Virus record (IMG/VR): IMGVR_UViG_3300006358_000003
DNA from: an uncultured virus (IMG/VR IMGVR_UViG_3300006358_000003)
Taxonomy: Duplodnaviria > Heunggongvirae > Uroviricota > Caudoviricetes
Strand: one strand, 5' to 3'
Length of the DNA: 64,000 bases
Under the pieces are notes generated by a model, which saw nothing but the letters and a program-made list of their open reading frames with translations, was not told where the DNA came from and ran no database searches. Shown here one piece after another: positions 1 through 64,000 of this stretch. Every line of letters starts with the position of its first letter. Position 1 is the first letter of the stretch. The translations under genes were made by a program, and so were the position numbers.

Positions 1-15
1 TGGCAGCGGCGCGGG

Positions 16-222
16 TCATGCCACCCTCCGGTGATGGTCCTGACGAAAGTCGTCCAGCGCTGCGGAGGAGCAGGCCAAGTACTTCTTGCGCAGCCGGCTG
101 CTTCGCACATAGCCGCTCTGGCAAATTCGGCAAACACGTGCGCCGTCTCTCGTGGCCCACCTCGTATTCGCCTCGTCATATGCATGACCGCGCGCGCAGT
201 GCGTCTTCTGTTGCTTTGTCAT
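16..222 (-). CDS. Small Cys/His zinc-finger protein of the type often fused to phage HNH nucleases
   Basis: KTHCARGHAYDEANT...RVCRIC motif; ATGA overlap with upstream gene. Confidence 0.65.
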   Translation of the reverse strand: MTKQQKTHCARGHAYDEANTRWATRDGARVCRICQSGYVRSSRLRKKYLACSSAALDDFRQDHHRRVA

Positions 223-398
223 GCCACCAACTCCGGCTCTGCCTCAGTGCCGAACAGCCGAAGCCAGCGGTCGCGGTCGCGTAGGTCGGCGACGCTCACG
301 GCATCCTTCGCGGCGGTGCGGCACGGAACGGAGCACCACTTGCGGAATGCCGTCTCGCCGAAGAACTCCGCGCCGCACTGGGGGCAGGACAGGATCAT
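219..398 (-). CDS. Small zinc-ribbon protein
   Basis: CPQCG...WCSVPC; ATG at 398 overlaps the stop of the GcrA-like gene. Confidence 0.6.
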   Translation of the reverse strand: MILSCPQCGAEFFGETAFRKWCSVPCRTAAKDAVSVADLRDRDRWLRLFGTEAEPELVA

Positions 399-1288
399 GC
401 GACTGCCGCCAGGCCATCGAGAGGACGGGGCACTGACCCCCGGGCCTGCCGCGCGTGGTCGCAACAGTAAACGCCGTGGTTAGGATCAACCGGCTCGGCG
501 CAGAACTTCCACGGCCGCCCATCGCTCGTGATCCACTGGCATGTCTTGAACGGAGAAGGCGCTGGCTTCTGCGGCTCCGGCACCCGGACCACACGCTCGC
601 CCTTCGGCGGGATGATCGGTGCCGTGTGTTGCAAAGATGGGAGCGCAGTCAGAGCGCGGTCCGGAATAGGTATCCTGATTTTCCGCTTAACCCCGTCCCT
701 GACTACCGTTCTCCGAACACTTGGCGGCCTAGGTGGTCCGTAGAGGAGCATAAGGATAGGATTTAACCGCGGCGGCAGCCCCATGCGATGCACCAGGCCG
801 ATGATCGCGTTCTTGGTCACACGCGGGATGACGCTATCCGCGATGCGCTTTGTGCTTACCCCCGCATCCCAGAGTTCGCGGACCTTGGCCTTGAACTCGT
901 CCCTGTGTTTCTGGTTGGCGTATCCGTTGGCGACCAACCCGCAGGCAACCGAGCAGTGAACGGAATCGGAGCTTGCCTTGCGCTTGCCGCCACAGACCGG
1001 GCACTTGGGCCGTGCCGCATCTGCTCTGGCGGTGTTGGCTAATCCGCTGCATCGGCGGGAGCAGTATGTATGGAGCTTCGGCCTGTGGACCGTCTCGCCG
1101 CAATGAGCGCAGACGAACTCGATCGGATTGCGCCCGACTGGCTTGCGGGATGGAAGCCCGATGCGCTGGGCCTTTGAAGCCGCAGACGCCACCGTGACGC
1201 CCACGAGGTCGCTTAGGTCCGTTGGGGAAAGCCCATCGGCCCACCCGTCGCAGAGCAACAACGTCTTGTCTGCTGTCCATTCGGTCAT
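395..1288 (-). CDS. gcrA: GcrA-like cell-cycle regulator with two GcrA-type HTH modules and zinc ribbons
   Basis: MTEWTADKTLLLCDGWADGLS..KAQRIGL and LWDAGVSTKRIA..VTKNAIIGLVHRMGL; C-terminal CQW...FC...YCCDH. Confidence 0.8.
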   Translation of the reverse strand: MTEWTADKTLLLCDGWADGLSPTDLSDLVGVTVASAASKAQRIGLPSRKPVGRNPIEFVCAHCGETVHRPKLHTYCSRRCSGLANTARADAARPKCPVCGGKRKASSDSVHCSVACGLVANGYANQKHRDEFKAKVRELWDAGVSTKRIADSVIPRVTKNAIIGLVHRMGLPPRLNPILMLLYGPPRPPSVRRTVVRDGVKRKIRIPIPDRALTALPSLQHTAPIIPPKGERVVRVPEPQKPAPSPFKTCQWITSDGRPWKFCAEPVDPNHGVYCCDHARQARGSVPRPLDGLAAVA

Positions 1289-1458
1289 GCAGCCTGCTCC
1301 GCTGGTCGGTTCGGCCAATGCCTGAGGCAGAATTGCCGGCGTGGCTCGCCTGCATCGAGCGCGAAGCCCATCAGCATCTCGGGCTCCATGCCGGGCGCTA
1401 CGGCGATGGCCGGCTCGGGGCACAGATCGCAGAGCAGGGGAGGGGCGTCGTCAATCAT
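1285..1458 (-). CDS. Hypothetical small protein (CxxC...CxxH)
   Basis: Overlap-coupled ORF in the early operon. Confidence 0.5.
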   Translation of the reverse strand: MIDDAPPLLCDLCPEPAIAVAPGMEPEMLMGFALDAGEPRRQFCLRHWPNRPAEQAA

Positions 1459-1624
1459 GCGGCATCCTTTCACGGGAATGCCGCTCCACCAGGAGACGAT
1501 CAGACGGCAACATGGCCGCTAGAGATTCCTCCTTGAACTCGATTTGGAGGAACATCAGCCGGGCCAACTCCCAAGCGGTTATGTCGCGCTTGATGGTGGT
1601 TACATTGGCTATGCGTGTCGTCAC
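1451..1624 (-). CDS. Hypothetical protein
   Basis: GTG start with GGAGG RBS; coupled to neighbours. Confidence 0.5.
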   Translation of the reverse strand: MTTRIANVTTIKRDITAWELARLMFLQIEFKEESLAAMLPSDRLLVERHSRERMPHD

Positions 1625-1767
1625 CGCCGCCTCCCCTTGAACGCTTCGACCGCACGAGACCGGAACCAATCGGCCGCCCGCTGGTGGATGTCGCTGCACC
1701 AGGCGTAGATGGTCCACAGACCTGGCTTAGCCTCCGAGTGCGACAGCAGCGCGTGCAACTCGGTCAT
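1621..1767 (-). CDS. Hypothetical protein
   Basis: ATGA overlap with 1764..2195. Confidence 0.45.
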   Translation of the reverse strand: MTELHALLSHSEAKPGLWTIYAWCSDIHQRAADWFRSRAVEAFKGRRR

Positions 1768-2195
1768 GCGGCCCGCCGCGGCGCGTATCCGGGCGCAGCG
1801 GGCTTCGTCGCCGTCTTCCGCGGCTGCCATTCCAAGACCTCCCTGATGGCGAGCTGCTTTCCCGCAGCTTCTTCAGCGTCGGCGACGCGCGCCCAGTACT
1901 CGGCGCGGCGGCGGTGCCAGTCGGCAGTCGAGCGAGCGAGCGCAGCCTGTCCGGCGCGCAGCCAGCCGATCTCCTGCCGGGTCGGCTCTCGGTAGGCGCC
2001 GACGTTCTCGTAAAGCTGGCGCGTCCGGCGCTCGCTGATGCCGTAGCGCGCGGCGGCAATTGTGAGCGCGGCGGATAGCTTGATGCCGCGTTCACGGATG
2101 GCAGAGACGCCGGCCCGCACTACTGCGACGGCGAACTCAGTATCCGAGGCGCGTGCCTGATATGGTTGGTAATCCCATGACACGGGAAAGCTCAC
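1764..2195 (-). CDS. Putative DNA-binding protein (CII-like position, HTH-like segment)
   Basis: AAARYGISERRTRQLY HTH-like segment; downstream of cro. Confidence 0.5.
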   Translation of the reverse strand: MSFPVSWDYQPYQARASDTEFAVAVVRAGVSAIRERGIKLSAALTIAAARYGISERRTRQLYENVGAYREPTRQEIGWLRAGQAALARSTADWHRRRAEYWARVADAEEAAGKQLAIREVLEWQPRKTATKPAAPGYAPRRAA

Positions 2196-2416
2196 AGCTT
2201 ATCTCCGGCTACCATGCGAGAATTGGAAAAGACGCGCGCCGGGGTTTCGGAGGGTATCGGTGCCCGGCGCGCGCTGGAGTTGGAGTTAGTCGGGGATAGA
2301 AACATCGTGGGTGTGCCAGCAACCCGTGACACAGTCGGGACCAGCCGCTTAACCACGAAGCAGCCAATGGGGATCGACAGCACGAACCACGCGGCGGTGA
2401 TGAGCGCCCACGTCAT
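2192..2416 (-). CDS. Small membrane protein
   Basis: N-terminal hydrophobic helix MTWALITAAWFVLSIPIGCFVV; ATGA coupling. Confidence 0.45.
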   Translation of the reverse strand: MTWALITAAWFVLSIPIGCFVVKRLVPTVSRVAGTPTMFLSPTNSNSSARRAPIPSETPARVFSNSRMVAGDKL

Positions 2417-2718
2417 TGCCGCATCCTGTCCAACTGCCGAAGCAGTATCCGTAGCCGGCGGTACTTCTCTCCCGTGCTGTGCCCATCCCATTCGCCGGCA
2501 TACGGGGGGAGATCGGCGAACAGCTCGTGCTCGGATGAGTGGTAATGCCAGCTAAGTTGCCCAGTCGGCGCGTCGATGTAGACGCAGCCATGCCATTCCG
2601 GGTCCCACCCCTCGATGGCGGTCTGCTTGACGCCGCTCGGATACAGACGGGCCAGCAGAGCCACGAGATGGTCCCGCTCGTGATAAACCGCATTCTTCTT
2701 GGAAGCGGGCCACGTCAT
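2413..2718 (-). CDS. Conserved phage protein with WDGH motif
   Basis: YHERDHLVALL...PTGQLSWHY...WDGHSTGEKY. Confidence 0.7.
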   Translation of the reverse strand: MTWPASKKNAVYHERDHLVALLARLYPSGVKQTAIEGWDPEWHGCVYIDAPTGQLSWHYHSSEHELFADLPPYAGEWDGHSTGEKYRRLRILLRQLDRMRQ

Positions 2719-2978
2719 GCGGCGCACTCGACTGGCGTCGGTGGATTGTCACGGCGGTCGCTGCGTGGCTTCCGTGGCCGGTGCAGCCGCAACAGCAACT
2801 CGTGGTCTACACCCTCGACGCCTTGCTCAGCCGCGAGTGCGATCAATGCCGACCAGTGCTCGGGCGGAATGCGCTCGCGGCGTGCCCAGTAGGTAACTGT
2901 GTTCGCCTCAACCCCAGCCGCAGCGGCAACGACGGCTCGGCCGCCTAGCGATTCAATAAGGGCTTCGACCGTCTCCAT
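2715..2978 (-). CDS. cro: Cro-like HTH regulator
   Basis: LIESLGGRAVVAAAAGVEANTVTYWARRERIPPEHW; divergent from an XRE repressor. Confidence 0.85.
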   Translation of the reverse strand: METVEALIESLGGRAVVAAAAGVEANTVTYWARRERIPPEHWSALIALAAEQGVEGVDHELLLRLHRPRKPRSDRRDNPPTPVECAA

Positions 2979-2985
2979 GCGTGAC

Positions 2986-3014
2986 AGTCTGATGGCTATT
3001 TGCCATCAGGTCAA
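2986..3014 (-). promoter_or_regulatory. cro promoter TTGACC-N17-CAGACT with an operator in the spacer
   Basis: -35 at 3014-3009, -10 at 2991-2986; palindrome CTGATGGC-TATTT-GCCATCAG at 2989-3009. Confidence 0.7.
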
Positions 3015-3066
3015 GCATGATAATTGCCACGCGCCGAAATATATCCCGGTGGCCCAAGATGGCAAT

Positions 3067-3468
3067 ATGTCACGGAAGGGGCGGAATGCGTCTTACCGCG
3101 AGTTGCAGGCCGAGATTGGCCAGCGGCTACGCTGGGCGCGTGAGCTGGTAGAACCCAACCGGGCAGCGTTCGCCAGAGTAATTGGGGTGGACCGAACGAC
3201 GGTGCAGAAGATAGAGGACGGCGATCGTCCTCCCTCAGTCTTTAATGTGATAGAATTTTGCCACGCCTTGCATATAACGCCAAACTACTTGCTTCTCGGG
3301 TCGATGCAGGGTCTTGATGGTGAATTGGCTGCGGCACTAGCAGCCCGACATCCAGAGCTATCTCTCCACCACCATTCGCCATCCGATCCGCACAATCCAG
3401 GCACGGCCAGCGCCTCCGACAGCGCGAAGCGGCCCAAGAAACCAGCGGCGAAGCTGAAGGTGGCTTAA
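3067..3468 (+). CDS. cI: CI-like XRE-family repressor (no peptidase domain)
   Basis: IGQRLRWARE...AAFARVIGVDRTTVQKIEDGDRPP...ITPNYLLLG. Confidence 0.85.
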   Translation: MSRKGRNASYRELQAEIGQRLRWARELVEPNRAAFARVIGVDRTTVQKIEDGDRPPSVFNVIEFCHALHITPNYLLLGSMQGLDGELAAALAARHPELSLHHHSPSDPHNPGTASASDSAKRPKKPAAKLKVA

Positions 3469-3510
3469 GCGGCACAATTTCGGCCGATGGCGGTGTGTGG
3501 CTGAAATCTT

Positions 3511-3571
3511 TGATGGCAAATAGCCATCTTTCCTCTTGACCTCGCTCCGGTAGTGGTGGCAAATTGCCATC
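3511..3571 (+). promoter_or_regulatory. Rightward early promoter region with two operators
   Basis: TGATGGCAAATAGCCATC (3511-3528) and GGTGGCAAATTGCCATC (3555-3571) flank TTGACC at 3536. Confidence 0.7.
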
Positions 3572-3589
3572 GACACATCGGAGGCCGCT

Positions 3590-4096
3590 ATGGCCCTTCT
3601 TTCCCCGACCGATCCTAACCGTCCCGACCAATCCCAGCAGCGGCATGACGTGGGATGCGAGTCCGGCGAGGATCGTATGCGGCACGGTTCGGCCCTTTCG
3701 ATTGCCGGAGCCTTCAACACAGGTACGGCCTGTGAAAGCCTTCCGGCGGTTGTTGTCGGCACGCTCGGCACGCTAGGCGATTGTGACGCTACGGCTACGC
3801 CTCCCGCAAGCGTCAGTACGGTAACATGCCGAACGGAACCCGGTATCGCAGAGCGAAATATCGCGCACATTCCGCAGGTTGCGGACGCCGCGCAACGATA
3901 TTGCGTTTTGGCGGGCGCCTCAGAGGACAATAGTCCTGACCTATCGGCAATTCCCGTCAGTCGCGAGCGGGTGCCTGATATTGCCCCGGACACGGGAATA
4001 GATGCGGCGGCTGGCGAGACCTGTCCGGCGTGCATGGGCAGCGGCAGGGGCCACTTCGGTCGGTGCTCGATCTGCCTCGGGAGTGGCGTGTCGTGA
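3590..4096 (+). CDS. Hypothetical protein with C-terminal DnaJ-type zinc knuckle
   Basis: GGAGG RBS; CPACMGSG...CSICLGSG. Confidence 0.5.
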   Translation: MALLSPTDPNRPDQSQQRHDVGCESGEDRMRHGSALSIAGAFNTGTACESLPAVVVGTLGTLGDCDATATPPASVSTVTCRTEPGIAERNIAHIPQVADAAQRYCVLAGASEDNSPDLSAIPVSRERVPDIAPDTGIDAAAGETCPACMGSGRGHFGRCSICLGSGVS

Positions 4097-4230
4097 TCGC
4101 CACCGCCGCCATCCTCGCCGGCCTGCTCCTCGTCGCCGCCTGGGTGCTCTCGCATCCCGTGCCGACGCCGCGCCCGCCGAGCCGCGCGCCGGACCTGCGG
4201 TCATACGAACCCACCAGGGACAAGGACTGA
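4093..4230 (+). CDS. Small membrane protein
   Basis: GTGA overlap; one TM helix. Confidence 0.5.
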   Translation: MIATAAILAGLLLVAAWVLSHPVPTPRPPSRAPDLRSYEPTRDKD

Positions 4231-4234
4231 GGCG

Positions 4235-4447
4235 ATGACCCTTACTCAGCACGTCATAACGATGTTCACCGGCTTGGTTGATGGCCTAAGCGACGATGCG
4301 TTGGACGCGCTACGACGCGATCTTGAATGCGACATAGCCGAAGGTGAATCGGTCGGGATCAATACCCGAATCCTTGAGACCGTCGAAGCCGAGATAGCCT
4401 GGCGCTTTGGCGTTGCCACAGGGCAGCTCGATGAGCCGGTGTCGTGA
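4235..4447 (+). CDS. Hypothetical protein
   Basis: GAGG RBS; acidic helical ORF. Confidence 0.6.
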   Translation: MTLTQHVITMFTGLVDGLSDDALDALRRDLECDIAEGESVGINTRILETVEAEIAWRFGVATGQLDEPVS

Positions 4448-4683
4448 GCGAGCGTTGGCGAGATTCATATGACGCATGGAAGCTGGCGACGCCGTCCGAA
4501 TACGAGCTCACCAGCGAGCAGGAACGCGCACTAGAGGACGCCGCCGAGATCGAGCGGCTGCGCCAGGCACTCATTGATGTCCGCGAACTGATAGACGGTT
4601 ACGTGGACGTGTCCTGGGAAGGCACCGGCCCGAATGACGCGATGCGCGCAACGCAGATCATCGACGAGGCGCTGAAGCAATGA
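4444..4683 (+). CDS. Hypothetical phage protein
   Basis: YDAWKLATP motif common in phage early genes; coupled. Confidence 0.65.
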   Translation: MSERWRDSYDAWKLATPSEYELTSEQERALEDAAEIERLRQALIDVRELIDGYVDVSWEGTGPNDAMRATQIIDEALKQ

Positions 4684-4916
4684 CCACAACGCTCTACTGC
4701 CAGGAGTGCAGCGGTCGCGGCATGGTGACGTGGGATCACCCCAACGACCCGTGCGCCAGGCTGCAGCCGTGCGATGTGTGCGAAGCGACAGGCGTTGCGC
4801 GGTGCGGAGCATACGGCTGCGCCCAGATCGCCGTCGATGCCGTCGTGGTCGCGCGGTCGTTCACCCCACTCTGCGCTCGCCACTTCGCAGAGCATCAAGC
4901 GGACGCAGCAGCATGA
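4680..4916 (+). CDS. Zinc-finger protein
   Basis: CQECSGRG...CDVCEATG...LCARH. Confidence 0.6.
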   Translation: MTTTLYCQECSGRGMVTWDHPNDPCARLQPCDVCEATGVARCGAYGCAQIAVDAVVVARSFTPLCARHFAEHQADAAA

Positions 4917-5110
4917 CCCCCCTGCGCTTCACGAGCGTCGAAGACCTCCGGCCAGCCCCCTGCGAATACTGCGGCGGCGATGGCGAGTGGGAGGAGATGT
5001 ACTGGAACGGCCACGAGCCGATGGCGCGGATGCATCGCTGCACCGCGTGCAATGGCACTGGCGAGGAGTGGATCGAGGTCGCGCCCATCGAGATGGAGGA
5101 CCTGCAGTGA
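4913..5110 (+). CDS. DnaJ-type zinc-knuckle protein
   Basis: CEYCGGDG...CTACNGTG. Confidence 0.65.
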   Translation: MTPLRFTSVEDLRPAPCEYCGGDGEWEEMYWNGHEPMARMHRCTACNGTGEEWIEVAPIEMEDLQ

Positions 5111-5301
5111 AGAACGGCGAGATACTGGCCGGCGCTAAGTTCTACGCCAGGGCAGCGGCATTTCGCGCTGTCCATGGGGTTATCCCGGAGCGCAATGCCG
5201 AGGCAGATGAGGCCAACTGGAAGCGGACGCGCGTCGATGTCCGCGAGGGATGCATTGAAATGGTCCGCGGCATTCTCGCGGCCTGCGAGGTCAAGACATG
5301 A
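5107..5301 (+). CDS. Hypothetical protein
   Basis: GTGA coupling; GGAGG RBS. Confidence 0.55.
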   Translation: MKNGEILAGAKFYARAAAFRAVHGVIPERNAEADEANWKRTRVDVREGCIEMVRGILAACEVKT

Positions 5302-5513
5302 GCCGCCTGCGCCAGAGCGCCGAGAACCTTCGGTTGTTGGCCTCGGTCTACGAGGAGACGGCCCGCTGGTGCCTGTGCGAGCGCGAGATCGACGCATGGA
5401 CCGAGGCGACGCTGCGGCTGCTGGACGCCGCCGATGCCCTTGAGCGGTGCGCAGAGGACGCCGAGCCCGCACTGCAACGCGATGAGATGATGGAGGTCGA
5501 GAATGCCGCATGA
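5298..5513 (+). CDS. Hypothetical protein
   Basis: ATGA coupling. Confidence 0.55.
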   Translation: MSRLRQSAENLRLLASVYEETARWCLCEREIDAWTEATLRLLDAADALERCAEDAEPALQRDEMMEVENAA

Positions 5514-5826
5514 AGTGATTGCGAGCGTTAGGGTCGTGCTACCCGAGGCGCCTGCCGATATGGCCGGAGCGCTGGGCGAGATCGCCGAGGCGTGGTCCAA
5601 CTTCCTCGGGGCGTTCGATCAGTACGGCGCCAGCAGCGAGGTCACGTTCTCGGTCAACGAGACGCGCGCCAAGCCCGGCCCGAAGCCGCAGCGCAAGCCG
5701 CGCAAGTTTAAGATTATGCCTGATGGGTCTGCGCAGTTCACTGAGCGCGAGCAGGAGGAAAAGACGCTGCCTACGCTGGACGACGATGTGCGCGGGATAC
5801 TGCTGCCGGAGGACGCGCAACCATGA
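5503..5826 (+). CDS. Hypothetical protein
   Basis: GGAGG RBS; coupled. Confidence 0.6.
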   Translation: MPHEVIASVRVVLPEAPADMAGALGEIAEAWSNFLGAFDQYGASSEVTFSVNETRAKPGPKPQRKPRKFKIMPDGSAQFTEREQEEKTLPTLDDDVRGILLPEDAQP

Positions 5827-6026
5827 CCGAAGAAAGCATCCGCCTGACTGTAGCCGAGATGTGGACCGAGGAGCTGCTTGCGCTCGTAGAGCGCATGGCA
5901 CGCAGTACCAGTGCAAGAAGTTCTGAGGCCCGCGCGTTGCTCGCGAAGATCGACGCGCTGGAGGTACCCGACAGACCGCAGCGCAAGCGGTCTGCGCCGC
6001 CGCTAGAAGAAGGATCGTTCTGGTGA
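5823..6026 (+). CDS. Hypothetical protein
   Basis: ATGA/GTGA coupling on both sides. Confidence 0.55.
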   Translation: MTEESIRLTVAEMWTEELLALVERMARSTSARSSEARALLAKIDALEVPDRPQRKRSAPPLEEGSFW

Positions 6027-6706
6027 CCATCAAATATCATCCAGAGCTGATACAGGGCAGCGCCGAATGGCTGGCTGCTCGATGCGGGATGCTCACTGCT
6101 TCTGAGATGAAGCTAATCATCACGCCCTCGCTCAAGGCTGCGTCGAACGACAAGGAACGCTCGCATCTGTTCGAGCTTCTGGCGCAGCGCGTCACCGGCT
6201 ACGTCGAGCCGGCTTATGTCAGCGACGACATGCTGCGCGGGCAAGCCGACGAGGTCGAGGCGCGCATCCTCTACGCTAAGCACTACGCCCCAGTCACCGA
6301 CATGGGGTTCATCACGAATGACCGATGGGGCTTTACCATCGGGTGCTCACCGGACGGCCTGATCGGCAACGACGGGATGCTGGAGTGCAAGTCACGAAGG
6401 CAGAAGTTCCAGGTTGAGACGATCGCCAGCGGTAACATGCCGGCCGACTATCTGATCCAGGTGCAGACCGCGCTACTAGTGGCCGAGCGCGAATGGCTGG
6501 ACTTCGTCTCTTACAGCGGCGGTCTGCCGATGTGGACGGCGCGCGTCTACCCGGACGTGTTCGTGCAGGCGGCGATTGTCGAGGCTGCTACGGCGTTCGA
6601 GGAGCGCCTGGCAGCGAAGCTGGCGCACTACCGCGCGACGTTGAATGACCCGGCCGAGAAGCTGATCCCGACAGAGCGTCGGATCGAGCAGGAGATGTTC
6701 ATCTAA
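6023..6706 (+). CDS. YqaJ / lambda-exonuclease family recombination exonuclease
   Basis: QGSAEWLAARCGMLTASE, CSPDGL, LECKS, QVQ motifs. Confidence 0.92.
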   Translation: MTIKYHPELIQGSAEWLAARCGMLTASEMKLIITPSLKAASNDKERSHLFELLAQRVTGYVEPAYVSDDMLRGQADEVEARILYAKHYAPVTDMGFITNDRWGFTIGCSPDGLIGNDGMLECKSRRQKFQVETIASGNMPADYLIQVQTALLVAEREWLDFVSYSGGLPMWTARVYPDVFVQAAIVEAATAFEERLAAKLAHYRATLNDPAEKLIPTERRIEQEMFI

Positions 6707-6790
6707 TGTCGGAGTGAGCATGATCGGATACATTCAGCGCGGAACCTCTTGGGCGCATGTCCCGATGCCACAGAATGTTGGAGAGTAACT

Positions 6791-7432
6791 ATGAGCGATA
6801 TGTCTCCTGTCATAGTCCCACGGTCAGACCAGCTTAATGCGGAGGATTTTCTGGGCGGGTCTCGCACCTTTTGTATTGAGTCTGTCCACATAAACCCTGG
6901 TCAAGAACAGCCAGTGTCAATAGTCATGGCTGGAGAGCCGCGCGTCTGGCGCCCCTGTAAGAGCATGTCGCGTTGCCTAGTGGCTGTATGGGGGGCTGAT
7001 GCTAAAGCATACGTTGGTAAAAGCGTCACGCTCTACAACGATCCGAAAGTCAGATGGGGAGGCTTGGAGGTCGGCGGTATTCGCATCAGCCACATGTCGC
7101 ATATAACCCAGGACGTGACGATGGCACTTACCGTGACGCGCGGGAACAAAAAGCCATTCGTCGTGAAGCCCCTGCGCGCACCACCGGCCGACGCTCCCAA
7201 GCGGCAGACGATCACCCAATGGCTTGACGACCTCGAGGCCGAGTTGAAGGCTGCGGATATGTCTGAGCGTCACGAGATCCTGGCGCGCGACGACGTGAAG
7301 AAGGCACATCAGACGCTGCGCAACGGCGCGCTGGACCGGCTGAAGGCCATCACCGCTGCGGCTCTGGCCGAGCTGGACGACGATGGCGAGTTGCCCGCCG
7401 ACGCATCGCACGAGCCGGCGGACGTGGCGTGA
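6791..7432 (+). CDS. Conserved phage protein in the SSAP position after the exonuclease (candidate annealing/ssDNA-binding protein)
   Basis: PRSDQLNAEDF..WRPCKSM..WG..YVGKSVTLY..GGIRISHMSH; synteny. Confidence 0.6.
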   Translation: MSDMSPVIVPRSDQLNAEDFLGGSRTFCIESVHINPGQEQPVSIVMAGEPRVWRPCKSMSRCLVAVWGADAKAYVGKSVTLYNDPKVRWGGLEVGGIRISHMSHITQDVTMALTVTRGNKKPFVVKPLRAPPADAPKRQTITQWLDDLEAELKAADMSERHEILARDDVKKAHQTLRNGALDRLKAITAAALAELDDDGELPADASHEPADVA

Positions 7433-7647
7433 TGGCTGACGGGAAATCCAAAACGACCACCAAGCCCTTCTCCTGGCCGACGCTAGGATCATGCGTAAAA
7501 TCGTGGGAAGGGACGTGCGACCACTGCGGGCAGCCATACCCGCCTGATACGCGCATCACGTCCCGCTGGTCTAAGACGCGGTTCACCATCGCCTGCCAAT
7601 GCAGCCCGGCGCAGTGGGTCACGATGGAGGTTGGTAGTGGAAGGTAA
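7429..7647 (+). CDS. Small Cys-rich protein
   Basis: CDHCG...CQC; N-terminal DGKSKTT motif. Confidence 0.55.
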   Translation: MMADGKSKTTTKPFSWPTLGSCVKSWEGTCDHCGQPYPPDTRITSRWSKTRFTIACQCSPAQWVTMEVGSGR

Positions 7648-7846
7648 ATCCCAAACCACCAGGCAGCAGGTCATCCAAGGCGAGACGCGCATCTGTATCA
7701 ACGCAGACGATTGCTCAGGTCTGACGGTCGGCAAGAGGTACACGGTCATTGGCCCGAGCAGCGCGCATGTGCTGCCCACGCTGATAGTCGTGTGCGATGA
7801 CGGATCAACGGCAGCGTATGCAGCAGAGAGGTTCAGCCGTGACTGA
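7631..7846 (+). CDS. Small SH3-like beta protein
   Basis: CIN...LTVGKRYTV...VVCDDG...YAAERF; N-terminal EGKSQTT. Confidence 0.6.
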   Translation: MVVEGKSQTTRQQVIQGETRICINADDCSGLTVGKRYTVIGPSSAHVLPTLIVVCDDGSTAAYAAERFSRD

Positions 7847-8015
7847 CCGAAAATCCGATACGACCGACTGGCCGAAGCACTGCCACATCGGATCGTGTCA
7901 GCGCCATCAGCAGTGCATGTATCGCCCGTGTCGCGCGGCCAAAGTCACCACAGACGGTAAAGCCGATACGACGGTCAGCTTCCCGCGGGCGCCGTCACCA
8001 CCAGCCCGTTCATAG
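7839..8015 (+). CDS. Small Cys/His-rich protein
   Basis: CHIGSCQRHQQCMYRPC; DRKSDTT and DGKADTT motifs. Confidence 0.45.
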   Translation: MTDRKSDTTDWPKHCHIGSCQRHQQCMYRPCRAAKVTTDGKADTTVSFPRAPSPPARS

Positions 8016-8208
8016 CCGCGCAGGCCGCCTTGGCTGCCACGTCGGCCTTGGCCACGTTCCCCTGATCCTCGGGCTTGGCGTCGATCACGATCGCGACCGG
8101 AACCGCTTGGCTCTCGACGGCGCACGCGATTGTCACGGCCTGCTGCGCCTGTTGGGCCTGCTGTGGGGTGCAGGCAGCGACAAGGGTGACGAGGCGGTTC
8201 ATGTTCAT
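7975..8208 (-). CDS. Small putative lipoprotein, last gene of the late region
   Basis: MNMNRLVTLVAAC lipobox-like start; Ala-rich helices. Confidence 0.55.
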   Translation of the reverse strand: MNMNRLVTLVAACTPQQAQQAQQAVTIACAVESQAVPVAIVIDAKPEDQGNVAKADVAAKAACAAMNGLVVTAPAGS

Positions 8209-8377
8209 AGCCCCCGCCAATAAGTGCCACCACCGAACAGCAGAAGCACCACTAGGACCACGAGGATCAGGCCCACGATCCCGATGCCACCGCACCGTAG
8301 TAGCCCGATCTATATCCGTAGAATCCTCCTCCCCCGAGAAGCAAAACCAGCACGAGGACTATTAATAATAAACTCAT
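8205..8377 (-). pseudogene. Frameshifted DUF3309-like two-TM small protein
   Basis: AGGAG RBS; MSLLLIVLVLVLLLGGGGFYGYRSGYYG, then after a 1-nt shift GGIGIVGLILVVLVVLLLFGGGTYWRGL*; span 173 nt. Confidence 0.7.
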
Positions 8378-8410
8378 AACTAAGTCTCCTTCTCCTGCTC
8401 TGGAACGAGC

Positions 8411-8731
8411 CTAGACCGTCCACAAGTCGTCTTCCTCGGTCGCAGACCAGGCGTATCCGACATCGTTTGCCACGGTGATGAGCGCAGCCATGCCGAGATC
8501 GCGGGCACAGTCGTTGATACGTGCGACATGGACATGCAAAGCATGGCGCACCCGTAGGTCATACGGTGTATCAGGCCACATCTCAGCGGCGAGGGCTTGG
8601 TATTTCACGACATGGCCAGCGTGTCGGATTAGCGTCTCTACCAGTCGGAACGCCGACCGTTTGCCGCCTTGGCTGGACAGGGTGATCGCCCCGTAGGGAA
8701 AGACCAGACGGTTGCCCTCCAGGTGTGCCAT
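8411..8731 (-). CDS. Stand-alone OmpR/PhoB-type winged-helix DNA-binding protein
   Basis: FRLVETLIRHAGHVV...EMWPD...LHVHVARI...ITVANDVGY. Confidence 0.8.
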   Translation of the reverse strand: MAHLEGNRLVFPYGAITLSSQGGKRSAFRLVETLIRHAGHVVKYQALAAEMWPDTPYDLRVRHALHVHVARINDCARDLGMAALITVANDVGYAWSATEEDDLWTV

Positions 8732-8775
8732 TACCTACTCATCACGCTTGTCGTCTCGGTGGTGGTCGAAACCGC

Positions 8776-10749
8776 TCATGTCGTCGTGCCTTTGACGATT
8801 GCGGACCAGGGGCCGGTGCCGTTGGCGGTCGTAGCACTAACCCGAATATCGTACTGCGTGGCTGTTGTCAGGCCGGTTGCGGTCGCAGTCAGCGCCGTGG
8901 TGGTAGCAAAGGTCGTCCAGACGTTCGCGCCCGTTGGCGAGCGCTGGTAGACGTAGGTTAGCGTGCCGCCGCCGATCTGGCTGGGCGGGAATACTGCGAC
9001 CGTAAGCGACGTTGTCGCCCGCGCGCTGATCGAAGGACCGAGCGGATTCGACGGAGGTGCGCCGGTAGGGTCATTGTAGTCGATCAGCAGTAGATGCCCC
9101 GAGGCGGTCAGTGAGAAACTGAAGGTGGTCACGTTGCTGGTTGACGAGGCAACCGGCGTGAGGTTTGTCAGCGGTGCGGTGGTCAGATCGTAATGCGTGA
9201 CGCGACCGACCGGCGTGGCGAATGTGACGGTGATCGACGTGCCAGCTCCACCTGGAGTCTGCTGGCTGTTCCAGATGAACAAGCCAAAGCGCCCGTCAGA
9301 GTTCTGGAACAACATATGATTGCCGCCGCTGTTAGGCGATCGGAAGTCTGTCGAAACGGGTAATCCGGTGATCGTGTAGTCGAGTTTCGAGGTGACGAAA
9401 TTCAGCTTGTTTACCAGGCTAGTCTCGCCGAGAAGCTGGAACATGGCCCGGACGACATAGGCTTCGGCGCGCGGCGGATCGACGCGGGCATCGCCGTGCC
9501 ACATGCCGGTCGAGAATAGGCCGCCGTAATCATAGAGCGCGTACCAGATCGAGGTCTTCCAGTTTGCGCGATAAGCAGCCATCAGAAAAATAAACGTCAG
9601 GTAGCTATCGTGTGCGTCATCCCACCGACCCAGGTTCTTGTTCGGGTTGGCCGCCATATACAGCGTTGGGTGCCATTCGCTGCACATCTGTTCCCGAACT
9701 GCGCCATACCAGACATTAGTGCCGCGGATAATGTCGTTCATCTCCCCATCGTTGCCGATGCTAGAGGTGTCGTTGAAATCCGGGTTCTGCGATGGATAGT
9801 AATGGATGTTGTAGATCGTAGTTGCCGCCAGCGTGCGAACTCTTTCGGCAGAGGTTTGATAGTTCTGTAAATAGTTCTCAGGGTTCGGTAGCCCGAGCAC
9901 CAGCGAGGCTGTTGTCAGTTTGATCTCGGGATATGGCGTGAGGAGCGTCTTTCGCGCCTCGTCTCCGAGTGTTGTCTCGGTGCCGGACTCGCCGCCCATA
10001 CCGTTCGGCTCGTTCCAGCCCTCACTCATCTTCATCCAGTACTGCGCGCCGACGGCATTCCCAGTGCCGTTGTGGCTCTCCGCAGCGAGCTGCGCGATCT
10101 CCTGCGGGTTGGTTTTGTTTAGCGATCCTCCAAGGCTCTCGCTATTTCCGCCAACCTCCTGCGAGATATTAGCGCCGGTGGCGATAAAATGCGCGGGCGC
10201 CCAGGTAGTAAGGAGGTTGTAGGTATAGTAGTTCCATAGGCGCGACCACAGCACCATTGCAGTGGTGCCGGTTATCCATTTGTAAGCCGCCGTCACCGAG
10301 GCAAGGGTGTAGTTCCCTGGAGGATATGTGCCGTAGACGTTAACCGTTTCGCTCGTCGATGGGTATAGATTAAACCCGAACCTTTCTGCCAAGTCAGCGA
10401 TACGTGCGGCTTGCACGCCTGTCACATCCCCGCCTGGCGTCGGCGTGGCACCCTCCAGCGCCGTGACTCGGGCTGTTAACGCTGCCGCCGAGGTGATGGT
10501 GGATAGATCGTTGTTCTCCAGTGCCGCAGTGCGGGCGATGGTAGAAAGGGATGTCGTCTCCAGCGCCGCGGTGCGGGTAGAAAGAGCGGCGACGGCAGCA
10601 GCCTGGTTGCCGACCGCCTCGAGCGCAGCGACGCGGGCAGTAAGAGCGGTTACGGCGGCTGCTTGAGACTGGTTTCCAGCCGCCTCTACCGCCCCAACGC
10701 GGGCTAATAGGGCGTAGTACTCTGTGGCGGTGGGAACCCAAACGCTCAT
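8776..10749 (-). CDS. Coiled-coil stalk + clan GH-A-like glycoside hydrolase + fibronectin type III domain (putative depolymerase spike)
   Basis: TARVAALE heptad repeats; WNEPNG and CSEW glutamates; HYY; C-terminal Fn3 (GLTTATQYDIRVSA..GTGPWS). Confidence 0.7.
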   Translation of the reverse strand: MSVWVPTATEYYALLARVGAVEAAGNQSQAAAVTALTARVAALEAVGNQAAAVAALSTRTAALETTSLSTIARTAALENNDLSTITSAAALTARVTALEGATPTPGGDVTGVQAARIADLAERFGFNLYPSTSETVNVYGTYPPGNYTLASVTAAYKWITGTTAMVLWSRLWNYYTYNLLTTWAPAHFIATGANISQEVGGNSESLGGSLNKTNPQEIAQLAAESHNGTGNAVGAQYWMKMSEGWNEPNGMGGESGTETTLGDEARKTLLTPYPEIKLTTASLVLGLPNPENYLQNYQTSAERVRTLAATTIYNIHYYPSQNPDFNDTSSIGNDGEMNDIIRGTNVWYGAVREQMCSEWHPTLYMAANPNKNLGRWDDAHDSYLTFIFLMAAYRANWKTSIWYALYDYGGLFSTGMWHGDARVDPPRAEAYVVRAMFQLLGETSLVNKLNFVTSKLDYTITGLPVSTDFRSPNSGGNHMLFQNSDGRFGLFIWNSQQTPGGAGTSITVTFATPVGRVTHYDLTTAPLTNLTPVASSTSNVTTFSFSLTASGHLLLIDYNDPTGAPPSNPLGPSISARATTSLTVAVFPPSQIGGGTLTYVYQRSPTGANVWTTFATTTALTATATGLTTATQYDIRVSATTANGTGPWSAIVKGTTT

Positions 10750-11018
10750 TTTCTGCCCTCCGCTGCCAGTACGGCAGCCCGTAACCGTTGGTAATCGAGC
10801 GCGCAGCGGTCACGCTCTGCGATTGCCCGGTTCGCGACCTGGGCCGCAGTCCGTGCCCATGCGAGCAGTTGCAAGATGCTGCGGTCGGCGGGTGGTGGCT
10901 TCGGCAATGCAGCGGCCGTCTGGCAGAATGGCGGCGCATCCGGCGGCATGATCGTCACGGGAGGCGCTGGGGCAGCAGCACAGCCGGCGACGACCAGCGC
11001 CATGGCAATCGCCCTCAC
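10746..11018 (-). CDS. Lipoprotein, o-spanin-like
   Basis: LVVAGC lipobox; Pro-rich; follows a TM/coiled-coil gene. Confidence 0.6.
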   Translation of the reverse strand: MRAIAMALVVAGCAAAPAPPVTIMPPDAPPFCQTAAALPKPPPADRSILQLLAWARTAAQVANRAIAERDRCALDYQRLRAAVLAAEGRK

Positions 11019-11419
11019 CGCGGCCGCGGCCCCACCAGAGGTCCCCGCAGTGCATCGCGGACTTCGCCACGAAGATCGGCTATCGCCTGCTTCAGTTCAG
11101 CGTCGGCGTCGTGGTCGCGCTTCTCGACCGCATCGATGGCGCCTCGCAGGTCCAGCAGCTTGCCGCTGATCCCGTCCAACTCGACGCGCGAAGCGCCCAT
11201 CTTCATCCGGTCGCTCTGATATGCCTCCAGCGCCCGATTGATGGCATCGATGCTACGCTGGAGCGTCGCGACCTGCGTCGTTAGCTCGCCCATCTCCCGG
11301 TCATCGCGCCCGCTGTGCCCGTCGATCACTTTCCAGCCGCCACCAAGCCCGGCGACCATGGCAAGCACTATCACCCCATCCTTCCGGTTCCAGTTCCAGG
11401 GCGCCACCTCATCTGCCAA
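11015..11419 (-). CDS. TM + coiled-coil protein, i-spanin-like
   Basis: N-terminal TM GVIVLAMVAGLGGGW followed by heptad repeats. Confidence 0.55.
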   Translation of the reverse strand: MADEVAPWNWNRKDGVIVLAMVAGLGGGWKVIDGHSGRDDREMGELTTQVATLQRSIDAINRALEAYQSDRMKMGASRVELDGISGKLLDLRGAIDAVEKRDHDADAELKQAIADLRGEVRDALRGPLVGPRPR

Positions 11420-11678
11420 GCGCGATCATCCCCACGATCCACCGAACGATTGCTGGACCGGCGGATGACGCCAGAAGAACCAAGAGCGCGACGGACACGC
11501 CACTGCCGATCCCACTAAACCAGGTTTGACGGCGCTGACGACGCTCGTACTCGGCTGCCATGTAGGCGAGGAGCTTCCCGAATTTCTCTCGATCACCAGG
11601 TAGAGAAGGATCAAAGCCACCGGCAAGAAACATGCGAGCCGCAGCGCTCTCACGTCCGACCGGGCGCTCATCGTACAC
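11409..11678 (-). CDS. Small membrane protein (holin-like)
   Basis: C-terminal hydrophobic segment; precedes the spanin-like pair. Confidence 0.45.
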   Translation of the reverse strand: MYDERPVGRESAAARMFLAGGFDPSLPGDREKFGKLLAYMAAEYERRQRRQTWFSGIGSGVSVALLVLLASSAGPAIVRWIVGMIALGR

Positions 11679-11917
11679 GTTCGTGAGAGGGTGTGAGGAA
11701 TATTACACTTGCCCAACCGTCTATCGATGTAAATAATAGAAAGACGGGTGCCAAAGCGGTCGCGGTGCGACCTCGGGGGGTGCCTGGCTGTGTCATCCTC
11801 TGTCCCTCTCATGGACGGGGGGTGGGCCTGGCCGGCGCTGGGATTGCACTCCCAGTGCCGGTTCGCGCGATACGATAGCGCCGAAGTGATTGATGTATCA
11901 AGCATTAGTTGCAGACG

Positions 11918-12448
11918 CTACTGCGCGGGGAAATAGTGGGCGAAGCCGGCCTGTATCTGGATCGAGTTGGCCGTACCAGCCGTCGCATTCTGCGCAGTCA
12001 CATTGACGGTCAGGGACACGTTATCTGTGACAGTGATGGAGTTCAGCGACGAAGCAACATTGTTCGTGGCGTTGTTGTTGAAGAACCACGCGGACTGCGT
12101 ATTTGATCCTGTTTTCAGTATCCAGCAATCAAAATACCACGTGGTGTTCCCTGCGGCAGCGTTGGTAGCTGTGCAGGCTGTAGTGCCACCTAGCTTGAGC
12201 CGTATGCTTTTCGAGTCTGTCGATCCCAACGACACCCCGCGCGCTGTGAAATGGACGACATCGCCGACGTTCGCCAGGAACACCGTTCCGGTATAGGCCG
12301 AGAGCGCGTCTTCTGTGGTGTCTGCCCCATTGCCTTGCAATGTGGCGCTGGAAAATATCACTGCCACCTTCGATTGAGCCGATGTGACGGTCTGCGCTGT
12401 CGCCGGTCCGACCGCCAGCAACAGCAGAAACGCCAGGAACGCCTTCAT
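11918..12448 (-). CDS. Beta-rich fibre-tip-like protein with Sec signal peptide
   Basis: MKAFLAFLLLLAVGPATA|Q; Thr/Asn-rich beta sandwich. Confidence 0.75.
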   Translation of the reverse strand: MKAFLAFLLLLAVGPATAQTVTSAQSKVAVIFSSATLQGNGADTTEDALSAYTGTVFLANVGDVVHFTARGVSLGSTDSKSIRLKLGGTTACTATNAAAGNTTWYFDCWILKTGSNTQSAWFFNNNATNNVASSLNSITVTDNVSLTVNVTAQNATAGTANSIQIQAGFAHYFPAQ

Positions 12449-12633
12449 CAGCCCTGTCTCCTCAACGCTTCGATCATCTCGGCGTGCTGGATCACCGGAT
12501 CAGCGTCAGCATTGGCGACGCTCCACCCGTCCAACGGGCCACCCTTGACCATGCTCACCCAGCGCATTTTCTGCTGCTCGAATACCGTCAGCACGCGCAC
12601 GCCTTCCGATACGATGTCCTCGTAGTGCTCCAT
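12448..12633 (-). CDS. Small protein (possible fibre assembly factor)
   Basis: TGATG coupling on both sides. Confidence 0.55.
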   Translation of the reverse strand: MEHYEDIVSEGVRVLTVFEQQKMRWVSMVKGGPLDGWSVANADADPVIQHAEMIEALRRQG

Positions 12634-13400
12634 CACATCACGATCCCCCGCCGTGCGAGCCACGGCCGAACGGAAGCCGCCAGCGTCGCAATGTCCGCCT
12701 GGATCATCGGCCCCTGGCCGATGTAGGCAAAAGCAACATCCGTAACGTAGGTATGGCTGGTCGCTCCGTTCGGCACGTTGCTACCGATGCAAGGAGAGTT
12801 GTTGCCAGCCGCCAGGCCGGACGCCACAAATGTCGCAGGTGTGCCGCCTGCGGGGTTTCCAGTGAAGTCGTTCAATGTATGCGTGCCGGCCGCGCCTCCG
12901 CTGTAGGTCATCGCCACGAAATGCCAGTTCGCGTTGCTCGTGGCCATGGTGTACGTCGCGCGCGTCGCCTGGTTGCCTGAGTGGATGAACACGTTGAAGG
13001 TTCCGGGAGAATTATACCCCCACCCGCAGCATGTTCCGAGCAGCGGGATCGTGCTCCCGCCGCCTCCGAGATCCTCGATGCCAGGACCGCTAACCGCTCC
13101 GGCTGACGTGCAGCGATACACTGCCGCCCAGGTCCAGCCAGCCGCCAGCATCGGCGCCGAGCGCTGGTTCATCGTGTCGATGACGTTGTTGGTCGATCCG
13201 TTGTATCCGACCGTCACGTAGTTGGAGGAATAGACGGGGCTTCCAATGCTGGTGGCGGCCGGGCCGCCTAACACCCTGTTGGCGTTGTTTCCGTCGAACC
13301 CGGAGCCGAAGAAGAACAGCGACTTGGCGCCGGCCGGCAACGCGATCTGCTTGCCGAGAGACTGGGAGAAGGTCGCAGGTAGCGTGTGAGTGACAGCCAT
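12633..13400 (-). CDS. LamG/ConA-like lectin-fold receptor-binding protein
   Basis: WTWAAVYR...NWHFVAMTYSGG...DVAFAYI pattern; TGATG overlap with fibre gene. Confidence 0.7.
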   Translation of the reverse strand: MAVTHTLPATFSQSLGKQIALPAGAKSLFFFGSGFDGNNANRVLGGPAATSIGSPVYSSNYVTVGYNGSTNNVIDTMNQRSAPMLAAGWTWAAVYRCTSAGAVSGPGIEDLGGGGSTIPLLGTCCGWGYNSPGTFNVFIHSGNQATRATYTMATSNANWHFVAMTYSGGAAGTHTLNDFTGNPAGGTPATFVASGLAAGNNSPCIGSNVPNGATSHTYVTDVAFAYIGQGPMIQADIATLAASVRPWLARRGIVM

Positions 13401-16400
13401 CAGGCGGTCCCCAAGTCTTGGGAGGCAAAGAATGGGATTTGGATGTCCGACATCAGGGGCGAAGCTGGATGTCCGCCGACGCCACCCATCCAGAATGATT
13501 GCTGCAACGCAAGCTGCCCTCTGATCTCCCACGGCGTGGCGGTGGGCAGAAATGGACGATGAGCGTCCACGTAGACACTGGAGAAGGCGATCTGCGTCGA
13601 ATTGGTCGGGGTGATTGCCGGATAGTAGCTCGCGCCGAACCGCTCGACGCCCGTCAGATTTCCGATGACCGGCGCTGCTAGAAGTTTTGTAGGCGCCGCG
13701 TAACTGAACAGCACCGCATCGCGCTGCACATCCACGCTATACGTCCCGATCCCTGAAGTCTTGCCGGATACGTTGAAACCGCTGTCGGTCCATCGCTTGC
13801 CCATGCGGCCGATGAACACCGAGACCGTTGCCGCTGCCAGCGCCTGCGGTGCGGGATCGGCAAGCGTCACCTGGGTCTGGCTGACATAGCCGCCGTACGC
13901 CACTTTGGTCTGGAAGATCGTGCCGTCCGCGTAGAAGATCACGATATCGGGGCAATTCGTGCTGTCGCTCGAGTAGAAGTGCGCGCCCCCCACCGTGATC
14001 GTGCCGGCCTGCGCCGAGTAGTCCGCATTGCTGAAGTTGGTGAACAGCCGCATGACGTTCGAGGTGTCAACGAAGCCCCGGATGAAGTCGCGCTGTGTGC
14101 GGCCCTGGTAGCCGGTCGGCAGGGTAATCATCGACGGCACCATGCCGGCGTTGAAGATGGCACCGCTCGGCGTGTAGAGGATCGGCGTCGGGTTCTTGGT
14201 CGTGAACGTGATCCCGGCGAACGTGGTTGGCGCCGCGACCGTCAGAGACGTGCCCCCAAGAGCGATTGTGCAGGTAGTCGGCACACGCATTCCTGCGGTC
14301 TCGGTCGCAGTCCAGATGTTTCCGTTGGCGCCCAGCCGCAAGATCGCGTCATTACCGATCTGCTGTGACAGCCCGAAGCGGACCTCCTGCATCGCGGTCC
14401 ATGCAGCGGCGTCGGTGGCGCCTGCCGGAACCCAATGCGCCGAGTAGTTCACTGTCCGGTAAGGCAGCACAATCGGTGCTGTCGGTGTTCCTGTGACGGT
14501 CCACGCTGGCGTAATCCGTAGCCGCCGCACGGTTTCGTCATAGCCAAAGCACGTCCGCTGCACCTCGCCTGCGAGGTCGATGCAGCCGTATCCCTGAGAC
14601 GCCGCCATGGTGCGGATGATGCCGGCTGCGAAGTCGTCGCCCCACCGGCCTGGCGCCATGCCGGGCAGTCCTGTCCCAGCGCCGTTGCCGGAATTGGTAA
14701 TAGGCATTACGCCCAGGTTGTCCGTCATCATCACGATGTCAGTCGGGCCGAAGCCATCCGCGTGCGACACCGCGAGTATCTGGTTGATGATCGAGCGCAT
14801 CGCGGCGACACTGATCCCCTGACTGTCGTTGCCGCCGTTGTCGAGGATCGCCACACAGTCAGGCACGATCGCGCCGCCCGAGCCGGTTTGGTTGATATTG
14901 GTCAGCCAACTAAGGATACCATGCGTGCCGCTGATCGGCCGAGGGACAACCCAGCCATTAACTGGCGCCGAGCTGTCATTCATGTTGGTGTTTGCGTCGG
15001 TGCTCTCGTAGGTAGCAGCGCCCACACCTATGTTGTAGACGTTGACCGTCTTCCCTGGATTGGCCGCACGAAAATAATAGGCAAAGTGGTGCGCCTGCCC
15101 GACTGCCTGGAATTGGTTCTGCGGCCCGTAGGTGGCCTGGCTGTCCCCCATGATAAGCAGATTGATCGTGCTCAGATTGCGACACCGCGGGAAGCTGGCG
15201 CGGCCGAATATCCGCTTGGGCACTGACTTGCCTGGATCAGATTGCACCTCGGAAATCGTGTGAGGCATGGCAAGCCCGCCAGTATCGCAGGCGAACACTC
15301 TGGAATTATCGCCCAGCCAAATACACCCATCGACGGCCGCGGCCGCTTCGGTGTTTGCCGTAAAGCCGTAGGTGACTGGGTAGGCGTTGTTGGTGCTGAC
15401 CAGCCCGAGCAGCAGATAGAGGCCGCCGTTGCCGGGGAAATACAGCTTGCGCTTTTGCTGTGCATAGGCCGCCTGCCCGGCGGCGACGATGGCCGCAGCA
15501 TCGTTGCTCCCCCAGCGCAGCCGCATCGGCTTGCTCGTCCAAGCAATAGGCGGTGCGGCAGTAAGCGTGATCTGCACAGCCGAGACGACGGCGGAGATGG
15601 TCGTGATGAACGTCGTCCCATAAGGCGACGGATCGGCGATCCGCGTAATCGCGTTGGTGAACATCTGGAGCTGCCCGGCGCCATCAATCACGACGTATTT
15701 GCCTATGTCGGCCGCCAGGAAGCAGGGCCACGTCACGGTGGCTGCGACGCTGGCCTGCGGGGTGATGGAGGCCGCTGCCATGTCAACCGTCGTCTCATCC
15801 CAGAACCTGGTAATCACGGCTTGTAGCGTGTAGCTGCCAGTGTCCAGCCATAGCGTGCGACCTACATCGTAGCCCTGGAATGCAATGCCGGATCCTACAG
15901 TGGGGACGATCACCAGACGCGCGGTTGCAGCGTCGATCTGGGTGAGCGTGATATTCCCGGTGTAGTTCGAGATGGTCAGCGTGGTGCCGCTGGTCGTGGC
16001 GTAGCAGAAGTTCTCGACCCCATCGCCCTTTGCGCTGTAGGGCGCCAGGGTGACATCGAGCGCGTCGTTCGGCGCTGCCGAAATCACCAGCTTCTTGCCG
16101 CCGAACTTGGCGTCGCCCGGCACGTTCAGCGATACCGCGTTGAACTCTCCGGTGACGGCATCGTAGCCGCTGACAGCGTTGCCGTTGCTGCCCATCACGA
16201 CGCCGATCAGGTCGGGGTAAGCCTGGTCGTTGATGATCTCCGCGGCGATGGTTGCTGATGTGAGCGCGGCAGTGCCGCCCGAGATCGCCACCGCATTGGC
16301 GTTCTGCGGCGCCATGGTGCCGAAGCCGGTAGAGTTCGCCTGCTTCTGCCAGGCGCTTCCGGTGCTTACCGCCCAGTCGCCTACCGACCATGCGGTCAGG

Positions 16401-17053
16401 CCGTCGATGGCAGGGGATGTCCCGGTGACTGTGGCGACGACGTAATCGCCCTTGGCGGTCGCAGCCCCTCCGAACAGGCCGCCGGTTGCCAGGACCGGCA
16501 CGTTGGTGACGGGGTTCCACTGGCCGCGGTAATTGAGGCCGCCAGTCGCCGCAGGCGGTAACTGGCCTACGGGGACAATGCCAGTGCCGTCCAGTGTTGC
16601 AACGCCGTTCGCAACTCCCTTCTGCGTCAGCGGGATTGTGCTGGTTTGAAGACCGGTAATCGAGACGTTGATGCTGGCGATCTGCGTCTGGAGACCGAGG
16701 ATCCCCGCGTCTACGTATTGATGAAGACCTAGGATCCCCGCATCCACGTATTGCTTTGTCGATGCCTCAAGAGGCCCGACAGGATCCGCCCCAAGCGTCA
16801 GGGTGCTTGCGAATGTCGTTGGACCTGTGACCGTGCCTCCCGTAAGCGGCAGGAATGGACCATGGCCACCGCCGCCGCCCACGAAATAGCTTGCCAGTTG
16901 CGCTAGGGAGAACCCGCGCGTCTGAGTGCCGCGAGGCTGGCCGGGCTGCCACGCTACGACGGTATCGGCGTCGGTCAGGTTATCGCCGGCAACCAGGTTG
17001 CCGAACAGAATGCCGCCGCCAGGTGGCGAGCCGTAGAGGTTCCTAGTGGTCAT
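13400..17053 (-). CDS. Tail fibre/spike with SGNH-hydrolase (putative deacetylase) domain
   Basis: FLPLTGGTVTG, ASTKQYVD, KGVANGVATLD fibre motifs; IMGDSQ / NIGVGA / NGGND / GHP SGNH blocks. Confidence 0.8.
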   Translation of the reverse strand: MTTRNLYGSPPGGGILFGNLVAGDNLTDADTVVAWQPGQPRGTQTRGFSLAQLASYFVGGGGGHGPFLPLTGGTVTGPTTFASTLTLGADPVGPLEASTKQYVDAGILGLHQYVDAGILGLQTQIASINVSITGLQTSTIPLTQKGVANGVATLDGTGIVPVGQLPPAATGGLNYRGQWNPVTNVPVLATGGLFGGAATAKGDYVVATVTGTSPAIDGLTAWSVGDWAVSTGSAWQKQANSTGFGTMAPQNANAVAISGGTAALTSATIAAEIINDQAYPDLIGVVMGSNGNAVSGYDAVTGEFNAVSLNVPGDAKFGGKKLVISAAPNDALDVTLAPYSAKGDGVENFCYATTSGTTLTISNYTGNITLTQIDAATARLVIVPTVGSGIAFQGYDVGRTLWLDTGSYTLQAVITRFWDETTVDMAAASITPQASVAATVTWPCFLAADIGKYVVIDGAGQLQMFTNAITRIADPSPYGTTFITTISAVVSAVQITLTAAPPIAWTSKPMRLRWGSNDAAAIVAAGQAAYAQQKRKLYFPGNGGLYLLLGLVSTNNAYPVTYGFTANTEAAAAVDGCIWLGDNSRVFACDTGGLAMPHTISEVQSDPGKSVPKRIFGRASFPRCRNLSTINLLIMGDSQATYGPQNQFQAVGQAHHFAYYFRAANPGKTVNVYNIGVGAATYESTDANTNMNDSSAPVNGWVVPRPISGTHGILSWLTNINQTGSGGAIVPDCVAILDNGGNDSQGISVAAMRSIINQILAVSHADGFGPTDIVMMTDNLGVMPITNSGNGAGTGLPGMAPGRWGDDFAAGIIRTMAASQGYGCIDLAGEVQRTCFGYDETVRRLRITPAWTVTGTPTAPIVLPYRTVNYSAHWVPAGATDAAAWTAMQEVRFGLSQQIGNDAILRLGANGNIWTATETAGMRVPTTCTIALGGTSLTVAAPTTFAGITFTTKNPTPILYTPSGAIFNAGMVPSMITLPTGYQGRTQRDFIRGFVDTSNVMRLFTNFSNADYSAQAGTITVGGAHFYSSDSTNCPDIVIFYADGTIFQTKVAYGGYVSQTQVTLADPAPQALAAATVSVFIGRMGKRWTDSGFNVSGKTSGIGTYSVDVQRDAVLFSYAAPTKLLAAPVIGNLTGVERFGASYYPAITPTNSTQIAFSSVYVDAHRPFLPTATPWEIRGQLALQQSFWMGGVGGHPASPLMSDIQIPFFASQDLGTA

Positions 17054-17059
17054 TGCGCT

Positions 17060-17284
17060 TCACGGCTTGGGAGCCCCCTCGGCCTGCGACACCTTGGAAG
17101 CCTTCAACTCGGCGATCTGCTTCTCGAGGAGCGCCACCTGTTTCTGCAAAGCGTCGCGCTGCTCGAACACCTCTGCCAGCGTGGTGGCCAACTGCCCGGC
17201 GAACGCGGCCGAAGCGGCAGGCTGCGGCTGCTGTGCCCACGCGATCGACGGCAATAGGAGGGCGAGGGCGTAGATGAGCCTCAT
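17060..17284 (-). CDS. Small coiled-coil protein with Sec signal peptide (fibre chaperone-like)
   Basis: MRLIYALALLLPSIAWA|QQ; heptad RDALQKQVALLEKQIAELK. Confidence 0.7.
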   Translation of the reverse strand: MRLIYALALLLPSIAWAQQPQPAASAAFAGQLATTLAEVFEQRDALQKQVALLEKQIAELKASKVSQAEGAPKP

Positions 17285-19083
17285 GGGCATGTGGTCCTTG
17301 TGATAACTCCGGCGTTCGCCCATAGCGCGCAGTGTGTTGCTGGCGCGGAGGTTGGAAGATTGGCAGCCAGGACAGTGCCGCCGTCTATCGAGACGGTTTC
17401 AGCCGATGCGCCCACCGTGGTCTTGAGAGGCTGCGAGCATGTGATGTTGAGCGTCGCACCCGTGCCGACGCCGCCCGTCACAGCAGTCGGAGAAGCTGGG
17501 CACGCTGCCCCATAGCCGACCTCAAGCTGCGTGACGGTGGCAACAGCGCTGCCGGTTAAAGTGGCAGCCGTCCACAGTCCTCCGATGGAGTCCATCAACT
17601 CGTCGCCGACCTTGTAGAAGTTGCCCCCGGCAACGACGACCGCCGAAACCGTCTGAAAGTTAGGCGTGCGCAGCAGCGTTCCGCCTGCGCCATAGGTCAG
17701 CGTCGAAGGCCCTGTATTGACCTGGCCGTGACCGTCGAGCGTCCAACCCGGAGACGCCCATGCGGCGGTGGTGAAGTGGCCGATTCTGAAATCCACGCCC
17801 CAAGGCGCATAATACTTCGCAGCAGCCGTCAGCACCCCAGTGCCACCGAACGAGCCGTATACCCAAGGCTCTATCCCGATCAGGGAGGCTTGCGCCTCGT
17901 TGATATCTATAGGCCATGCGGTGTTCGCGGTGCCGAACGTGATCGCCTTACGCCGCCCACCGTGGCCCGGGGTAAAGTTCGTGGCACTGTCAAGCGACAG
18001 CATCGTATCCACGACGGTCCCGTGCCCGTCGTCGTTAAGGCCATTGTGCAACGCGAAGATCGTATCCTGTAGAGACGAGGCGCCGGTCAGATGCCGGTAA
18101 TCGAACTCGTTGCCGATACACCGGATCATAAAGATGCCGCCGCACTGGATGTCGTCATTGTGCAGCCAGTAGGCACCTTGGGCATTGGCTGCGCCCGCGG
18201 TGCCACCCTCCCCGGACGTGTAGTGTGCGAAGTTCGAGAAGGCGACGAAGTTGTTCGATCCGCTCGTGCTCGCCGCGTTCTTGTTGAACTGGTAGACGAA
18301 TGGGGTTCGCCCTCCGTCAGCCCCCGTATTGTAGTTCACCAGCCAGAAGACATCGGCGAGTTGGGTCGGCCTGGCCTCGGTGTTGAGGGTATCGGCGATC
18401 TGGATGAAGTACGGCGTGGTCGAACCCGTGTCGTTCGTGCCTTGCACGGCGATGTTCGAGAAGAACGGCGTATTTGACGCGCTCGCCGGGTTCCAGCCTG
18501 TGCCCGTTACCGCCGTATATGTGCCGGCAATGTTGATGCCCTTGTTCCCCTGCATCCATCCGTTGAAGGTGTAGAGCGGAGCGGCGAACAACGAGCCGTT
18601 GTTGAAGGTTATGCTGCCAGTCGTCCGCGTTCCCAGGAGCAACGTGCCTAGCGATGATCCGGTGTCGTCAAATGCGAACACCTGCAAGTCGTCGTCGGAA
18701 TTTGCGGTGATCGACCAGCGACGGTTGGCGTTGGCTGTGCCGCCGGTCAGGAACTGTATGACGCGCGACGAACCAGCCGCTCCGGTCACGCCAAGCGTGC
18801 CGGTGACTGAGCCGCCTGCGATCGGCAGGAATGGGCCTCCGCCACCGCCGCCGAGAACGTACGCCTGGATCTGCGCCAGGGAGAACGCCCGCGTCTGCTG
18901 GCCAGTCGGCTGCCCTGGCTGCCAGCCTACGACCGTATCAGCCGGGGTAAGGTTGGCGGCTGGCGTGCAGTTGCCGAACAATAAACCGCCGCTAACCGGA
19001 GCGGGGTAAGTCGTCTGGTTGCACTGTGCCCACGCGCCGGAGCTTATGAGCGCGAACAGGATGCCAAGGAGGGCGCGGAGCAT
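17281..19083 (-). CDS. Tail-fibre-like protein with Sec signal peptide
   Basis: MLRALLGILFALISSGAWA|Q; N-domain paralogous to 13400..17053; Gly/Thr-rich; C-terminal NLPTSAP..LWANAG. Confidence 0.75.
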   Translation of the reverse strand: MLRALLGILFALISSGAWAQCNQTTYPAPVSGGLLFGNCTPAANLTPADTVVGWQPGQPTGQQTRAFSLAQIQAYVLGGGGGGPFLPIAGGSVTGTLGVTGAAGSSRVIQFLTGGTANANRRWSITANSDDDLQVFAFDDTGSSLGTLLLGTRTTGSITFNNGSLFAAPLYTFNGWMQGNKGINIAGTYTAVTGTGWNPASASNTPFFSNIAVQGTNDTGSTTPYFIQIADTLNTEARPTQLADVFWLVNYNTGADGGRTPFVYQFNKNAASTSGSNNFVAFSNFAHYTSGEGGTAGAANAQGAYWLHNDDIQCGGIFMIRCIGNEFDYRHLTGASSLQDTIFALHNGLNDDGHGTVVDTMLSLDSATNFTPGHGGRRKAITFGTANTAWPIDINEAQASLIGIEPWVYGSFGGTGVLTAAAKYYAPWGVDFRIGHFTTAAWASPGWTLDGHGQVNTGPSTLTYGAGGTLLRTPNFQTVSAVVVAGGNFYKVGDELMDSIGGLWTAATLTGSAVATVTQLEVGYGAACPASPTAVTGGVGTGATLNITCSQPLKTTVGASAETVSIDGGTVLAANLPTSAPATHCALWANAGVITRTTCP

Positions 19084-19087
19084 CTGT

Positions 19088-19513
19088 CTAGACACCGGTA
19101 TCAAACCCGGCGCCTGATTCGTCCACCAGTGTCCCTCCGCTATCGCTCACCGCCGTTTCCGCCGTGTCCTCGTCCATCACGAACTGCGCGCCGCTGTCGT
19201 CCACGAGCTGCGTGCCTTCGTCGATCGTGAGGCCGGCGTTCTGCTGCTGCTGGCTCTGGAGGAAGCCCGGCCGCGGATCGCGCACTGGCTTGGGGTCCGG
19301 GTAGAAGCGGATCGGCTTCTTGCCGTTGGGGTTCGGCACGTCGAGGCACTCGTGGCAGACCAGGAAGCCGGTCCTGATGAGCGCCGCGCCTGCCCAGATT
19401 TTCTCCCACGACAGGTTTTCGTGAAGGTACCGAAATCCACAGAGGTCGCAGTAGGCCCATGGCCGTGGCTTCGAGATCGAGACCGGGGCTCGGGGTGAAT
19501 GCGCGATTGGCAC
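19088..19513 (-). CDS. Conserved phage CxxC...CxxC virion-associated protein with acidic tail
   Basis: AYCDLCGFRY...LVCHECLD...DPKPVRDPRP. Confidence 0.75.
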   Translation of the reverse strand: MPIAHSPRAPVSISKPRPWAYCDLCGFRYLHENLSWEKIWAGAALIRTGFLVCHECLDVPNPNGKKPIRFYPDPKPVRDPRPGFLQSQQQQNAGLTIDEGTQLVDDSGAQFVMDEDTAETAVSDSGGTLVDESGAGFDTGV

Positions 19514-19514
19514 G

Positions 19515-20048
19515 TCAGTTCACCATGCCGCTGATGAACGCCGTGGCTACGCTGCTGGTCTGCGTGAAGCAGGTCGTTGCCGTCGAGACCACGGCAGTGA
19601 TCCCGGTAGCGAATGCAGCGGGCGGGATGTTGATGTAGGCTGCCTGCGCCACGCCCCCGGAGAAGGGCACGCAGACGATTGGCGTTGATGCTCCGTCACC
19701 CGGCTTCGATGTCGCGTTGAGCACGAGCAAGAAGCCGGCGCCTGCCCCCGTCAGGTTGCTCGCGTAGACCGAGAACAGCTTTCCGGCGGACGCCTTCAGG
19801 ACCAGGGAAGCCGCAAGCGCCCCGGTGACAACCGGGGTAAGGGCAGGCTGCGTAGACGGGACGTAGGTGGTGCCGCCGCCACCACTAGAGCCACACAGCG
19901 CGCCGGTCGTGTCCACCGTGATCGGCAGCGATGCGCCTGGGGAATAGGTGATGTTCGGCGTTCCGCAGGTAGCCACCACCGACGCCGTGGACTGAGCGCG
20001 CGCGCCGAGCGGGATGAGGAGGCAGATCAGGAGGAGTAGCAGACGCAT
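19515..20048 (-). CDS. Beta-rich protein with Sec signal peptide
   Basis: MRLLLLLICLLIPLGARA|Q; VLKASAGKL..FATGITAVVST jelly-roll-like. Confidence 0.75.
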   Translation of the reverse strand: MRLLLLLICLLIPLGARAQSTASVVATCGTPNITYSPGASLPITVDTTGALCGSSGGGGTTYVPSTQPALTPVVTGALAASLVLKASAGKLFSVYASNLTGAGAGFLLVLNATSKPGDGASTPIVCVPFSGGVAQAAYINIPPAAFATGITAVVSTATTCFTQTSSVATAFISGMVN

Positions 20049-20284
20049 CGGGCACCCTCATGGTTCGAGGGCCTGCCGGCGCGGCTGGGCTGGGGAGAGA
20101 ATAGCCTAGGAGGTAAGGAATTGCCATGATAGATGGCACGGACGGCGCCAGTCCGTCCGGGAGACCGGCACCGCCCTGCTGAGGGGGAACCCCGATCCCG
20201 AAGATTACGCCGGGATCGGGGTATAGCCGATGGGGAAACGATGGCCAGCCGCAACTGACCAAGAACACCTGGCTAGAGGTCTCT

Positions 20285-20626
20285 ATGGCTCGTTCAATTC
20301 TACTCGCCGCCACCCTGGCCGCAAGCCTTATCGGCTGCGCCGCACCCGGCGATGACGGCTACTACCACAGCCCGCCGCTGGCGGAATATCTGGGCATTTC
20401 TCAAGCCGAACTGGACGCCAGATACTCCGGCCGACCGACCGGTCCGCTGCCATACGAGCCGCCGGAGCCCGGCGTGTTCGACGATCTGGGCGGCACGCCG
20501 TTCGGGGAGTACTATGATCGGCCGGTGGCTGGCCTTCCTGGCCTCGGCCGGGAGTTCGGTGGTCCCGGTTTCACATGCCTGCAGACGCCCCGCGTCCTGG
20601 GCGCGACGAACACGAGTTGCTACTGA
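20285..20626 (+). CDS. Lipoprotein moron (candidate superinfection exclusion)
   Basis: MARSILLAATLAASLIGC lipobox; GAGG RBS; opposite strand, next to ejection genes. Confidence 0.7.
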   Translation: MARSILLAATLAASLIGCAAPGDDGYYHSPPLAEYLGISQAELDARYSGRPTGPLPYEPPEPGVFDDLGGTPFGEYYDRPVAGLPGLGREFGGPGFTCLQTPRVLGATNTSCY

Positions 20627-20826
20627 TGTTCGACTGGTATCCCTGGCTCCCAGATGCCATGCAGGGGCTGGCCGTTCTCGCCACCCTGGCCGTCGCCTAC
20701 TTCTTCGGATGGCTGATCTGGCGCGGCTTCAAGGCTGTCACTGCCGAGCAGCGCGAGAAGGAAGCGGCTAGAGCAAGGTGGCAAGCAAATGCCAGGCCGC
20801 CAGGGCGGTCAGGACGAGCGCTATAG
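20626..20826 (+). CDS. Small membrane protein (moron)
   Basis: TGATG coupling; TM GLAVLATLAVAYFFGWLIW. Confidence 0.7.
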   Translation: MFDWYPWLPDAMQGLAVLATLAVAYFFGWLIWRGFKAVTAEQREKEAARARWQANARPPGRSGRAL

Positions 20827-20829
20827 GCT

Positions 20830-23800
20830 TCAAGGTTGGGTGCCCATCTGGCGTTCGACCCGCTCACGGATGCCAGCTGGCTCGCCTGGTAGGCGGCGTA
20901 ACGTCCCTGCTGACGGACCTGGATGCATCGTCTGGCGGATGTAGTAGCGCATCAGCCCTGGCGGCACGCGCAACTCACGCATGTCGGCGATCGCGCCGTC
21001 CACGTCACCCTTCCTGATCTTGTCCCGGATGTCGGGGAGAGCTTTCTGCAGATCATACTTCTCGCGCTCGGTCTGGGCGTGCATCTCGCCGGCCGCCTGG
21101 CCGCCGGGGAAGCCCTGGCTGATCTGTGCCGCTCCGGTCAGCGGGCCGAGGATCTTCATGGCGGACACATATGGATCGGCCTGCGTCTTCTCGCCGAGGA
21201 TGTGCTGATGCATCATCTCGCTAAGGCCCTGGATGAATGCTGTCGGCCCGAGGCCCTCGCCGATGTGTTTGACCACTGCGCCGGCGATGCGGAGGTGGTC
21301 GCCCAGCGTCTCCGGATTCGGCTTGTAGATGTCGCGCCCGAGCGTGTCCTTGCCGAATATCGACTCGATGATCGGCCGCACCAGAGGCGACAGCTTGTTC
21401 TCGATCATGGTGCCCGGCCTGGAGAACCAGCCGACGAACTCCTCGCCTACCTTTCCCGGTGGTAGCCGCAGATAGATCGCGCGGCCCTGACTGTCGGTGC
21501 CGGCATAGACGCGATCCTGCTTGCCAGGCTCGTTCCAATGCTGCGGGAGCACCCCGAAGATGGACAGAGGATTGTCCGCCATACCGGAGACTGCGGATCC
21601 GGCCTTGTCGATCCAGTCCTGATAGGTCTGCTGCGCGGCGGCGGGAAGCCCAAGCGTCGGGGTCTGCCGCAGCACCTGGAGACCGGCCTGCAACACGCCG
21701 TTGGCAAGGTAGAAAAGTCCAATGTCCATCGTGAACGCGGCGATGGCCTTGTTCCGCATGGCAGACTGCGCCGACTTCGCTACGTCCGGCCCGGCCATCT
21801 GCTCGATGCGGGAGCGAATGTGCGATGGCGCCCCGGACAGCATGTCCTTCATCACACCGAGGTTGCCCAGCGTGAACGACCGGGAGAACAGCAACAGGTT
21901 CGCCGCCATGTTCGCGGCGCGTCCAAGGTGCTCGGGAGGCAGCGCCCCGGCGTAGCGATTGGCGATGTGCGCCGCCATCGTGCCGGCCACCTCAGGCGCG
22001 AACCCCTTGTCGATGTAGCGCTGCCGCATCGTGTCGTAGATGCCGACCTGGAGATTGAAGACCTGATCCCATAGGAGCGCCTGGTGGGGATGCTGCACCA
22101 CATCGTGCAGGAACTGGCCGCCGATAGTCTTCGCGCCGTTCGCCACCGCGTCGCGCATGCCGGTCAGAGCGCGGACGAAGCCATTGCGTCCCTCGACGTT
22201 GGCCTGATCGGCAATCGACACCGGATCGACGTGCCAGCCCTGGCCGAGAGGAGCCAGCCCATCCGTCGTCGCCTGATCCATGTATCCAAGGTCGCGCCGT
22301 AGCCGGCTGCCATCACGCAACGCCTGGAGGGTCAATACCTTCAGCGGCATCACCGGGAGGGACCGGCCGAGTTCGACCGCAAGGTGGATGAACGGCGAGA
22401 ACATGATGGAGGTCATGACGCCGCCCTTCAGCCCCTGCGCTGCGCGATACCAGGTGGGGCTTGGCTTGGTAAGCACCGCCTTGAGCGGCCCCTCGAACTC
22501 CTTGGCGACGTGGATCGCCTGCCACCCGCTGCCCGTCCAGCGACGGAACGAAGGGTGGTCAGCCATGGTGAAGAACTCGCCAGGCTGGAGCATGCCTGGG
22601 ATGTCGCCCCGCACCACGAGGTCGACGCCGGTATCCTTTCCCACGCGCTCTATGGCGTTCATCAGGTCGACGCCGGCCATGGCTCGGTGTGAGAAGGCCA
22701 GCCGCGCAGGCAGCGAGCGGATGTCGCGGAGGATCGCCACGTCCTGCCCGAGCTTCGCCTTCGCTGCGGCCTCGGTCTCCTCCGCCGTGAGATGCTTGCG
22801 CTCCATCGGCCCCGCAGTCGTCAGGTTGCGGCCCCTCTCATCAAGGCCTCGGCCAGTGCCAGCTCCGGCACCACCTGGGCGGGTAAATCCCTCTGCCTCG
22901 GTCCAGCGGAGGATCTGGCGCGGGAAGTAGTAGGGCAGACCACGAGCATTCGGGTCGACCATGCCCCGTTCTTGCATCTGTCGCCATGTGTCCTGCGAGA
23001 TGCGGTCCAGCATGTCGATCACCTGACGCTGGTTCGCCGGCAGTGACGCGAGCCCATCGCCAGAGGCATCGAACTGCGTGCGGGCCGCGGCTTGCTGGTC
23101 TGGCGGGAGATCGCGAACCTGTTGCTCGAACGCCGATTGCGCGTCCAGCTTGGTCCCCATGGTGCGCCGTTCGTCGGCCGTGAAGTTGCGCTCGATCTCC
23201 TTGTCGATCTGGCCGAAGCGGTATTGCACTTTGCGCAGCGCGTTGGCGAAGGTGCCTGCGAACGCCTGGGCGCGTCCGCTGCCGCCCTGCATCGGGGCCA
23301 AGCCATCGGCGATCGAGCGGGTGACTTCCTTGGCAGCGTGCAGAACAGCGTCGGCCGTGCGCTGGATAGGGCCGGCCGGCGTAGTGGTGGTCGCCGGCGG
23401 CCCGGCTACCGGCCGTCTAGCGAACCCTTCCGCCCCAGGCCCAGCGCCTTCCTGTGCCGTCTGCCGCTTCTCCCCACGTAGCACGCTGTCGAACACGTCA
23501 TCCGCCGTGCGGAAGCCCTCCCCGCGCAGCAGCGAGCCGGTGCGCTCGATAAACCGCGTCATCCGATTGTATGGCTCTGGCGGCTGCAGGCCGCGCTTCA
23601 GCGCGTCCTCACCCATGCGCGCCACGGCTTCGTCGCGCAACTCCGCCTGCCCGTAGCCCGCGCGTTCCAGAGAGGCGCGGTTGCCGTCGCGCTCCAGCCA
23701 ACGGTCGGCGGCGCGATACAGAACGGCACGCTCGCCAGGACGCAGCAGCCCTAGGCGTGTGTCGGTCAGGCCATGGACGACTTCATGGAACAGCTTCCCC

Positions 23801-26800
23801 GCGATCTGCTCCGGCGGCGTGTCTAGCGCCAACTCGATCATCGACCGGGTGTATTTGCCGTCAGCCGTGCCGTCGCCTGCCGCGATCCTATCCACCAGAC
23901 GGAGCCCGACCGATGGCGGGAGGCCAGCCTCGCGCATGATCCGCTGCGCTGCGGTTGCGAGGCGGGCGCGGGCTTCGGCGTCGATCTCGCGCGGGGATTC
24001 CTCGCCGGCCCGCTTGGCGAACAGCGGGAGGCCCTCGGTCTGGACGGCGCGGCGGAGTTCGGGGGAAATGTCGAAGCTGTGGACGGGCTGCGTAATATCA
24101 GGATCTCCGGTGTTTCTCCCGTCGCCTAAATCGGCCGTGTCATAGTGCGGGTTCTCGTAACTGATTTCAGATCGCCCCACCTTCGAGCCGAACTTGCCGA
24201 CGATCTTCTGCGTCTCGGTCGGCAGCATGCGGTCGTAGAAGCCCTTCATCCCCTCGCCGCCTACCTTTAGGTCGAGGCCGGATAGCTCCCGCGTAGATCC
24301 GATATCTCGCCGCTTCTTGTTGATCTCCTCCGCCCTGTCATTGAGGTATTTGGTGGCGTAGGCTCGGGCGTCTTCTTCCGTGCTGACGGTCTGCTTTCCG
24401 ATCTCCACAGCGCGGCCATCAGGAGCAGTCACACGCCAATCTTGCGGTCTATCTTGTACCTCAAGGTCAAACTGACGGACCCGCGGCAGTTGCCTTAGCG
24501 TCTGATGTTCCTGCCTCAGAAGCCTGTCAGAAGCCTCCTTGCCGATGAGATCGGGCAATTCCTTGGCTGGGTCGGCTATCGGACGTTCGATAACCTTGCG
24601 CCCTGAGTGGTCAGTCGCCGTCAGGTAGTGGCTGCCGTTCGGGCGCTCTTGCAAGGCAAGTTTGCTGATCTGCTTGCTCAGATCATACCTCGCCGCCTGC
24701 ACCTCTCCAGGCGTCCAAGCCACGCGGTCGAACCCGTTATCCACCGCCCACTTGATGATCCGCTTCATCGTCAGTTGCGGCCAGGTGGTTTTGAACGGGG
24801 CGTCGGGGACGCGGTCGTGCGCTGCCAAACGCTCATTGGCTGCATCTGCGGCAGCCGCCGCCGCTGCTTCGTCGGGGTAGTATCGGTCATTCTCGACAAC
24901 GCCGGCGTGGTCCGCAATGACCCACCCCATGGACCTTTGGACCGGACGCAACTTCACGTCGTCGGGCAGATCCTTACTGGCCGATCCGAGATAGCCTCGC
25001 TTCCTCCCGGTCTGGTGCCAATCGCTCTGCGCCTCATCCATCAGCAGCACGCGCTTGCCGTCCGGCGCGGTGCGCTCGTCAAAGCGGATGTGCGCCAGGA
25101 CGTTCGGCTCGTCCCAATGGGCGCTGGTGAACTGCGTTTCTACCTTTCGCTGATTCTTTTCCCACTTCGCCAGCAGTGCGTCGAGCCGCGGCTGCTCGGC
25201 AGGATCGCGCGCTGTCTTGATGTCGTTCGGCCAGTCCTTCAAAAGCCCTCTAATTTGTGCGTCCAACGCCGACTGGTCGATCCCCTTCACCGGCAGCGTA
25301 ATCAGCATCTCGCGGTAGTTCTCGCCGCCCGGTAGCGAGTAGGTGCCGAACTTGGTTGGTTCTCTTGCGACGTTCTCTCGCGCGCTCTGAACAGCCTGCC
25401 ACACCCTGTCATCGCTAATGTCGCCGAAACCTTCATCCGTGCTCGGGTTGTATTTTCGCCAAGGCGCGACATCCTCCCGCTTGGTCAGCGTGCCCAGAGC
25501 GTAGGAGTTCTGCTGCGCCCACGCCTCCGGGCTTCCTGGCGTGAAGTCGCCTTTCACCACCTCTCGCACATCCAGCGAGTTGGCACGCACGTAATCCTGT
25601 ATCTCCGCCTTCGTTACCGAGGGGCGGTTGCGCAGGAAGTCGTCTAGCCCCAGCCACTTGATCTCCTCCGGCTTCACGCCGGGCGTCTTCTGGAGCATGG
25701 CGAGCATCTGCTGCCCGCTGCCCTTGGCCTGCTTCAGCGCATCGGTAGCGCGTTCCACGGCGCTGTAGAGCGGCACGCGGGGAGGCTCCTCGCGGCGGGA
25801 GAACTGAATGCGCGAGTCGTTGGGGTCAAACGTGCCGCGGTTGCCAATGGCGGATTTGATCTGCTCAGGGTCGAAAGCGACGATCTCACTAAGCCCACCA
25901 TCCCCATGGGAGTATGGCAGGATGATCCCGTCATAACCCTTGGCTCGCAGTTCTTCGGTAGCCTGTGCGGCTGCCGCTGGGTTTCGACGCGATGCCAGCA
26001 TAAGCCTTTCTTTGTCGGCAATCGTCGCTTGGTAGGGGTTCTTGATCTTCAGATACACCGGCATAATGTTTGGACGTTCGCCAGCCTTCATGGTGGCGTA
26101 ATCGCCAGCTAGGTCCGGCGCATTCCAGAAGTAGAACCCCCTGCCTAGCCAGCCTGCATCTTTCCGGTTCGGTCGGTCATGTTCAAATGTCTCAAACGAG
26201 TCCGCCGTCCCATGATAGACACGCAATGGCTTGCCATCTGCATCTACGATCTTTGACGCCCCGAACCACCGCTTGAACTCCGGCGTCTCGGTCGGATCGC
26301 GCCGCGAGAACATCGACGGCTGCTCATCCGGCGTCGCGAATAGCCCTTCGTCCGCCTTCGCCTGCGGTGTCTTGGGTGCGAGCGCGCCACGCCCAGCCTG
26401 ATCGCGCGCGGCCTGCGCCTGCACGGCGGCGTCCGCTTTGCCGAACATATCGACCTGGCGCGGGTCGGTGCGGATGGTGTGCTCGGTCGGCGGCTTCTCC
26501 TGCCGTTCGCGCTCGGGCTCGCCGAACAACGGGGCGCCCGTGGTCTGCGGGCGGGGTGGACGGCGGGCAAACTGGGCGGGTGGCTGCGGCTGTCTTACGA
26601 ACTCTGCGGTGCTAGAGAAGTCCTTGTTGCGGCCCATGTTCTTAACGAAACCGAGCGACTGATAAAACCGCTCCAGCCTTCGCTTGGATATTCCGGTATC
26701 CATGGGATCAGCGTTAAGGAATAACGTGGCGCCTTCCTGATCCGCCTTAGCTATGAATTGCTCCATAGCCCGGCGCGCTTCTCCCCGACCACGGTCAGAG

Positions 26801-29800
26801 CGTGGCGTCTTAACCAGGATCACCTCAGCGCTTTTGCCGTCGCGGCTTACGCCGTAGTCAATCTGGGTCTTGCCTATGGTTGCTGTCTTGGAGCCGCCGC
26901 CGGGTGTCCAATCAAATACTTCATCACGTGGCCGGCGGGCGAAAAGCGGCTCGACGCCTGCCTCTACTCCGGCAGACCCTTCGCCCGGCGTGCCCGGAGA
27001 TCCTGCGCCACCAGCAGTAGCGCGTGATCGTACGCCATCTTGCGCTGTTCTTCGCTCAATTTCCCGAACGGCGGCAAGGAACCTGGACGCAACGGCCCCT
27101 GCGGCGTGGCCGTCTGCAAGCTCGCGGGCGGCTGCACTGAGGGCGTCGGAGACTGGCCCCCTGGTGGTGGCGTTCTTGTCGAGGATGTCGAGGAGCCGCT
27201 CATTGGCCGATTTTGCGGCAACGTTCCGCGCCGTGTCCAGAACATTCCCAGCGCCGGTCAGTGTCTCCTCGCCTTCGACCGCCGCACGGAACAACCCGCG
27301 GCCTCGGCGCAGCACGCGCATCGCGGTGTCCAGCACGCGGGCACGCTCTGGGATCAGCGACTTGGCGAAAGCCTCCTCGCCGAACAGACCGGCCTCAGTG
27401 CCCTTGGCGAAGCCGCTGTTTCGCACGTCCTCAACCATGATGCGGGCTTGCGTGCTGTTGGCCGGCTGTGCGCGGCTCAATACCTCGAGCGCCGCCATCT
27501 GCTCGCGCGGATCGGAGATCAGATCGCCGACGTGTGCCGCGAAGCCCTCCGGCACCAGCCCGTTGGAGACCATGCCGAAAGCCTCATCGGACAGCTTGGC
27601 AAGACTGCGGCCTTGCTGAACCATCGCGGACTTCGGTGGCAGGTCGGGAAGCGCTCGGTCCTCTGGTATCGCCACGTTTGAACGCAGGATGCGCGCTGCA
27701 TCCATGGCCGTTCCGCTACCCTCGGCGATATTCTGATAGGCACCGAGGACGCGCATGTAGTCTGGCGTGAAGCCGTCCGCCTCACGGTAGATCCGCGTCG
27801 GAACCTGAACGTCGGGCTGGCCTTCTGCCTTGGCCTGTAGGGCGCGGTTCGTGCGTTGATGGCCGTTGACGACGTAGGTGTTGCCGTCGTTGCCCTGCCA
27901 GGCGGTGATCGGTTGCGCCAGGTCAGGCTCCCATCTTGCGGTGCCAGCGAGCGCCCCGGTGCGGCCCTGTTCGTCAGCCTCCTTATATTGAAAGCGCTTC
28001 GGATCCAGCGTCAGTTGCTCTGGATTGAGCATGACGTACGGCGCTTCGGCACCTGGCGAGGCCGGCGCCGCTTCCTGCGGCGGGGGCGCTACCGGCTCCG
28101 GCAGAGCTGCGGCCTGCGCTTTATTGGCGATCTCCGGCGGCAGAAAGAAGTCGTGTTCCGGCCTGCTGGTGAAGTCTTTCGCTCCGGGCTGATTGATGGC
28201 CCGGTATCGCTCGAGGTCTGCGGTCGGCACATCGACATACCGAACCGTGCCGTTCGGGTGCTCGCGCGCATACCATTCGGCTTCGGCCGGATCGTGTGTG
28301 AACCACCGACCGGACGCCGCATCTGCACCGGATAGCCGCGTTGCGTCCTGCAACCAGTCCGGCACGTTACGCGTCGCCCGCATCTGCTCGGCTTCGGCCG
28401 GCGTCGGGCCAATCCGATAGAGCCTCGTGGTTCCTTGCTGCGTCTCTGTTGGTCTACCAGGCGGCGATGGCGGGGGCGGCTCGAACCGGGCCGGCGGCAA
28501 CGCTGGCGGCTGGGCCGGTGCTCCCGGCGGCGATGGCGGGGGCGGCGTCATGCTCGCCTGCAACGCCGCCTGCGTCTCGGGCGACAGGCTCTCCATCGGC
28601 CAGTTCGCCACGGTCGGGTCGACGCCGGCCTTCTTGGCGATCTCTGCCCGCTCTGCCGGCGGCGTCTGATCCCACGGCTTCGCCTCGGCTGCCATCGCCT
28701 GGAGCGTAGGCAACGCGGATCCGCTCGGCGGCGCACCTCTGGCAATGCTCTGGAGTTCGGCAACGGGAGCCGGGGCGGCAGGGGGTTGCTCGGGAGTTGG
28801 CGGCGGTGCGGCAGCCGGGGCGGGTTCGCCGCGGGCCGCAGACTCCATGTCGGCAACGCCCTGGCGAATGGTCGGCGATGCTACGGGCTCGGGTGGTGCC
28901 CTGGTAACGTCGTGCGGCATCGCGCCATGCGGCGCTCCGGTCATCCCAAGGCTTTCCGCCATGCCGCCGATGTCGCGCGCCAACGTATCTGGCAGACCAA
29001 GGCCGCGAGCGGTTTCGTAAGCAGCCTGCACACCTCCCTGAAATGCCGCATTGAACGCCGCAAGCGCAGTTCCGACCACACGAGCGTCACCGCCTAACCC
29101 GTGCTTGTCCGCCCATTCCTGCGCCATAGGCGTCAGAAACTCAGTGTTGTTCCACGCCTCTTTCGCCGCACCCAATACGCGATCAAGACTGGTATCAGCG
29201 CCGCGCGCGCGAATTGCCTCGGTGGCCGCCGCAGTCCTCGGCTGCCCGAGGTCCGAACTCGTGCCAGGCGGCGGCAGTTCGGCGCCCGACAGCGGGTCGA
29301 TGGTCCCCTTCCCGCCGAATGTGCCCTGCCCAGGACCGACCGCTGGGGGCGCCGCCGGCTGCCCCTCAGTCTGCGCCATCGGCAGGTCGATCACCGCGCG
29401 ACGATTGGACAGCGGTCGGCCGCCGGTCTCGGGGATCAGCGATGGCGGCTGGTAGGTTTCCCACGGAGGTCGCTGCGCTGCCGGTGCCGCGCTCGGGTAT
29501 TGCGTCCACGGTCCGGCCTGCGCCTTATCCTGAACGTCCGGCGCTTGCAGTCGTCGCGCCTTCCGCTCCGCGTAGCCGCGCGAGACGCTATCCAGGTAGG
29601 CGCTGGTTCTCGGCCCCCAGTTCGTGGTGTCTGGCCCGCCGTGATAGGCGGCAACGCCCATGTCACGGTTGCCGCCGAAGGTGTCGGTCATTTGACGGAG
29701 GTATCGCGCGGCACCGTAGATCGATTGACGCGGGCTGCTCGTATCCGTGACGCCCATTTCACGCGCCGTTGCCGGCAGAAACTGCATCCAGCCACGAGCG

Positions 29801-29958
29801 CCCTGCGGCGAAACGGCATTCGGATCGTCGTGTGGATCCTCTACGCCATGCACCGCCCGCAGCAGATCAGGGTCGACGTTGTACTGCTTCCCCGCCGCGT
29901 CGTAGTGCTGATCGAGGTTGTCGTCGGACTGGTAGGTGTTCCAGGGTCCGTCCGGCAT
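20830..29958 (-). CDS. Giant polyvalent ejection protein: SLT transglycosylase, ART-like, ParB-like, GNAT, ART-PolyVal-like, large polyvalent domain, zincin HExxH
   Basis: VE..AVSPQGARGWMQFLP..AAYHGG; LYRIG..RWFT; VVNGHQR; RGRGEA..FYQSLGF; FKRWFG..VYHGT..GFYF..QIKSAIGNRGTF; EAQSDWHQ; FHEVVH. Confidence 0.9.
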   Translation of the reverse strand: MPDGPWNTYQSDDNLDQHYDAAGKQYNVDPDLLRAVHGVEDPHDDPNAVSPQGARGWMQFLPATAREMGVTDTSSPRQSIYGAARYLRQMTDTFGGNRDMGVAAYHGGPDTTNWGPRTSAYLDSVSRGYAERKARRLQAPDVQDKAQAGPWTQYPSAAPAAQRPPWETYQPPSLIPETGGRPLSNRRAVIDLPMAQTEGQPAAPPAVGPGQGTFGGKGTIDPLSGAELPPPGTSSDLGQPRTAAATEAIRARGADTSLDRVLGAAKEAWNNTEFLTPMAQEWADKHGLGGDARVVGTALAAFNAAFQGGVQAAYETARGLGLPDTLARDIGGMAESLGMTGAPHGAMPHDVTRAPPEPVASPTIRQGVADMESAARGEPAPAAAPPPTPEQPPAAPAPVAELQSIARGAPPSGSALPTLQAMAAEAKPWDQTPPAERAEIAKKAGVDPTVANWPMESLSPETQAALQASMTPPPPSPPGAPAQPPALPPARFEPPPPSPPGRPTETQQGTTRLYRIGPTPAEAEQMRATRNVPDWLQDATRLSGADAASGRWFTHDPAEAEWYAREHPNGTVRYVDVPTADLERYRAINQPGAKDFTSRPEHDFFLPPEIANKAQAAALPEPVAPPPQEAAPASPGAEAPYVMLNPEQLTLDPKRFQYKEADEQGRTGALAGTARWEPDLAQPITAWQGNDGNTYVVNGHQRTNRALQAKAEGQPDVQVPTRIYREADGFTPDYMRVLGAYQNIAEGSGTAMDAARILRSNVAIPEDRALPDLPPKSAMVQQGRSLAKLSDEAFGMVSNGLVPEGFAAHVGDLISDPREQMAALEVLSRAQPANSTQARIMVEDVRNSGFAKGTEAGLFGEEAFAKSLIPERARVLDTAMRVLRRGRGLFRAAVEGEETLTGAGNVLDTARNVAAKSANERLLDILDKNATTRGPVSDALSAAARELADGHAAGAVASRFLAAVREIERRTAQDGVRSRATAGGAGSPGTPGEGSAGVEAGVEPLFARRPRDEVFDWTPGGGSKTATIGKTQIDYGVSRDGKSAEVILVKTPRSDRGRGEARRAMEQFIAKADQEGATLFLNADPMDTGISKRRLERFYQSLGFVKNMGRNKDFSSTAEFVRQPQPPAQFARRPPRPQTTGAPLFGEPERERQEKPPTEHTIRTDPRQVDMFGKADAAVQAQAARDQAGRGALAPKTPQAKADEGLFATPDEQPSMFSRRDPTETPEFKRWFGASKIVDADGKPLRVYHGTADSFETFEHDRPNRKDAGWLGRGFYFWNAPDLAGDYATMKAGERPNIMPVYLKIKNPYQATIADKERLMLASRRNPAAAAQATEELRAKGYDGIILPYSHGDGGLSEIVAFDPEQIKSAIGNRGTFDPNDSRIQFSRREEPPRVPLYSAVERATDALKQAKGSGQQMLAMLQKTPGVKPEEIKWLGLDDFLRNRPSVTKAEIQDYVRANSLDVREVVKGDFTPGSPEAWAQQNSYALGTLTKREDVAPWRKYNPSTDEGFGDISDDRVWQAVQSARENVAREPTKFGTYSLPGGENYREMLITLPVKGIDQSALDAQIRGLLKDWPNDIKTARDPAEQPRLDALLAKWEKNQRKVETQFTSAHWDEPNVLAHIRFDERTAPDGKRVLLMDEAQSDWHQTGRKRGYLGSASKDLPDDVKLRPVQRSMGWVIADHAGVVENDRYYPDEAAAAAAADAANERLAAHDRVPDAPFKTTWPQLTMKRIIKWAVDNGFDRVAWTPGEVQAARYDLSKQISKLALQERPNGSHYLTATDHSGRKVIERPIADPAKELPDLIGKEASDRLLRQEHQTLRQLPRVRQFDLEVQDRPQDWRVTAPDGRAVEIGKQTVSTEEDARAYATKYLNDRAEEINKKRRDIGSTRELSGLDLKVGGEGMKGFYDRMLPTETQKIVGKFGSKVGRSEISYENPHYDTADLGDGRNTGDPDITQPVHSFDISPELRRAVQTEGLPLFAKRAGEESPREIDAEARARLATAAQRIMREAGLPPSVGLRLVDRIAAGDGTADGKYTRSMIELALDTPPEQIAGKLFHEVVHGLTDTRLGLLRPGERAVLYRAADRWLERDGNRASLERAGYGQAELRDEAVARMGEDALKRGLQPPEPYNRMTRFIERTGSLLRGEGFRTADDVFDSVLRGEKRQTAQEGAGPGAEGFARRPVAGPPATTTTPAGPIQRTADAVLHAAKEVTRSIADGLAPMQGGSGRAQAFAGTFANALRKVQYRFGQIDKEIERNFTADERRTMGTKLDAQSAFEQQVRDLPPDQQAAARTQFDASGDGLASLPANQRQVIDMLDRISQDTWRQMQERGMVDPNARGLPYYFPRQILRWTEAEGFTRPGGAGAGTGRGLDERGRNLTTAGPMERKHLTAEETEAAAKAKLGQDVAILRDIRSLPARLAFSHRAMAGVDLMNAIERVGKDTGVDLVVRGDIPGMLQPGEFFTMADHPSFRRWTGSGWQAIHVAKEFEGPLKAVLTKPSPTWYRAAQGLKGGVMTSIMFSPFIHLAVELGRSLPVMPLKVLTLQALRDGSRLRRDLGYMDQATTDGLAPLGQGWHVDPVSIADQANVEGRNGFVRALTGMRDAVANGAKTIGGQFLHDVVQHPHQALLWDQVFNLQVGIYDTMRQRYIDKGFAPEVAGTMAAHIANRYAGALPPEHLGRAANMAANLLLFSRSFTLGNLGVMKDMLSGAPSHIRSRIEQMAGPDVAKSAQSAMRNKAIAAFTMDIGLFYLANGVLQAGLQVLRQTPTLGLPAAAQQTYQDWIDKAGSAVSGMADNPLSIFGVLPQHWNEPGKQDRVYAGTDSQGRAIYLRLPPGKVGEEFVGWFSRPGTMIENKLSPLVRPIIESIFGKDTLGRDIYKPNPETLGDHLRIAGAVVKHIGEGLGPTAFIQGLSEMMHQHILGEKTQADPYVSAMKILGPLTGAAQISQGFPGGQAAGEMHAQTEREKYDLQKALPDIRDKIRKGDVDGAIADMRELRVPPGLMRYYIRQTMHPGPSAGTLRRLPGEPAGIRERVERQMGTQP

Positions 29959-29961
29959 GGC

Positions 29962-32900
29962 CTACTGCGCCACCCAGCTCGCGGGATTGCCGGGGTCGCC
30001 TCCCTGGTAGCGATACCCCTGCACTACGTCTCCGACCTTCGGAACTGGCGGCGCGGGTCCCTTGGCTGCGGCCGGTGCGGTCGGCCGAACCGCCGCAGCC
30101 TTCTCCTGCGCCTGCTCCGGCGTCAGCATGAACTTGCCGGTGATCGGATCCTTCGAGCCGAGATAGACGCGCAGCGCGTCGTTGTTCATGCCCTGGATCT
30201 GCTTCTGCACCGCCGCCTGCGCCGCCCGGTCATTGCCGATGCCGTGCTGCTTGATGGTCTCCTGCAACGCTTGCTGGCGTAGGGCCGTCTGCTGGTCGAT
30301 CTGGTCGAGGCGGTTCAGGTGGTAGTTCGCCGAGTCTATCGCCCGGCCACGGTTGGTATCGGCATTCTGCTGGCCGACAGCCAGTCGGCCTTGGCCTAGT
30401 TCAGTCTGCGCCTGGTGCCATGCTGCGGTCTCGCTCAATCCCTGGCTTCTCAGGTCTGCCGCGCGACTGGCGATCTGCGCCCGCGTGTCGATGCCGTAGC
30501 GGCGCGTGTCCAGCGTGCCGGAATGGTAGAGACTGGTTTCCGCCAGCCTTGCCTTGGCCTCATCGACCTTGGAAGCCAACGCCTCGGCCGCCCGCTGATC
30601 CGACCTATACGACGCGATCCCAGCCGCGGCGGCCCGCCCGATATTCTCCATCGCGAATGGTGAGCGCCCCGCAGCCATGGTGAACCCGGCCTCTGCCAGA
30701 GCAAGCCACGGATCCGCCTTGTGGACGTTCGGCGGCCAGGTGGTATCGCGCTGCGGATTGCCGAAGCCAGGACCGCTGTCGGGCGCCAGGCCGTCTGCCA
30801 GGATGCTCGGACCCTGCGGCGCCCCGGTGTCAGCCGTCGCCGGCGGAGGCGGCGGGGGAGGCCCGGCGCCCTGCGCCACGCTATCGCCACCGCCCGTGTC
30901 CGGCATAGTGAACTCCGGCATCGGTGGCGCATTGGCGCCCACCACCGGCACCGCAGCATCGGGCGTTCTGAGCGGCCCGCTATAGTCCAGAAGGCCGCCG
31001 CCTTCGGTGTCGGGATTTGCGAGCGCGCTGTAGTCGAGCAGCCCGCCTTCCGCGCGCCGCGGGAACATCCGGCCGCCGCGCCAGCCCCACTGCCCGCTTG
31101 CGTCCTGGCCATGGCCGCCTGAGCCGCCACCGCTAACCCCGCCGCCCTCGCCACCGCCGAACCCGCCAGCACCCCAATTGCCACCAAAGCCCCTGGTGGC
31201 GCTAACCCCCGTGCCCTGATAGTCGCCGTTCATCGCCTGGAAGAAAGCATCTTGCGCGCCAGGCACACCGGCTTGAGCTTGCTGCGCGAGGGTGTCCATC
31301 GTGACCCGCGGATCGCGGAACGAGGGGAAGCCGGCTGCGATCGCCACCCCTGCGTTTGGTCCGTAGATAGCCGCGTCCTTGGATACGCCCTGTTGGAAGG
31401 CATTGGCGATCATGGAGGTCGGCGTCTGCCCCTGCTGCTGTTGCGGCGCGGGAGCCGCGGCGGCTGGCGCCGGAGCCGGTGTCGGCGGCGGCACGTAGGC
31501 GCCAGCCTTCTGCTGTGCGAGGTAGTTGTTCACCTCGTCGGCGCTGCCGGAACCGCTACCGTCGTAGCTGATCTGCGGCACCGAGAACCCGGTCTTCGCC
31601 GATGGATCGGATGTTACCACCATGCCGCCGGGCGCGCGGTGCGGCACGCGGATGCCACCGCCTCGGTTGAGGAACATGGCCACAACGCCGGCGATCTTCG
31701 CTACATCGCCGATCGCTTGAAGGGCTTGCTGACCGCCGCTGCTGCCACCACCACCGCCCGTCGTGGTGCTGGTGCTCTGCTTCGCCTGCGACGGCTGGCC
31801 TGGGTTCGGCGGAGGCGGCACATACGACACGCTAACATCGGGATTGAGGTTGGAGGTAAGACCGCTCTTGCCATCCGAAGCCCCGCCCCCCATCGGAACA
31901 GCAAACCCACCCGGCTCCCCGGTCGCACCGAGCGGATCGCCGAAGCTTCCCATCGACATACTCAACTCGTCACCCGGCACCGAGCCTCCCGGCGCGCGAT
32001 GAACCGCCCCCCCGCGACGGAATATCCCACCCGACTGAAACAGATTGCCGGCGAGGTCAGCCGATGCTCCGCCAGTAGCGCTCATCCCCAACGAATTGCC
32101 CAACAGGTCGAAGCCAGCATTGCCGCCGTTCGTGAACGTGTCCGTCGCGTTGACGGGGGAGCCGCCGCCGCTACCAAAGAGCCCGTTGAAGGCTCCCGTG
32201 GACCCGGCCAGCCCGGCTGCGCCAGCGGCCAGTCCGAGCCCCTGCGAGAATGGCGATGGTCCCGGCGCGCTGGTCGACGCCGTTCCGCCCGCTGCATTCG
32301 CCAACTGCGACGACAGCCCAGACAGCCACGAGGCGGTCTGGAACGGATACGACTGCTGCGCCTGCCACTGTTGGAACGGGATGTTCAATCCCTGTTGCGC
32401 TTGCTGCTGCTGCAAGCCGCCGGCGCCCATCAGCGCATTCGCCGAGGCCAGCGTGGTGGAAAGCGCCTCTTGCCCGAGGTTGCCGAAGCCAGCGCCGGCC
32501 TGGCTATTGAGCCATGCGTTCGCCTGATCCGCCCCGAGTTGCGCGCCTTGCTGCTGGTTGAACTCCTGTTGCGCCTGCCCGAACCCGGTGTTGTAGAGGT
32601 TCGCGATGACCGGCGCCTGCGACAGATCCTCTTGCCCCTGCAACACCGCTTGCGCCACGCCGGCCCGGTCGCCACCGAGCGCGCCGCGTGATGCCGCATC
32701 GCCCTGGAGACGGTTCGCCGCCTGCGCATTCTGGTTGTTGAATTGCGCCTGCGTGGCGTCGACCACGCTGTTGACGTAGGGGTTGAAATACTTCCCCACG
32801 GTGTCGGCGCTGTACTGCGGCAAGCCGGACCACAGCGGCGTGGTGGCTGCGTCGTAGTGCTGGGCTGCAGCATTGAGATAGGGCGCTGCGATCCCCGGAG

Positions 32901-33153
32901 TCGAGCCGACAAGGCCGAAGCCCTGCATCTGCTGCGGGGAGAAACCGGCTTGCAGTTGGCCGGGGTAGTTCTGGTATGGCGCCGAAGCCGCCGCCTGGCC
33001 TTGCGTCAGAGCGGAGCTTAGACCGGCCTGAAACTGGGGCGGTGGCTGCGTATTGCTGACCGTGGTCTGGGTGTTCGATCCACCACCGCTGCCGCCGCCG
33101 CTCTTGCGTGGCGCGGCTGCCCAGAAGTCCTCGGCGTGAAGGATCCCGCGCAT
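29962..33153 (-). CDS. DNA ejection/transfer protein (Gln/Gly/Ala-rich), possibly a fusion
   Basis: YFNPY..V, GALGGDRAGV, QQSYPFQ; C-terminal PKVGDVVQGYRYQGGDP..W; RGG/RAxGG repeats. Confidence 0.8.
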   Translation of the reverse strand: MRGILHAEDFWAAAPRKSGGGSGGGSNTQTTVSNTQPPPQFQAGLSSALTQGQAAASAPYQNYPGQLQAGFSPQQMQGFGLVGSTPGIAAPYLNAAAQHYDAATTPLWSGLPQYSADTVGKYFNPYVNSVVDATQAQFNNQNAQAANRLQGDAASRGALGGDRAGVAQAVLQGQEDLSQAPVIANLYNTGFGQAQQEFNQQQGAQLGADQANAWLNSQAGAGFGNLGQEALSTTLASANALMGAGGLQQQQAQQGLNIPFQQWQAQQSYPFQTASWLSGLSSQLANAAGGTASTSAPGPSPFSQGLGLAAGAAGLAGSTGAFNGLFGSGGGSPVNATDTFTNGGNAGFDLLGNSLGMSATGGASADLAGNLFQSGGIFRRGGAVHRAPGGSVPGDELSMSMGSFGDPLGATGEPGGFAVPMGGGASDGKSGLTSNLNPDVSVSYVPPPPNPGQPSQAKQSTSTTTGGGGGSSGGQQALQAIGDVAKIAGVVAMFLNRGGGIRVPHRAPGGMVVTSDPSAKTGFSVPQISYDGSGSGSADEVNNYLAQQKAGAYVPPPTPAPAPAAAAPAPQQQQGQTPTSMIANAFQQGVSKDAAIYGPNAGVAIAAGFPSFRDPRVTMDTLAQQAQAGVPGAQDAFFQAMNGDYQGTGVSATRGFGGNWGAGGFGGGEGGGVSGGGSGGHGQDASGQWGWRGGRMFPRRAEGGLLDYSALANPDTEGGGLLDYSGPLRTPDAAVPVVGANAPPMPEFTMPDTGGGDSVAQGAGPPPPPPPATADTGAPQGPSILADGLAPDSGPGFGNPQRDTTWPPNVHKADPWLALAEAGFTMAAGRSPFAMENIGRAAAAGIASYRSDQRAAEALASKVDEAKARLAETSLYHSGTLDTRRYGIDTRAQIASRAADLRSQGLSETAAWHQAQTELGQGRLAVGQQNADTNRGRAIDSANYHLNRLDQIDQQTALRQQALQETIKQHGIGNDRAAQAAVQKQIQGMNNDALRVYLGSKDPITGKFMLTPEQAQEKAAAVRPTAPAAAKGPAPPVPKVGDVVQGYRYQGGDPGNPASWVAQ

Positions 33154-33650
33154 CACGCGGCCTCAGACTTCATGTAGCGGAACGTCCCGTCGCCGATCAT
33201 AAACACGTCGGTGACAAGGCTGCCGTAGCGGGAGAAGAACCGGCGCTTCCGCTCCGCGTCGCCACGCGGCATCGAGCAGATCAGAACCGGCGCCTCGGCA
33301 ATCGCCTCGAACCACTTCGCGAACCGCATCAGCGTCACGGCGTGACGCGACTTCCGGTGCAGCGGATGGACGAACACGAGAAGCTCGACGTAATACCAGC
33401 TTCCGGCGTCGCCATACCAGTTGCGGGCAGGCTGGAAGCCGATCACCGCCTCGAGGCGGTCAGGTCCCGGTATCACCGCCATTATCATGCCGTCGTGGGC
33501 AATGGCCTTGCCGAGCACCTCACGAACCGCAGTCGGATCGCACCCGCCCCAGCCGTTCTCGCGGTATGCCTCCATGCACAGATCGAACAGCGGGCGCTCG
33601 TCGCCTGGCTGTACAAGACGGATACCGGGGGGCATGTGCGGCGCGCTCAA
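33153..33650 (-). CDS. GNAT-fold acetyltransferase-like protein
   Basis: IRLVQPGD...FVHPLHRKSRHAVTLMRFAK; position before ejection genes. Confidence 0.8.
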   Translation of the reverse strand: MSAPHMPPGIRLVQPGDERPLFDLCMEAYRENGWGGCDPTAVREVLGKAIAHDGMIMAVIPGPDRLEAVIGFQPARNWYGDAGSWYYVELLVFVHPLHRKSRHAVTLMRFAKWFEAIAEAPVLICSMPRGDAERKRRFFSRYGSLVTDVFMIGDGTFRYMKSEAA

Positions 33651-33726
33651 GACAGAACCCTTTGGTCGGGTCCAGCCGGCGCGGCGGACAGTGAAGGCGG
33701 CAGTCTACCCCGTTACGGGGATGGCG

Positions 33727-34278
33727 TCACGCAGCTTGTCGGACCGCGAATTTGGCCCGGCTCCGCATCCTCTCGCCATGAGGATCGTGCCCGATCTCCC
33801 GCTGGGTGAACGCTCCGGCAGGCAGGTTGCCCCGGCAGAAGCGAGCGCTGATCTGCGGCACCATGCGGAACACCAGGTGCAGTTTCCCGCTCAATTCGTC
33901 CTGGGTGTTCACCTCGAGGAACAATGGCACCTCCATGATGCCCTGCGCCCAGGTGGCGAACTCGACCAGCTTTAGGGCGTGCTGCGAGCGACGGAATAAC
34001 GGATGCACGCCGAGCCACGCCACCTCGAGGTGCTCATCGTCCGAATACGGCAGGCTTTCCACTGCCAGACCGATGCTCGCCTCGATGCCGTCGCCGCCGT
34101 CGATGATGCCGGCAATCGCCCGGTCGCGTGTCACGCAGCGGGTCACGAGCGCCTCGACCTTGGGACGCGAGACTGGCTGCAGTGCGCTCTCGGTGTAGAT
34201 GAAGACGGCGGATTCAGTCAGCGTCTCGATGTCGGCAGGCTCGGCCCGCCTGACACCTTGCGGGTTTGGGTTGCTCAT
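33727..34278 (-). CDS. GNAT-fold acetyltransferase-like protein (paralog)
   Basis: VRRAEPAD...GVHPLFRRSQHALKLVEFA. Confidence 0.8.
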   Translation of the reverse strand: MSNPNPQGVRRAEPADIETLTESAVFIYTESALQPVSRPKVEALVTRCVTRDRAIAGIIDGGDGIEASIGLAVESLPYSDDEHLEVAWLGVHPLFRRSQHALKLVEFATWAQGIMEVPLFLEVNTQDELSGKLHLVFRMVPQISARFCRGNLPAGAFTQREIGHDPHGERMRSRAKFAVRQAA

Positions 34279-34285
34279 TGGATCC

Positions 34286-35914
34286 TCACGATTTCACAGG
34301 GCCTGGCAACCGCTTAAGTTTAGCGATTGCCTTCTTGCGGGCATGCACGACGAACGCCTCGAGCACCTTAAAGCCCCGCTTGATGTCACCGCCGCCGATT
34401 GCCGCAACCTGCTCGGGATTTATGACGAACTCCCCGTCACTGAGCGCAACCGGCACATGGTCGATCTTGCCGCCGCGAGTGAAGTGCGGCGCAGCTGGAG
34501 GCCGCGGCAGCCCACGCCCACCGCCGCCACGCGGCAGCGGTACGCCGTGCGGACCGGTCGACATCGCCATCTGTAGCGCATGAGCGCCGGCTAGGCTGTT
34601 GCCTTCCCCGAGCCCGGAGACGACATCGGCAGGAATCACGAACGAATTTGGGAGTGTCGCCGTCTTGATCGAGTCAGCCCTTCCCGGCGTCGCTCCGTGC
34701 AGAAAGCCGGAGGTCGGCATAGACGCTGGGCGCATTGCCGATCGCGTCCATGGCGGTTCCATCATCCCCATGCCCAGCGCTGGCGGCTTAATCATCCCGC
34801 CCGGCGCGTAGCCTTCCGCCTGACCCTGCCCATCGCCGCCGAAGCCCTGGACGCCCTGGCGTAGCGCCGAGAGGCCGGGCTGCAGCGTGTCCTCTTGCTG
34901 GCCTGGCGCGGGCGGTCTCGGCATTCCCCGTCCGCCGCCTCCACCGAAGCCCATGCTCTGCGAGGTCGGCATGGCGCGCTTCTGCTGGAGCACGCGGGCC
35001 GCAAGCCGCCCCATGGGCGAGTCCGGCCCCATGCGGATGACGGCTTCCTGCAACCCCTCGAGCGGCATGCCGCTGAACCGCTGGATCATCTGCTGCGACT
35101 GCGGGTCTTGCGTGCCGGAGGTCGGGAACAGGCCGCTTCCCTGCGTCGACGTGTCGGCCAGGGTGTCGCCGCCATCGGCGCGATGCAGCGTGCCACCGCG
35201 CGAGCGCCCCAGCAGTAGATTACCCGGTTCGCGTTGGTCGAAATACCGCTGAAGATTGCCCGTTCCGTAGGTCTGCCGGTTGGTTGCCCCCGGCATGAAC
35301 GCCCAGTTGCCGCTTGGCATTTTCGTCCAAACCCCAGCTTCGTTGCCGCCGTTCGCGTAGATGCTGCCCGTGCTGAACGTCGGGTGGTTCGGCTTCTTGA
35401 AGGTGTCGGGCATATGCCCAGCGGCCGGCGGCCCTCCACCGGAACTCGCCCAAGCCCCGCGCAGATCATAGTCGCTCGTATCGCCCGCGCGGCCCGACAT
35501 CTGCTGCCGATACAGCGCGTCACCGACCGGCGTCAGTTGGGTGTTGTAATTGCCGCTTTCGTCCGGGATATCGCCGCCATCAGCACGCTTCAAGCCGAGG
35601 TCAAACAGCTTGCACCAGCCACCGGCCGCTATGGTGCCAGTGACCTTCGCGCACCCGTTGGGGCGCTGGTAGTGCTCGCAGATACTGCAATGCTCGCTCT
35701 TGGTCCCCTGGACGGTGTACTGCGCCGCCGCCTTGGTCTCCTTGACGGCGCCACCGGTGGCTCGCTTCTCCCTGGCGTTCGCGGTGGCGATCGCCAAGCC
35801 TTCATCACCCGTCCGCTTGAGGATGGCATTCGCTACCTTGGAGGCATGCGCCGCCTGCGGGCCGGATAGGGAATGGTTGTGCCGTGCCTTGAACTCGCTG
35901 CCGCTCCAGGGCAT
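34286..35914 (-). CDS. Modular internal/ejection protein with a HiPIP-like domain; modules separated by RAxGG motifs
   Basis: CSICEHY..GC..GWC; KKPNHPTFS module; PGRADSI..FVIPADVV and LSDGEFVI modules. Confidence 0.8.
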   Translation of the reverse strand: MPWSGSEFKARHNHSLSGPQAAHASKVANAILKRTGDEGLAIATANAREKRATGGAVKETKAAAQYTVQGTKSEHCSICEHYQRPNGCAKVTGTIAAGGWCKLFDLGLKRADGGDIPDESGNYNTQLTPVGDALYRQQMSGRAGDTSDYDLRGAWASSGGGPPAAGHMPDTFKKPNHPTFSTGSIYANGGNEAGVWTKMPSGNWAFMPGATNRQTYGTGNLQRYFDQREPGNLLLGRSRGGTLHRADGGDTLADTSTQGSGLFPTSGTQDPQSQQMIQRFSGMPLEGLQEAVIRMGPDSPMGRLAARVLQQKRAMPTSQSMGFGGGGGRGMPRPPAPGQQEDTLQPGLSALRQGVQGFGGDGQGQAEGYAPGGMIKPPALGMGMMEPPWTRSAMRPASMPTSGFLHGATPGRADSIKTATLPNSFVIPADVVSGLGEGNSLAGAHALQMAMSTGPHGVPLPRGGGGRGLPRPPAAPHFTRGGKIDHVPVALSDGEFVINPEQVAAIGGGDIKRGFKVLEAFVVHARKKAIAKLKRLPGPVKS

Positions 35915-36255
35915 CAGCGCTGCCCCTTAGCCTTCGCGCGCTTGACTGGCGCGGGCTTCTTCTTCGCCGGCGCGCGCCGCCGCTTGGTCGGAAGCTCGGG
36001 CTCTTTCTCCTCCGTCTCCCGCGCGAACAGCACCCGATCGTCGACCGCGCGCCACAGCTCGCCGAGTTCGCCCCAGTCGCGGCGCACGGCAACCACATCA
36101 CCGATCCGATACTGGTGCGACTTGGCTGGATTGAGCGGCGTCGCGTCGAGGCGGACGAAACAGGTGTTCCGGTCCACGACCTTGATGACAGGAACGCGGA
36201 GCGCCTCGCCCGGGAAGGCCACGGTCAGAAGCGTATCCACCGCTGGGGTGTACAT
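35914..36255 (-). CDS. Hypothetical protein
   Basis: TGATG coupling; basic C-terminal tail. Confidence 0.65.
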   Translation of the reverse strand: MYTPAVDTLLTVAFPGEALRVPVIKVVDRNTCFVRLDATPLNPAKSHQYRIGDVVAVRRDWGELGELWRAVDDRVLFARETEEKEPELPTKRRRAPAKKKPAPVKRAKAKGQR

Positions 36256-36296
36256 TGCGGGTTGTAATATCCCGTCAATTCAGGTGATCTGCAAGC

Positions 36297-36333
36297 GAAA
36301 AGGCCCAAGGATGGGGAGGAACCCTGGGCCTCT
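36297..36333 (-). terminator. Probable intrinsic terminator
   Basis: AGGCCCAGGG...CCTTGGGCCT followed by TTTC on the minus strand, after gene 36355..36687. Confidence 0.55.
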
Positions 36334-36354
36334 TGCTTGGGGAACGGCTTACCT

Positions 36355-36687
36355 TTACGCCGCCGGCACTGCCTGCGGAACGTCGGTCTGTGCCGTGGTA
36401 TCCAGACCGACCGACTTAGGGGCCACGTCGTCAACGATGCTGATGTCAGACAGCACGAACGCTGCGAGCGGGCCGCTGTCGTCAACGGTCAGGCTCAGGC
36501 CGGTAGCCGCCCGAACCAGGGCGTTGATAACCACGTTGCTGCCCTGGATAACTGCCTGCATCGAGGCAGGGTCGCTGCTGACGGCGGTGTAAACTACACC
36601 GGCAGGCGCCGGAACGACGGCACCGGCCGCATCCATGCTGACGATCGGGATCGTCCGCACCACATCATTTGGGAGTTCATAGGCCAT
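36355..36687 (-). CDS. Ig-like beta protein
   Basis: AGGAG RBS; YTAVSSDPA Ig-like motif. Confidence 0.7.
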   Translation of the reverse strand: MAYELPNDVVRTIPIVSMDAAGAVVPAPAGVVYTAVSSDPASMQAVIQGSNVVINALVRAATGLSLTVDDSGPLAAFVLSDISIVDDVAPKSVGLDTTAQTDVPQAVPAA

Positions 36688-36705
36688 TGGGTTGCTCCTT
36701 GGTTG

Positions 36706-37191
36706 TTACGGCGCTGGCTGCGGCACGTCGGTCGCCGCGTCCAGATCGAGGCCAATCGCCGTTGGTCGATTGGGGTCGATTGAAAATACCGCCAACGCGG
36801 CTTCCAGGTCGGCTTGCTCTTGCTGCAACTCGGCGAACAGCAAGTCGTCCAGGTGCTTTTGCTCAAGCGCCGGATAGCCGTCAGAAGCTAGGGACAGCCT
36901 CGCACTGACCACGGCATCGAGCCCGTCGAGTACAGCCTGGACCAGAGCCCGCCGCCGCTCTCGGCTGTCAATGGTGTCGGAGATTGCGGTCCGCAGATCC
37001 GGCGAGTTACGTCCCGCCAGCAACCCCCGCAGGCCGCGGATAGACTTAACCAGTATGGCCAAAGCCGCCAAGAGTTCTGCGCGCAAGGCGGGGTTGGGAT
37101 CCAGTGGGATCGCAGGAGCCGGCGGAACCGGCGCCGAAGCCACGGCCGATGCGCGCGCAGCCGACGGCACAGTATTCGGATCATCGACCAT
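36706..37191 (-). CDS. Helical hypothetical protein
   Basis: Shares its C-terminal GLD..TDVPQ motif with 36355..36687. Confidence 0.65.
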   Translation of the reverse strand: MVDDPNTVPSAARASAVASAPVPPAPAIPLDPNPALRAELLAALAILVKSIRGLRGLLAGRNSPDLRTAISDTIDSRERRRALVQAVLDGLDAVVSARLSLASDGYPALEQKHLDDLLFAELQQEQADLEAALAVFSIDPNRPTAIGLDLDAATDVPQPAP

Positions 37192-37292
37192 TTAGGTTAT
37201 CCCTATTGAGCGAGGCGGCGTTGGGGAAGGCCGCAGCCCGGCCCGCATATGGTTGCGCATGAGACAATCCGCAAATGACATCACCGTGGCGC

Positions 37293-37820
37293 TCATGGCA
37301 CCGGTGGGACCGCGTTGGGAACGCTGACCAGAACGACATCCTTTTCATGCAGGACGCGGTCTGCCTCTTTCCTCTGCTCCGCCTCCAGCCGCGCCCGCTT
37401 CAGTATGACCGGCAGCATCGCGGCGCTGTCGCGCTCGTGCTGCGGGACAGTCTTGTCGGATGCGCGCTGGAGCAGAAGTTTATGCAGCCTCGCGTCTGCC
37501 TCCTTGGTTATGTCGGGCGGTTCCAATTCCAGCAGCCTCATCAGTTCGTCCATTTCCGGCGCGTGATCGTGGGTCAACTCTTTGACCAGGAGCGTTTGCA
37601 TCACGCCGTAGATCGGGCTGACAACATCGTTGATCCTGCGCAGTTGTTCCTCCAGGGCGGCTGTTCTGACGAGAAGCGCCTGGTGTGCAACCTCAACTTC
37701 CTTGGCACGCGAGATCGCAGCGGTCCGGGTGCCCCAGAACCACGTCGCGACGGCCGTTACCATCGCCGCGATGATGATAAGCGCAATCGAGTTGACGAAG
37801 GGGGAACCGAAGCCGTCCAC
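37293..37820 (-). CDS. TM + coiled-coil protein in lysis-like cassette
   Basis: GTG start with GAGG; TM SIALIIIAAMVTAVATWFW. Confidence 0.65.
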   Translation of the reverse strand: MDGFGSPFVNSIALIIIAAMVTAVATWFWGTRTAAISRAKEVEVAHQALLVRTAALEEQLRRINDVVSPIYGVMQTLLVKELTHDHAPEMDELMRLLELEPPDITKEADARLHKLLLQRASDKTVPQHERDSAAMLPVILKRARLEAEQRKEADRVLHEKDVVLVSVPNAVPPVP

Positions 37821-37821
37821 C

Positions 37822-38589
37822 TCACGCAATCCCGCGCAGCGTCGCCATCGCGGCCTGCGCAACCTCCCACTCTATGCCGGCAGGATCCTGGCCGGAGGCA
37901 TCCACCCAATCGCGCGACAGGATCGCGTAAGCCTCATCGGCCAGGCGTTCCATTGCCCGCCACGTCGTGCGGTGCCTTTCTCCCCAACTGATCGCGTCGA
38001 ACTCGTAGCCGATCGCGGTCACCTCGCACCCCACCAGCAGCATGCAGTGGCCGCCGGCGATCGGAACGTCACCCGCCTCCGGCACGTCGAGGAGATAGAG
38101 GTCGTCCTCCAGCCACGCGGTCGGGCAGTTGAGCCCCACCAGGACGGCGCCACACCGCCAGATGGCATAGCGCAGCCATCCCAGCGTGATGTGGTCGACC
38201 GCCGCCACGGCATCGGGCTTGTCCACCGTGCCGTCAGGCAGCACGATGCCATCCCGCGCCCATCGCACCATGGCCTCCGACATGAGCGTGCCGATGTCGC
38301 TGCGCGGATTGGCGGGATCCCAGCCGGCCCAGGCGGAATACAGCGCCTCGGTCATCCCGTCAGTCGGCTCGAACGGCCGCCCGGCGTAGGCAAGGCGCTG
38401 CTGGATGTGGTGCCAGGCTGCGGCTGGCACGCAGCAACCCAGCACGTCGTTGCGCAGCATCGGCCATCCACCCACGGCGGCATACCAGTTGATCGGCTCT
38501 GGCGGTTCGTCGTGGCGCATGGTCATCGCGCGGAGAAGCGGGATGTGCGGGTTGACCACAGCATCCCGCTTGCCGAGTGCGCGGGGCAT
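37822..38589 (-). CDS. Papain-fold (C1-like) cysteine peptidase
   Basis: NDVLGCCVPAA (Cys), GGHCMLLVG (His), ISWG. Confidence 0.8.
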   Translation of the reverse strand: MPRALGKRDAVVNPHIPLLRAMTMRHDEPPEPINWYAAVGGWPMLRNDVLGCCVPAAAWHHIQQRLAYAGRPFEPTDGMTEALYSAWAGWDPANPRSDIGTLMSEAMVRWARDGIVLPDGTVDKPDAVAAVDHITLGWLRYAIWRCGAVLVGLNCPTAWLEDDLYLLDVPEAGDVPIAGGHCMLLVGCEVTAIGYEFDAISWGERHRTTWRAMERLADEAYAILSRDWVDASGQDPAGIEWEVAQAAMATLRGIA

Positions 38590-38590
38590 G

Positions 38591-39127
38591 TCAGCGGCCT
38601 GCCAGCTTGGCCAACTTTGCCCGGGCCTCCTGCACTGTCATGCCAGGCACGGCAGCCAGAGCCTTGGCGCGCGGGCCAGGCGCAGCAGCAGCCGGAGCCG
38701 GAGCGGTGAGGAAGCTGGCAACGAACGCCTCGAGCACCGGAAGCACCATTACCACAGCACCGAGCGCGGTCCTGAACGGCTCCGGCACGAGCGGAATGCT
38801 GGCGGCCGTCGAGATCACCGAGTTGATCGCGTCCTCGATCTGCTGGATCAGCGGCGCCGCTGCGGTCGAGGTCAGCGACGCATTCAGCCCGGCCAGCACC
38901 GACGCGGCGGTGGACAGCCCCAAGGTGATGGCGCCTTGCGCGGCGGCGGGGATCCGGCCGGGCGCGGCTGTAATGATGGTATTGAATGCGGCGGTGAGGC
39001 CCTGGACAATGTTCTGTGCGTCCGTCACCACCTGGAGGGGAACGGTCTGCGCTGGCGTGGTGCCTGGGGTCTGGCAGGAGACTAGCAGAAGCGCTGGGCT
39101 ACCCAGCAGGATAGTTCGTCGGAACAT
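38591..39127 (-). CDS. Lipoprotein with amphipathic/TM helices
   Basis: MFRRTILLGSPALLLVSC lipobox. Confidence 0.7.
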   Translation of the reverse strand: MFRRTILLGSPALLLVSCQTPGTTPAQTVPLQVVTDAQNIVQGLTAAFNTIITAAPGRIPAAAQGAITLGLSTAASVLAGLNASLTSTAAAPLIQQIEDAINSVISTAASIPLVPEPFRTALGAVVMVLPVLEAFVASFLTAPAPAAAAPGPRAKALAAVPGMTVQEARAKLAKLAGR

Positions 39128-39131
39128 TGGT

Positions 39132-39650
39132 TTATGCCTTCATGCCTGGAGACGTGCGATCCGGTGGCCATTGCGGCGGTCGCCTGTCTTGGGGTTGGTA
39201 GCTCTCCGCAACCGGCGGTGCGTCCGCCGGAGCTGCGGGGTTGATCTCCATCCTCGTCGTAGTGACGACGGCGGGGGGCGCTGTAGCCAGCAGCGTTCCG
39301 AGCCTCGCCGAGACCATCTGCTTCACATGGTCATCCGTGATGTCGAGCGTCTTCAGGGTGTCCGGCAACGAACTCAGGACGTGGTTCACGCCGTAGGCCA
39401 GGGCAGCATTGTTGACGGCCACGTTGCCGAAGGCTCCCTGGTCCACCCGATCCAGCGCGTATTTGTAGGCAGCGCCTGCGCCCGCGGTTGCCGCCGTCTC
39501 GACGCGCTGGGCAAGCTCGGCGTTGTTCGCCATGTTGAAGCGCCGCAGCACGGCGATTACCAGGATCGGAATGGCCGCCGTGACAGCCGTCGAGGCCAGT
39601 CCCAGCAGCGCCTCGAGCAGCGGTCCGAAGTCGATGGCTGTCACGGCCAT
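39132..39650 (-). CDS. Putative holin (single N-terminal TM, LL-H-like layout)
   Basis: Hydrophobic N-terminus followed by helical domain VETAA..GVNHV..LPDTLKTL..MVSARL. Confidence 0.55.
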   Translation of the reverse strand: MAVTAIDFGPLLEALLGLASTAVTAAIPILVIAVLRRFNMANNAELAQRVETAATAGAGAAYKYALDRVDQGAFGNVAVNNAALAYGVNHVLSSLPDTLKTLDITDDHVKQMVSARLGTLLATAPPAVVTTTRMEINPAAPADAPPVAESYQPQDRRPPQWPPDRTSPGMKA

Positions 39651-39823
39651 TATAACCCGCCTCGCCCCAGGACCAGATAAATCACGACGATTAGCAGGAT
39701 GATCCCGACAATGCCGAAGCCGCCGTAGTGCGATGCGCCCCAGCCGTTCTGTGACCCGTAGTAGTACCCTCCGCCGCCGCCCAGCAGCAGCACGAGCACG
39801 ACGATAATCAGGATGAGCAGCAT
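39650..39823 (-). CDS. DUF3309-like two-TM small protein
   Basis: MLLILIIVVLVLLLGGGGGYY...GGFGIVGIILLIVVIYLVLGR. Confidence 0.8.
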   Translation of the reverse strand: MLLILIIVVLVLLLGGGGGYYYGSQNGWGASHYGGFGIVGIILLIVVIYLVLGRGGL

Positions 39824-39984
39824 CCGGTGATCTCCTCTCGTATCAGATCGGTCGGCGGCCGAGGAGGTGGTGGCGCTGGCCTGACACGCCCGCATTGGTC
39901 GCAGTTCTCATGGTGCGCGAACGACGCGAAGCCGCACTGGCATCGCCATATCATCGGCATGTCCGCAATCGCTTGCTCCGGCAT
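39808..39984 (-). CDS. RanBP2-type zinc-ribbon microprotein
   Basis: WRCQCGFASFAHHENCDQCG. Confidence 0.6.
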   Translation of the reverse strand: MPEQAIADMPMIWRCQCGFASFAHHENCDQCGRVRPAPPPPRPPTDLIREEITGCCSS

Positions 39985-39985
39985 C

Positions 39986-40270
39986 TCACACTCCTGCCAC
40001 CGGCAGCCACGTTCCCCCACCTCTGGACACGAATAGCGTGCTCCCGATCGCGCCTGCCGTGTCGCTGTAGAGGCTACCGATCGGCTTCACCGCGACCGGC
40101 GCACCGACGCCGCTGGTCCAGTCCGGCGCTCCCGTGACGCCGACCGAGATCATCATGCCGCCTTTCAGCAGCTCATACGTCGCGCCCTGCAGCTTTAGCA
40201 TCTGCTGCAAGGCGTCCACGATGCGGACGACATCGGAGATCGAGGAGGTGGCACCGAACGCGCCGCTCAT
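39986..40270 (-). CDS. Small tail-associated protein
   Basis: GAP...PIGSLY..GSTLFV..TW fibre-tip motif; follows nozzle gene. Confidence 0.65.
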   Translation of the reverse strand: MSGAFGATSSISDVVRIVDALQQMLKLQGATYELLKGGMMISVGVTGAPDWTSGVGAPVAVKPIGSLYSDTAGAIGSTLFVSRGGGTWLPVAGV

Positions 40271-42300
40271 CGCCGACCCGCCGGCGCAACGCGCGCTATC
40301 ACCGCGCCCATCCGCTGGTGTCCCCCAAGCGTGTCACCACCTACCTGGAGCGCCACCAGCTTGTTGCGAAGGTTCATGTTGACCATCGGCGCGCTGCTGT
40401 TCACGGCAAACGGTCCATATGCCGTGCCAGGATCCTCGGCGAAGTCTCGGCCAATGACCGTCAGCTTGGTGATCGGCTCAGGATCGCCCGCCTCGCGGAT
40501 GTGCTGGTGGAAGTCCGGTTCCAGCCGGTCGACGCGCATGTAGTCGCCCGCCTCGCCCAGCCAGAAGTTGCCCGACAGGAAGAACCAGACCATCGGGGCG
40601 CCGTTCGCGTTGTGGCCTTCCTCGTGCTGCATCAGCAGACCAGCGGTGTCCGCCCCGATCGGGTTGCCAACAGGCGAGTGATCCGTCCACGCCGTGCGCT
40701 GGTACTGCGACGACTGGCCCTTGTCCCAGAGGTTCTCGGCGTAGTTCCACTTCACGTAGCCGATCGGCGCCGCCGGATCGTAGATCGGCGAGGAAGGATC
40801 AATCGGGAAGTGCCACGCTACCTCGTCGTAGAGGGTGTTCAGCGCGCCGAATATCTGCTCCGTCTGGCTGTCGTCGAAGTTGTCGAACATCCACGACCAT
40901 ACGGTGCAGTCCAGCGGCGCGATGGCGCCACCGTCATACCGGAAGAACCCACGGTCGGACGGCCAGACCACCGAGTTGCCGACCACGACCGGCGCCCGCA
41001 TGCTGATCGCTTCGCAGTTCACGCCGATGCGGTTGAAGCCGAACACAAACGGCAAGCCCTGGTAGACCATCGACCACAGACCGACATCGGTCCAGATCAG
41101 CGCACCTAGGCCAACCGCTATCCCGGCGACGATCGTCGAGCCGGAAGGAAGCTGGAAGCTGCCAGCCTGGTTGGTGGCACTCGCCACCCACGCCGTGCGA
41201 TCTCCGCTATCGCTCCAGCGCACCAGGGTCGGAAACTGTTGGCCGCCAGTTTCCGCGCCAAGCGCCACCAATATCTGCGCCTGGGCAATGCCAAACACCA
41301 GGATGTTTGCTATCGGCGCATTTGGCACGATGGCGGCGGGGATGACAGCCGGCGGAGACCACGAGTAGATCGCGCCGTTCATCGGCGAGGCGATGAGGTC
41401 CTGGCCCCAGTGATCGAGCGACCACAGACGAAGGCCAAGGATCACGCTGCTGTTGGCTCCCCCCCAATCTCCCGCGCCCCAGTCACCGCCGCCCCACCCG
41501 CCGGAGGCCACGTTGACCGCCTGCCCTGACGCGATGAGATACTGGATCTGGACATTCCCGCCGTTCTCGGCGCCGGTCGTGGTGGCGCTCGCCAGGCCGG
41601 TGGCTACGAAGTCCACGCGGTTCGCATCGACCACATTGGTGACGGTGTAGGTGCCAGACAGGACGATGGTCGCCACCGTCGTGGAGACGGGCACCGTGAA
41701 CGCATCGCCGAGCGCAAGCCCGTGGTTGTTAAGCGTACGTCGCACGGTCGCGGTGCCGATCGTCGTGGCGAACACCGGAACGGCGCCGCCGTGGTTCACG
41801 AGCGTCGTGGCGGGCGCGGCCGCCTGGATCGTGTAGGTGGTGCCGCTGACGATGCTCTGCACCAGGTAGAAGCCCTGGAGCACGATGCCGCCGACCGAAA
41901 CAGCGTCTATGATGTTGATCCAGTCACCGGCGCCTGCCGTGGTGATCGCATCGACGACGGTGACAACCTGCGAGCCTGCCGTGGTCGAGAAGTCCATCGC
42001 GATGTTGTCGGTCGCACGCAGCGGGGTGATGTCCCCGAGGATGCCGCCGCTGGTCACGGCCAGGCGCTGCTCAGTGCCGATCGCCAGATATGGATTCCCA
42101 TTAAAATCGGACCAAGCAAAAAGCGCCCGGCATGTTCCTACGTATGGCGGAGAGATGAGATACTGTACCCATCCACCAAGCTTTTCTGCGAGACCGTTGA
42201 AAAACCTTATGAGGTTCGAGTCGCTTATTCCCCCCTCATTTAAGGTGTTAGTTTTTTCAATATCTACCCCACCGCGGAGAAGGAGCTTCTTTAGAGGCAT
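40267..42300 (-). CDS. Tail nozzle / packaged-DNA stabilization protein (P22 gp10-like beta-propeller)
   Basis: RFFNGLAEKLGGW, WSLDHWGQDLIA, VRWSD..W..NQAG; size and synteny. Confidence 0.85.
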   Translation of the reverse strand: MPLKKLLLRGGVDIEKTNTLNEGGISDSNLIRFFNGLAEKLGGWVQYLISPPYVGTCRALFAWSDFNGNPYLAIGTEQRLAVTSGGILGDITPLRATDNIAMDFSTTAGSQVVTVVDAITTAGAGDWINIIDAVSVGGIVLQGFYLVQSIVSGTTYTIQAAAPATTLVNHGGAVPVFATTIGTATVRRTLNNHGLALGDAFTVPVSTTVATIVLSGTYTVTNVVDANRVDFVATGLASATTTGAENGGNVQIQYLIASGQAVNVASGGWGGGDWGAGDWGGANSSVILGLRLWSLDHWGQDLIASPMNGAIYSWSPPAVIPAAIVPNAPIANILVFGIAQAQILVALGAETGGQQFPTLVRWSDSGDRTAWVASATNQAGSFQLPSGSTIVAGIAVGLGALIWTDVGLWSMVYQGLPFVFGFNRIGVNCEAISMRAPVVVGNSVVWPSDRGFFRYDGGAIAPLDCTVWSWMFDNFDDSQTEQIFGALNTLYDEVAWHFPIDPSSPIYDPAAPIGYVKWNYAENLWDKGQSSQYQRTAWTDHSPVGNPIGADTAGLLMQHEEGHNANGAPMVWFFLSGNFWLGEAGDYMRVDRLEPDFHQHIREAGDPEPITKLTVIGRDFAEDPGTAYGPFAVNSSAPMVNMNLRNKLVALQVGGDTLGGHQRMGAVIARVAPAGRR

Positions 42301-42399
42301 TGCCTATGCCTCCTTGTCCGCTATGATGCGGAAGCGAGGCGTCGCCTGCTTGCAACAGGACAACGCCTCTGACCACTGCCTCTGGATCAGAGAGACACG

Positions 42400-42948
42400 A
42401 TGGCTACCAAACCACTGCCCGATGCTGACACGCTGCGCAAGCTCTTGGATTATAATCCAGAGACAGGCGTTTTGACGTGGCGGCAACGCCCGCTGTGTCG
42501 CTTCCCGAACTTGCGTGCAGCAACATCCTGGAATGCCAAGTACGCCGGCAAACCCACCGGCAACCACGACGGATATCGAGGTTATCTGTGGGTAAGGATC
42601 GAAGGCAGGAGCTATAAATCCCACCGCGTCGCTTGGCTGATCGTCACTGGCAAATGGCCAAGCGCCATGATTGACCATATAAACAATGACCCTGCCGATA
42701 ACAGGTTCTGCAATCTTCGAGAGGCTTCCAGGTCGGAAAATTCTCGCAACAGAAAACTCAATACCGACAGCGTGAGCGGCTTTAAGGGTGTACGATGGCG
42801 CGCAGCCCGAAGGAGATGGGAGGCAACCATTAGAGTAGAGGGGAAACTGCATCGCCTTGGCCGATTCGACACGGCCGAGGAGGCTCACGAAGCCTACTGC
42901 AAGGCAGCGCGTGAGCTTCATGGCGAGTTCTTCAATCCTGGCCACTAG
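42400..42948 (+). CDS. HNH endonuclease with AP2 domain (free-standing homing endonuclease)
   Basis: YNPETG, HRVAW, IDHINNDPADNRFCNLREAS, SGFKGV..LGRFDTAEEAHEAY..LHGEF. Confidence 0.95.
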   Translation: MATKPLPDADTLRKLLDYNPETGVLTWRQRPLCRFPNLRAATSWNAKYAGKPTGNHDGYRGYLWVRIEGRSYKSHRVAWLIVTGKWPSAMIDHINNDPADNRFCNLREASRSENSRNRKLNTDSVSGFKGVRWRAARRRWEATIRVEGKLHRLGRFDTAEEAHEAYCKAARELHGEFFNPGH

Positions 42949-43184
42949 GTCAACTCCACGCCCATGCCGGTAAGCTGCGTCTCGATCTGGGTGATGTTGG
43001 TCCGAATGAAGTCAGACACGTCGGTGCGGGACTGCTGGAGCAGCGTGTCATCGAGCCCCGAGCCGGTGATAGCGTCCGCTACCTTCATCAGCGAGTCCGC
43101 TTGCGACACCGCTGCCAGTCGCGAGACCAAGTCGGCCCGACGCGCCAGCAGCACCACGGCGCTGTTGATGTCGGCCACTTTCAC
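42945..43184 (-). CDS. Small helical protein (fibre chaperone-like)
   Basis: GTGA coupling after the fibre gene. Confidence 0.6.
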   Translation of the reverse strand: MKVADINSAVVLLARRADLVSRLAAVSQADSLMKVADAITGSGLDDTLLQQSRTDVSDFIRTNITQIETQLTGMGVELT

Positions 43185-44236
43185 GGCGTGCGCGCTTCCA
43201 GCGCCTCGATGCGCGCAAGCGCCATCTGTAGAGCGCGGGTCAGATAGGCCACCTGATACTGCATCGGAAGCGTCAGCATCGCATCGGCGCGGCAGTGTAG
43301 ATCGCCGTCGATCAGTTCCGGCATACCTAGGCTTTCCGCCGTCGCGACATAGCGACCGTATCCAGCCTTGACCTGATCCTGCGCAATGAACCCGGCTTCG
43401 GTCTGCGCGGTTGCTGGATCGGCGCCATAGGATGGCAGCTTTCGATATGTCACTGGGCGCGATGTTTTGACCCACCGCTCTGCCTCGGCGTCGGAGATGT
43501 CCTCAATGTCGAACTTCAGGCGAACGTCGGAGACGGCAAGGAATGAGACAGCTAACATATTGGTATTGTTGGAGATAACTCCGTAGAAAACCGTCGTGGG
43601 AGGGAAAGCGCCGGGGCCGGTGGCGCTATAGCTCCAACCGCCCGATACAATGCTGCTCTGCCCAACTGAGACCACAACGCTGCCAGTGAGCGTGCTTGTA
43701 GCCTGTAATGTGCCGGTTATCGTCGTGGCGCCCGTCACAGACATGCCACCGCTGGTGATGCTCAAGCCACTAGCGCCGGTAATATGGCCAGAGAACGTGC
43801 CCGTCGTTGCCGACAGCGGCCCAGCGAATGCCGGCGTCAGAGCATCGATGTTGCTCCCATCGCACGTATAGAACTGCGTAATACCCGGCAGCAGCGTGAC
43901 CGTGCGCCCCGCCCCCGTCGTCAGAATCACGTTGTGGTTGCCAGTGGTCGAGTTGCGTGCCCAGCCGACACGCGCGACCGGAGGCACCGTCACCGCGCAG
44001 TTCGAACCGAGCGCCCCGGTAAAGTTCCACATCGCAAGCCGGCCCTGATCCGGCGCGTTGTTCGCGGTGCTCAGCGTCTGCGTCGGGCCGGACAGCGCGA
44101 TCGGCGTGTTGCCCGAGGCGCCCTGCTCCGCCACCAGCCATGCGGCATCGGCGATTGGCCCCCAGGAATTGCGCACGCTGGGATCCAGAGGTTGCATCTG
44201 GGCCATGCGATAGATCGGGGTGTATGTCGTGGCCAC
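43181..44236 (-). CDS. Tail fibre/needle with C-terminal intramolecular chaperone (peptidase S74)
   Basis: VSDVRLKFDI...GFIAQD...LQMALARIEALE. Confidence 0.85.
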   Translation of the reverse strand: MATTYTPIYRMAQMQPLDPSVRNSWGPIADAAWLVAEQGASGNTPIALSGPTQTLSTANNAPDQGRLAMWNFTGALGSNCAVTVPPVARVGWARNSTTGNHNVILTTGAGRTVTLLPGITQFYTCDGSNIDALTPAFAGPLSATTGTFSGHITGASGLSITSGGMSVTGATTITGTLQATSTLTGSVVVSVGQSSIVSGGWSYSATGPGAFPPTTVFYGVISNNTNMLAVSFLAVSDVRLKFDIEDISDAEAERWVKTSRPVTYRKLPSYGADPATAQTEAGFIAQDQVKAGYGRYVATAESLGMPELIDGDLHCRADAMLTLPMQYQVAYLTRALQMALARIEALEARTP

Positions 44237-44242
44237 GTCTCG

Positions 44243-44986
44243 TTACCCCGCTGGTGCGGCCATCGCCGCCTGTGGTGGTGGTTCGGGCGGCAAGCCCTTG
44301 CGGCGCCGCTCCTCTGCTCGTGCTGCTGTCAGAGCCTCGTGGTAGCGCGTCGTCCACGATATGGACTGCTGCGGGATGTCCCCTGCCGCGCTAAAGTTCC
44401 CCTGGTAGGCACTCACTTCGACCATTGCCGCGAACAGAACTAGGTCAGGGTAAACGGTCCCGAGATAGCTAGTCTGGTTGTCCGTTGACAGAGTTGCGGG
44501 CCGCCACGTCCCCGTCACCCGCACTGTGAACGCCAGGATCGGTGCGGGCGCTATGATGGCGTTCTGGTCATCCAGCATGGCGAAGTAAGTCGAACCGAAT
44601 ACCGGCGTGCCAGTCACGGACGTATCGGGCCAGATCAGGTTGACGTAATCGAGCGACGCCCGCATGGCCGGGATCCAACTCGTGCCAACGCGAATGTCCA
44701 GACGCTCGACCGTAACGGGGTTCGTGTAGGCCAGCGGAGCGCCCTGAAAGACGATTGGATTGACCACCTGCGCCGGAAGCCCGGTCAGTGACAGCAGCGA
44801 CGTGCCAGGTGCAGTGCTCAGTGTCGTGTTCTGGCCGTGCGAGGCCAAGAGGTCTTGAAGGTCCCTCAGACAACGCAACTCGCCGTTCTGGATCGCCGTG
44901 GGGATGTAGGCGGTATAATCGGCGGCCGGGTTGACGGTCTGCTGCGCGAGTTCGGCGAGCGCTGCGGTTAGGTCGTCATAATTCAT
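44243..44986 (-). CDS. Head-to-tail adaptor
   Basis: MNYDDL..IPTAIQNGELR..IAPAP..YPDLVLFAAM..W..YHEAL. Confidence 0.8.
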   Translation of the reverse strand: MNYDDLTAALAELAQQTVNPAADYTAYIPTAIQNGELRCLRDLQDLLASHGQNTTLSTAPGTSLLSLTGLPAQVVNPIVFQGAPLAYTNPVTVERLDIRVGTSWIPAMRASLDYVNLIWPDTSVTGTPVFGSTYFAMLDDQNAIIAPAPILAFTVRVTGTWRPATLSTDNQTSYLGTVYPDLVLFAAMVEVSAYQGNFSAAGDIPQQSISWTTRYHEALTAARAEERRRKGLPPEPPPQAAMAAPAG

Positions 44987-45834
44987 CTGAAATACGCGCT
45001 CAGATCAGGCGCCAGGTGCATGGGCGCGTGCTCAGTGTCCGCGTCCGCTGCCTCCTGCCATATGTCCTTCGCCAGCAGCGTGAGCCCCTGAGTGCGAGAC
45101 GGCGCCCATTTCACCGACAGCGCCGCAGCCACATCGGCGCACCACGCCTCGTAGAAATTGAACCGGACATCGAGCACGCCACCGTTCTCGATCTGCGCGT
45201 CGCTCAACCGGACGAAGGCCCAGTATAGCAACGTGTAGGGTCCTGCCGCATCGGGCACCGGCCACACGTTGATGTTCATCGGGCCGGATGCGGGCGACTT
45301 CTGGAACCAATAGGAGGTGGGCGGGGACTGCTGGAGCTTCACCGGGATCATCGCGTAGTCGGTTCGCGAGATCGGCGTCATGTAGGTGTCGACCAGATCG
45401 GAGCCGACCGTGATCCTCCGGTACACGTCGAAGATGTCCATGATAGAGGCATCGACGGCGTAGATCGCCTGGCCCTGCACCATCGGCGTGGCTATCAGGC
45501 TCATCTTCCAGAGGTTGATACCCCTGTTCGCCCACCGCGACTGAGTCAGGTTCATCGTTCGCCGCGCGCTCACGATGTGCTTTGTCTCAAGCTGCGTCGC
45601 CTCGATCCCGCAGCGCTCGTAGACCTCGATCAGCAGATCGGACAGCGGAGGATTGAACTGCGCGGACCCGATAGGAGGCGTTGGCGCGCCGCTCCCCTCG
45701 ATAGGGCTGTTACCGATGTTGAAGTCGCCGATGGCGCTGCTGAAGCCGCCACCACCGCCCGCTCCTCCGCCAGCTGGGGGCGCCCCGCCGGCACCAGCGG
45801 TAAACTCATCAAAGGTAGGGACGAGGACTGTCAT
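44983..45834 (-). CDS. Head-tail connector/adaptor with Gly-rich N-terminal extension
   Basis: IEVYERCG..ARRTMNL..WANRGINLW..ISRTDY..VWPVPD. Confidence 0.8.
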   Translation of the reverse strand: MTVLVPTFDEFTAGAGGAPPAGGGAGGGGGFSSAIGDFNIGNSPIEGSGAPTPPIGSAQFNPPLSDLLIEVYERCGIEATQLETKHIVSARRTMNLTQSRWANRGINLWKMSLIATPMVQGQAIYAVDASIMDIFDVYRRITVGSDLVDTYMTPISRTDYAMIPVKLQQSPPTSYWFQKSPASGPMNINVWPVPDAAGPYTLLYWAFVRLSDAQIENGGVLDVRFNFYEAWCADVAAALSVKWAPSRTQGLTLLAKDIWQEAADADTEHAPMHLAPDLSAYFR

Positions 45835-46019
45835 GCCGCTCCGCCCGCCACCCGCATGCGCGACGGCTTCTCTGGAGGCTCCTTCTGTGCCTGCAACTCG
45901 GCCCGCAGTCTGTCTAGTTCCTCCTGCTGCTGGAGGATGTACGAGCGCAGCCCTGCCTCGCGCTGCGCAGCTTCCATGACCATTGCGCCCAAAGCGCGGT
46001 TGTCGTTTTCCATGCTCAT
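45831..46019 (-). CDS. Small coiled-coil protein (spike chaperone-like)
   Basis: ATGA coupling; QQQEELDRLRAELQAQK. Confidence 0.65.
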   Translation of the reverse strand: MSMENDNRALGAMVMEAAQREAGLRSYILQQQEELDRLRAELQAQKEPPEKPSRMRVAGGAA

Positions 46020-47359
46020 GCTGATGTGCTGTCCGTCACGAGGTTGGCTGCGGCGAGAGCTGTCAGAAGGCTTGCGAGCGCCGCGTTCCCCCCCTTGGCG
46101 CCCGTTACAGTCGGCTTTGTGTCCGGCAGGGTGAACCGCTCCGTCGCGCCCACCATGTAGCGCAGCCGGTTGCCCCCAGAAGTCGTGTATTGCAGGTAGT
46201 TGCCCGGCGCAGAACTCAGATTAGGACCACCGTTGAAGTCCACGACCATGCCGGCCGCCATGTTCACCGCGATCACCGGATTGGCCGACACATAGGGCGG
46301 GATCACACCGCGAGCGTCGTAGACCGAATAAGCTTGGGTGCTGACGCCACAGAGGATGACGCTTTTCACATAGAGATGCGGCGCCGCTCCGTCGGTGCTT
46401 GGGAACAGGATGCACGCTGCATTCGTCTCGTCGGTATTGATCTGCTGGAGCGTCGTGCTGATGTGCATATTAACGCGGTTGCCGATGCCGCCCCACACCG
46501 CCGCATTGCTCGCATCGTCCAGCCCGTTGAACCGATTAGCAGTCTCGATCGCGCTGAAGCCTCTGCCGGAGCTGCTGGGAAGGCCGGTAGTATCCAAGGC
46601 AGAGACATGGATGCCTTGAGTGTTCGCTGCGCTGTTCTTGCGCGTCGTGACCGACAGACCCACCAAGCCACTCGATGCCGGGTTCACCGAGTTGTTGTCG
46701 GCGACAATGTTCATCGCCCACAGCGCGCTATCGTTGGTCGCGTTGATGATCGCGTTCAGCGTTAGCGCACTGCCGATCTGCCCTAAGCCACCCGTAGCAT
46801 CTAAGATGTAATCCCAGCGATGCATATCGCACGCGGTCGCCGGGTTAGTCCTCTTTGCGTGAAACTTGATGATGCCGTTTGTATTCAGCAGCATGTTGTC
46901 AGTGATGTCGCCGCCGTTCGCCGGTCCCATCGTCAGAATAGCACCGCCGCCCGCGAACGTCGTGCCGCCGTCCATCTGCCAGCGAACGGGTTTGGTGAGG
47001 TCTTGATCTGTCCAAGTGACAGCGTGGAAGGTTCCCTCTGGCACATAGATAGTCTGGCCCTTGACCGCCGCCGAGCGCGCTGCGTTGAACGCCACGCTGT
47101 CGTCGGTCGTCCCGTCCAGAACGGCGCCGAAGTCCTTGACATTCAGCCAGTCGGCCGCCCGACCCTGCGCAGACCGCGATGTAACGGAGCCTGTAGCTGT
47201 GATATTGAGCGGCCCGGACACCGTTCCGCCAACAGCCAGAGACAACCATGGACCGCCAGACAGGATAGGATCGTTCGCGTCCAGTTTGCCGGCGTACGTC
47301 GCGTTCCACTCGCTGGCAGATGGAACGTAGCCTTTGACCCAATTCGGGGAACTGCTCAA
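46016..47359 (-). CDS. Tailspike (beta-helix, pectate-lyase-3-like start)
   Basis: WLNVKDFGAVLDGTTDDSVAFNAA..IYVPEGTF; C-terminal VTGAKGGNAALASLLTALA. Confidence 0.8.
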   Translation of the reverse strand: MSSSPNWVKGYVPSASEWNATYAGKLDANDPILSGGPWLSLAVGGTVSGPLNITATGSVTSRSAQGRAADWLNVKDFGAVLDGTTDDSVAFNAARSAAVKGQTIYVPEGTFHAVTWTDQDLTKPVRWQMDGGTTFAGGGAILTMGPANGGDITDNMLLNTNGIIKFHAKRTNPATACDMHRWDYILDATGGLGQIGSALTLNAIINATNDSALWAMNIVADNNSVNPASSGLVGLSVTTRKNSAANTQGIHVSALDTTGLPSSSGRGFSAIETANRFNGLDDASNAAVWGGIGNRVNMHISTTLQQINTDETNAACILFPSTDGAAPHLYVKSVILCGVSTQAYSVYDARGVIPPYVSANPVIAVNMAAGMVVDFNGGPNLSSAPGNYLQYTTSGGNRLRYMVGATERFTLPDTKPTVTGAKGGNAALASLLTALAAANLVTDSTSA

Positions 47360-47407
47360 AGCACGGCACCTCTACGGTAGGCGCCTGGACGAGCGCCGGT
47401 TAGGGGG

Positions 47408-47671
47408 TCAACACGCCTTCCCACCACGGCGCCGTTTGTCCATACGATCGGCCGACGCCTCGCCCTCGACGGAGCCGCCGGCCTTGAACCCGAACTTGGC
47501 CTTCACCTTGGCGCGCACCGTCGCCTTCTCTGCCGACGTGCCGTGCTGCGACACCCGCGCCTTGGCGTTCTGGGCGTGGCTCCGGTCATTCAAGGGGTAG
47601 GCCCTCCTGCCGGGGATCCCGAACACGCTGCTTGGTAGCGCGTTTCTCTGTTTTGTCGTCAAGCGGGGCAC
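47408..47671 (-). CDS. Small basic virion-associated protein
   Basis: LTTKQRNALPSSVFG..YPLNDRSHAQNA.ARV; FKAGG and RRGG motifs. Confidence 0.75.
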   Translation of the reverse strand: MPRLTTKQRNALPSSVFGIPGRRAYPLNDRSHAQNAKARVSQHGTSAEKATVRAKVKAKFGFKAGGSVEGEASADRMDKRRRGGKAC

Positions 47672-48128
47672 TTCCGTGTCTCCGAAGGTATTCCGCTAGC
47701 TTGTTAAGCAATTCGGCATCGTCCCTTACTAGCCCAAGCATCTTGTTGCATCGGTCGCATAGCCAGCCACGGAAAGATCCCGTCCTGTGGCAGTGGTCGA
47801 AAACAATGCTGTCACGATCGGTCGAGCATATTTCGCATACACTCGGTCTAGCTCTCCCTGCGATGGCTTCCTGTTGCGCCCTAGAACGTTCCTTGAAGGC
47901 AGCCCTTCGTCTTTTTTCGCCTTCGGGATCTTGCACGCGACGTTTACGTTTTCTCTCGGCATCACGAACCCTGATCCCGTCAGCATTGCCTGCGCTATGA
48001 CGATCCTGGATCTCTTTCCATAAGTCAGGATGTTTGATCCTCCATCGCCTAGCTTCCTCAGCGCGCTTAGACTTGTTCTCTGGCCTAGCCCGCCATTCTT
48101 TGACGTACTCGTACTTACTCTTTGCCAT
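47586..48128 (-). CDS. Endonuclease VII-family (homing-type) endonuclease
   Basis: CEIC..DHCH..RGWLCDRCNKMLG..DD; lower GC than flanks. Confidence 0.9.
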   Translation of the reverse strand: MAKSKYEYVKEWRARPENKSKRAEEARRWRIKHPDLWKEIQDRHSAGNADGIRVRDAERKRKRRVQDPEGEKRRRAAFKERSRAQQEAIAGRARPSVCEICSTDRDSIVFDHCHRTGSFRGWLCDRCNKMLGLVRDDAELLNKLAEYLRRHGSAPLDDKTEKRATKQRVRDPRQEGLPLE

Positions 48129-48183
48129 ACCCCATTATAGACGCTGCCGTCCTGTATAGGGTAGGGATTAGTCAGCCTCGCCA

Positions 48184-48507
48184 TCAGCCTACGGCTTCTG
48201 CCTCGTTGCCCTTGCTCGGCGCATCGGTCGTGTTGTGCCCCGAGGACATCGGCGAACCGCCTGCCGACTTCATGCCGCGGATCGATCCGCCGTGCTTGCG
48301 GCCCGGCAGTGCCCCGCCGCGCGCGCGCTTGTCCATGCGCTCCTCCGACGCCGATCCTTCAACCGAACCGCCCGACTTGCGCGCCTTGGTCTTGCCGCCG
48401 CGCTTGAAGCCGTCGCCCGTCTCCTTCATGGCGGACTCGGCCGCAGGCGAGCCCTTGGCGTTGTAGAGGGTGGTGCGGCCACCAGCCGCGCGGCGCTTAC
48501 GTGCCAT
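48184..48507 (-). CDS. Small basic protein with xxGG repeats
   Basis: GGAG RBS; RAAGG, FKRGG, RKSGG, RARGG, RKHGG. Confidence 0.75.
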   Translation of the reverse strand: MARKRRAAGGRTTLYNAKGSPAAESAMKETGDGFKRGGKTKARKSGGSVEGSASEERMDKRARGGALPGRKHGGSIRGMKSAGGSPMSSGHNTTDAPSKGNEAEAVG

Positions 48508-48516
48508 GTAGTGCTC

Positions 48517-48849
48517 CTATTGAACCAATCCGGCCTGGATCGCCTCGGCGGTCACGGTGCCGGTGCCGACAGTCACGGTTATGCGCCACCCGCGCACAGG
48601 GAAGGTGAAGGTGAACGACGCATTTGCCGTGGATCCGGCCAGCGTCGTTGGCCGCACTCTGATCGTGTCGGCGGGGCCGTGATACCAGCTAAATCCCTGG
48701 GCGAAGTCATCCATCGTGTACTCAAGCGAATACGTCGCCGAGCCCGTGACCGTCGTCTCGATCTGGAGGTTGAACGGCGTCAGATGGATGTCCGCGTTCT
48801 TCCAGCCGCTCGACCCGACGCCAGTCTGCGACATGATGACCGGCAGCAT
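48517..48849 (-). CDS. Virion structural beta protein
   Basis: YSLEYTMDD..PVRGWRITV..IQAG; TAATG coupling. Confidence 0.7.
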   Translation of the reverse strand: MLPVIMSQTGVGSSGWKNADIHLTPFNLQIETTVTGSATYSLEYTMDDFAQGFSWYHGPADTIRVRPTTLAGSTANASFTFTFPVRGWRITVTVGTGTVTAEAIQAGLVQ

Positions 48850-49295
48850 TAGAAATTGCTGTCCGACTGGTCGATGTTCATGTCGTAGAACATCGTCACG
48901 ACGGTATTCCCGGCAGCCGCCGATCCCACCGGTGTCACCGTCACCACCACGCTGGTGTTCGCGCCCACGTTCGCCATCGCGGCAAGCTGCGGTCCGGTGT
49001 AGGTCGGCCGAAGCCGCCCCGCCGCCGCCTTCACGTCGACGCCGGACACATACTGCGTGCCCGCCGCTGCGGTGCCGATGGAGAGTGTGTCCGAGGTCGC
49101 CGAGGTCCACGCCACGGTGGTGTCGATGGTGAAGTCGATAATCTGGCACGCGGGCGGGATTGTCATGGTCGCCGACACGGCATTCGTGGTGTTGTGGACC
49201 AGCGTCACGGTCTGGTTCAGCAGCGCGCTGCCGGAGTTTGCGGCAGTCGATCCGACCAGCACCGGGCCGCCAAAGTTTGTTCCTGGACCTGCCAT
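48849..49295 (-). CDS. Capsid decoration-like protein
   Basis: TNFGGPV..IPPACQIIDF..LSIGT; follows the MCP. Confidence 0.7.
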   Translation of the reverse strand: MAGPGTNFGGPVLVGSTAANSGSALLNQTVTLVHNTTNAVSATMTIPPACQIIDFTIDTTVAWTSATSDTLSIGTAAAGTQYVSGVDVKAAAGRLRPTYTGPQLAAMANVGANTSVVVTVTPVGSAAAGNTVVTMFYDMNIDQSDSNF

Positions 49296-49317
49296 CTAGG
49301 CGGTCTCCTTCCTCGAC

Positions 49318-49434
49318 CTAGTAGCGCATCATCCCGGCACCGTATTTGACCTTGCCGCTGTCCTTCGTGGACTTCTCGGCAGTCGGCTCCGGCGCCTTGG
49401 TTTCTGCGGGGGCTTGCTTGGTGGTGGTGGTCAT
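49318..49434 (-). CDS. 38-aa microprotein
   Basis: AAGGAG RBS; directly after the MCP. Confidence 0.55.
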   Translation of the reverse strand: MTTTTKQAPAETKAPEPTAEKSTKDSGKVKYGAGMMRY

Positions 49435-49459
49435 TGGTCGGTCTCCTTGCGGTCGCGGG

Positions 49460-50368
49460 TTACGAAGTCGGCGCTGTCCACCAAATACCGCGGGGATTTT
49501 TGATGCCCGACCCATAGCGCTCGAACCCGATGACGAGCAGGTTCCCCGTCGTGGGATCGACCTGCAAATCCATCTCGAATGCAGTGCGCTCGTAGAACAC
49601 AAGGCCCTTGACGCTCGTGGTGATCCCCCAGGCGAAGTTGCTCGTGAGGAACTCGGAGACCGCGAATCCGCCAGGCAGCGCGCCGCTCGACAGGATCGCC
49701 GACACGTCGTTGTTCGCTGTGCCAACGCGCAGCTCGGTCTTGAACAGCCGCTCCGCCTGCCACTGAAGCGCCAGCGGCACGATGACCTTCTCGCCGCGCA
49801 CCATCGCCAGCAAGCCGGCCTGATCGGGAAACTGCCTGATCTGGTTCAGCGCCGTCTCGACCGCGCTCTCGTTGAAGTCCAGATCGACGGTCGGCCGGTT
49901 GGCGTAGGTGCCGTTGTCGATCGGGTGGTCGACCGCCGCGAGCGCCTTGCCGTCACCGCCGAACTGCGGGTTGTACACCGTCGCCGAGTTCAGAAGCTGG
50001 TGGACCAGGATTTCCTTCGTCTGCGCGAAGCTCTCCATCAACCCCATGCTCTGCGGGTTGAACTGGTCCTTGTAGAGATTGTCGTCCAACGCCTCGCGGG
50101 TAATCGCGAAGCCCAGGCCAACGGACCGATGCTCGATATTCCAGACGAAGCGCTCGCCAGCGGCGTTGTCGAAGGTGGTTGCGTTCCCTTCGCCTTTGAG
50201 TTGGGCCAGGCCGGTGTAGCGAGCCTCGGCAACGCGCTCCAGCGCCATCTTGCTGGTGCCCGTCGCCATGAACTCGCGCCACCGGGTCTGGATCTGCGGA
50301 TACTTGCCTTCGATGTCGGCGAGACCGGGGAGCAGAAAGTCCCGGATTTGGCTTCTGTTGATTGCCAT
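49460..50368 (-). CDS. Major capsid protein
   Basis: MAINRSQIRDFLLPGL..KGEG..GFAITREALDDNLY..GGDGKAL..ERYG. Confidence 0.9.
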   Translation of the reverse strand: MAINRSQIRDFLLPGLADIEGKYPQIQTRWREFMATGTSKMALERVAEARYTGLAQLKGEGNATTFDNAAGERFVWNIEHRSVGLGFAITREALDDNLYKDQFNPQSMGLMESFAQTKEILVHQLLNSATVYNPQFGGDGKALAAVDHPIDNGTYANRPTVDLDFNESAVETALNQIRQFPDQAGLLAMVRGEKVIVPLALQWQAERLFKTELRVGTANNDVSAILSSGALPGGFAVSEFLTSNFAWGITTSVKGLVFYERTAFEMDLQVDPTTGNLLVIGFERYGSGIKNPRGIWWTAPTS

Positions 50369-50380
50369 TGCCGGGCGCTC

Positions 50381-50998
50381 CTATGCCTGACCTGTCCGCG
50401 TCCCAGCCGGATACGGATTGGTGTTCATCATCACTTCGAGGATCTGGTTGTCGTTCAACTCGCTGTAGTTGAACGGGGCGCCGTTGGCCGGAGCACCGAC
50501 GATCCTCAGGATGCGGAACGGCAGCGTCGCCGTGTTGGCCGGCGTCGCATCCAGCGCGCATGTGCTGATAAGCGCCGGTGCCAGCGTCGGAACGCCCGAG
50601 GTGCCCGTGAAGATGTCGACGTTCAGGCCGATGCTGCTCTGCGTGATGGCAGTCCCGCGCATCTGCGCCTGGAACGTCATCAGCGGATCATTGTCCACGA
50701 AGCACTCGACCACGGTCGTGCTGGCCAGAGTCGGCGCCGTCCAGCCTGCGAACCACTCGACCCTGCCGGTCGCGGCCGACAGATACCGGCAGCCGCGGAA
50801 GATCCCGAGGATCGTCGTGTCGCCCTTGGCGAACAGCCGCACCGTGCCATCGGTGAACAGCTTGCAGGGGTCTCCGAACGCGATCTGGGTCGCGTAGTTG
50901 TACGCGATGTTGAAACTGCGCTGGGCGTAGTTGGGGGAACCACCAGCGTATTGCCGGCTGGTGGAAAAACCGCTGGGGGCAAGCGTGTTCGCTGCCAT
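50381..50998 (-). CDS. Capsid-associated structural protein (decoration/cement)
   Basis: MAANTLAPSGF..IAFGDP..GIFRGCRY..DNDP; immediately upstream of the MCP. Confidence 0.75.
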   Translation of the reverse strand: MAANTLAPSGFSTSRQYAGGSPNYAQRSFNIAYNYATQIAFGDPCKLFTDGTVRLFAKGDTTILGIFRGCRYLSAATGRVEWFAGWTAPTLASTTVVECFVDNDPLMTFQAQMRGTAITQSSIGLNVDIFTGTSGVPTLAPALISTCALDATPANTATLPFRILRIVGAPANGAPFNYSELNDNQILEVMMNTNPYPAGTRTGQA

Positions 50999-51023
50999 GG
51001 GTGACTCCGCTTCAAGAGCGGCA

Positions 51024-51129
51024 ACCACACGGCGCGTGGGTAGCCTGGGGTTATTCGGGAGGGGAGAGACCGGCGCGGCCTCTCCCCCTGCTTTCGATGT
51101 GCTAAGCCCCCGGCGCGGGGGTTCCAGGC
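51024..51129 (-). promoter_or_regulatory. Structured 5' leader with three hairpins sharing the loop GCGCC
   Basis: Stems at 51024-51041, 51061-51087 and 51104-51123, all centred on CGGCGCG (+ strand). Confidence 0.65.
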
Positions 51130-51200
51130 AAAGCGCGAGCGCTACATCTGGCGAGCGGCGGCGAGTATGCCGTCATTTTGGGCAGATACGCAAGTATGTT

Positions 51201-51431
51201 TCAACGGCTGTGGCGAAGGGCATTGCTGGGGAAGCTGATCCCTGGCGATGCGGCGGCAGCTAGACGCTCCGCCAGCAGCTTACCCAGCAGATCATGCAGC
51301 CTGGCGATCTCCCGGTCCCGGACCTGGATCGCTTGCCCAGCCAGGTCCAAAGCCGACCGCAGGCACGCAATTCGCGTCTCGTGGCTGAACGGAACCATGT
51401 TCAGCCGCAACTCCTCCTCGGTCTGCATCAA
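51201..51431 (-). CDS. Hypothetical coiled-coil protein
   Basis: Coupled ORF. Confidence 0.5.
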   Translation of the reverse strand: MMQTEEELRLNMVPFSHETRIACLRSALDLAGQAIQVRDREIARLHDLLGKLLAERLAAAASPGISFPSNALRHSR

Positions 51432-51880
51432 TCGTCCTCCACCATCCGCTCCTGATCCGGCGCCGGTCCGATCGACTTCTTGATCCCGCGCCCCATTTGT
51501 CTGGACAGCCCGAGCCGCTGCATCTGGCTCGCCACCTGGTGCTTGGCCGCAAACCCGTCCAACTCGCGCGCCTCCTCGGTGATCTCTTTCGGCCGCTCCA
51601 TCAGCATCTGGCCGCCGCGCACGATCTCCGCGCCGGCCTGGAGCCGCGTTCCGCTCAGTTCGGGGTGCCGCTCGGCAGGGACCGGCGTCCAGCCGTTGGC
51701 GTCGAGGTTCACGAGGTGCTCGATATCCTCGGACCCCATGAACGTCTTACGCTTCCACTCATAGTGCATGCCGGGCGGAATGCGGCTGGTATCGATGTCA
51801 TAGCGGTTGCCGGGCGTTCTGATCTGGAGCCGCCCCGGCAAGGAACGCTGGTCGCTGCGCTGTATCGGTCGCTGGGCCAT
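51428..51880 (-). CDS. Conserved phage head-module protein
   Basis: IPPGMHYEWKR..GWTPVP..GGQMLMERP. Confidence 0.75.
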   Translation of the reverse strand: MAQRPIQRSDQRSLPGRLQIRTPGNRYDIDTSRIPPGMHYEWKRKTFMGSEDIEHLVNLDANGWTPVPAERHPELSGTRLQAGAEIVRGGQMLMERPKEITEEARELDGFAAKHQVASQMQRLGLSRQMGRGIKKSIGPAPDQERMVEDD

Positions 51881-52092
51881 CAGGCCGTCTCCTTCCCAGT
51901 CAGATACGCCGCGATCTTGCGTGCGGCGGCTATGAAACTGTCTACGTCGCCGACGAGGTTCATGCGCAAAGCCATCTCCATCGCCTGCGCGCGCGCGTAG
52001 TCATCTTGCATCAGAGTCGTGATATGCGGCGCGGCCGGCGTTCTTTCCCATTCGGCCGCCCATTCATTCTTAGGCTCCTGATAAATAGCCAT
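51880..52092 (-). CDS. Hypothetical protein
   Basis: TGATG coupling on both sides. Confidence 0.6.
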   Translation of the reverse strand: MAIYQEPKNEWAAEWERTPAAPHITTLMQDDYARAQAMEMALRMNLVGDVDSFIAAARKIAAYLTGKETA

Positions 52093-53003
52093 CAGTTCAA
52101 CCTCCCCTGGCTTCTGAGCTGCGCCTTGAGCGCCGCGTATTTCCGATACCGCCCTGGCACCAGAACCCCATTCACCATCTGGTCTTCGATCGGCGTATCG
52201 CCCATCGTGTCGTCCGCTGCCTCGCGCTCTTCGGCCGTCAGCCGCACCTCGCCGGCCCGCGGCATCCCACCACCAGCCCGACGCGACACCGGCAACGCAC
52301 CGCCGTTCACCTCTCTACGGCGCGGCGCCGGATCCTCGTCCGCCTCCGTCTGCCGCTGCTGGCGTCCACCGCCCAGCCTGGAGTCGATGTGGTCGAAGTA
52401 GGCATCGCTATCGACCGCAATGCCTTCGGCCGCTGCATCGTAGTGCGCCGCGGCCACCTTCGCCCGGAACCGCTCGCTGGTCTTGAACTCGGGATGATCC
52501 TCGATCCACTGCCGCTGCCGTGGCGAGTACTGCGCCAGGTCTACCCCACCGCTCTGCTGCCGCGGCGTCGGCGCTTGCTTCGCCTGCTCGACCGCGATCT
52601 TCAGCCATTCCTTCTTCTGCTGCACTAGCGAGATCTGGCTTTCCGCCCGGGCCAGCGCCCTGTAGACCTTGCCGGCCTCAGCGTAGTTGCCGTCCGCGTT
52701 CAGTTGCGCGATCTGCGCCTCGAGCGCGACTGCCTCTGCCTCAGTCGCAGCGAGCGTGGCATCGAGCGACTGCTCCTCTGCCACCCACCGCTGATCGGTC
52801 GCCGTAGCAGCCGAGCCCCTTGCCTCATCCCGCTCACGCTCTGCTCGTTGCGCGCGCTCCTGTTCGGCCGCGCGCGCCCGCCGCTCCTTCGCCAGCAGTT
52901 CCCGCAGATCGTCGTCCGACACCGCCTCGTGGCCGTTGCCGTTGGGCTTCGACGCCGCACCTCCTGTGCCAACGTCGTCCTCGTCGTCGATGTAGCCACT
53001 CAT
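52092..53003 (-). CDS. Capsid scaffolding protein
   Basis: Acidic coiled coil; C-terminal VRLTAEEREAA..Y; located between portal and capsid. Confidence 0.8.
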   Translation of the reverse strand: MSGYIDDEDDVGTGGAASKPNGNGHEAVSDDDLRELLAKERRARAAEQERAQRAERERDEARGSAATATDQRWVAEEQSLDATLAATEAEAVALEAQIAQLNADGNYAEAGKVYRALARAESQISLVQQKKEWLKIAVEQAKQAPTPRQQSGGVDLAQYSPRQRQWIEDHPEFKTSERFRAKVAAAHYDAAAEGIAVDSDAYFDHIDSRLGGGRQQRQTEADEDPAPRRREVNGGALPVSRRAGGGMPRAGEVRLTAEEREAADDTMGDTPIEDQMVNGVLVPGRYRKYAALKAQLRSQGRLN

Positions 53004-53007
53004 TGGG

Positions 53008-53244
53008 TTACTCCTCCGCCAGCGCGGCGGTCAGGGTTGCTTTCAGCCAGCGGGATACGTGATCCCGCAGCAGCACCGCTGGATCGATTGCGGCCAGCCG
53101 GCGGCGCGCTTCGGCTGCCATATCTGGGTTCATCCGTAGCGCGCGCTGCATCGTCGCCATCGACGGCACAACCGCGTTCTCCCGGAGCCCGCTATCTCTC
53201 GCGCACGTCGCGAGCAGTTCATCGAGGGTGGGCGTTCCCGTCAC
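53008..53244 (-). CDS. Hypothetical protein
   Basis: GTGA coupling after GroES. Confidence 0.55.
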   Translation of the reverse strand: MTGTPTLDELLATCARDSGLRENAVVPSMATMQRALRMNPDMAAEARRRLAAIDPAVLLRDHVSRWLKATLTAALAEE

Positions 53245-53645
53245 ATCACCACGTCCGGCTGCTTGAGGATCAGCTTCACGTCCACGTCCTCGACCACACG
53301 GCAGCGGCGCGGGCCAAGCTCGAACGCCCATGTGTCTCCTACGTTCACCGCGACCCAGTCGCCGACCTTCGGCGTGACCGCTCCCCAACGGTGCGTGGCG
53401 TCCTCGGTGAACGCCATTTCGCCCATCGCCAGGATCAGACCGCACTTGCCTTGGAAGGTGTCTTCCTTCCGCATGCCCTGGTTCTCTGGGAGAAGGATCC
53501 CGCTCCTGGTCCGCACTGGGCGGATGTAGACCGCCAGCAGCACCTCGGTGCCAAGCGGCTGCACGTCGGCCAGATACGGGCCGATCTCCTCCATGATCTC
53601 CTGCTTCGGGTCGACCGTGTGAAGCATCGCAACAGCGGTTGCCAT
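53241..53645 (-). CDS. groES: Phage co-chaperonin GroES-like
   Basis: QPLGTEVLL..RTRSGILLP..ILAMG..KVGDWV..VVEDVDV. Confidence 0.88.
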   Translation of the reverse strand: MATAVAMLHTVDPKQEIMEEIGPYLADVQPLGTEVLLAVYIRPVRTRSGILLPENQGMRKEDTFQGKCGLILAMGEMAFTEDATHRWGAVTPKVGDWVAVNVGDTWAFELGPRRCRVVEDVDVKLILKQPDVVM

Positions 53646-53864
53646 TCAGCCCTCTACCTTTGTGAGTTCCCGCGCCTCGGCGATCACCCAGCGCAGCGCT
53701 GCCAGGTATCCCATCGCGCCCCGGTAATCCTCGAGCGTCGCACACTTGTTCTCGACTACGATGCGCGCCCGTTCGTCGTAGTGCTCCACAATCCGCGGCC
53801 CCAGGCGCACCCAGAGCCGAGGGTCGTGGTAGGTCGGTCGGCCATCGTCAGGCAGGAGGGTCAA
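53646..53864 (-). CDS. Conserved small head-module protein
   Basis: EDYRGAMGYLAAL motif; upstream of GroES. Confidence 0.7.
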   Translation of the reverse strand: MTLLPDDGRPTYHDPRLWVRLGPRIVEHYDERARIVVENKCATLEDYRGAMGYLAALRWVIAEARELTKVEG

Positions 53865-54364
53865 CGCTTCTTCCCGCCATACGCCTTGATCTTCTCCAGC
53901 CGTCCCTCGCCGCCACCCGCACCATCGTCGAGCGGATAGCCCTTCAGCGCGCCGCCCCGCTTCATCCCAGGCGGTCGCATTCCGGGAGGCATGCCGCCGG
54001 CTAGGCCGGGGGGAGGTCCACCCGGCGGCATCCCCGCACCAGGAGGCAGAGGACCACCTGGCATCGGACGCGCCAGCCCAGGCGGCCCACCCATCGGCGG
54101 ACCTCCGGCCGGCACAGGCACTGGAACCGGAACACGCTGCGGCGGCTGCGCACCACCCTGCGGCGCCACGATCACGTTGACATGCGTCCCTTTGTGTTTC
54201 ACGTGCCCGCCGCGCGCTCTCGCCTGCGGTGGTGCCGCTGCGTTGGCGCGCGAGACGCCGAACGCCGCCAGCCTCTCGCCCGTGCCCGGGATCATACCGC
54301 CGCCCGCATAGCCACAGCGCTTCATCAGCGCCGACGCCTTTGCCGCGTGTCCAGACTTCGCCAT
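53861..54364 (-). CDS. Pro/Gly-rich basic protein with xxGG motifs
   Basis: YAGGG, RARGG, MKRGG; GAGGGEGRLEK. Confidence 0.7.
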   Translation of the reverse strand: MAKSGHAAKASALMKRCGYAGGGMIPGTGERLAAFGVSRANAAAPPQARARGGHVKHKGTHVNVIVAPQGGAQPPQRVPVPVPVPAGGPPMGGPPGLARPMPGGPLPPGAGMPPGGPPPGLAGGMPPGMRPPGMKRGGALKGYPLDDGAGGGEGRLEKIKAYGGKKR

Positions 54365-54365
54365 G

Positions 54366-54566
54366 TCAGTCTCCCTTGATGATCGGCATCGTCCACGCCT
54401 TCACCCGAACGCGCGGCTTCCGTCGCATGAACCCGATAGGTCGTTGTATGTCGGGATATGTCTCAGCGCCGGCTTCTGCCGCGTAGCAATCGCCGCGATG
54501 CTGCGTCGGCTCGCTCTCCCACTCGTAGAACGGCAGATCGTCGGCCACCCACATGCGCGGCATCAC
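54366..54566 (-). CDS. Hypothetical protein
   Basis: Coupled; RPIGF motif. Confidence 0.55.
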   Translation of the reverse strand: MMPRMWVADDLPFYEWESEPTQHRGDCYAAEAGAETYPDIQRPIGFMRRKPRVRVKAWTMPIIKGD

Positions 54567-55159
54567 GGCACCTCGTCGAACTGCCGCAGCATCTCTGCCC
54601 CGTGTCGCGTCAGCCGCGCCGCCAGCTTGTGCCCCGGCAACTCCGAGGCGTCCGCCGGGTAGGTGCGCGTGCCGTCCGGCCAGTTCACCCAGGCGCCTTC
54701 CCAGTACTCGCCGACCTCGATCATGTCGCTTTGCCGCAGCAAGTTGTGCCGGTCGTTCTTCGGATCCAGCACCACCATCGCCGGGCGCAGGTCGCCGCGC
54801 TTCTGCACCTTGAACAGCGCATCGAGGTCGACCGCCGGATCGATCACTGCCGGGACCACCGGTGGAGTTGGCACAGGCTCGGTCCTGGTCTGCTGGAGTG
54901 CTTGCGCATCCGTCTGCTGCCCGATCGGGCCGCCAAGCGGTGGATTGAGCGGAACCTTCGGACCCTGGAGACCAGCGCGCCGTTGCGCCTCCGCAGCCGC
55001 CGCAATCTTTTCGTCGAGCAGCGCCCGGTCCTTCGCCGCCTGATCGTCGCTCCTCGGTGCTGCCGATTTGCCGCCCAGCAGATCAACCGTCCGCTGACTG
55101 TCCTTCTGCGTCTGCTCTGCCGATGACAGCGCTGCGTCCTTCGGTGCCTTGTCGCTCAT
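54563..55159 (-). CDS. Hypothetical protein
   Basis: Codon use and operon context. Confidence 0.65.
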   Translation of the reverse strand: MSDKAPKDAALSSAEQTQKDSQRTVDLLGGKSAAPRSDDQAAKDRALLDEKIAAAAEAQRRAGLQGPKVPLNPPLGGPIGQQTDAQALQQTRTEPVPTPPVVPAVIDPAVDLDALFKVQKRGDLRPAMVVLDPKNDRHNLLRQSDMIEVGEYWEGAWVNWPDGTRTYPADASELPGHKLAARLTRHGAEMLRQFDEVP

Positions 55160-55160
55160 C

Positions 55161-55391
55161 TCAGTTGGTTCCCTTCACCCAATCCGTGAACCGCTGCCAC
55201 GGAGTGCGATGCTGCCACGCCACCTCGCGCTCGTTGGCAAGCCGCTCGATCTCGGCCTGCACCGCCGCCGCCTCAATCACCTCTGCCTCCGCTATCTCCC
55301 GGCGCTTCTGGATCGCTCGCAGTGCCGCTTCCTTGTTGCTCCTGCGTAGCAGAGTTGCGGCACGCTCCTTCGCCGTCGTGCGTGACATCAC
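55161..55391 (-). CDS. Hypothetical coiled-coil protein
   Basis: GTGA coupling with the portal stop. Confidence 0.6.
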   Translation of the reverse strand: MMSRTTAKERAATLLRRSNKEAALRAIQKRREIAEAEVIEAAAVQAEIERLANEREVAWQHRTPWQRFTDWVKGTN

Positions 55392-57673
55392 TTCTTTCCT
55401 TTCGCCGCCGGCCGCGGAGCCGGCTTGTTCGCCACCTTCCGCTTGATCTCCAGCTCCTTCAGCCCGCGCTCGTGCTCCGCAGCGGTGGCCGCCACATCCA
55501 GCCCGTGCCCAGCCGCAGCGATCCGGTGCCCGGTCATCGTCTGCTCGTGCTGGTGCTGCATCTCCTCCGTCGCCCGCTCGTGCTCCGCAGCCGCTCGAAC
55601 CTGCTCGACGTTCAGCCGCTCGTGCTCAACCGCCAGCCGCTCGTTCTGTATCCGCTCCTCGCTCGCCCGGTCCTCTGCCTTGATCTGCGCCTCAATCTGC
55701 ATCTCCGCGCCCTGGTGCTGCGCCGTCAGCGCCTCGTTCGCTGCCTTGCGCTGCTGGTCGACGCTATCGTTCTGCGCCTTCGCCACCTTGGCCTGCGCCT
55801 CGATCATCCGCGCCTGCCCGATCAGCGGATCAGGCGGTGCCGCCCCACCAGGCGCCGGCTGCGGTACGGGCTGGTGCAGGAATTGGTCGGCATCGTTCAC
55901 CCCGATGCTTTTCCAAGCCCGGTCATGCACCGCCACGCGGTCGTAGATGTCCTGGTTCTGCCCTGCCACCGTCACCATCGCCGTCGCCAGCATGATGCGG
56001 TGCATCTGGCTCGGCACGTTCGGATCGGACGCCGGTACCAGATCAATGTCGGTGAACTCCGCCGCTGCCTGCCACTGACGCGCCGGGCTCTTGTTCAGCC
56101 GCCACAGCGCCTCTGGGTTCTCCGCGAAGCACTCTTTCAGCAACTGCAGCTCTCGCGCCTGCGAACGATACAGCCGCTTGTGGACCGAACTCTCGATGTG
56201 CGTCGCCTGCTCTATCATCGCGAGGATGGTGCCGACCGGGATGTCCGTTCTCCCCTCGCCCATCGGCGCATCTGCCGCGCTCGAAAGCTGGCCAGACTCC
56301 TTGGCAATCATGTCGGCAAACTGGATGAACGTCGGGCTCGCGTCCTTGTACGGCAGCGCCATCATCGCCTTGCGGATGTCGTCAACCCCCGCCGCGTCGA
56401 TGTCCGGCCACTCGCCCGGCATCGGCTTGATCTCGTTGGTCGACATGCGGGTGCCCTTGAGCTTCACCCCCGCCGGCGCGTTCGCATACATCCCCGCCGT
56501 GACCAGGATGCGCCAGATCGCCCGCAGCGCCTTGGTCTGGTTCCCCAGCAGATGCAGATGCCCGAGGCACAGGAAGCCCAGCGCCGGGATCATCCCGTAG
56601 TGGACGAACTGCTGCTTGCGTTCGAACTCCTCGTCGCCGAACTTCCACCGCCGCCGGATGTCCAGCACCTGGCGCGTGTCCCGCTCCAGCGTCACCGCAT
56701 AGGAGACCGGCAGATCACTGTCCGCGTGCGGGTCGCTTATGCCATAATCCGCCAGGACCTGATCGCAGGTCGTCTCGTAGATGCAGTAGGGAATGTCCTG
56801 CGGGCGCAACCCGAACGGCCGCACGCCGCTGACATCGTCCTTCGCCCGCTGGTCTGCCGACTGCGACGGCTGCGGCATCGACAGCGGCACATCCCGCCAG
56901 TGCCCGAACTTCTGCATCCGGCGAACCTGCGGCCGCGCCATCTCGGCCCGGTGCGTAATCCGCGTCGCCGTGTCCAGGTCGGTCGCATCCTCCGACACGA
57001 TCAGGTCCATCATGTCGATGGCCTCGGACACTGGCCTCCTGCGCAACGGATGCTCGTAGACCTTCTTGAACAGATTGCCGCCGAACATCAGACCGAACAG
57101 CCCACGGTCCATGTCCGGGTAGTACTCGGTCGCGACCGTGGTCAAATAATAATTCATGTCGCGCTCGAGGGCCTGCGCAAGCTCATCCTGCTCTGCGTCG
57201 TCACCCTCATGCGTCTTGACCTTGCACGGCCCGCCGCTTGGCAGCAGCTCGGCAGACGCCGCCGACTGGGCCTTGACCACCGCGCCCAGCAGCATCGGAT
57301 GCCCGATGCGCGACGCCGGCCCCTCGGTCTTGTCCACGTCATCGATCGTCAGACCGAGCAACCGCAGCCCCTCGGTGTAATTCTCGATGAACAGCTTCCG
57401 GCTACCCTCATCCGCCCGGATGCCGTCAAGGATGTCCTGTGCCAGCCCGGGCAGGTCACCATCGGTATTCAGCGCCAGGTTGTCGCCGAACGTCGATGGC
57501 GGCTCGGTGTTCTTGCCGCGATGCACAGCGGGTGCCGCGAGCGTCACGCTGCCGTCGTCGCCAATCTCTACCGACAGCACGCCGTTCATCGGCGCATCGG
57601 CCACCGGATCTGCGCCGAAGCCCTGCCGTGGGTTCGCGCTGTAGTTCTGCTCGCGGGTGTAGCCGTCAGGCAT
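55388..57673 (-). CDS. Portal protein with long C-terminal coiled-coil barrel
   Basis: HPMLLGAVVKAQ..AELLPSGGP..MNYYLT..FKKVY..PVGTILAMIEQ..PASDPN; follows TerL. Confidence 0.9.
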   Translation of the reverse strand: MPDGYTREQNYSANPRQGFGADPVADAPMNGVLSVEIGDDGSVTLAAPAVHRGKNTEPPSTFGDNLALNTDGDLPGLAQDILDGIRADEGSRKLFIENYTEGLRLLGLTIDDVDKTEGPASRIGHPMLLGAVVKAQSAASAELLPSGGPCKVKTHEGDDAEQDELAQALERDMNYYLTTVATEYYPDMDRGLFGLMFGGNLFKKVYEHPLRRRPVSEAIDMMDLIVSEDATDLDTATRITHRAEMARPQVRRMQKFGHWRDVPLSMPQPSQSADQRAKDDVSGVRPFGLRPQDIPYCIYETTCDQVLADYGISDPHADSDLPVSYAVTLERDTRQVLDIRRRWKFGDEEFERKQQFVHYGMIPALGFLCLGHLHLLGNQTKALRAIWRILVTAGMYANAPAGVKLKGTRMSTNEIKPMPGEWPDIDAAGVDDIRKAMMALPYKDASPTFIQFADMIAKESGQLSSAADAPMGEGRTDIPVGTILAMIEQATHIESSVHKRLYRSQARELQLLKECFAENPEALWRLNKSPARQWQAAAEFTDIDLVPASDPNVPSQMHRIMLATAMVTVAGQNQDIYDRVAVHDRAWKSIGVNDADQFLHQPVPQPAPGGAAPPDPLIGQARMIEAQAKVAKAQNDSVDQQRKAANEALTAQHQGAEMQIEAQIKAEDRASEERIQNERLAVEHERLNVEQVRAAAEHERATEEMQHQHEQTMTGHRIAAAGHGLDVAATAAEHERGLKELEIKRKVANKPAPRPAAKGKK

Positions 57674-57763
57674 CGGTGCGGGTTCTCCACACACCCAGGC
57701 CGGCGCGGCGGGATGGCAAGCTGCGGTTGTAATATTCTTTCGTCACGGGGGCAAGGAATTGCG

Positions 57764-59434
57764 TCATGCTAGGCCGTATTCCTCGGCCACCGACCGCTTC
57801 CTGCCATGGAACCACAGCGCCGCGTCCTGCTCCGCCTCGACCTCGCTCGCCAACTGCGCCAGCCCGGTGCGCCGCATGTACATCAGCGCCTGCGTCGCCG
57901 TGTCGAACAGGTCGTCATGTCTCGCGCGCGGGAATTGGGCGACGTTGTCGATCATCAGGTCGGCCCATTTGGTCTTGGGCGCGTAGACCAGCCCGCCCGT
58001 GAACAACGGCACCACCGCATGCGCTCGCGCCGTCTTGTCCCCCTTGGGATCGATGGCGATGAGCTGAAACTCCTCCTCGCGGGTCAGGCGACGCAACTCC
58101 TGCACCACTGAGATGCCGGACGCCTTGCCCTCGACCAGCACCGCATCGGCTTCCCGCCCCTTGCGCCGCGCGGTCTCCTTGATGCGCTCGACCAGGTCAT
58201 GCAGTTCGAGGCGCTCCTGCCAAGCGTGCAGCAGCATGATGCGCGGCCTGTTGCGCCACTCGAACACGCCCCAGACCGAGCACGCCGACCAGTCGTTCTG
58301 CTGCTTGTCTGTGTAGGCGGTGTCGACCGAGACGCAGATCCACTCGAAGTCGGGCAGGCGCGTGCGGGACCGCATCACGCCGTCGACCTCGACCTCGCGG
58401 ACCCAACTGTCCTCCTCATCCTCCGGCGGCCAGACACACCACCAGTCACGTTTGATGATGCCGCCACCGCGTGGCTCCGGCCGCTGCTGGATCTGTGCGG
58501 AGAACGCGAACACCCCGAGCGCCTCGTCGACCGCGCGCTCGCTCGGCTTGTAGCGCGCCGGCCAGAAGTTCTCGCCGTCCTCGGTGCGCGGATCCTGCCA
58601 GAACAGATGGCCGTTGACGTAGGTGGTGTTGCGACGGTCGGACTCGAACCACGCCGGGATGCACAGATGCACAAGCTCGCGGCCATAGCGGTCCAGCCAG
58701 TAGCCGGACAGGTCGCCCTCGGCCTGCCGCTGCATAATCATCACCTCGGCGCCGTGCTCCGGGGAGTTGCCGCGCGTTGACCACACCTCGCGGTAGGCGC
58801 GGATCACGCCATCCCGCACCAGGTCGGACTCGACCTCATCGGTCTTGTGCGGATCGTCCAGGATGCGGATCACGCCGCCCTTGCCCAGCGACTCCGGTAT
58901 GCCGGTGTTGATGCGGGAGCCGCCGGCCGTGGTGTCGTATCGCTCCGCATTGTCTCGGTCGTCGGCGATCTGATACCGCTCGCCCCATCTGTCTTGATAC
59001 CACTCTGTGCCGATGAGACGCCGGGCGGTCACACCATCCTCTTGCGCCTTGCGCGCGCCGTAGCTGCCGCACAGAAACCGCACGCCAGGCCCACGTAGCG
59101 GACGGTCGGCGTCTGGCTGCAGCGCCCAGGTCCACGTTGGCCACGCTATGGCAATGGCGCTGGTCTTAGCCGATCGCGGCCGGATGTTGATGAGCAGCTT
59201 GCGGATGTCGCCGCGCGTGACCGCCTCGAGGTGCTCGCAGATGGCTTGTAGGTGCCAGCCACCGCAGAACGGCGCCGGGTCGAACCATGGCCATGCGCGC
59301 TGCAGGAAGGTGTAGAGGCTGGCCTCGCACGCCAGCGCATCTTGCACGCGCAACTCCCGCTCGATCTCCGACAGGACGAATTGCGCGCTACCGCTGGACA
59401 GCAGATCGTCTAGGAAGGCGAGCGCCTCGCTCAT
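57764..59434 (-). CDS. terL: Terminase large subunit
   Basis: LLINIRPRSAKTS (Walker A), ILDDPH, IMQR, VSVDTA, VEGKASG, FP..HDDLFD. Confidence 0.95.
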   Translation of the reverse strand: MSEALAFLDDLLSSGSAQFVLSEIERELRVQDALACEASLYTFLQRAWPWFDPAPFCGGWHLQAICEHLEAVTRGDIRKLLINIRPRSAKTSAIAIAWPTWTWALQPDADRPLRGPGVRFLCGSYGARKAQEDGVTARRLIGTEWYQDRWGERYQIADDRDNAERYDTTAGGSRINTGIPESLGKGGVIRILDDPHKTDEVESDLVRDGVIRAYREVWSTRGNSPEHGAEVMIMQRQAEGDLSGYWLDRYGRELVHLCIPAWFESDRRNTTYVNGHLFWQDPRTEDGENFWPARYKPSERAVDEALGVFAFSAQIQQRPEPRGGGIIKRDWWCVWPPEDEEDSWVREVEVDGVMRSRTRLPDFEWICVSVDTAYTDKQQNDWSACSVWGVFEWRNRPRIMLLHAWQERLELHDLVERIKETARRKGREADAVLVEGKASGISVVQELRRLTREEEFQLIAIDPKGDKTARAHAVVPLFTGGLVYAPKTKWADLMIDNVAQFPRARHDDLFDTATQALMYMRRTGLAQLASEVEAEQDAALWFHGRKRSVAEEYGLA

Positions 59435-59685
59435 CGCCTGTACGGGTCCCCCTCCATTATGTCTTTTACGATGCGCGCCATAACCGACAGGTCGAAATCG
59501 TTGCGGCAGGTATTCGCCATAGCGAAGCACAAGGCGAATAAGACATCAGCGTTCCGCTCGCCGGTAAGCAGGTCGCACAGGCTTTCAATGAGAGTAGCAG
59601 ACAGGTCGAGGTCTGTATCATCCTGGACCGCCAGCCGTGCGGCCTCGATGCGAGCAACGTGCTGGATGTCGACTGGATCGCTCAT
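59431..59685 (-). CDS. Hypothetical protein
   Basis: ATGA coupling. Confidence 0.55.
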   Translation of the reverse strand: MSDPVDIQHVARIEAARLAVQDDTDLDLSATLIESLCDLLTGERNADVLFALCFAMANTCRNDFDLSVMARIVKDIMEGDPYRR

Positions 59686-59759
59686 CGCGTTCTCGCGCAT
59701 AGCAGCAGAACCACCGCCCAGATCAGCACGACGGACGCGATGCAGCCGAAGAAGATCAC
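59682..59759 (-). CDS. 25-aa single-TM microprotein
   Basis: MIFFGCIASVVLIWAVVLLLCARTR; exactly fills the gap with GTGA/ATGA overlaps. Confidence 0.45.
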   Translation of the reverse strand: MIFFGCIASVVLIWAVVLLLCARTR

Positions 59760-59899
59760 CGCGCTGCCCTCGCCTGCGACACTTCTAGCGCGTTGACCCG
59801 GCTCTCCAGCGTCTGAATGCGCGTGTCGAGTTGGTTGCCCTGGTAGAGCGCCGCAGCGCCGCAGCCTTGGAGTAGCAATAGGAGTAGGAGCGCTCTCAT
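59756..59899 (-). CDS. 47-aa lipoprotein
   Basis: MRALLLLLLLQGC lipobox followed by heptad LDTRIQTLESRVNALE. Confidence 0.6.
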   Translation of the reverse strand: MRALLLLLLLQGCGAAALYQGNQLDTRIQTLESRVNALEVSQARAAR

Positions 59900-60330
59900 G
59901 CCGTCCCCCTCGCAGTCGGGTGGATGCGCTTCACGTCGGGGAACGCCAGATCCCGCAACGCCTGCTCGATGCGGTCGCCGACATACGCGTCAGCACCGCA
60001 TGCCGCGCACAGCACGCCAGTGATCGCCGCTGACTGACCATCCTCGCCGATGCAGGCAACGATATTGCCGCCGGGGGCAAGCAGCGGACCGCCGCATGCG
60101 AAACACAGCGGACTATTGCTGCGATCATGGCGTCCCACGACATCGCGGATCGTCGCCACCACGGCATCGAGCAGTTGCACCATGCGCGCGTTGGCTTCGC
60201 CGTAGTAGTGAGCGGCAATAAGTTGCAGGATGCCCTCTGGAGGAACGACGTAGATCGCAATCGTCCCAGCCATGGCACGGAGGTGCGCCTCTTGCTGCTT
60301 CGTTGTCATCAGTGGGCGCGTCTTGGCCAT
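59896..60330 (-). CDS. Hypothetical protein (CxxC pair)
   Basis: LCFACG...LCAACG. Confidence 0.6.
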   Translation of the reverse strand: MAKTRPLMTTKQQEAHLRAMAGTIAIYVVPPEGILQLIAAHYYGEANARMVQLLDAVVATIRDVVGRHDRSNSPLCFACGGPLLAPGGNIVACIGEDGQSAAITGVLCAACGADAYVGDRIEQALRDLAFPDVKRIHPTARGTA

Positions 60331-60334
60331 CAGT

Positions 60335-60733
60335 TCACACGATCCCCAGCGCACGCTTGAGCAAAGTTGCGAGCGATGTGAGTTCGTCTGGCGTGAGTGC
60401 CGCAAGCGATACGCGCTGATTGCGATCGTCGCCGCTGTGATCGCGCGGTTTGCCGACGCCACGGTTGAGCACAGCCTCGGTGGCCATGAGGCGCACCCGG
60501 CTATCATCGTCGTGCATCAGTTGGACTTGGATAAGCGCAGCCTCTGGCGAGTTCGCAGCGCAGATCCGGCGCGCCTCGTGGTAAGCGGATAGATCGACCG
60601 GCCCGTTTGGATTGCCGGACTGACCAGGCTGATACGGGATTAGGCGGCCGTGCCCATGGGATGGAATGTGGACGGCTCTGCCATCCTCTCTGTCATCAGA
60701 GCGCGGTTTCCTCAGCGCGGCCGACTTAGCCAC
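60335..60733 (-). CDS. Terminase small subunit-like protein
   Basis: YQPGQSGNPNG motif; VRLMATEAVLNRGVGKP; upstream of TerL. Confidence 0.75.
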   Translation of the reverse strand: MAKSAALRKPRSDDREDGRAVHIPSHGHGRLIPYQPGQSGNPNGPVDLSAYHEARRICAANSPEAALIQVQLMHDDDSRVRLMATEAVLNRGVGKPRDHSGDDRNQRVSLAALTPDELTSLATLLKRALGIV

Positions 60734-60911
60734 TGGCGGTTTCCTCCACGATTGCGGGCACTGGAAGCCAGAGCATTTGGAGGCTGGCGATATCCTTCCA
60801 GCACTGCTCTAGGCTGCCGTTGTTCCAGCGTAGTTGCGGGGTTAGGCGGAACATGACGCCGTCGACTAGGCGCGTTTGGACGCCGTCACGGTGGGTGACG
60901 ATGTTGGTCAT
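60726..60911 (-). CDS. Hypothetical protein
   Basis: GAGG RBS; LRW..LEQCW..WLPVP. Confidence 0.6.
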   Translation of the reverse strand: MTNIVTHRDGVQTRLVDGVMFRLTPQLRWNNGSLEQCWKDIASLQMLWLPVPAIVEETASG

Positions 60912-60931
60912 GCATTACCTCTCATTAGGAC

Positions 60932-60961
60932 TTGACACCCTAGGACATGTTGCGGTATGGT
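60932..60961 (+). promoter_or_regulatory. Sigma70-like promoter TTGACA-N18-TATGGT
   Basis: Near-consensus hexamers upstream of the plus-strand cluster. Confidence 0.7.
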
Positions 60962-60985
60962 TGCGTCGTTAACAGGAGACGACAG

Positions 60986-61177
60986 ATGGCCAAGACAACT
61001 TTCCAATATCGCGACCACGACATCATTCAGATACTGAAGATCAGCCGCTCGCCGCGCTTCGCAAACACCTTGGGATACACGGTCTATCGCTCTGGCGTTG
61101 CGGTTCACTTCCCCAACAGCATGCTTGAGGCAGTCCGTTGGATCGACAAAGCAGCTTGGAACAACACGGGGGCTTAG
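60986..61177 (+). CDS. Hypothetical protein (moron cluster)
   Basis: AGGAG RBS. Confidence 0.65.
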   Translation: MAKTTFQYRDHDIIQILKISRSPRFANTLGYTVYRSGVAVHFPNSMLEAVRWIDKAAWNNTGA

Positions 61178-61212
61178 GCCCCCGCCTCCACCACCCTCAC
61201 CAGGAGACGACG

Positions 61213-61374
61213 ATGACCGAGGAACAGATTGAGCGCCGGGTTGAGCGGATGGTTGACCAGCTTGACCGGGAATACCTGTCGTCTGGCATGACGGCTGACC
61301 ACTACCAGCAGCGCATGAAGCAGATCGACGACTGGGCTTGGATGCAGAACTACGAGCGCCGGTTGAGCGCATAG
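61213..61374 (+). CDS. Hypothetical protein (moron cluster)
   Basis: AGGAG RBS; MTEEQIERRVERMVDQLD. Confidence 0.7.
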   Translation: MTEEQIERRVERMVDQLDREYLSSGMTADHYQQRMKQIDDWAWMQNYERRLSA

Positions 61375-61387
61375 AGGGAGAACGAAG

Positions 61388-61942
61388 ATGGCAAGCAACG
61401 AATTTGCAGGCAGCCTGTATCGCAACCAAGAAGCCATGGTGGACGCGATTGCGTATGCGTGGCTCGGGAGCGGCGGGATTTGCGGGGATGCAGAGCGGAA
61501 AATCCTGACTGAGATGACCGACGAACAGCTTGCGGCCGAGTGCATCCAGGGTTGGGAGTTGGATCAGCGGTCGGGCGAGAAGGAATGGGAAGACCCGGCG
61601 GACGAGGACAGCGCCGAGGTTGAGTGCGCTGACAGCCACATGGAGGAGCAGGGTTACGACCGGGAGGATTTGGTCATTGCGTTCGCCAAGCTGCGGGAGA
61701 AGCTGCTTGCGGTGACTGTCGAGCAGTATGCGCCTGACGGGCATGAGCCTCCTGCCAGCGACCTGTTCCGCGCTGATTGTGCGACGGTCGAGGAAGCCCG
61801 CGCTGTAATCCGGCAACGGATAGGGGTGCATTTCGATAGCCCGGACTGCCGCTGGTACTGCCCCGAGGATGGGGTGATCGAGGCTTACAACGAGAACGGC
61901 CACGCCGGGTGCGGCGGCTACGTCATTCGCGGGGAGGGCTGA
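61388..61942 (+). CDS. Highly acidic protein (moron cluster)
   Basis: GGAG RBS; many D/E residues. Confidence 0.7.
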   Translation: MASNEFAGSLYRNQEAMVDAIAYAWLGSGGICGDAERKILTEMTDEQLAAECIQGWELDQRSGEKEWEDPADEDSAEVECADSHMEEQGYDREDLVIAFAKLREKLLAVTVEQYAPDGHEPPASDLFRADCATVEEARAVIRQRIGVHFDSPDCRWYCPEDGVIEAYNENGHAGCGGYVIRGEG

Positions 61943-61945
61943 CCG

Positions 61946-62158
61946 ATGAGAGCCAAACACCGAGTTATCGAACGCTTCCCAGACGCGCGCCTCGTGGCGA
62001 TTGATTACTGGGAGGATGGTTCTCCGCGCTACCAGCGCGTAGTCACGGGTGGGGAATGGGACACGACAATTCTGGACGTTCACGACTGGGATGGTCAGCA
62101 GGGCGCGACTGCCGCATGGCGCAGCGCACATTCCTGGTGCAAGAGACACCCGGCATGA
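61946..62158 (+). CDS. Hypothetical protein (moron cluster)
   Basis: GGAGG RBS. Confidence 0.6.
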   Translation: MRAKHRVIERFPDARLVAIDYWEDGSPRYQRVVTGGEWDTTILDVHDWDGQQGATAAWRSAHSWCKRHPA

Positions 62159-62355
62159 CCGCGCCCGAGTTCCGTGCTGCGTTGGGCCGCGTTGGTGAGA
62201 GCCAGCGCGGTTTTGCGCGTTTGGTTGGCGTGGACGAGCGCACGGTGCGGCGGTGGGTTGCTGGCGCGGCGGAGGTGCCGCTGTGGGTGCCGCTGCTGCT
62301 CGGGCTGATGGAGCGTTCATCCGACCCTTCCCGCGCCGGGGCCGTGGGCGTCTAG
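62155..62355 (+). CDS. Small XRE-type HTH protein
   Basis: MTAPEFRAAL..SQRGFARLVGVDERTVRRW..VP. Confidence 0.85.
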   Translation: MTAPEFRAALGRVGESQRGFARLVGVDERTVRRWVAGAAEVPLWVPLLLGLMERSSDPSRAGAVGV

Positions 62356-62715
62356 CCTGTAGGCGTCGGCCCAGTCCGGATTGCGGGCGGCGTCCTCGGC
62401 TGCCTCGCGGGTGGGATACGACCAGCCGTCCAGGGTGCCATCCTCGGTAACGACGATCCACCGGCCATGCCGTTCGGCTACATGCCTCGTGCCGGGGCTG
62501 TGAGCGTCGCTGGCGGCGTCTAGCGTCTGCCCGCTATCCGATAACCTGGGAGCGCCCTGGCCGCCCTGTAGCGCGCTCTGAGGGGCGGCGTGGGCCTCGG
62601 CGTCGATGGCGTGGCGTGCGTCGATGATCGGCTGCCTGAGTGCGTCCGGCAGGTCGAACACCGCCAGCAGCGCATCGGCGACGAGGAGGAGCAGCAGGCG
62701 CTCGGCTTCGGTCAT
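62317..62715 (-). CDS. Hypothetical protein
   Basis: MTEAERLLLLLVA; ATGA coupling. Confidence 0.6.
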   Translation of the reverse strand: MTEAERLLLLLVADALLAVFDLPDALRQPIIDARHAIDAEAHAAPQSALQGGQGAPRLSDSGQTLDAASDAHSPGTRHVAERHGRWIVVTEDGTLDGWSYPTREAAEDAARNPDWADAYRLDAHGPGAGRVG

Positions 62716-62936
62716 CTCCGCGCTCCGTTGCGAGCATCGCGTAGGTTCGAGAGCCAGTCAGCCTCGTGCCAGGTTTCGACGCCATCGACGCGCCGCTTGA
62801 TGTCGAGCGTGTTGCGCGGGTGCAGTTCGTCCAGCAGGTCGCGACCATCGACGTGCGAGAACGTGGCCAACGCCATGGCGTCGAAGCGGCGCACCTTCTC
62901 CTCGGGCGATAGGTCGAGGAACTCGGCTTCGGTCAC
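62712..62936 (-). CDS. Hypothetical protein
   Basis: AGGAG RBS; GTG start. Confidence 0.6.
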   Translation of the reverse strand: MTEAEFLDLSPEEKVRRFDAMALATFSHVDGRDLLDELHPRNTLDIKRRVDGVETWHEADWLSNLRDARNGARR

Positions 62937-62963
62937 GGTGCGGCTCCTGCGTCGGGGTGGGTC

Positions 62964-63136
62964 GCGTCAATTCCTGCGTCAATTCCTGCGTCAATTCCGG
63001 GCGTTGTGCCTGCCATGTTGGGGGGCAGCGGGGATGGCTGCGTCAATTTTACAGGGCCTTTAGGCCCTGAATTGACGCACCCCGCCCCCCGGCGGCCCAA
63101 CGCTGCGTCAATTATGCTGCAATTATGCGTCAATTC
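62964..63136. repeat. Iteron array GCGTCAATT (7 copies) with central palindrome; putative replication origin
   Basis: Copies at 62964, 62976, 62988, 63040, 63070 (inverted), 63105, 63127; CAGGGCCT-TT-AGGCCCTG at 63052-63069. Confidence 0.85.
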
Positions 63137-63141
63137 TCGGG

Positions 63142-64000
63142 TCATTGATGCGGTCTCTTTCCGTCGTTGACGCGGACGCCAGTGCGGGCATTGCGGTGCT
63201 CATCCTTGAACGCCTCGCGGTAGAGCAGCCCGGACTTAAGCCACTCTCCGATCATGTGACTTGCCTGCTTCTCGCCCATGCCGAGGTCAACCAGGACCTG
63301 GCCGGCCCACCTCGAGTTGTCGCGGCCGGCGCGTGTCGGAGAGTAGAGCCAGCCAGCGGGCGGCGTAGCGATAATGTCGAGGGCTTCGTTCAGTTGTACG
63401 CCGGTCAGCTTCACGTCCACGACGGGGGGAGACCAGACTGCAACGGCTGCTACGTTGTCGCCGTTTGGGTAGAGACCTTTGCCGTTTCCCAGGGCTTGCT
63501 GGGCCAGCCTGAACCAGCGCGCCTTCCCGGCGGGGGCCATGTTGCGCTTGGCATCGTCCAGCCTGACGTACTGCCAGCGGTCCTCCTCAGAGACGCCGAA
63601 CAGATCGCCGTCTTCCTTCGTCATGGGGGAAAGCAGGAGGCCGACACGCGAGCTGTCGGTCAGGGCCTTGGCGCCGCGGGCGGCGTCAATGCCTGACGCC
63701 TCCCCCTTGCGGACGTGATGGACCAGTAGGATCGCAGCATCGGTGGCGCGGGCCACCCGGCGCCATGCCGCGGCGGCTTTGACCATCTGGGGGTTGTTGT
63801 TCTCCTCGAGCGAGTGGCTTTCGGCGAACGGGTCGCAGATGATCAGGCCGATGTTGTTCGCCTTAACCTGCTCGATCATGGCGGCTTCGTCGGGGTGGAT
63901 GATTGTGTATCCGTCATCACCGACTGCCGCCATGGTTAGGCCGCGGCCTTCGCTGTCGTCCAGGAACAGGTGCCCGTCGAGGTCGGGGCGGGCGATGTGG
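63142..64000 (-). CDS. AAA_25/RepA-type replicative helicase, C-terminal part (5' end outside the window)
   Basis: LIICDPF (Walker B), ENNN..M, LLVHHVRK, ARGAKAL..R, KRN. Confidence 0.85.
   Translation of the reverse strand, partial: HIARPDLDGHLFLDDSEGRGLTMAAVGDDGYTIIHPDEAAMIEQVKANNIGLIICDPFAESHSLEENNNPQMVKAAAAWRRVARATDAAILLVHHVRKGEASGIDAARGAKALTDSSRVGLLLSPMTKEDGDLFGVSEEDRWQYVRLDDAKRNMAPAGKARWFRLAQQALGNGKGLYPNGDNVAAVAVWSPPVVDVKLTGVQLNEALDIIATPPAGWLYSPTRAGRDNSRWAGQVLVDLGMGEKQASHMIGEWLKSGLLYREAFKDEHRNARTGVRVNDGKRPHQ

Follow-up and report, generated by a model that had tools for sequence, protein, structure and literature searches.

A 542-residue open reading frame of an uncultured virus raises the question of why one phage protein should be built of small modules strung between copies of a short glycine-rich motif. 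The window analysed here, 64,000 nucleotides in full, covers positions 1-64,000 of a viral contig that is 67,984 bases long. A reading of the sequence alone had taken the motif for a cleavage or capsid-loading tag, and perhaps also a recombination joint, through which the phage delivers swappable effector modules with its DNA. The literature searched, with subscription papers and most supplements outside its scope, contains no description of the motif or of the protein family, and the motif is not mentioned in the available parts of PMC10172136, PMC11972413, the phi24B preprint, PMC4819975 and PMC10713586. The motif is real and widespread. On the analysis given below, we consider it probable, although by no means certain, that the protein (here called the carrier) is packed in the capsid and ejected, and that the motif is a maturation signal cut before its alanine, as in the tape-measure protein pb2 of phage T5. 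The features of the carrier are as follows.

34286..35914 (-), modular carrier protein, 542 aa, predicted internal virion protein
35762..35914 (-), N-terminal helical module, aa 1-51
35750..35764 (-), motif 1, RATGG (aa 51)
35603..35731 (-), HiPIP/Iro-like four-Cys module (C76, C79, C88, C101), a rare insert
35573..35587 (-), motif 2, RADGG (aa 110)
35207..35563 (-), 'YNT' domain, mobile and unnamed, with invariant YD, H and KKPxHPTFS
35168..35206 (-), motifs 3 and 4, paired, RSRGG (aa 237) and RADGG (aa 245)
34973..35119 (-), small helical module, aa 266-314, found only in a subgroup of the carrier family
34796..34810 (-), motif 5, YAPGG (aa 369), preceding the core
34490..34717 (-), core half 1, with invariant G403, G411-R-x-D414 and P428
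34469..34483 (-), motif 6, FTRGG (aa 478), in the loop joining the core halves
34295..34465 (-), core half 2 (invariant G494-E495) and C-terminal helix

All six motifs were found as first described, with the modules lying between them, and they exceed chance: against 20,000 shuffles of the sequence, three RAxGG strings stand where 0.09 are expected (p 2e-4) and seven xAxGG strings where 1.5 are expected (p 6e-4). Two more xAxGG strings lie within modules, IAAGG in the HiPIP-like module and YANGG at residue 186 in YNT; both score below 5 bits on a motif profile trained on 874 sites of 256 carrier family proteins. Where motifs lie close together in the family, they are most often 8-9 residues apart, as motifs 3 and 4 are here. 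The N-terminal helical module occurs in at least three exchangeable types across the family, and minimal members are without it. An AF2 model of the chain (89 sequences in the alignment, mean pLDDT 69.8) shows confident blocks at about residues 1-52, 120-236, 266-314, 400-475 and 484-540. The proposal that every domain border coincides with a motif holds in this model for five of the six motifs, which lie in or border segments with pLDDT below 50; however, RSRGG 237 begins one residue ahead of such a segment, and the HiPIP-like stretch is itself modelled with low confidence from a shallow alignment, its border resting on family matches. The modules had also been described as unrelated, which is incorrect for the last two, as these are the two halves of one duplicated core. 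In the full-length model the carrier's own motifs are undocked on the core, an outcome that is uninformative for disordered linkers. Foldseek against the PDB returned nothing for this model at E<=0.001, the best hits of a VIA-wide fold search were small helical bundles (Z 5.1), and a BFVD search matched uncharacterised phage proteins only.

The constant part of the carrier family is this C-terminal core of 125-150 residues, a duplicated domain with the order strand-strand-helix-helix in both halves. The invariant residues are G, R, D, P and E, with no Cys, His or Ser among them; half 1 has the invariant R412 and D414 and half 2 the invariant E495, whereas tape-measure modules have all of these within one copy. 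In relatives the loop between the halves can take up insertions of at least 200 aa. No match to the core was found in the PDB. A VIA search with the core gave a best Z of 3.2 over 48,161 chains, with KH-like rows scattered among the results, and a KH-like fold was not accepted; a likeness to the Tk-subtilisin propeptide (E 0.002) was also discarded, as neither the core profile nor the fold search recovered it. Residues 425-552 of gp45, crAss cargo protein 1 (PF25725), reached an ESM feature score of 0.82, with no Pfam or PDB profile match.

The relatives of the core lie elsewhere. Its profile matches tape-measure PHROGs (E 1.6e-4) and two repeats in the mycobacteriophage Douge tape measure (E 0.076), and the core aligns motif-on-motif with residues 731-773 of lambda gpH (32%, weak). 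An [FY]AxGG..GE[FY]V pattern, described as a feature of many tape-measure C-termini, is indeed seen in the Douge tape measure and in gpH, and the presence of this xAxGG and GE[FY] C-terminal module in the carrier rests on evidence that is weak but concordant. In Pseudomonas phage F116, gp58 (phrog_11341) starts with this tandem core (hhalign 95.5%), with LAEGG on one side of it and FADGG on the other, and a long body is attached behind the core. In the Pelagibacter phage HTVC027P, gp82 has a single core module (76%) with a C-terminal helix after several motifs, and both genes lie directly upstream of predicted ejection genes. A single module also matches phrog_8003, a 'virion structural protein', in P0289. 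As part of our preferred explanation, the core probably has its origin in the module found behind the motif at the C-terminus of tape measures; in the lambda and Douge tape measures a GE[FY]-type module resembling each core half comes after the motif. The core is also the best candidate for a reader of the motif or a catalyst. F116 gp58 (L094:13815-13875) is annotated from a GTG, but starting it at an in-frame ATG that lies 20 codons further upstream brings in the LAEGG; its H66 homologue is annotated from the longer start. P0271 and L092:7961-10255 contain a related-looking G-R-x-x-D...H..P.E module in other ejection-type proteins, which may be a third subtype of core half.

The gene layout of the window is that of a podophage, and its morphogenesis genes place the carrier as follows.

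57764-59530, terminase (Pfam/PHROG scan)
55388-57694, portal (Pfam/PHROG scan)
53861..54364 (-), basic Pro/Gly-rich protein, 167 aa, with three to four motif copies
53241-53645 (-), GroES-like co-chaperonin, between the portal and the predicted scaffold; also present in the related genomes G004 and G005
49460-50368, major capsid (Pfam/PHROG scan)
48184..48507 (-), basic protein, 107 aa, with five strong and one weak motif copy
47408..47671 (-), basic protein, 87 aa (phrog_16160), with motif copies in its tail
44243-45834, adaptors (Pfam/PHROG scan)
40267..42300 (-), predicted tail nozzle (phrog_3287; labelled by position and size), 677 aa, the conserved upstream anchor; no motif >5 bits
33153..34278 (-), pair of GNAT-like genes, conserved on the downstream side of the carrier; no motif
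29962..33156 (-), first DNA ejection protein (phrog_4287), with strong motifs at aa 379, 387, 507 and 701
20830..29958 (-), polyvalent ejection protein, 3042 aa, with SLT, ART-PolyVal and HExxH domains and one degenerate motif

Searched against 1.84 billion proteins, the core profile retrieves 7,973 representatives at E<1e-3, of which 1,387 pass E<1e-30, and family members range from 122 to 1,152 aa, with minimal forms of 122-160 aa. Among 92 loci chosen by the core plus the window, the nozzle cluster is present in 88 and the GNAT cluster in 77. When 24 loci were selected by the nozzle instead, the core gene came next after it in 18, and in the remaining six the sequence stops no more than about 1.3 kb past the nozzle; no core-less phage was found among the 24, and so the co-occurrence test is one without a negative class. 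The gene occupies a slot between tail nozzle and ejection genes in uncultured podophages, and it is a core morphogenesis gene with a small fixed part. It lies between tail tube genes and large ejection genes, as the position of a podophage ejection protein demands, and the gene orders P22 gp26/gp14/gp7 and T7 gp13/gp14 are what we take to be the counterpart slot, although none of these proteins gave a sequence or fold match to the carrier. By contrast, the carrier does not have the position or size of a tape measure, since its neighbours are nozzle, GNAT and ejection genes and its minimal relatives are of only 122-160 aa. The DNA was found in soil and rhizosphere runs, and no RNA dataset was listed as containing it. 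Relatives within genomes (12 loci) include Rhizobium, Ancylobacter, Acetobacteraceae and Stellaceae; thus, an alphaproteobacterial host is likely. The GNAT-like gene is doubled in the window and in a subgroup of relatives, while most have one. A conserved CxxC gene (19088-19513 (-)), which adjoins the adaptors in relatives, is here located 3' of the ejection genes with tail-fibre-like genes, and two homing-endonuclease-like genes, 42400-42948 (+) and 47586-48128 (-), judged by eye to be of HNH/AP2 and endonuclease VII-like type, lie inside the morphogenesis operon.

Outside the core, modules are gained, lost and swapped from motif to motif, even in near-identical strains. Homologs were expected to show such changes exactly at the motif if the modules are exchangeable and a constant architecture if they are not; the alignments agree with the former, in motif-to-motif indels, in the flanks of YNT and in a swap between strains, and only the core is constant. 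In an insertion test in which motifs were masked before BLAST, 91 events (not independent of one another) were collected from 67 of 193 proteins, and 52% of their ends fell within 10 aa of a motif, compared with 21% when the ends were placed at random, where none of 300 draws exceeded 31%. The other 48% lie more than 10 aa away, many of them bordering low-complexity linkers. In family members that contain YNT, a motif borders its left side in 11 of 11 cases and its right side in 14 of 16, but in other proteins with this domain in only 3 of 57 and 2 of 63, respectively; the flanks are therefore a property of the host chain and not of the cargo. A quick tree of 90 cores served for YNT gain and loss and for sister pairs. 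The 14 YNT carriers require 13 changes on it (at least 8 forced by well-supported branches), the same number as for shuffled labels. A motif-to-motif insert separates five of seven sister pairs picked from the tree, among them P0022 and P0081, which are identical over 540 aa apart from this insert; of the two remaining pairs, one differs in a replaced N-terminus and the other is free of large indels. A soil contig from run X5 can be aligned to 33700-35756, the two differing by 26 substitutions and 3 gaps; beyond that point the contig exchanges 153 bases for 165 before the match resumes at 35910. The N-terminal module is thereby swapped, and the junction at 35756 lies inside RATGG (motif 1). 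Named cargo was recognized in 9 of 74 long members: NUDIX in four, InPase in three, plus CHAP, SLT and LPD23. Two other long members, P0195 and P0197, have between motifs a kinase-like insert, read by eye and with no Pfam match, followed by an ART-PolyVal-like stretch.

The full consensus of the motif is [R/F/Y/M/H]-A-x-G-G-x-[V/T/I], with V enriched 4.1x. That it is common to other predicted internal virion proteins is seen both with the profile and in counts against shuffles. [RFYHM]AxGG occurs 344 times against 24.5 in shuffles in the carrier family (14-fold; 193 sequences), 130 against 20.7 in the first ejection protein (6.3-fold; 68 sequences) and 33 against 14.6 in the second (2.3-fold; 55 sequences), while nine other morphogenesis clusters show no enrichment (9 against 16.3 expected; 379 sequences). 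Within the window the profile hits the carrier, the first ejection protein and three small basic proteins of the head region, as well as a single site in the predicted scaffold and a single degenerate one in the giant protein; it finds no motif >5 bits in the capsid, portal or nozzle. G004 and G005 have motif-rich basic head genes as well. The three small basic proteins consist largely of motif repeats and are probably disordered, which makes them candidate internal DNA-condensing or scaffold-like peptides.

The evidence that the motif can be a cleavage site comes from T5. Its tape measure pb2 is cut after R1127, as mapped by mass spectrometry in the available text of Linares et al. (PMC10038345), and in the T5 record this cut reads VPR/AEGGMM (the slash marks the cut) and leaves 92 residues, the size quoted in the accessible part of PMC12617516. 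Only two xAxGG strings occur in the 1,219 aa of pb2, and the one that is cut ranks top under the carrier-family profile; for the second, at R138, no cut is given in the passages of the literature available. The proposed role as a cleavage site is therefore supported in T5, where the cut falls on R/AEGG, but its register is not the one envisaged, as the cut precedes Ala and does not follow GG. Because the segment beyond the cut does not align with the core (0.1%) or with gpH, the link to T5 consists of the five-residue motif only. In our analysis, T5 is the sole experimental datum and sets the register before Ala. In lambda, a piece of about 14 kDa is removed from the Gly-rich C-terminal region of gpH, with site and catalyst stated to be unknown in the available text of PMC12617516 (2025). 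The carrier-family profile ranks F733 (FATGG) and Y778 (YATGG) first in gpH. A cut at F733/A734, which our preferred reading predicts, would give a 12.5 kDa piece, and weaker xAxGG strings at 706-721 would give pieces of 14.1-14.8 kDa.

According to our preferred explanation, the carrier chain would be loaded into the prohead, where a cut of the form X/A-x-G-G would free modules with an A-x-G-G N-terminus. The predicted pieces, 1-51, 52-110, 111-237, 246-369, 370-478 and 479-542, would be of 5-14 kDa and would be ejected with or ahead of the DNA, their small size letting them through the narrow tail. Processing at this signal would extend to the first ejection protein, and the small basic head proteins would be reduced by it to short peptides. 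A domain that came to lie between two copies of the motif would be released cargo, and this would explain the motif-to-motif turnover. Points against cutting are the lack of a recognisable conserved protease, the want of Cys, His or Ser among the invariant core residues, the weak lambda homology, the insertion ends that lie away from a motif and the fact that the record does not flag the H66 homologue of F116 gp58 as verified by mass spectrometry, although three of its neighbours are so flagged. We tentatively put forward a broader version, which is possible but rather doubtful: X/A-x-G-G may be a maturation code across tailed phages, in which the GE module is a processing unit that cuts tape measures in cis and that here, as a stand-alone pseudo-dimer, acts in trans on several internal proteins, making any inter-motif domain an injected cargo; for lambda gpH, this would account for both the place and the means of its cleavage.

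The motif could instead be a docking tag, a reading that we regard as unlikely though not to be dismissed lightly. Free copies would bind core or tape-measure-type modules (or the portal, the scaffold or the capsid wall) and recruit intact proteins to the prohead, with the multi-copy basic proteins acting as staples. The confinement of the motif to predicted internal proteins and the scaffold is as docking would have it, as is the way it runs on as G-G-x-V/T/I and, in the alignment with the tape measure of Douge, looks like the strand with which the module begins. No protease was found, and the podophage phiRIO-1, considered here regardless of motif presence, is without processing according to the accessible part of PMC4819975. 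Nevertheless, one copy per chain would suffice as a tag, yet inserts are marked at both ends, and the T5 cut falls exactly on the motif; docking and cutting are, moreover, compatible with each other. A further alternative, which seems improbable, dispenses with any function at the protein level: the motif would be a tolerant linker and short repeat, and recombination between copies would add and remove modules. Motif-to-motif indels that leave one copy and the strain swap ending within motif 1 are what it predicts, and motif codon identity is slightly raised within a genome (0.44, compared with 0.38 between genomes and a background of 0.32). However, in 276 motifs every Ala and Gly codon is used at near its background rate, from which it follows that the constraint is on protein and not on DNA. 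The motif is also kept ahead of core half 2, between the halves, in 235 of 245 members, and it recurs in unrelated proteins of the same phages. As regards a recombination joint, no fixed DNA site lies beneath the motif, although indels do span motif to motif.

Adenovirus and ASFV repeat a Gly-Gly motif in structural precursors, small basic ones included, and a clan CE cysteine protease cuts after the GG. An enzyme of this type encoded at 37822-38589, or the HExxH domain, might cut the carrier chain in the same way; we consider this very improbable. The x-x-G-G of the motif does recall those sites, and HExxH autoproteolysis in polyvalent proteins was predicted by Iyer et al. in the available text of PMC5512222. 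Yet the mapped cut of T5 lies four residues upstream of the end of GG. No clan CE protease was matched by Pfam, PHROG or NCBIfam among the window proteins scanned, a subset of the ORFs. Both proteases named by the sequence-only reading also fare poorly by conservation. The product of 37822-38589 is papain-like by our own reading of its Cys/His pattern, belongs to a PHROG of unknown function and sits amid genes read as a lysis cassette, and it has no counterpart in the 92 related loci or in G004 and G005. Of 44 complete loci, only 5 have an HExxH domain in their ejection proteins, its bearer here has one degenerate motif, and HExxH is absent from the carrier sequence. No recognisable protease was found among the genes common to the window genome, G004 and G005. 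Since the proposed proteases are not conserved, the candidates left for the cutter are the core itself, an unannotated conserved gene or a host enzyme. The block read as a lysis cassette (36355-39895 (-); holin-like, lipoprotein-like and papain-like), between nozzle and carrier, is absent in related loci.

If the motif is a maturation signal, the carrier is best compared with tape measures and with polyvalent proteins. The processing of T5 pb2 to pb2* and pb2C and of lambda gpH to gpH* and gpHC involves proteins with the same five-residue motif. The carrier phage, however, is a podophage with no long tail, and the carrier lacks a ruler-length helical body, has six motifs rather than one or two and has the module duplicated in a gene of its own, while the motif has spread to several other genes of these phages. 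Polyvalent proteins are virion chains of unrelated effector domains for which domain release by proteolysis was predicted (Iyer et al., 2017, in the available text of PMC5512222). The carrier, with its HiPIP-like and YNT modules, likewise joins several unrelated domains in one chain, and its relatives draw on the same domain pool (InPase, LPD23, SLT and NUDIX). Unlike polyvalent proteins, about 36% of which have the HExxH domain MPTase (PMC5512222, in the text available), the carrier is small and without MPTase, its joints are a sequence motif absent from the available text of Iyer et al., and neither its core nor YNT matches a Pfam polyvalent-protein model. The carrier would link a core gene shared by many uncultured podophages to the cleavage of tape measures, which has been known since the 1970s. 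For the assembly of lambda and T5, it would make exact predictions on a point left open for fifty years, in lambda that gpHC begins at A734, and it would provide a rule by which the borders of cargo could be read in thousands of virion proteins now labelled 'hypothetical'. A real code would explain the quick swapping of injected enzymes and offer a simple route to studying protein delivery by phage particles.

The putative cargo modules of the carrier are themselves of interest. The YNT domain is also fused to SLT, amidase, LPD, InPase, MuF-C and portal proteins, and its invariant polar residues are Y34, D35, H52, D55, K58, K59, H62 and S66 (35207-35563 (-); P0263-P0327). With no assignment from the PDB, PHROG or the ESM Atlas, it has the look of a domain of injected proteins, enzymatic or binding, that has yet to be described. 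In P0282, a P22-like portal has a C-terminal tail of motif, YNT, motif and single core module. The HiPIP-like module, present in two members of the carrier family, matches NF041615 at E 1.9e-8 (34.5 bits against a cutoff of 100), Pfam HIPIP at E 0.054 (14.2 bits against a cutoff of 22) and PioC at E 0.0026; it is a putative Fe-S redox module in a predicted injected protein. HiPIP/Iro-like four-Cys modules (35603-35731 (-); P0002, P0324, P0292) are found in virion-type proteins of phages as inserts that are either terminal or bounded by motifs.
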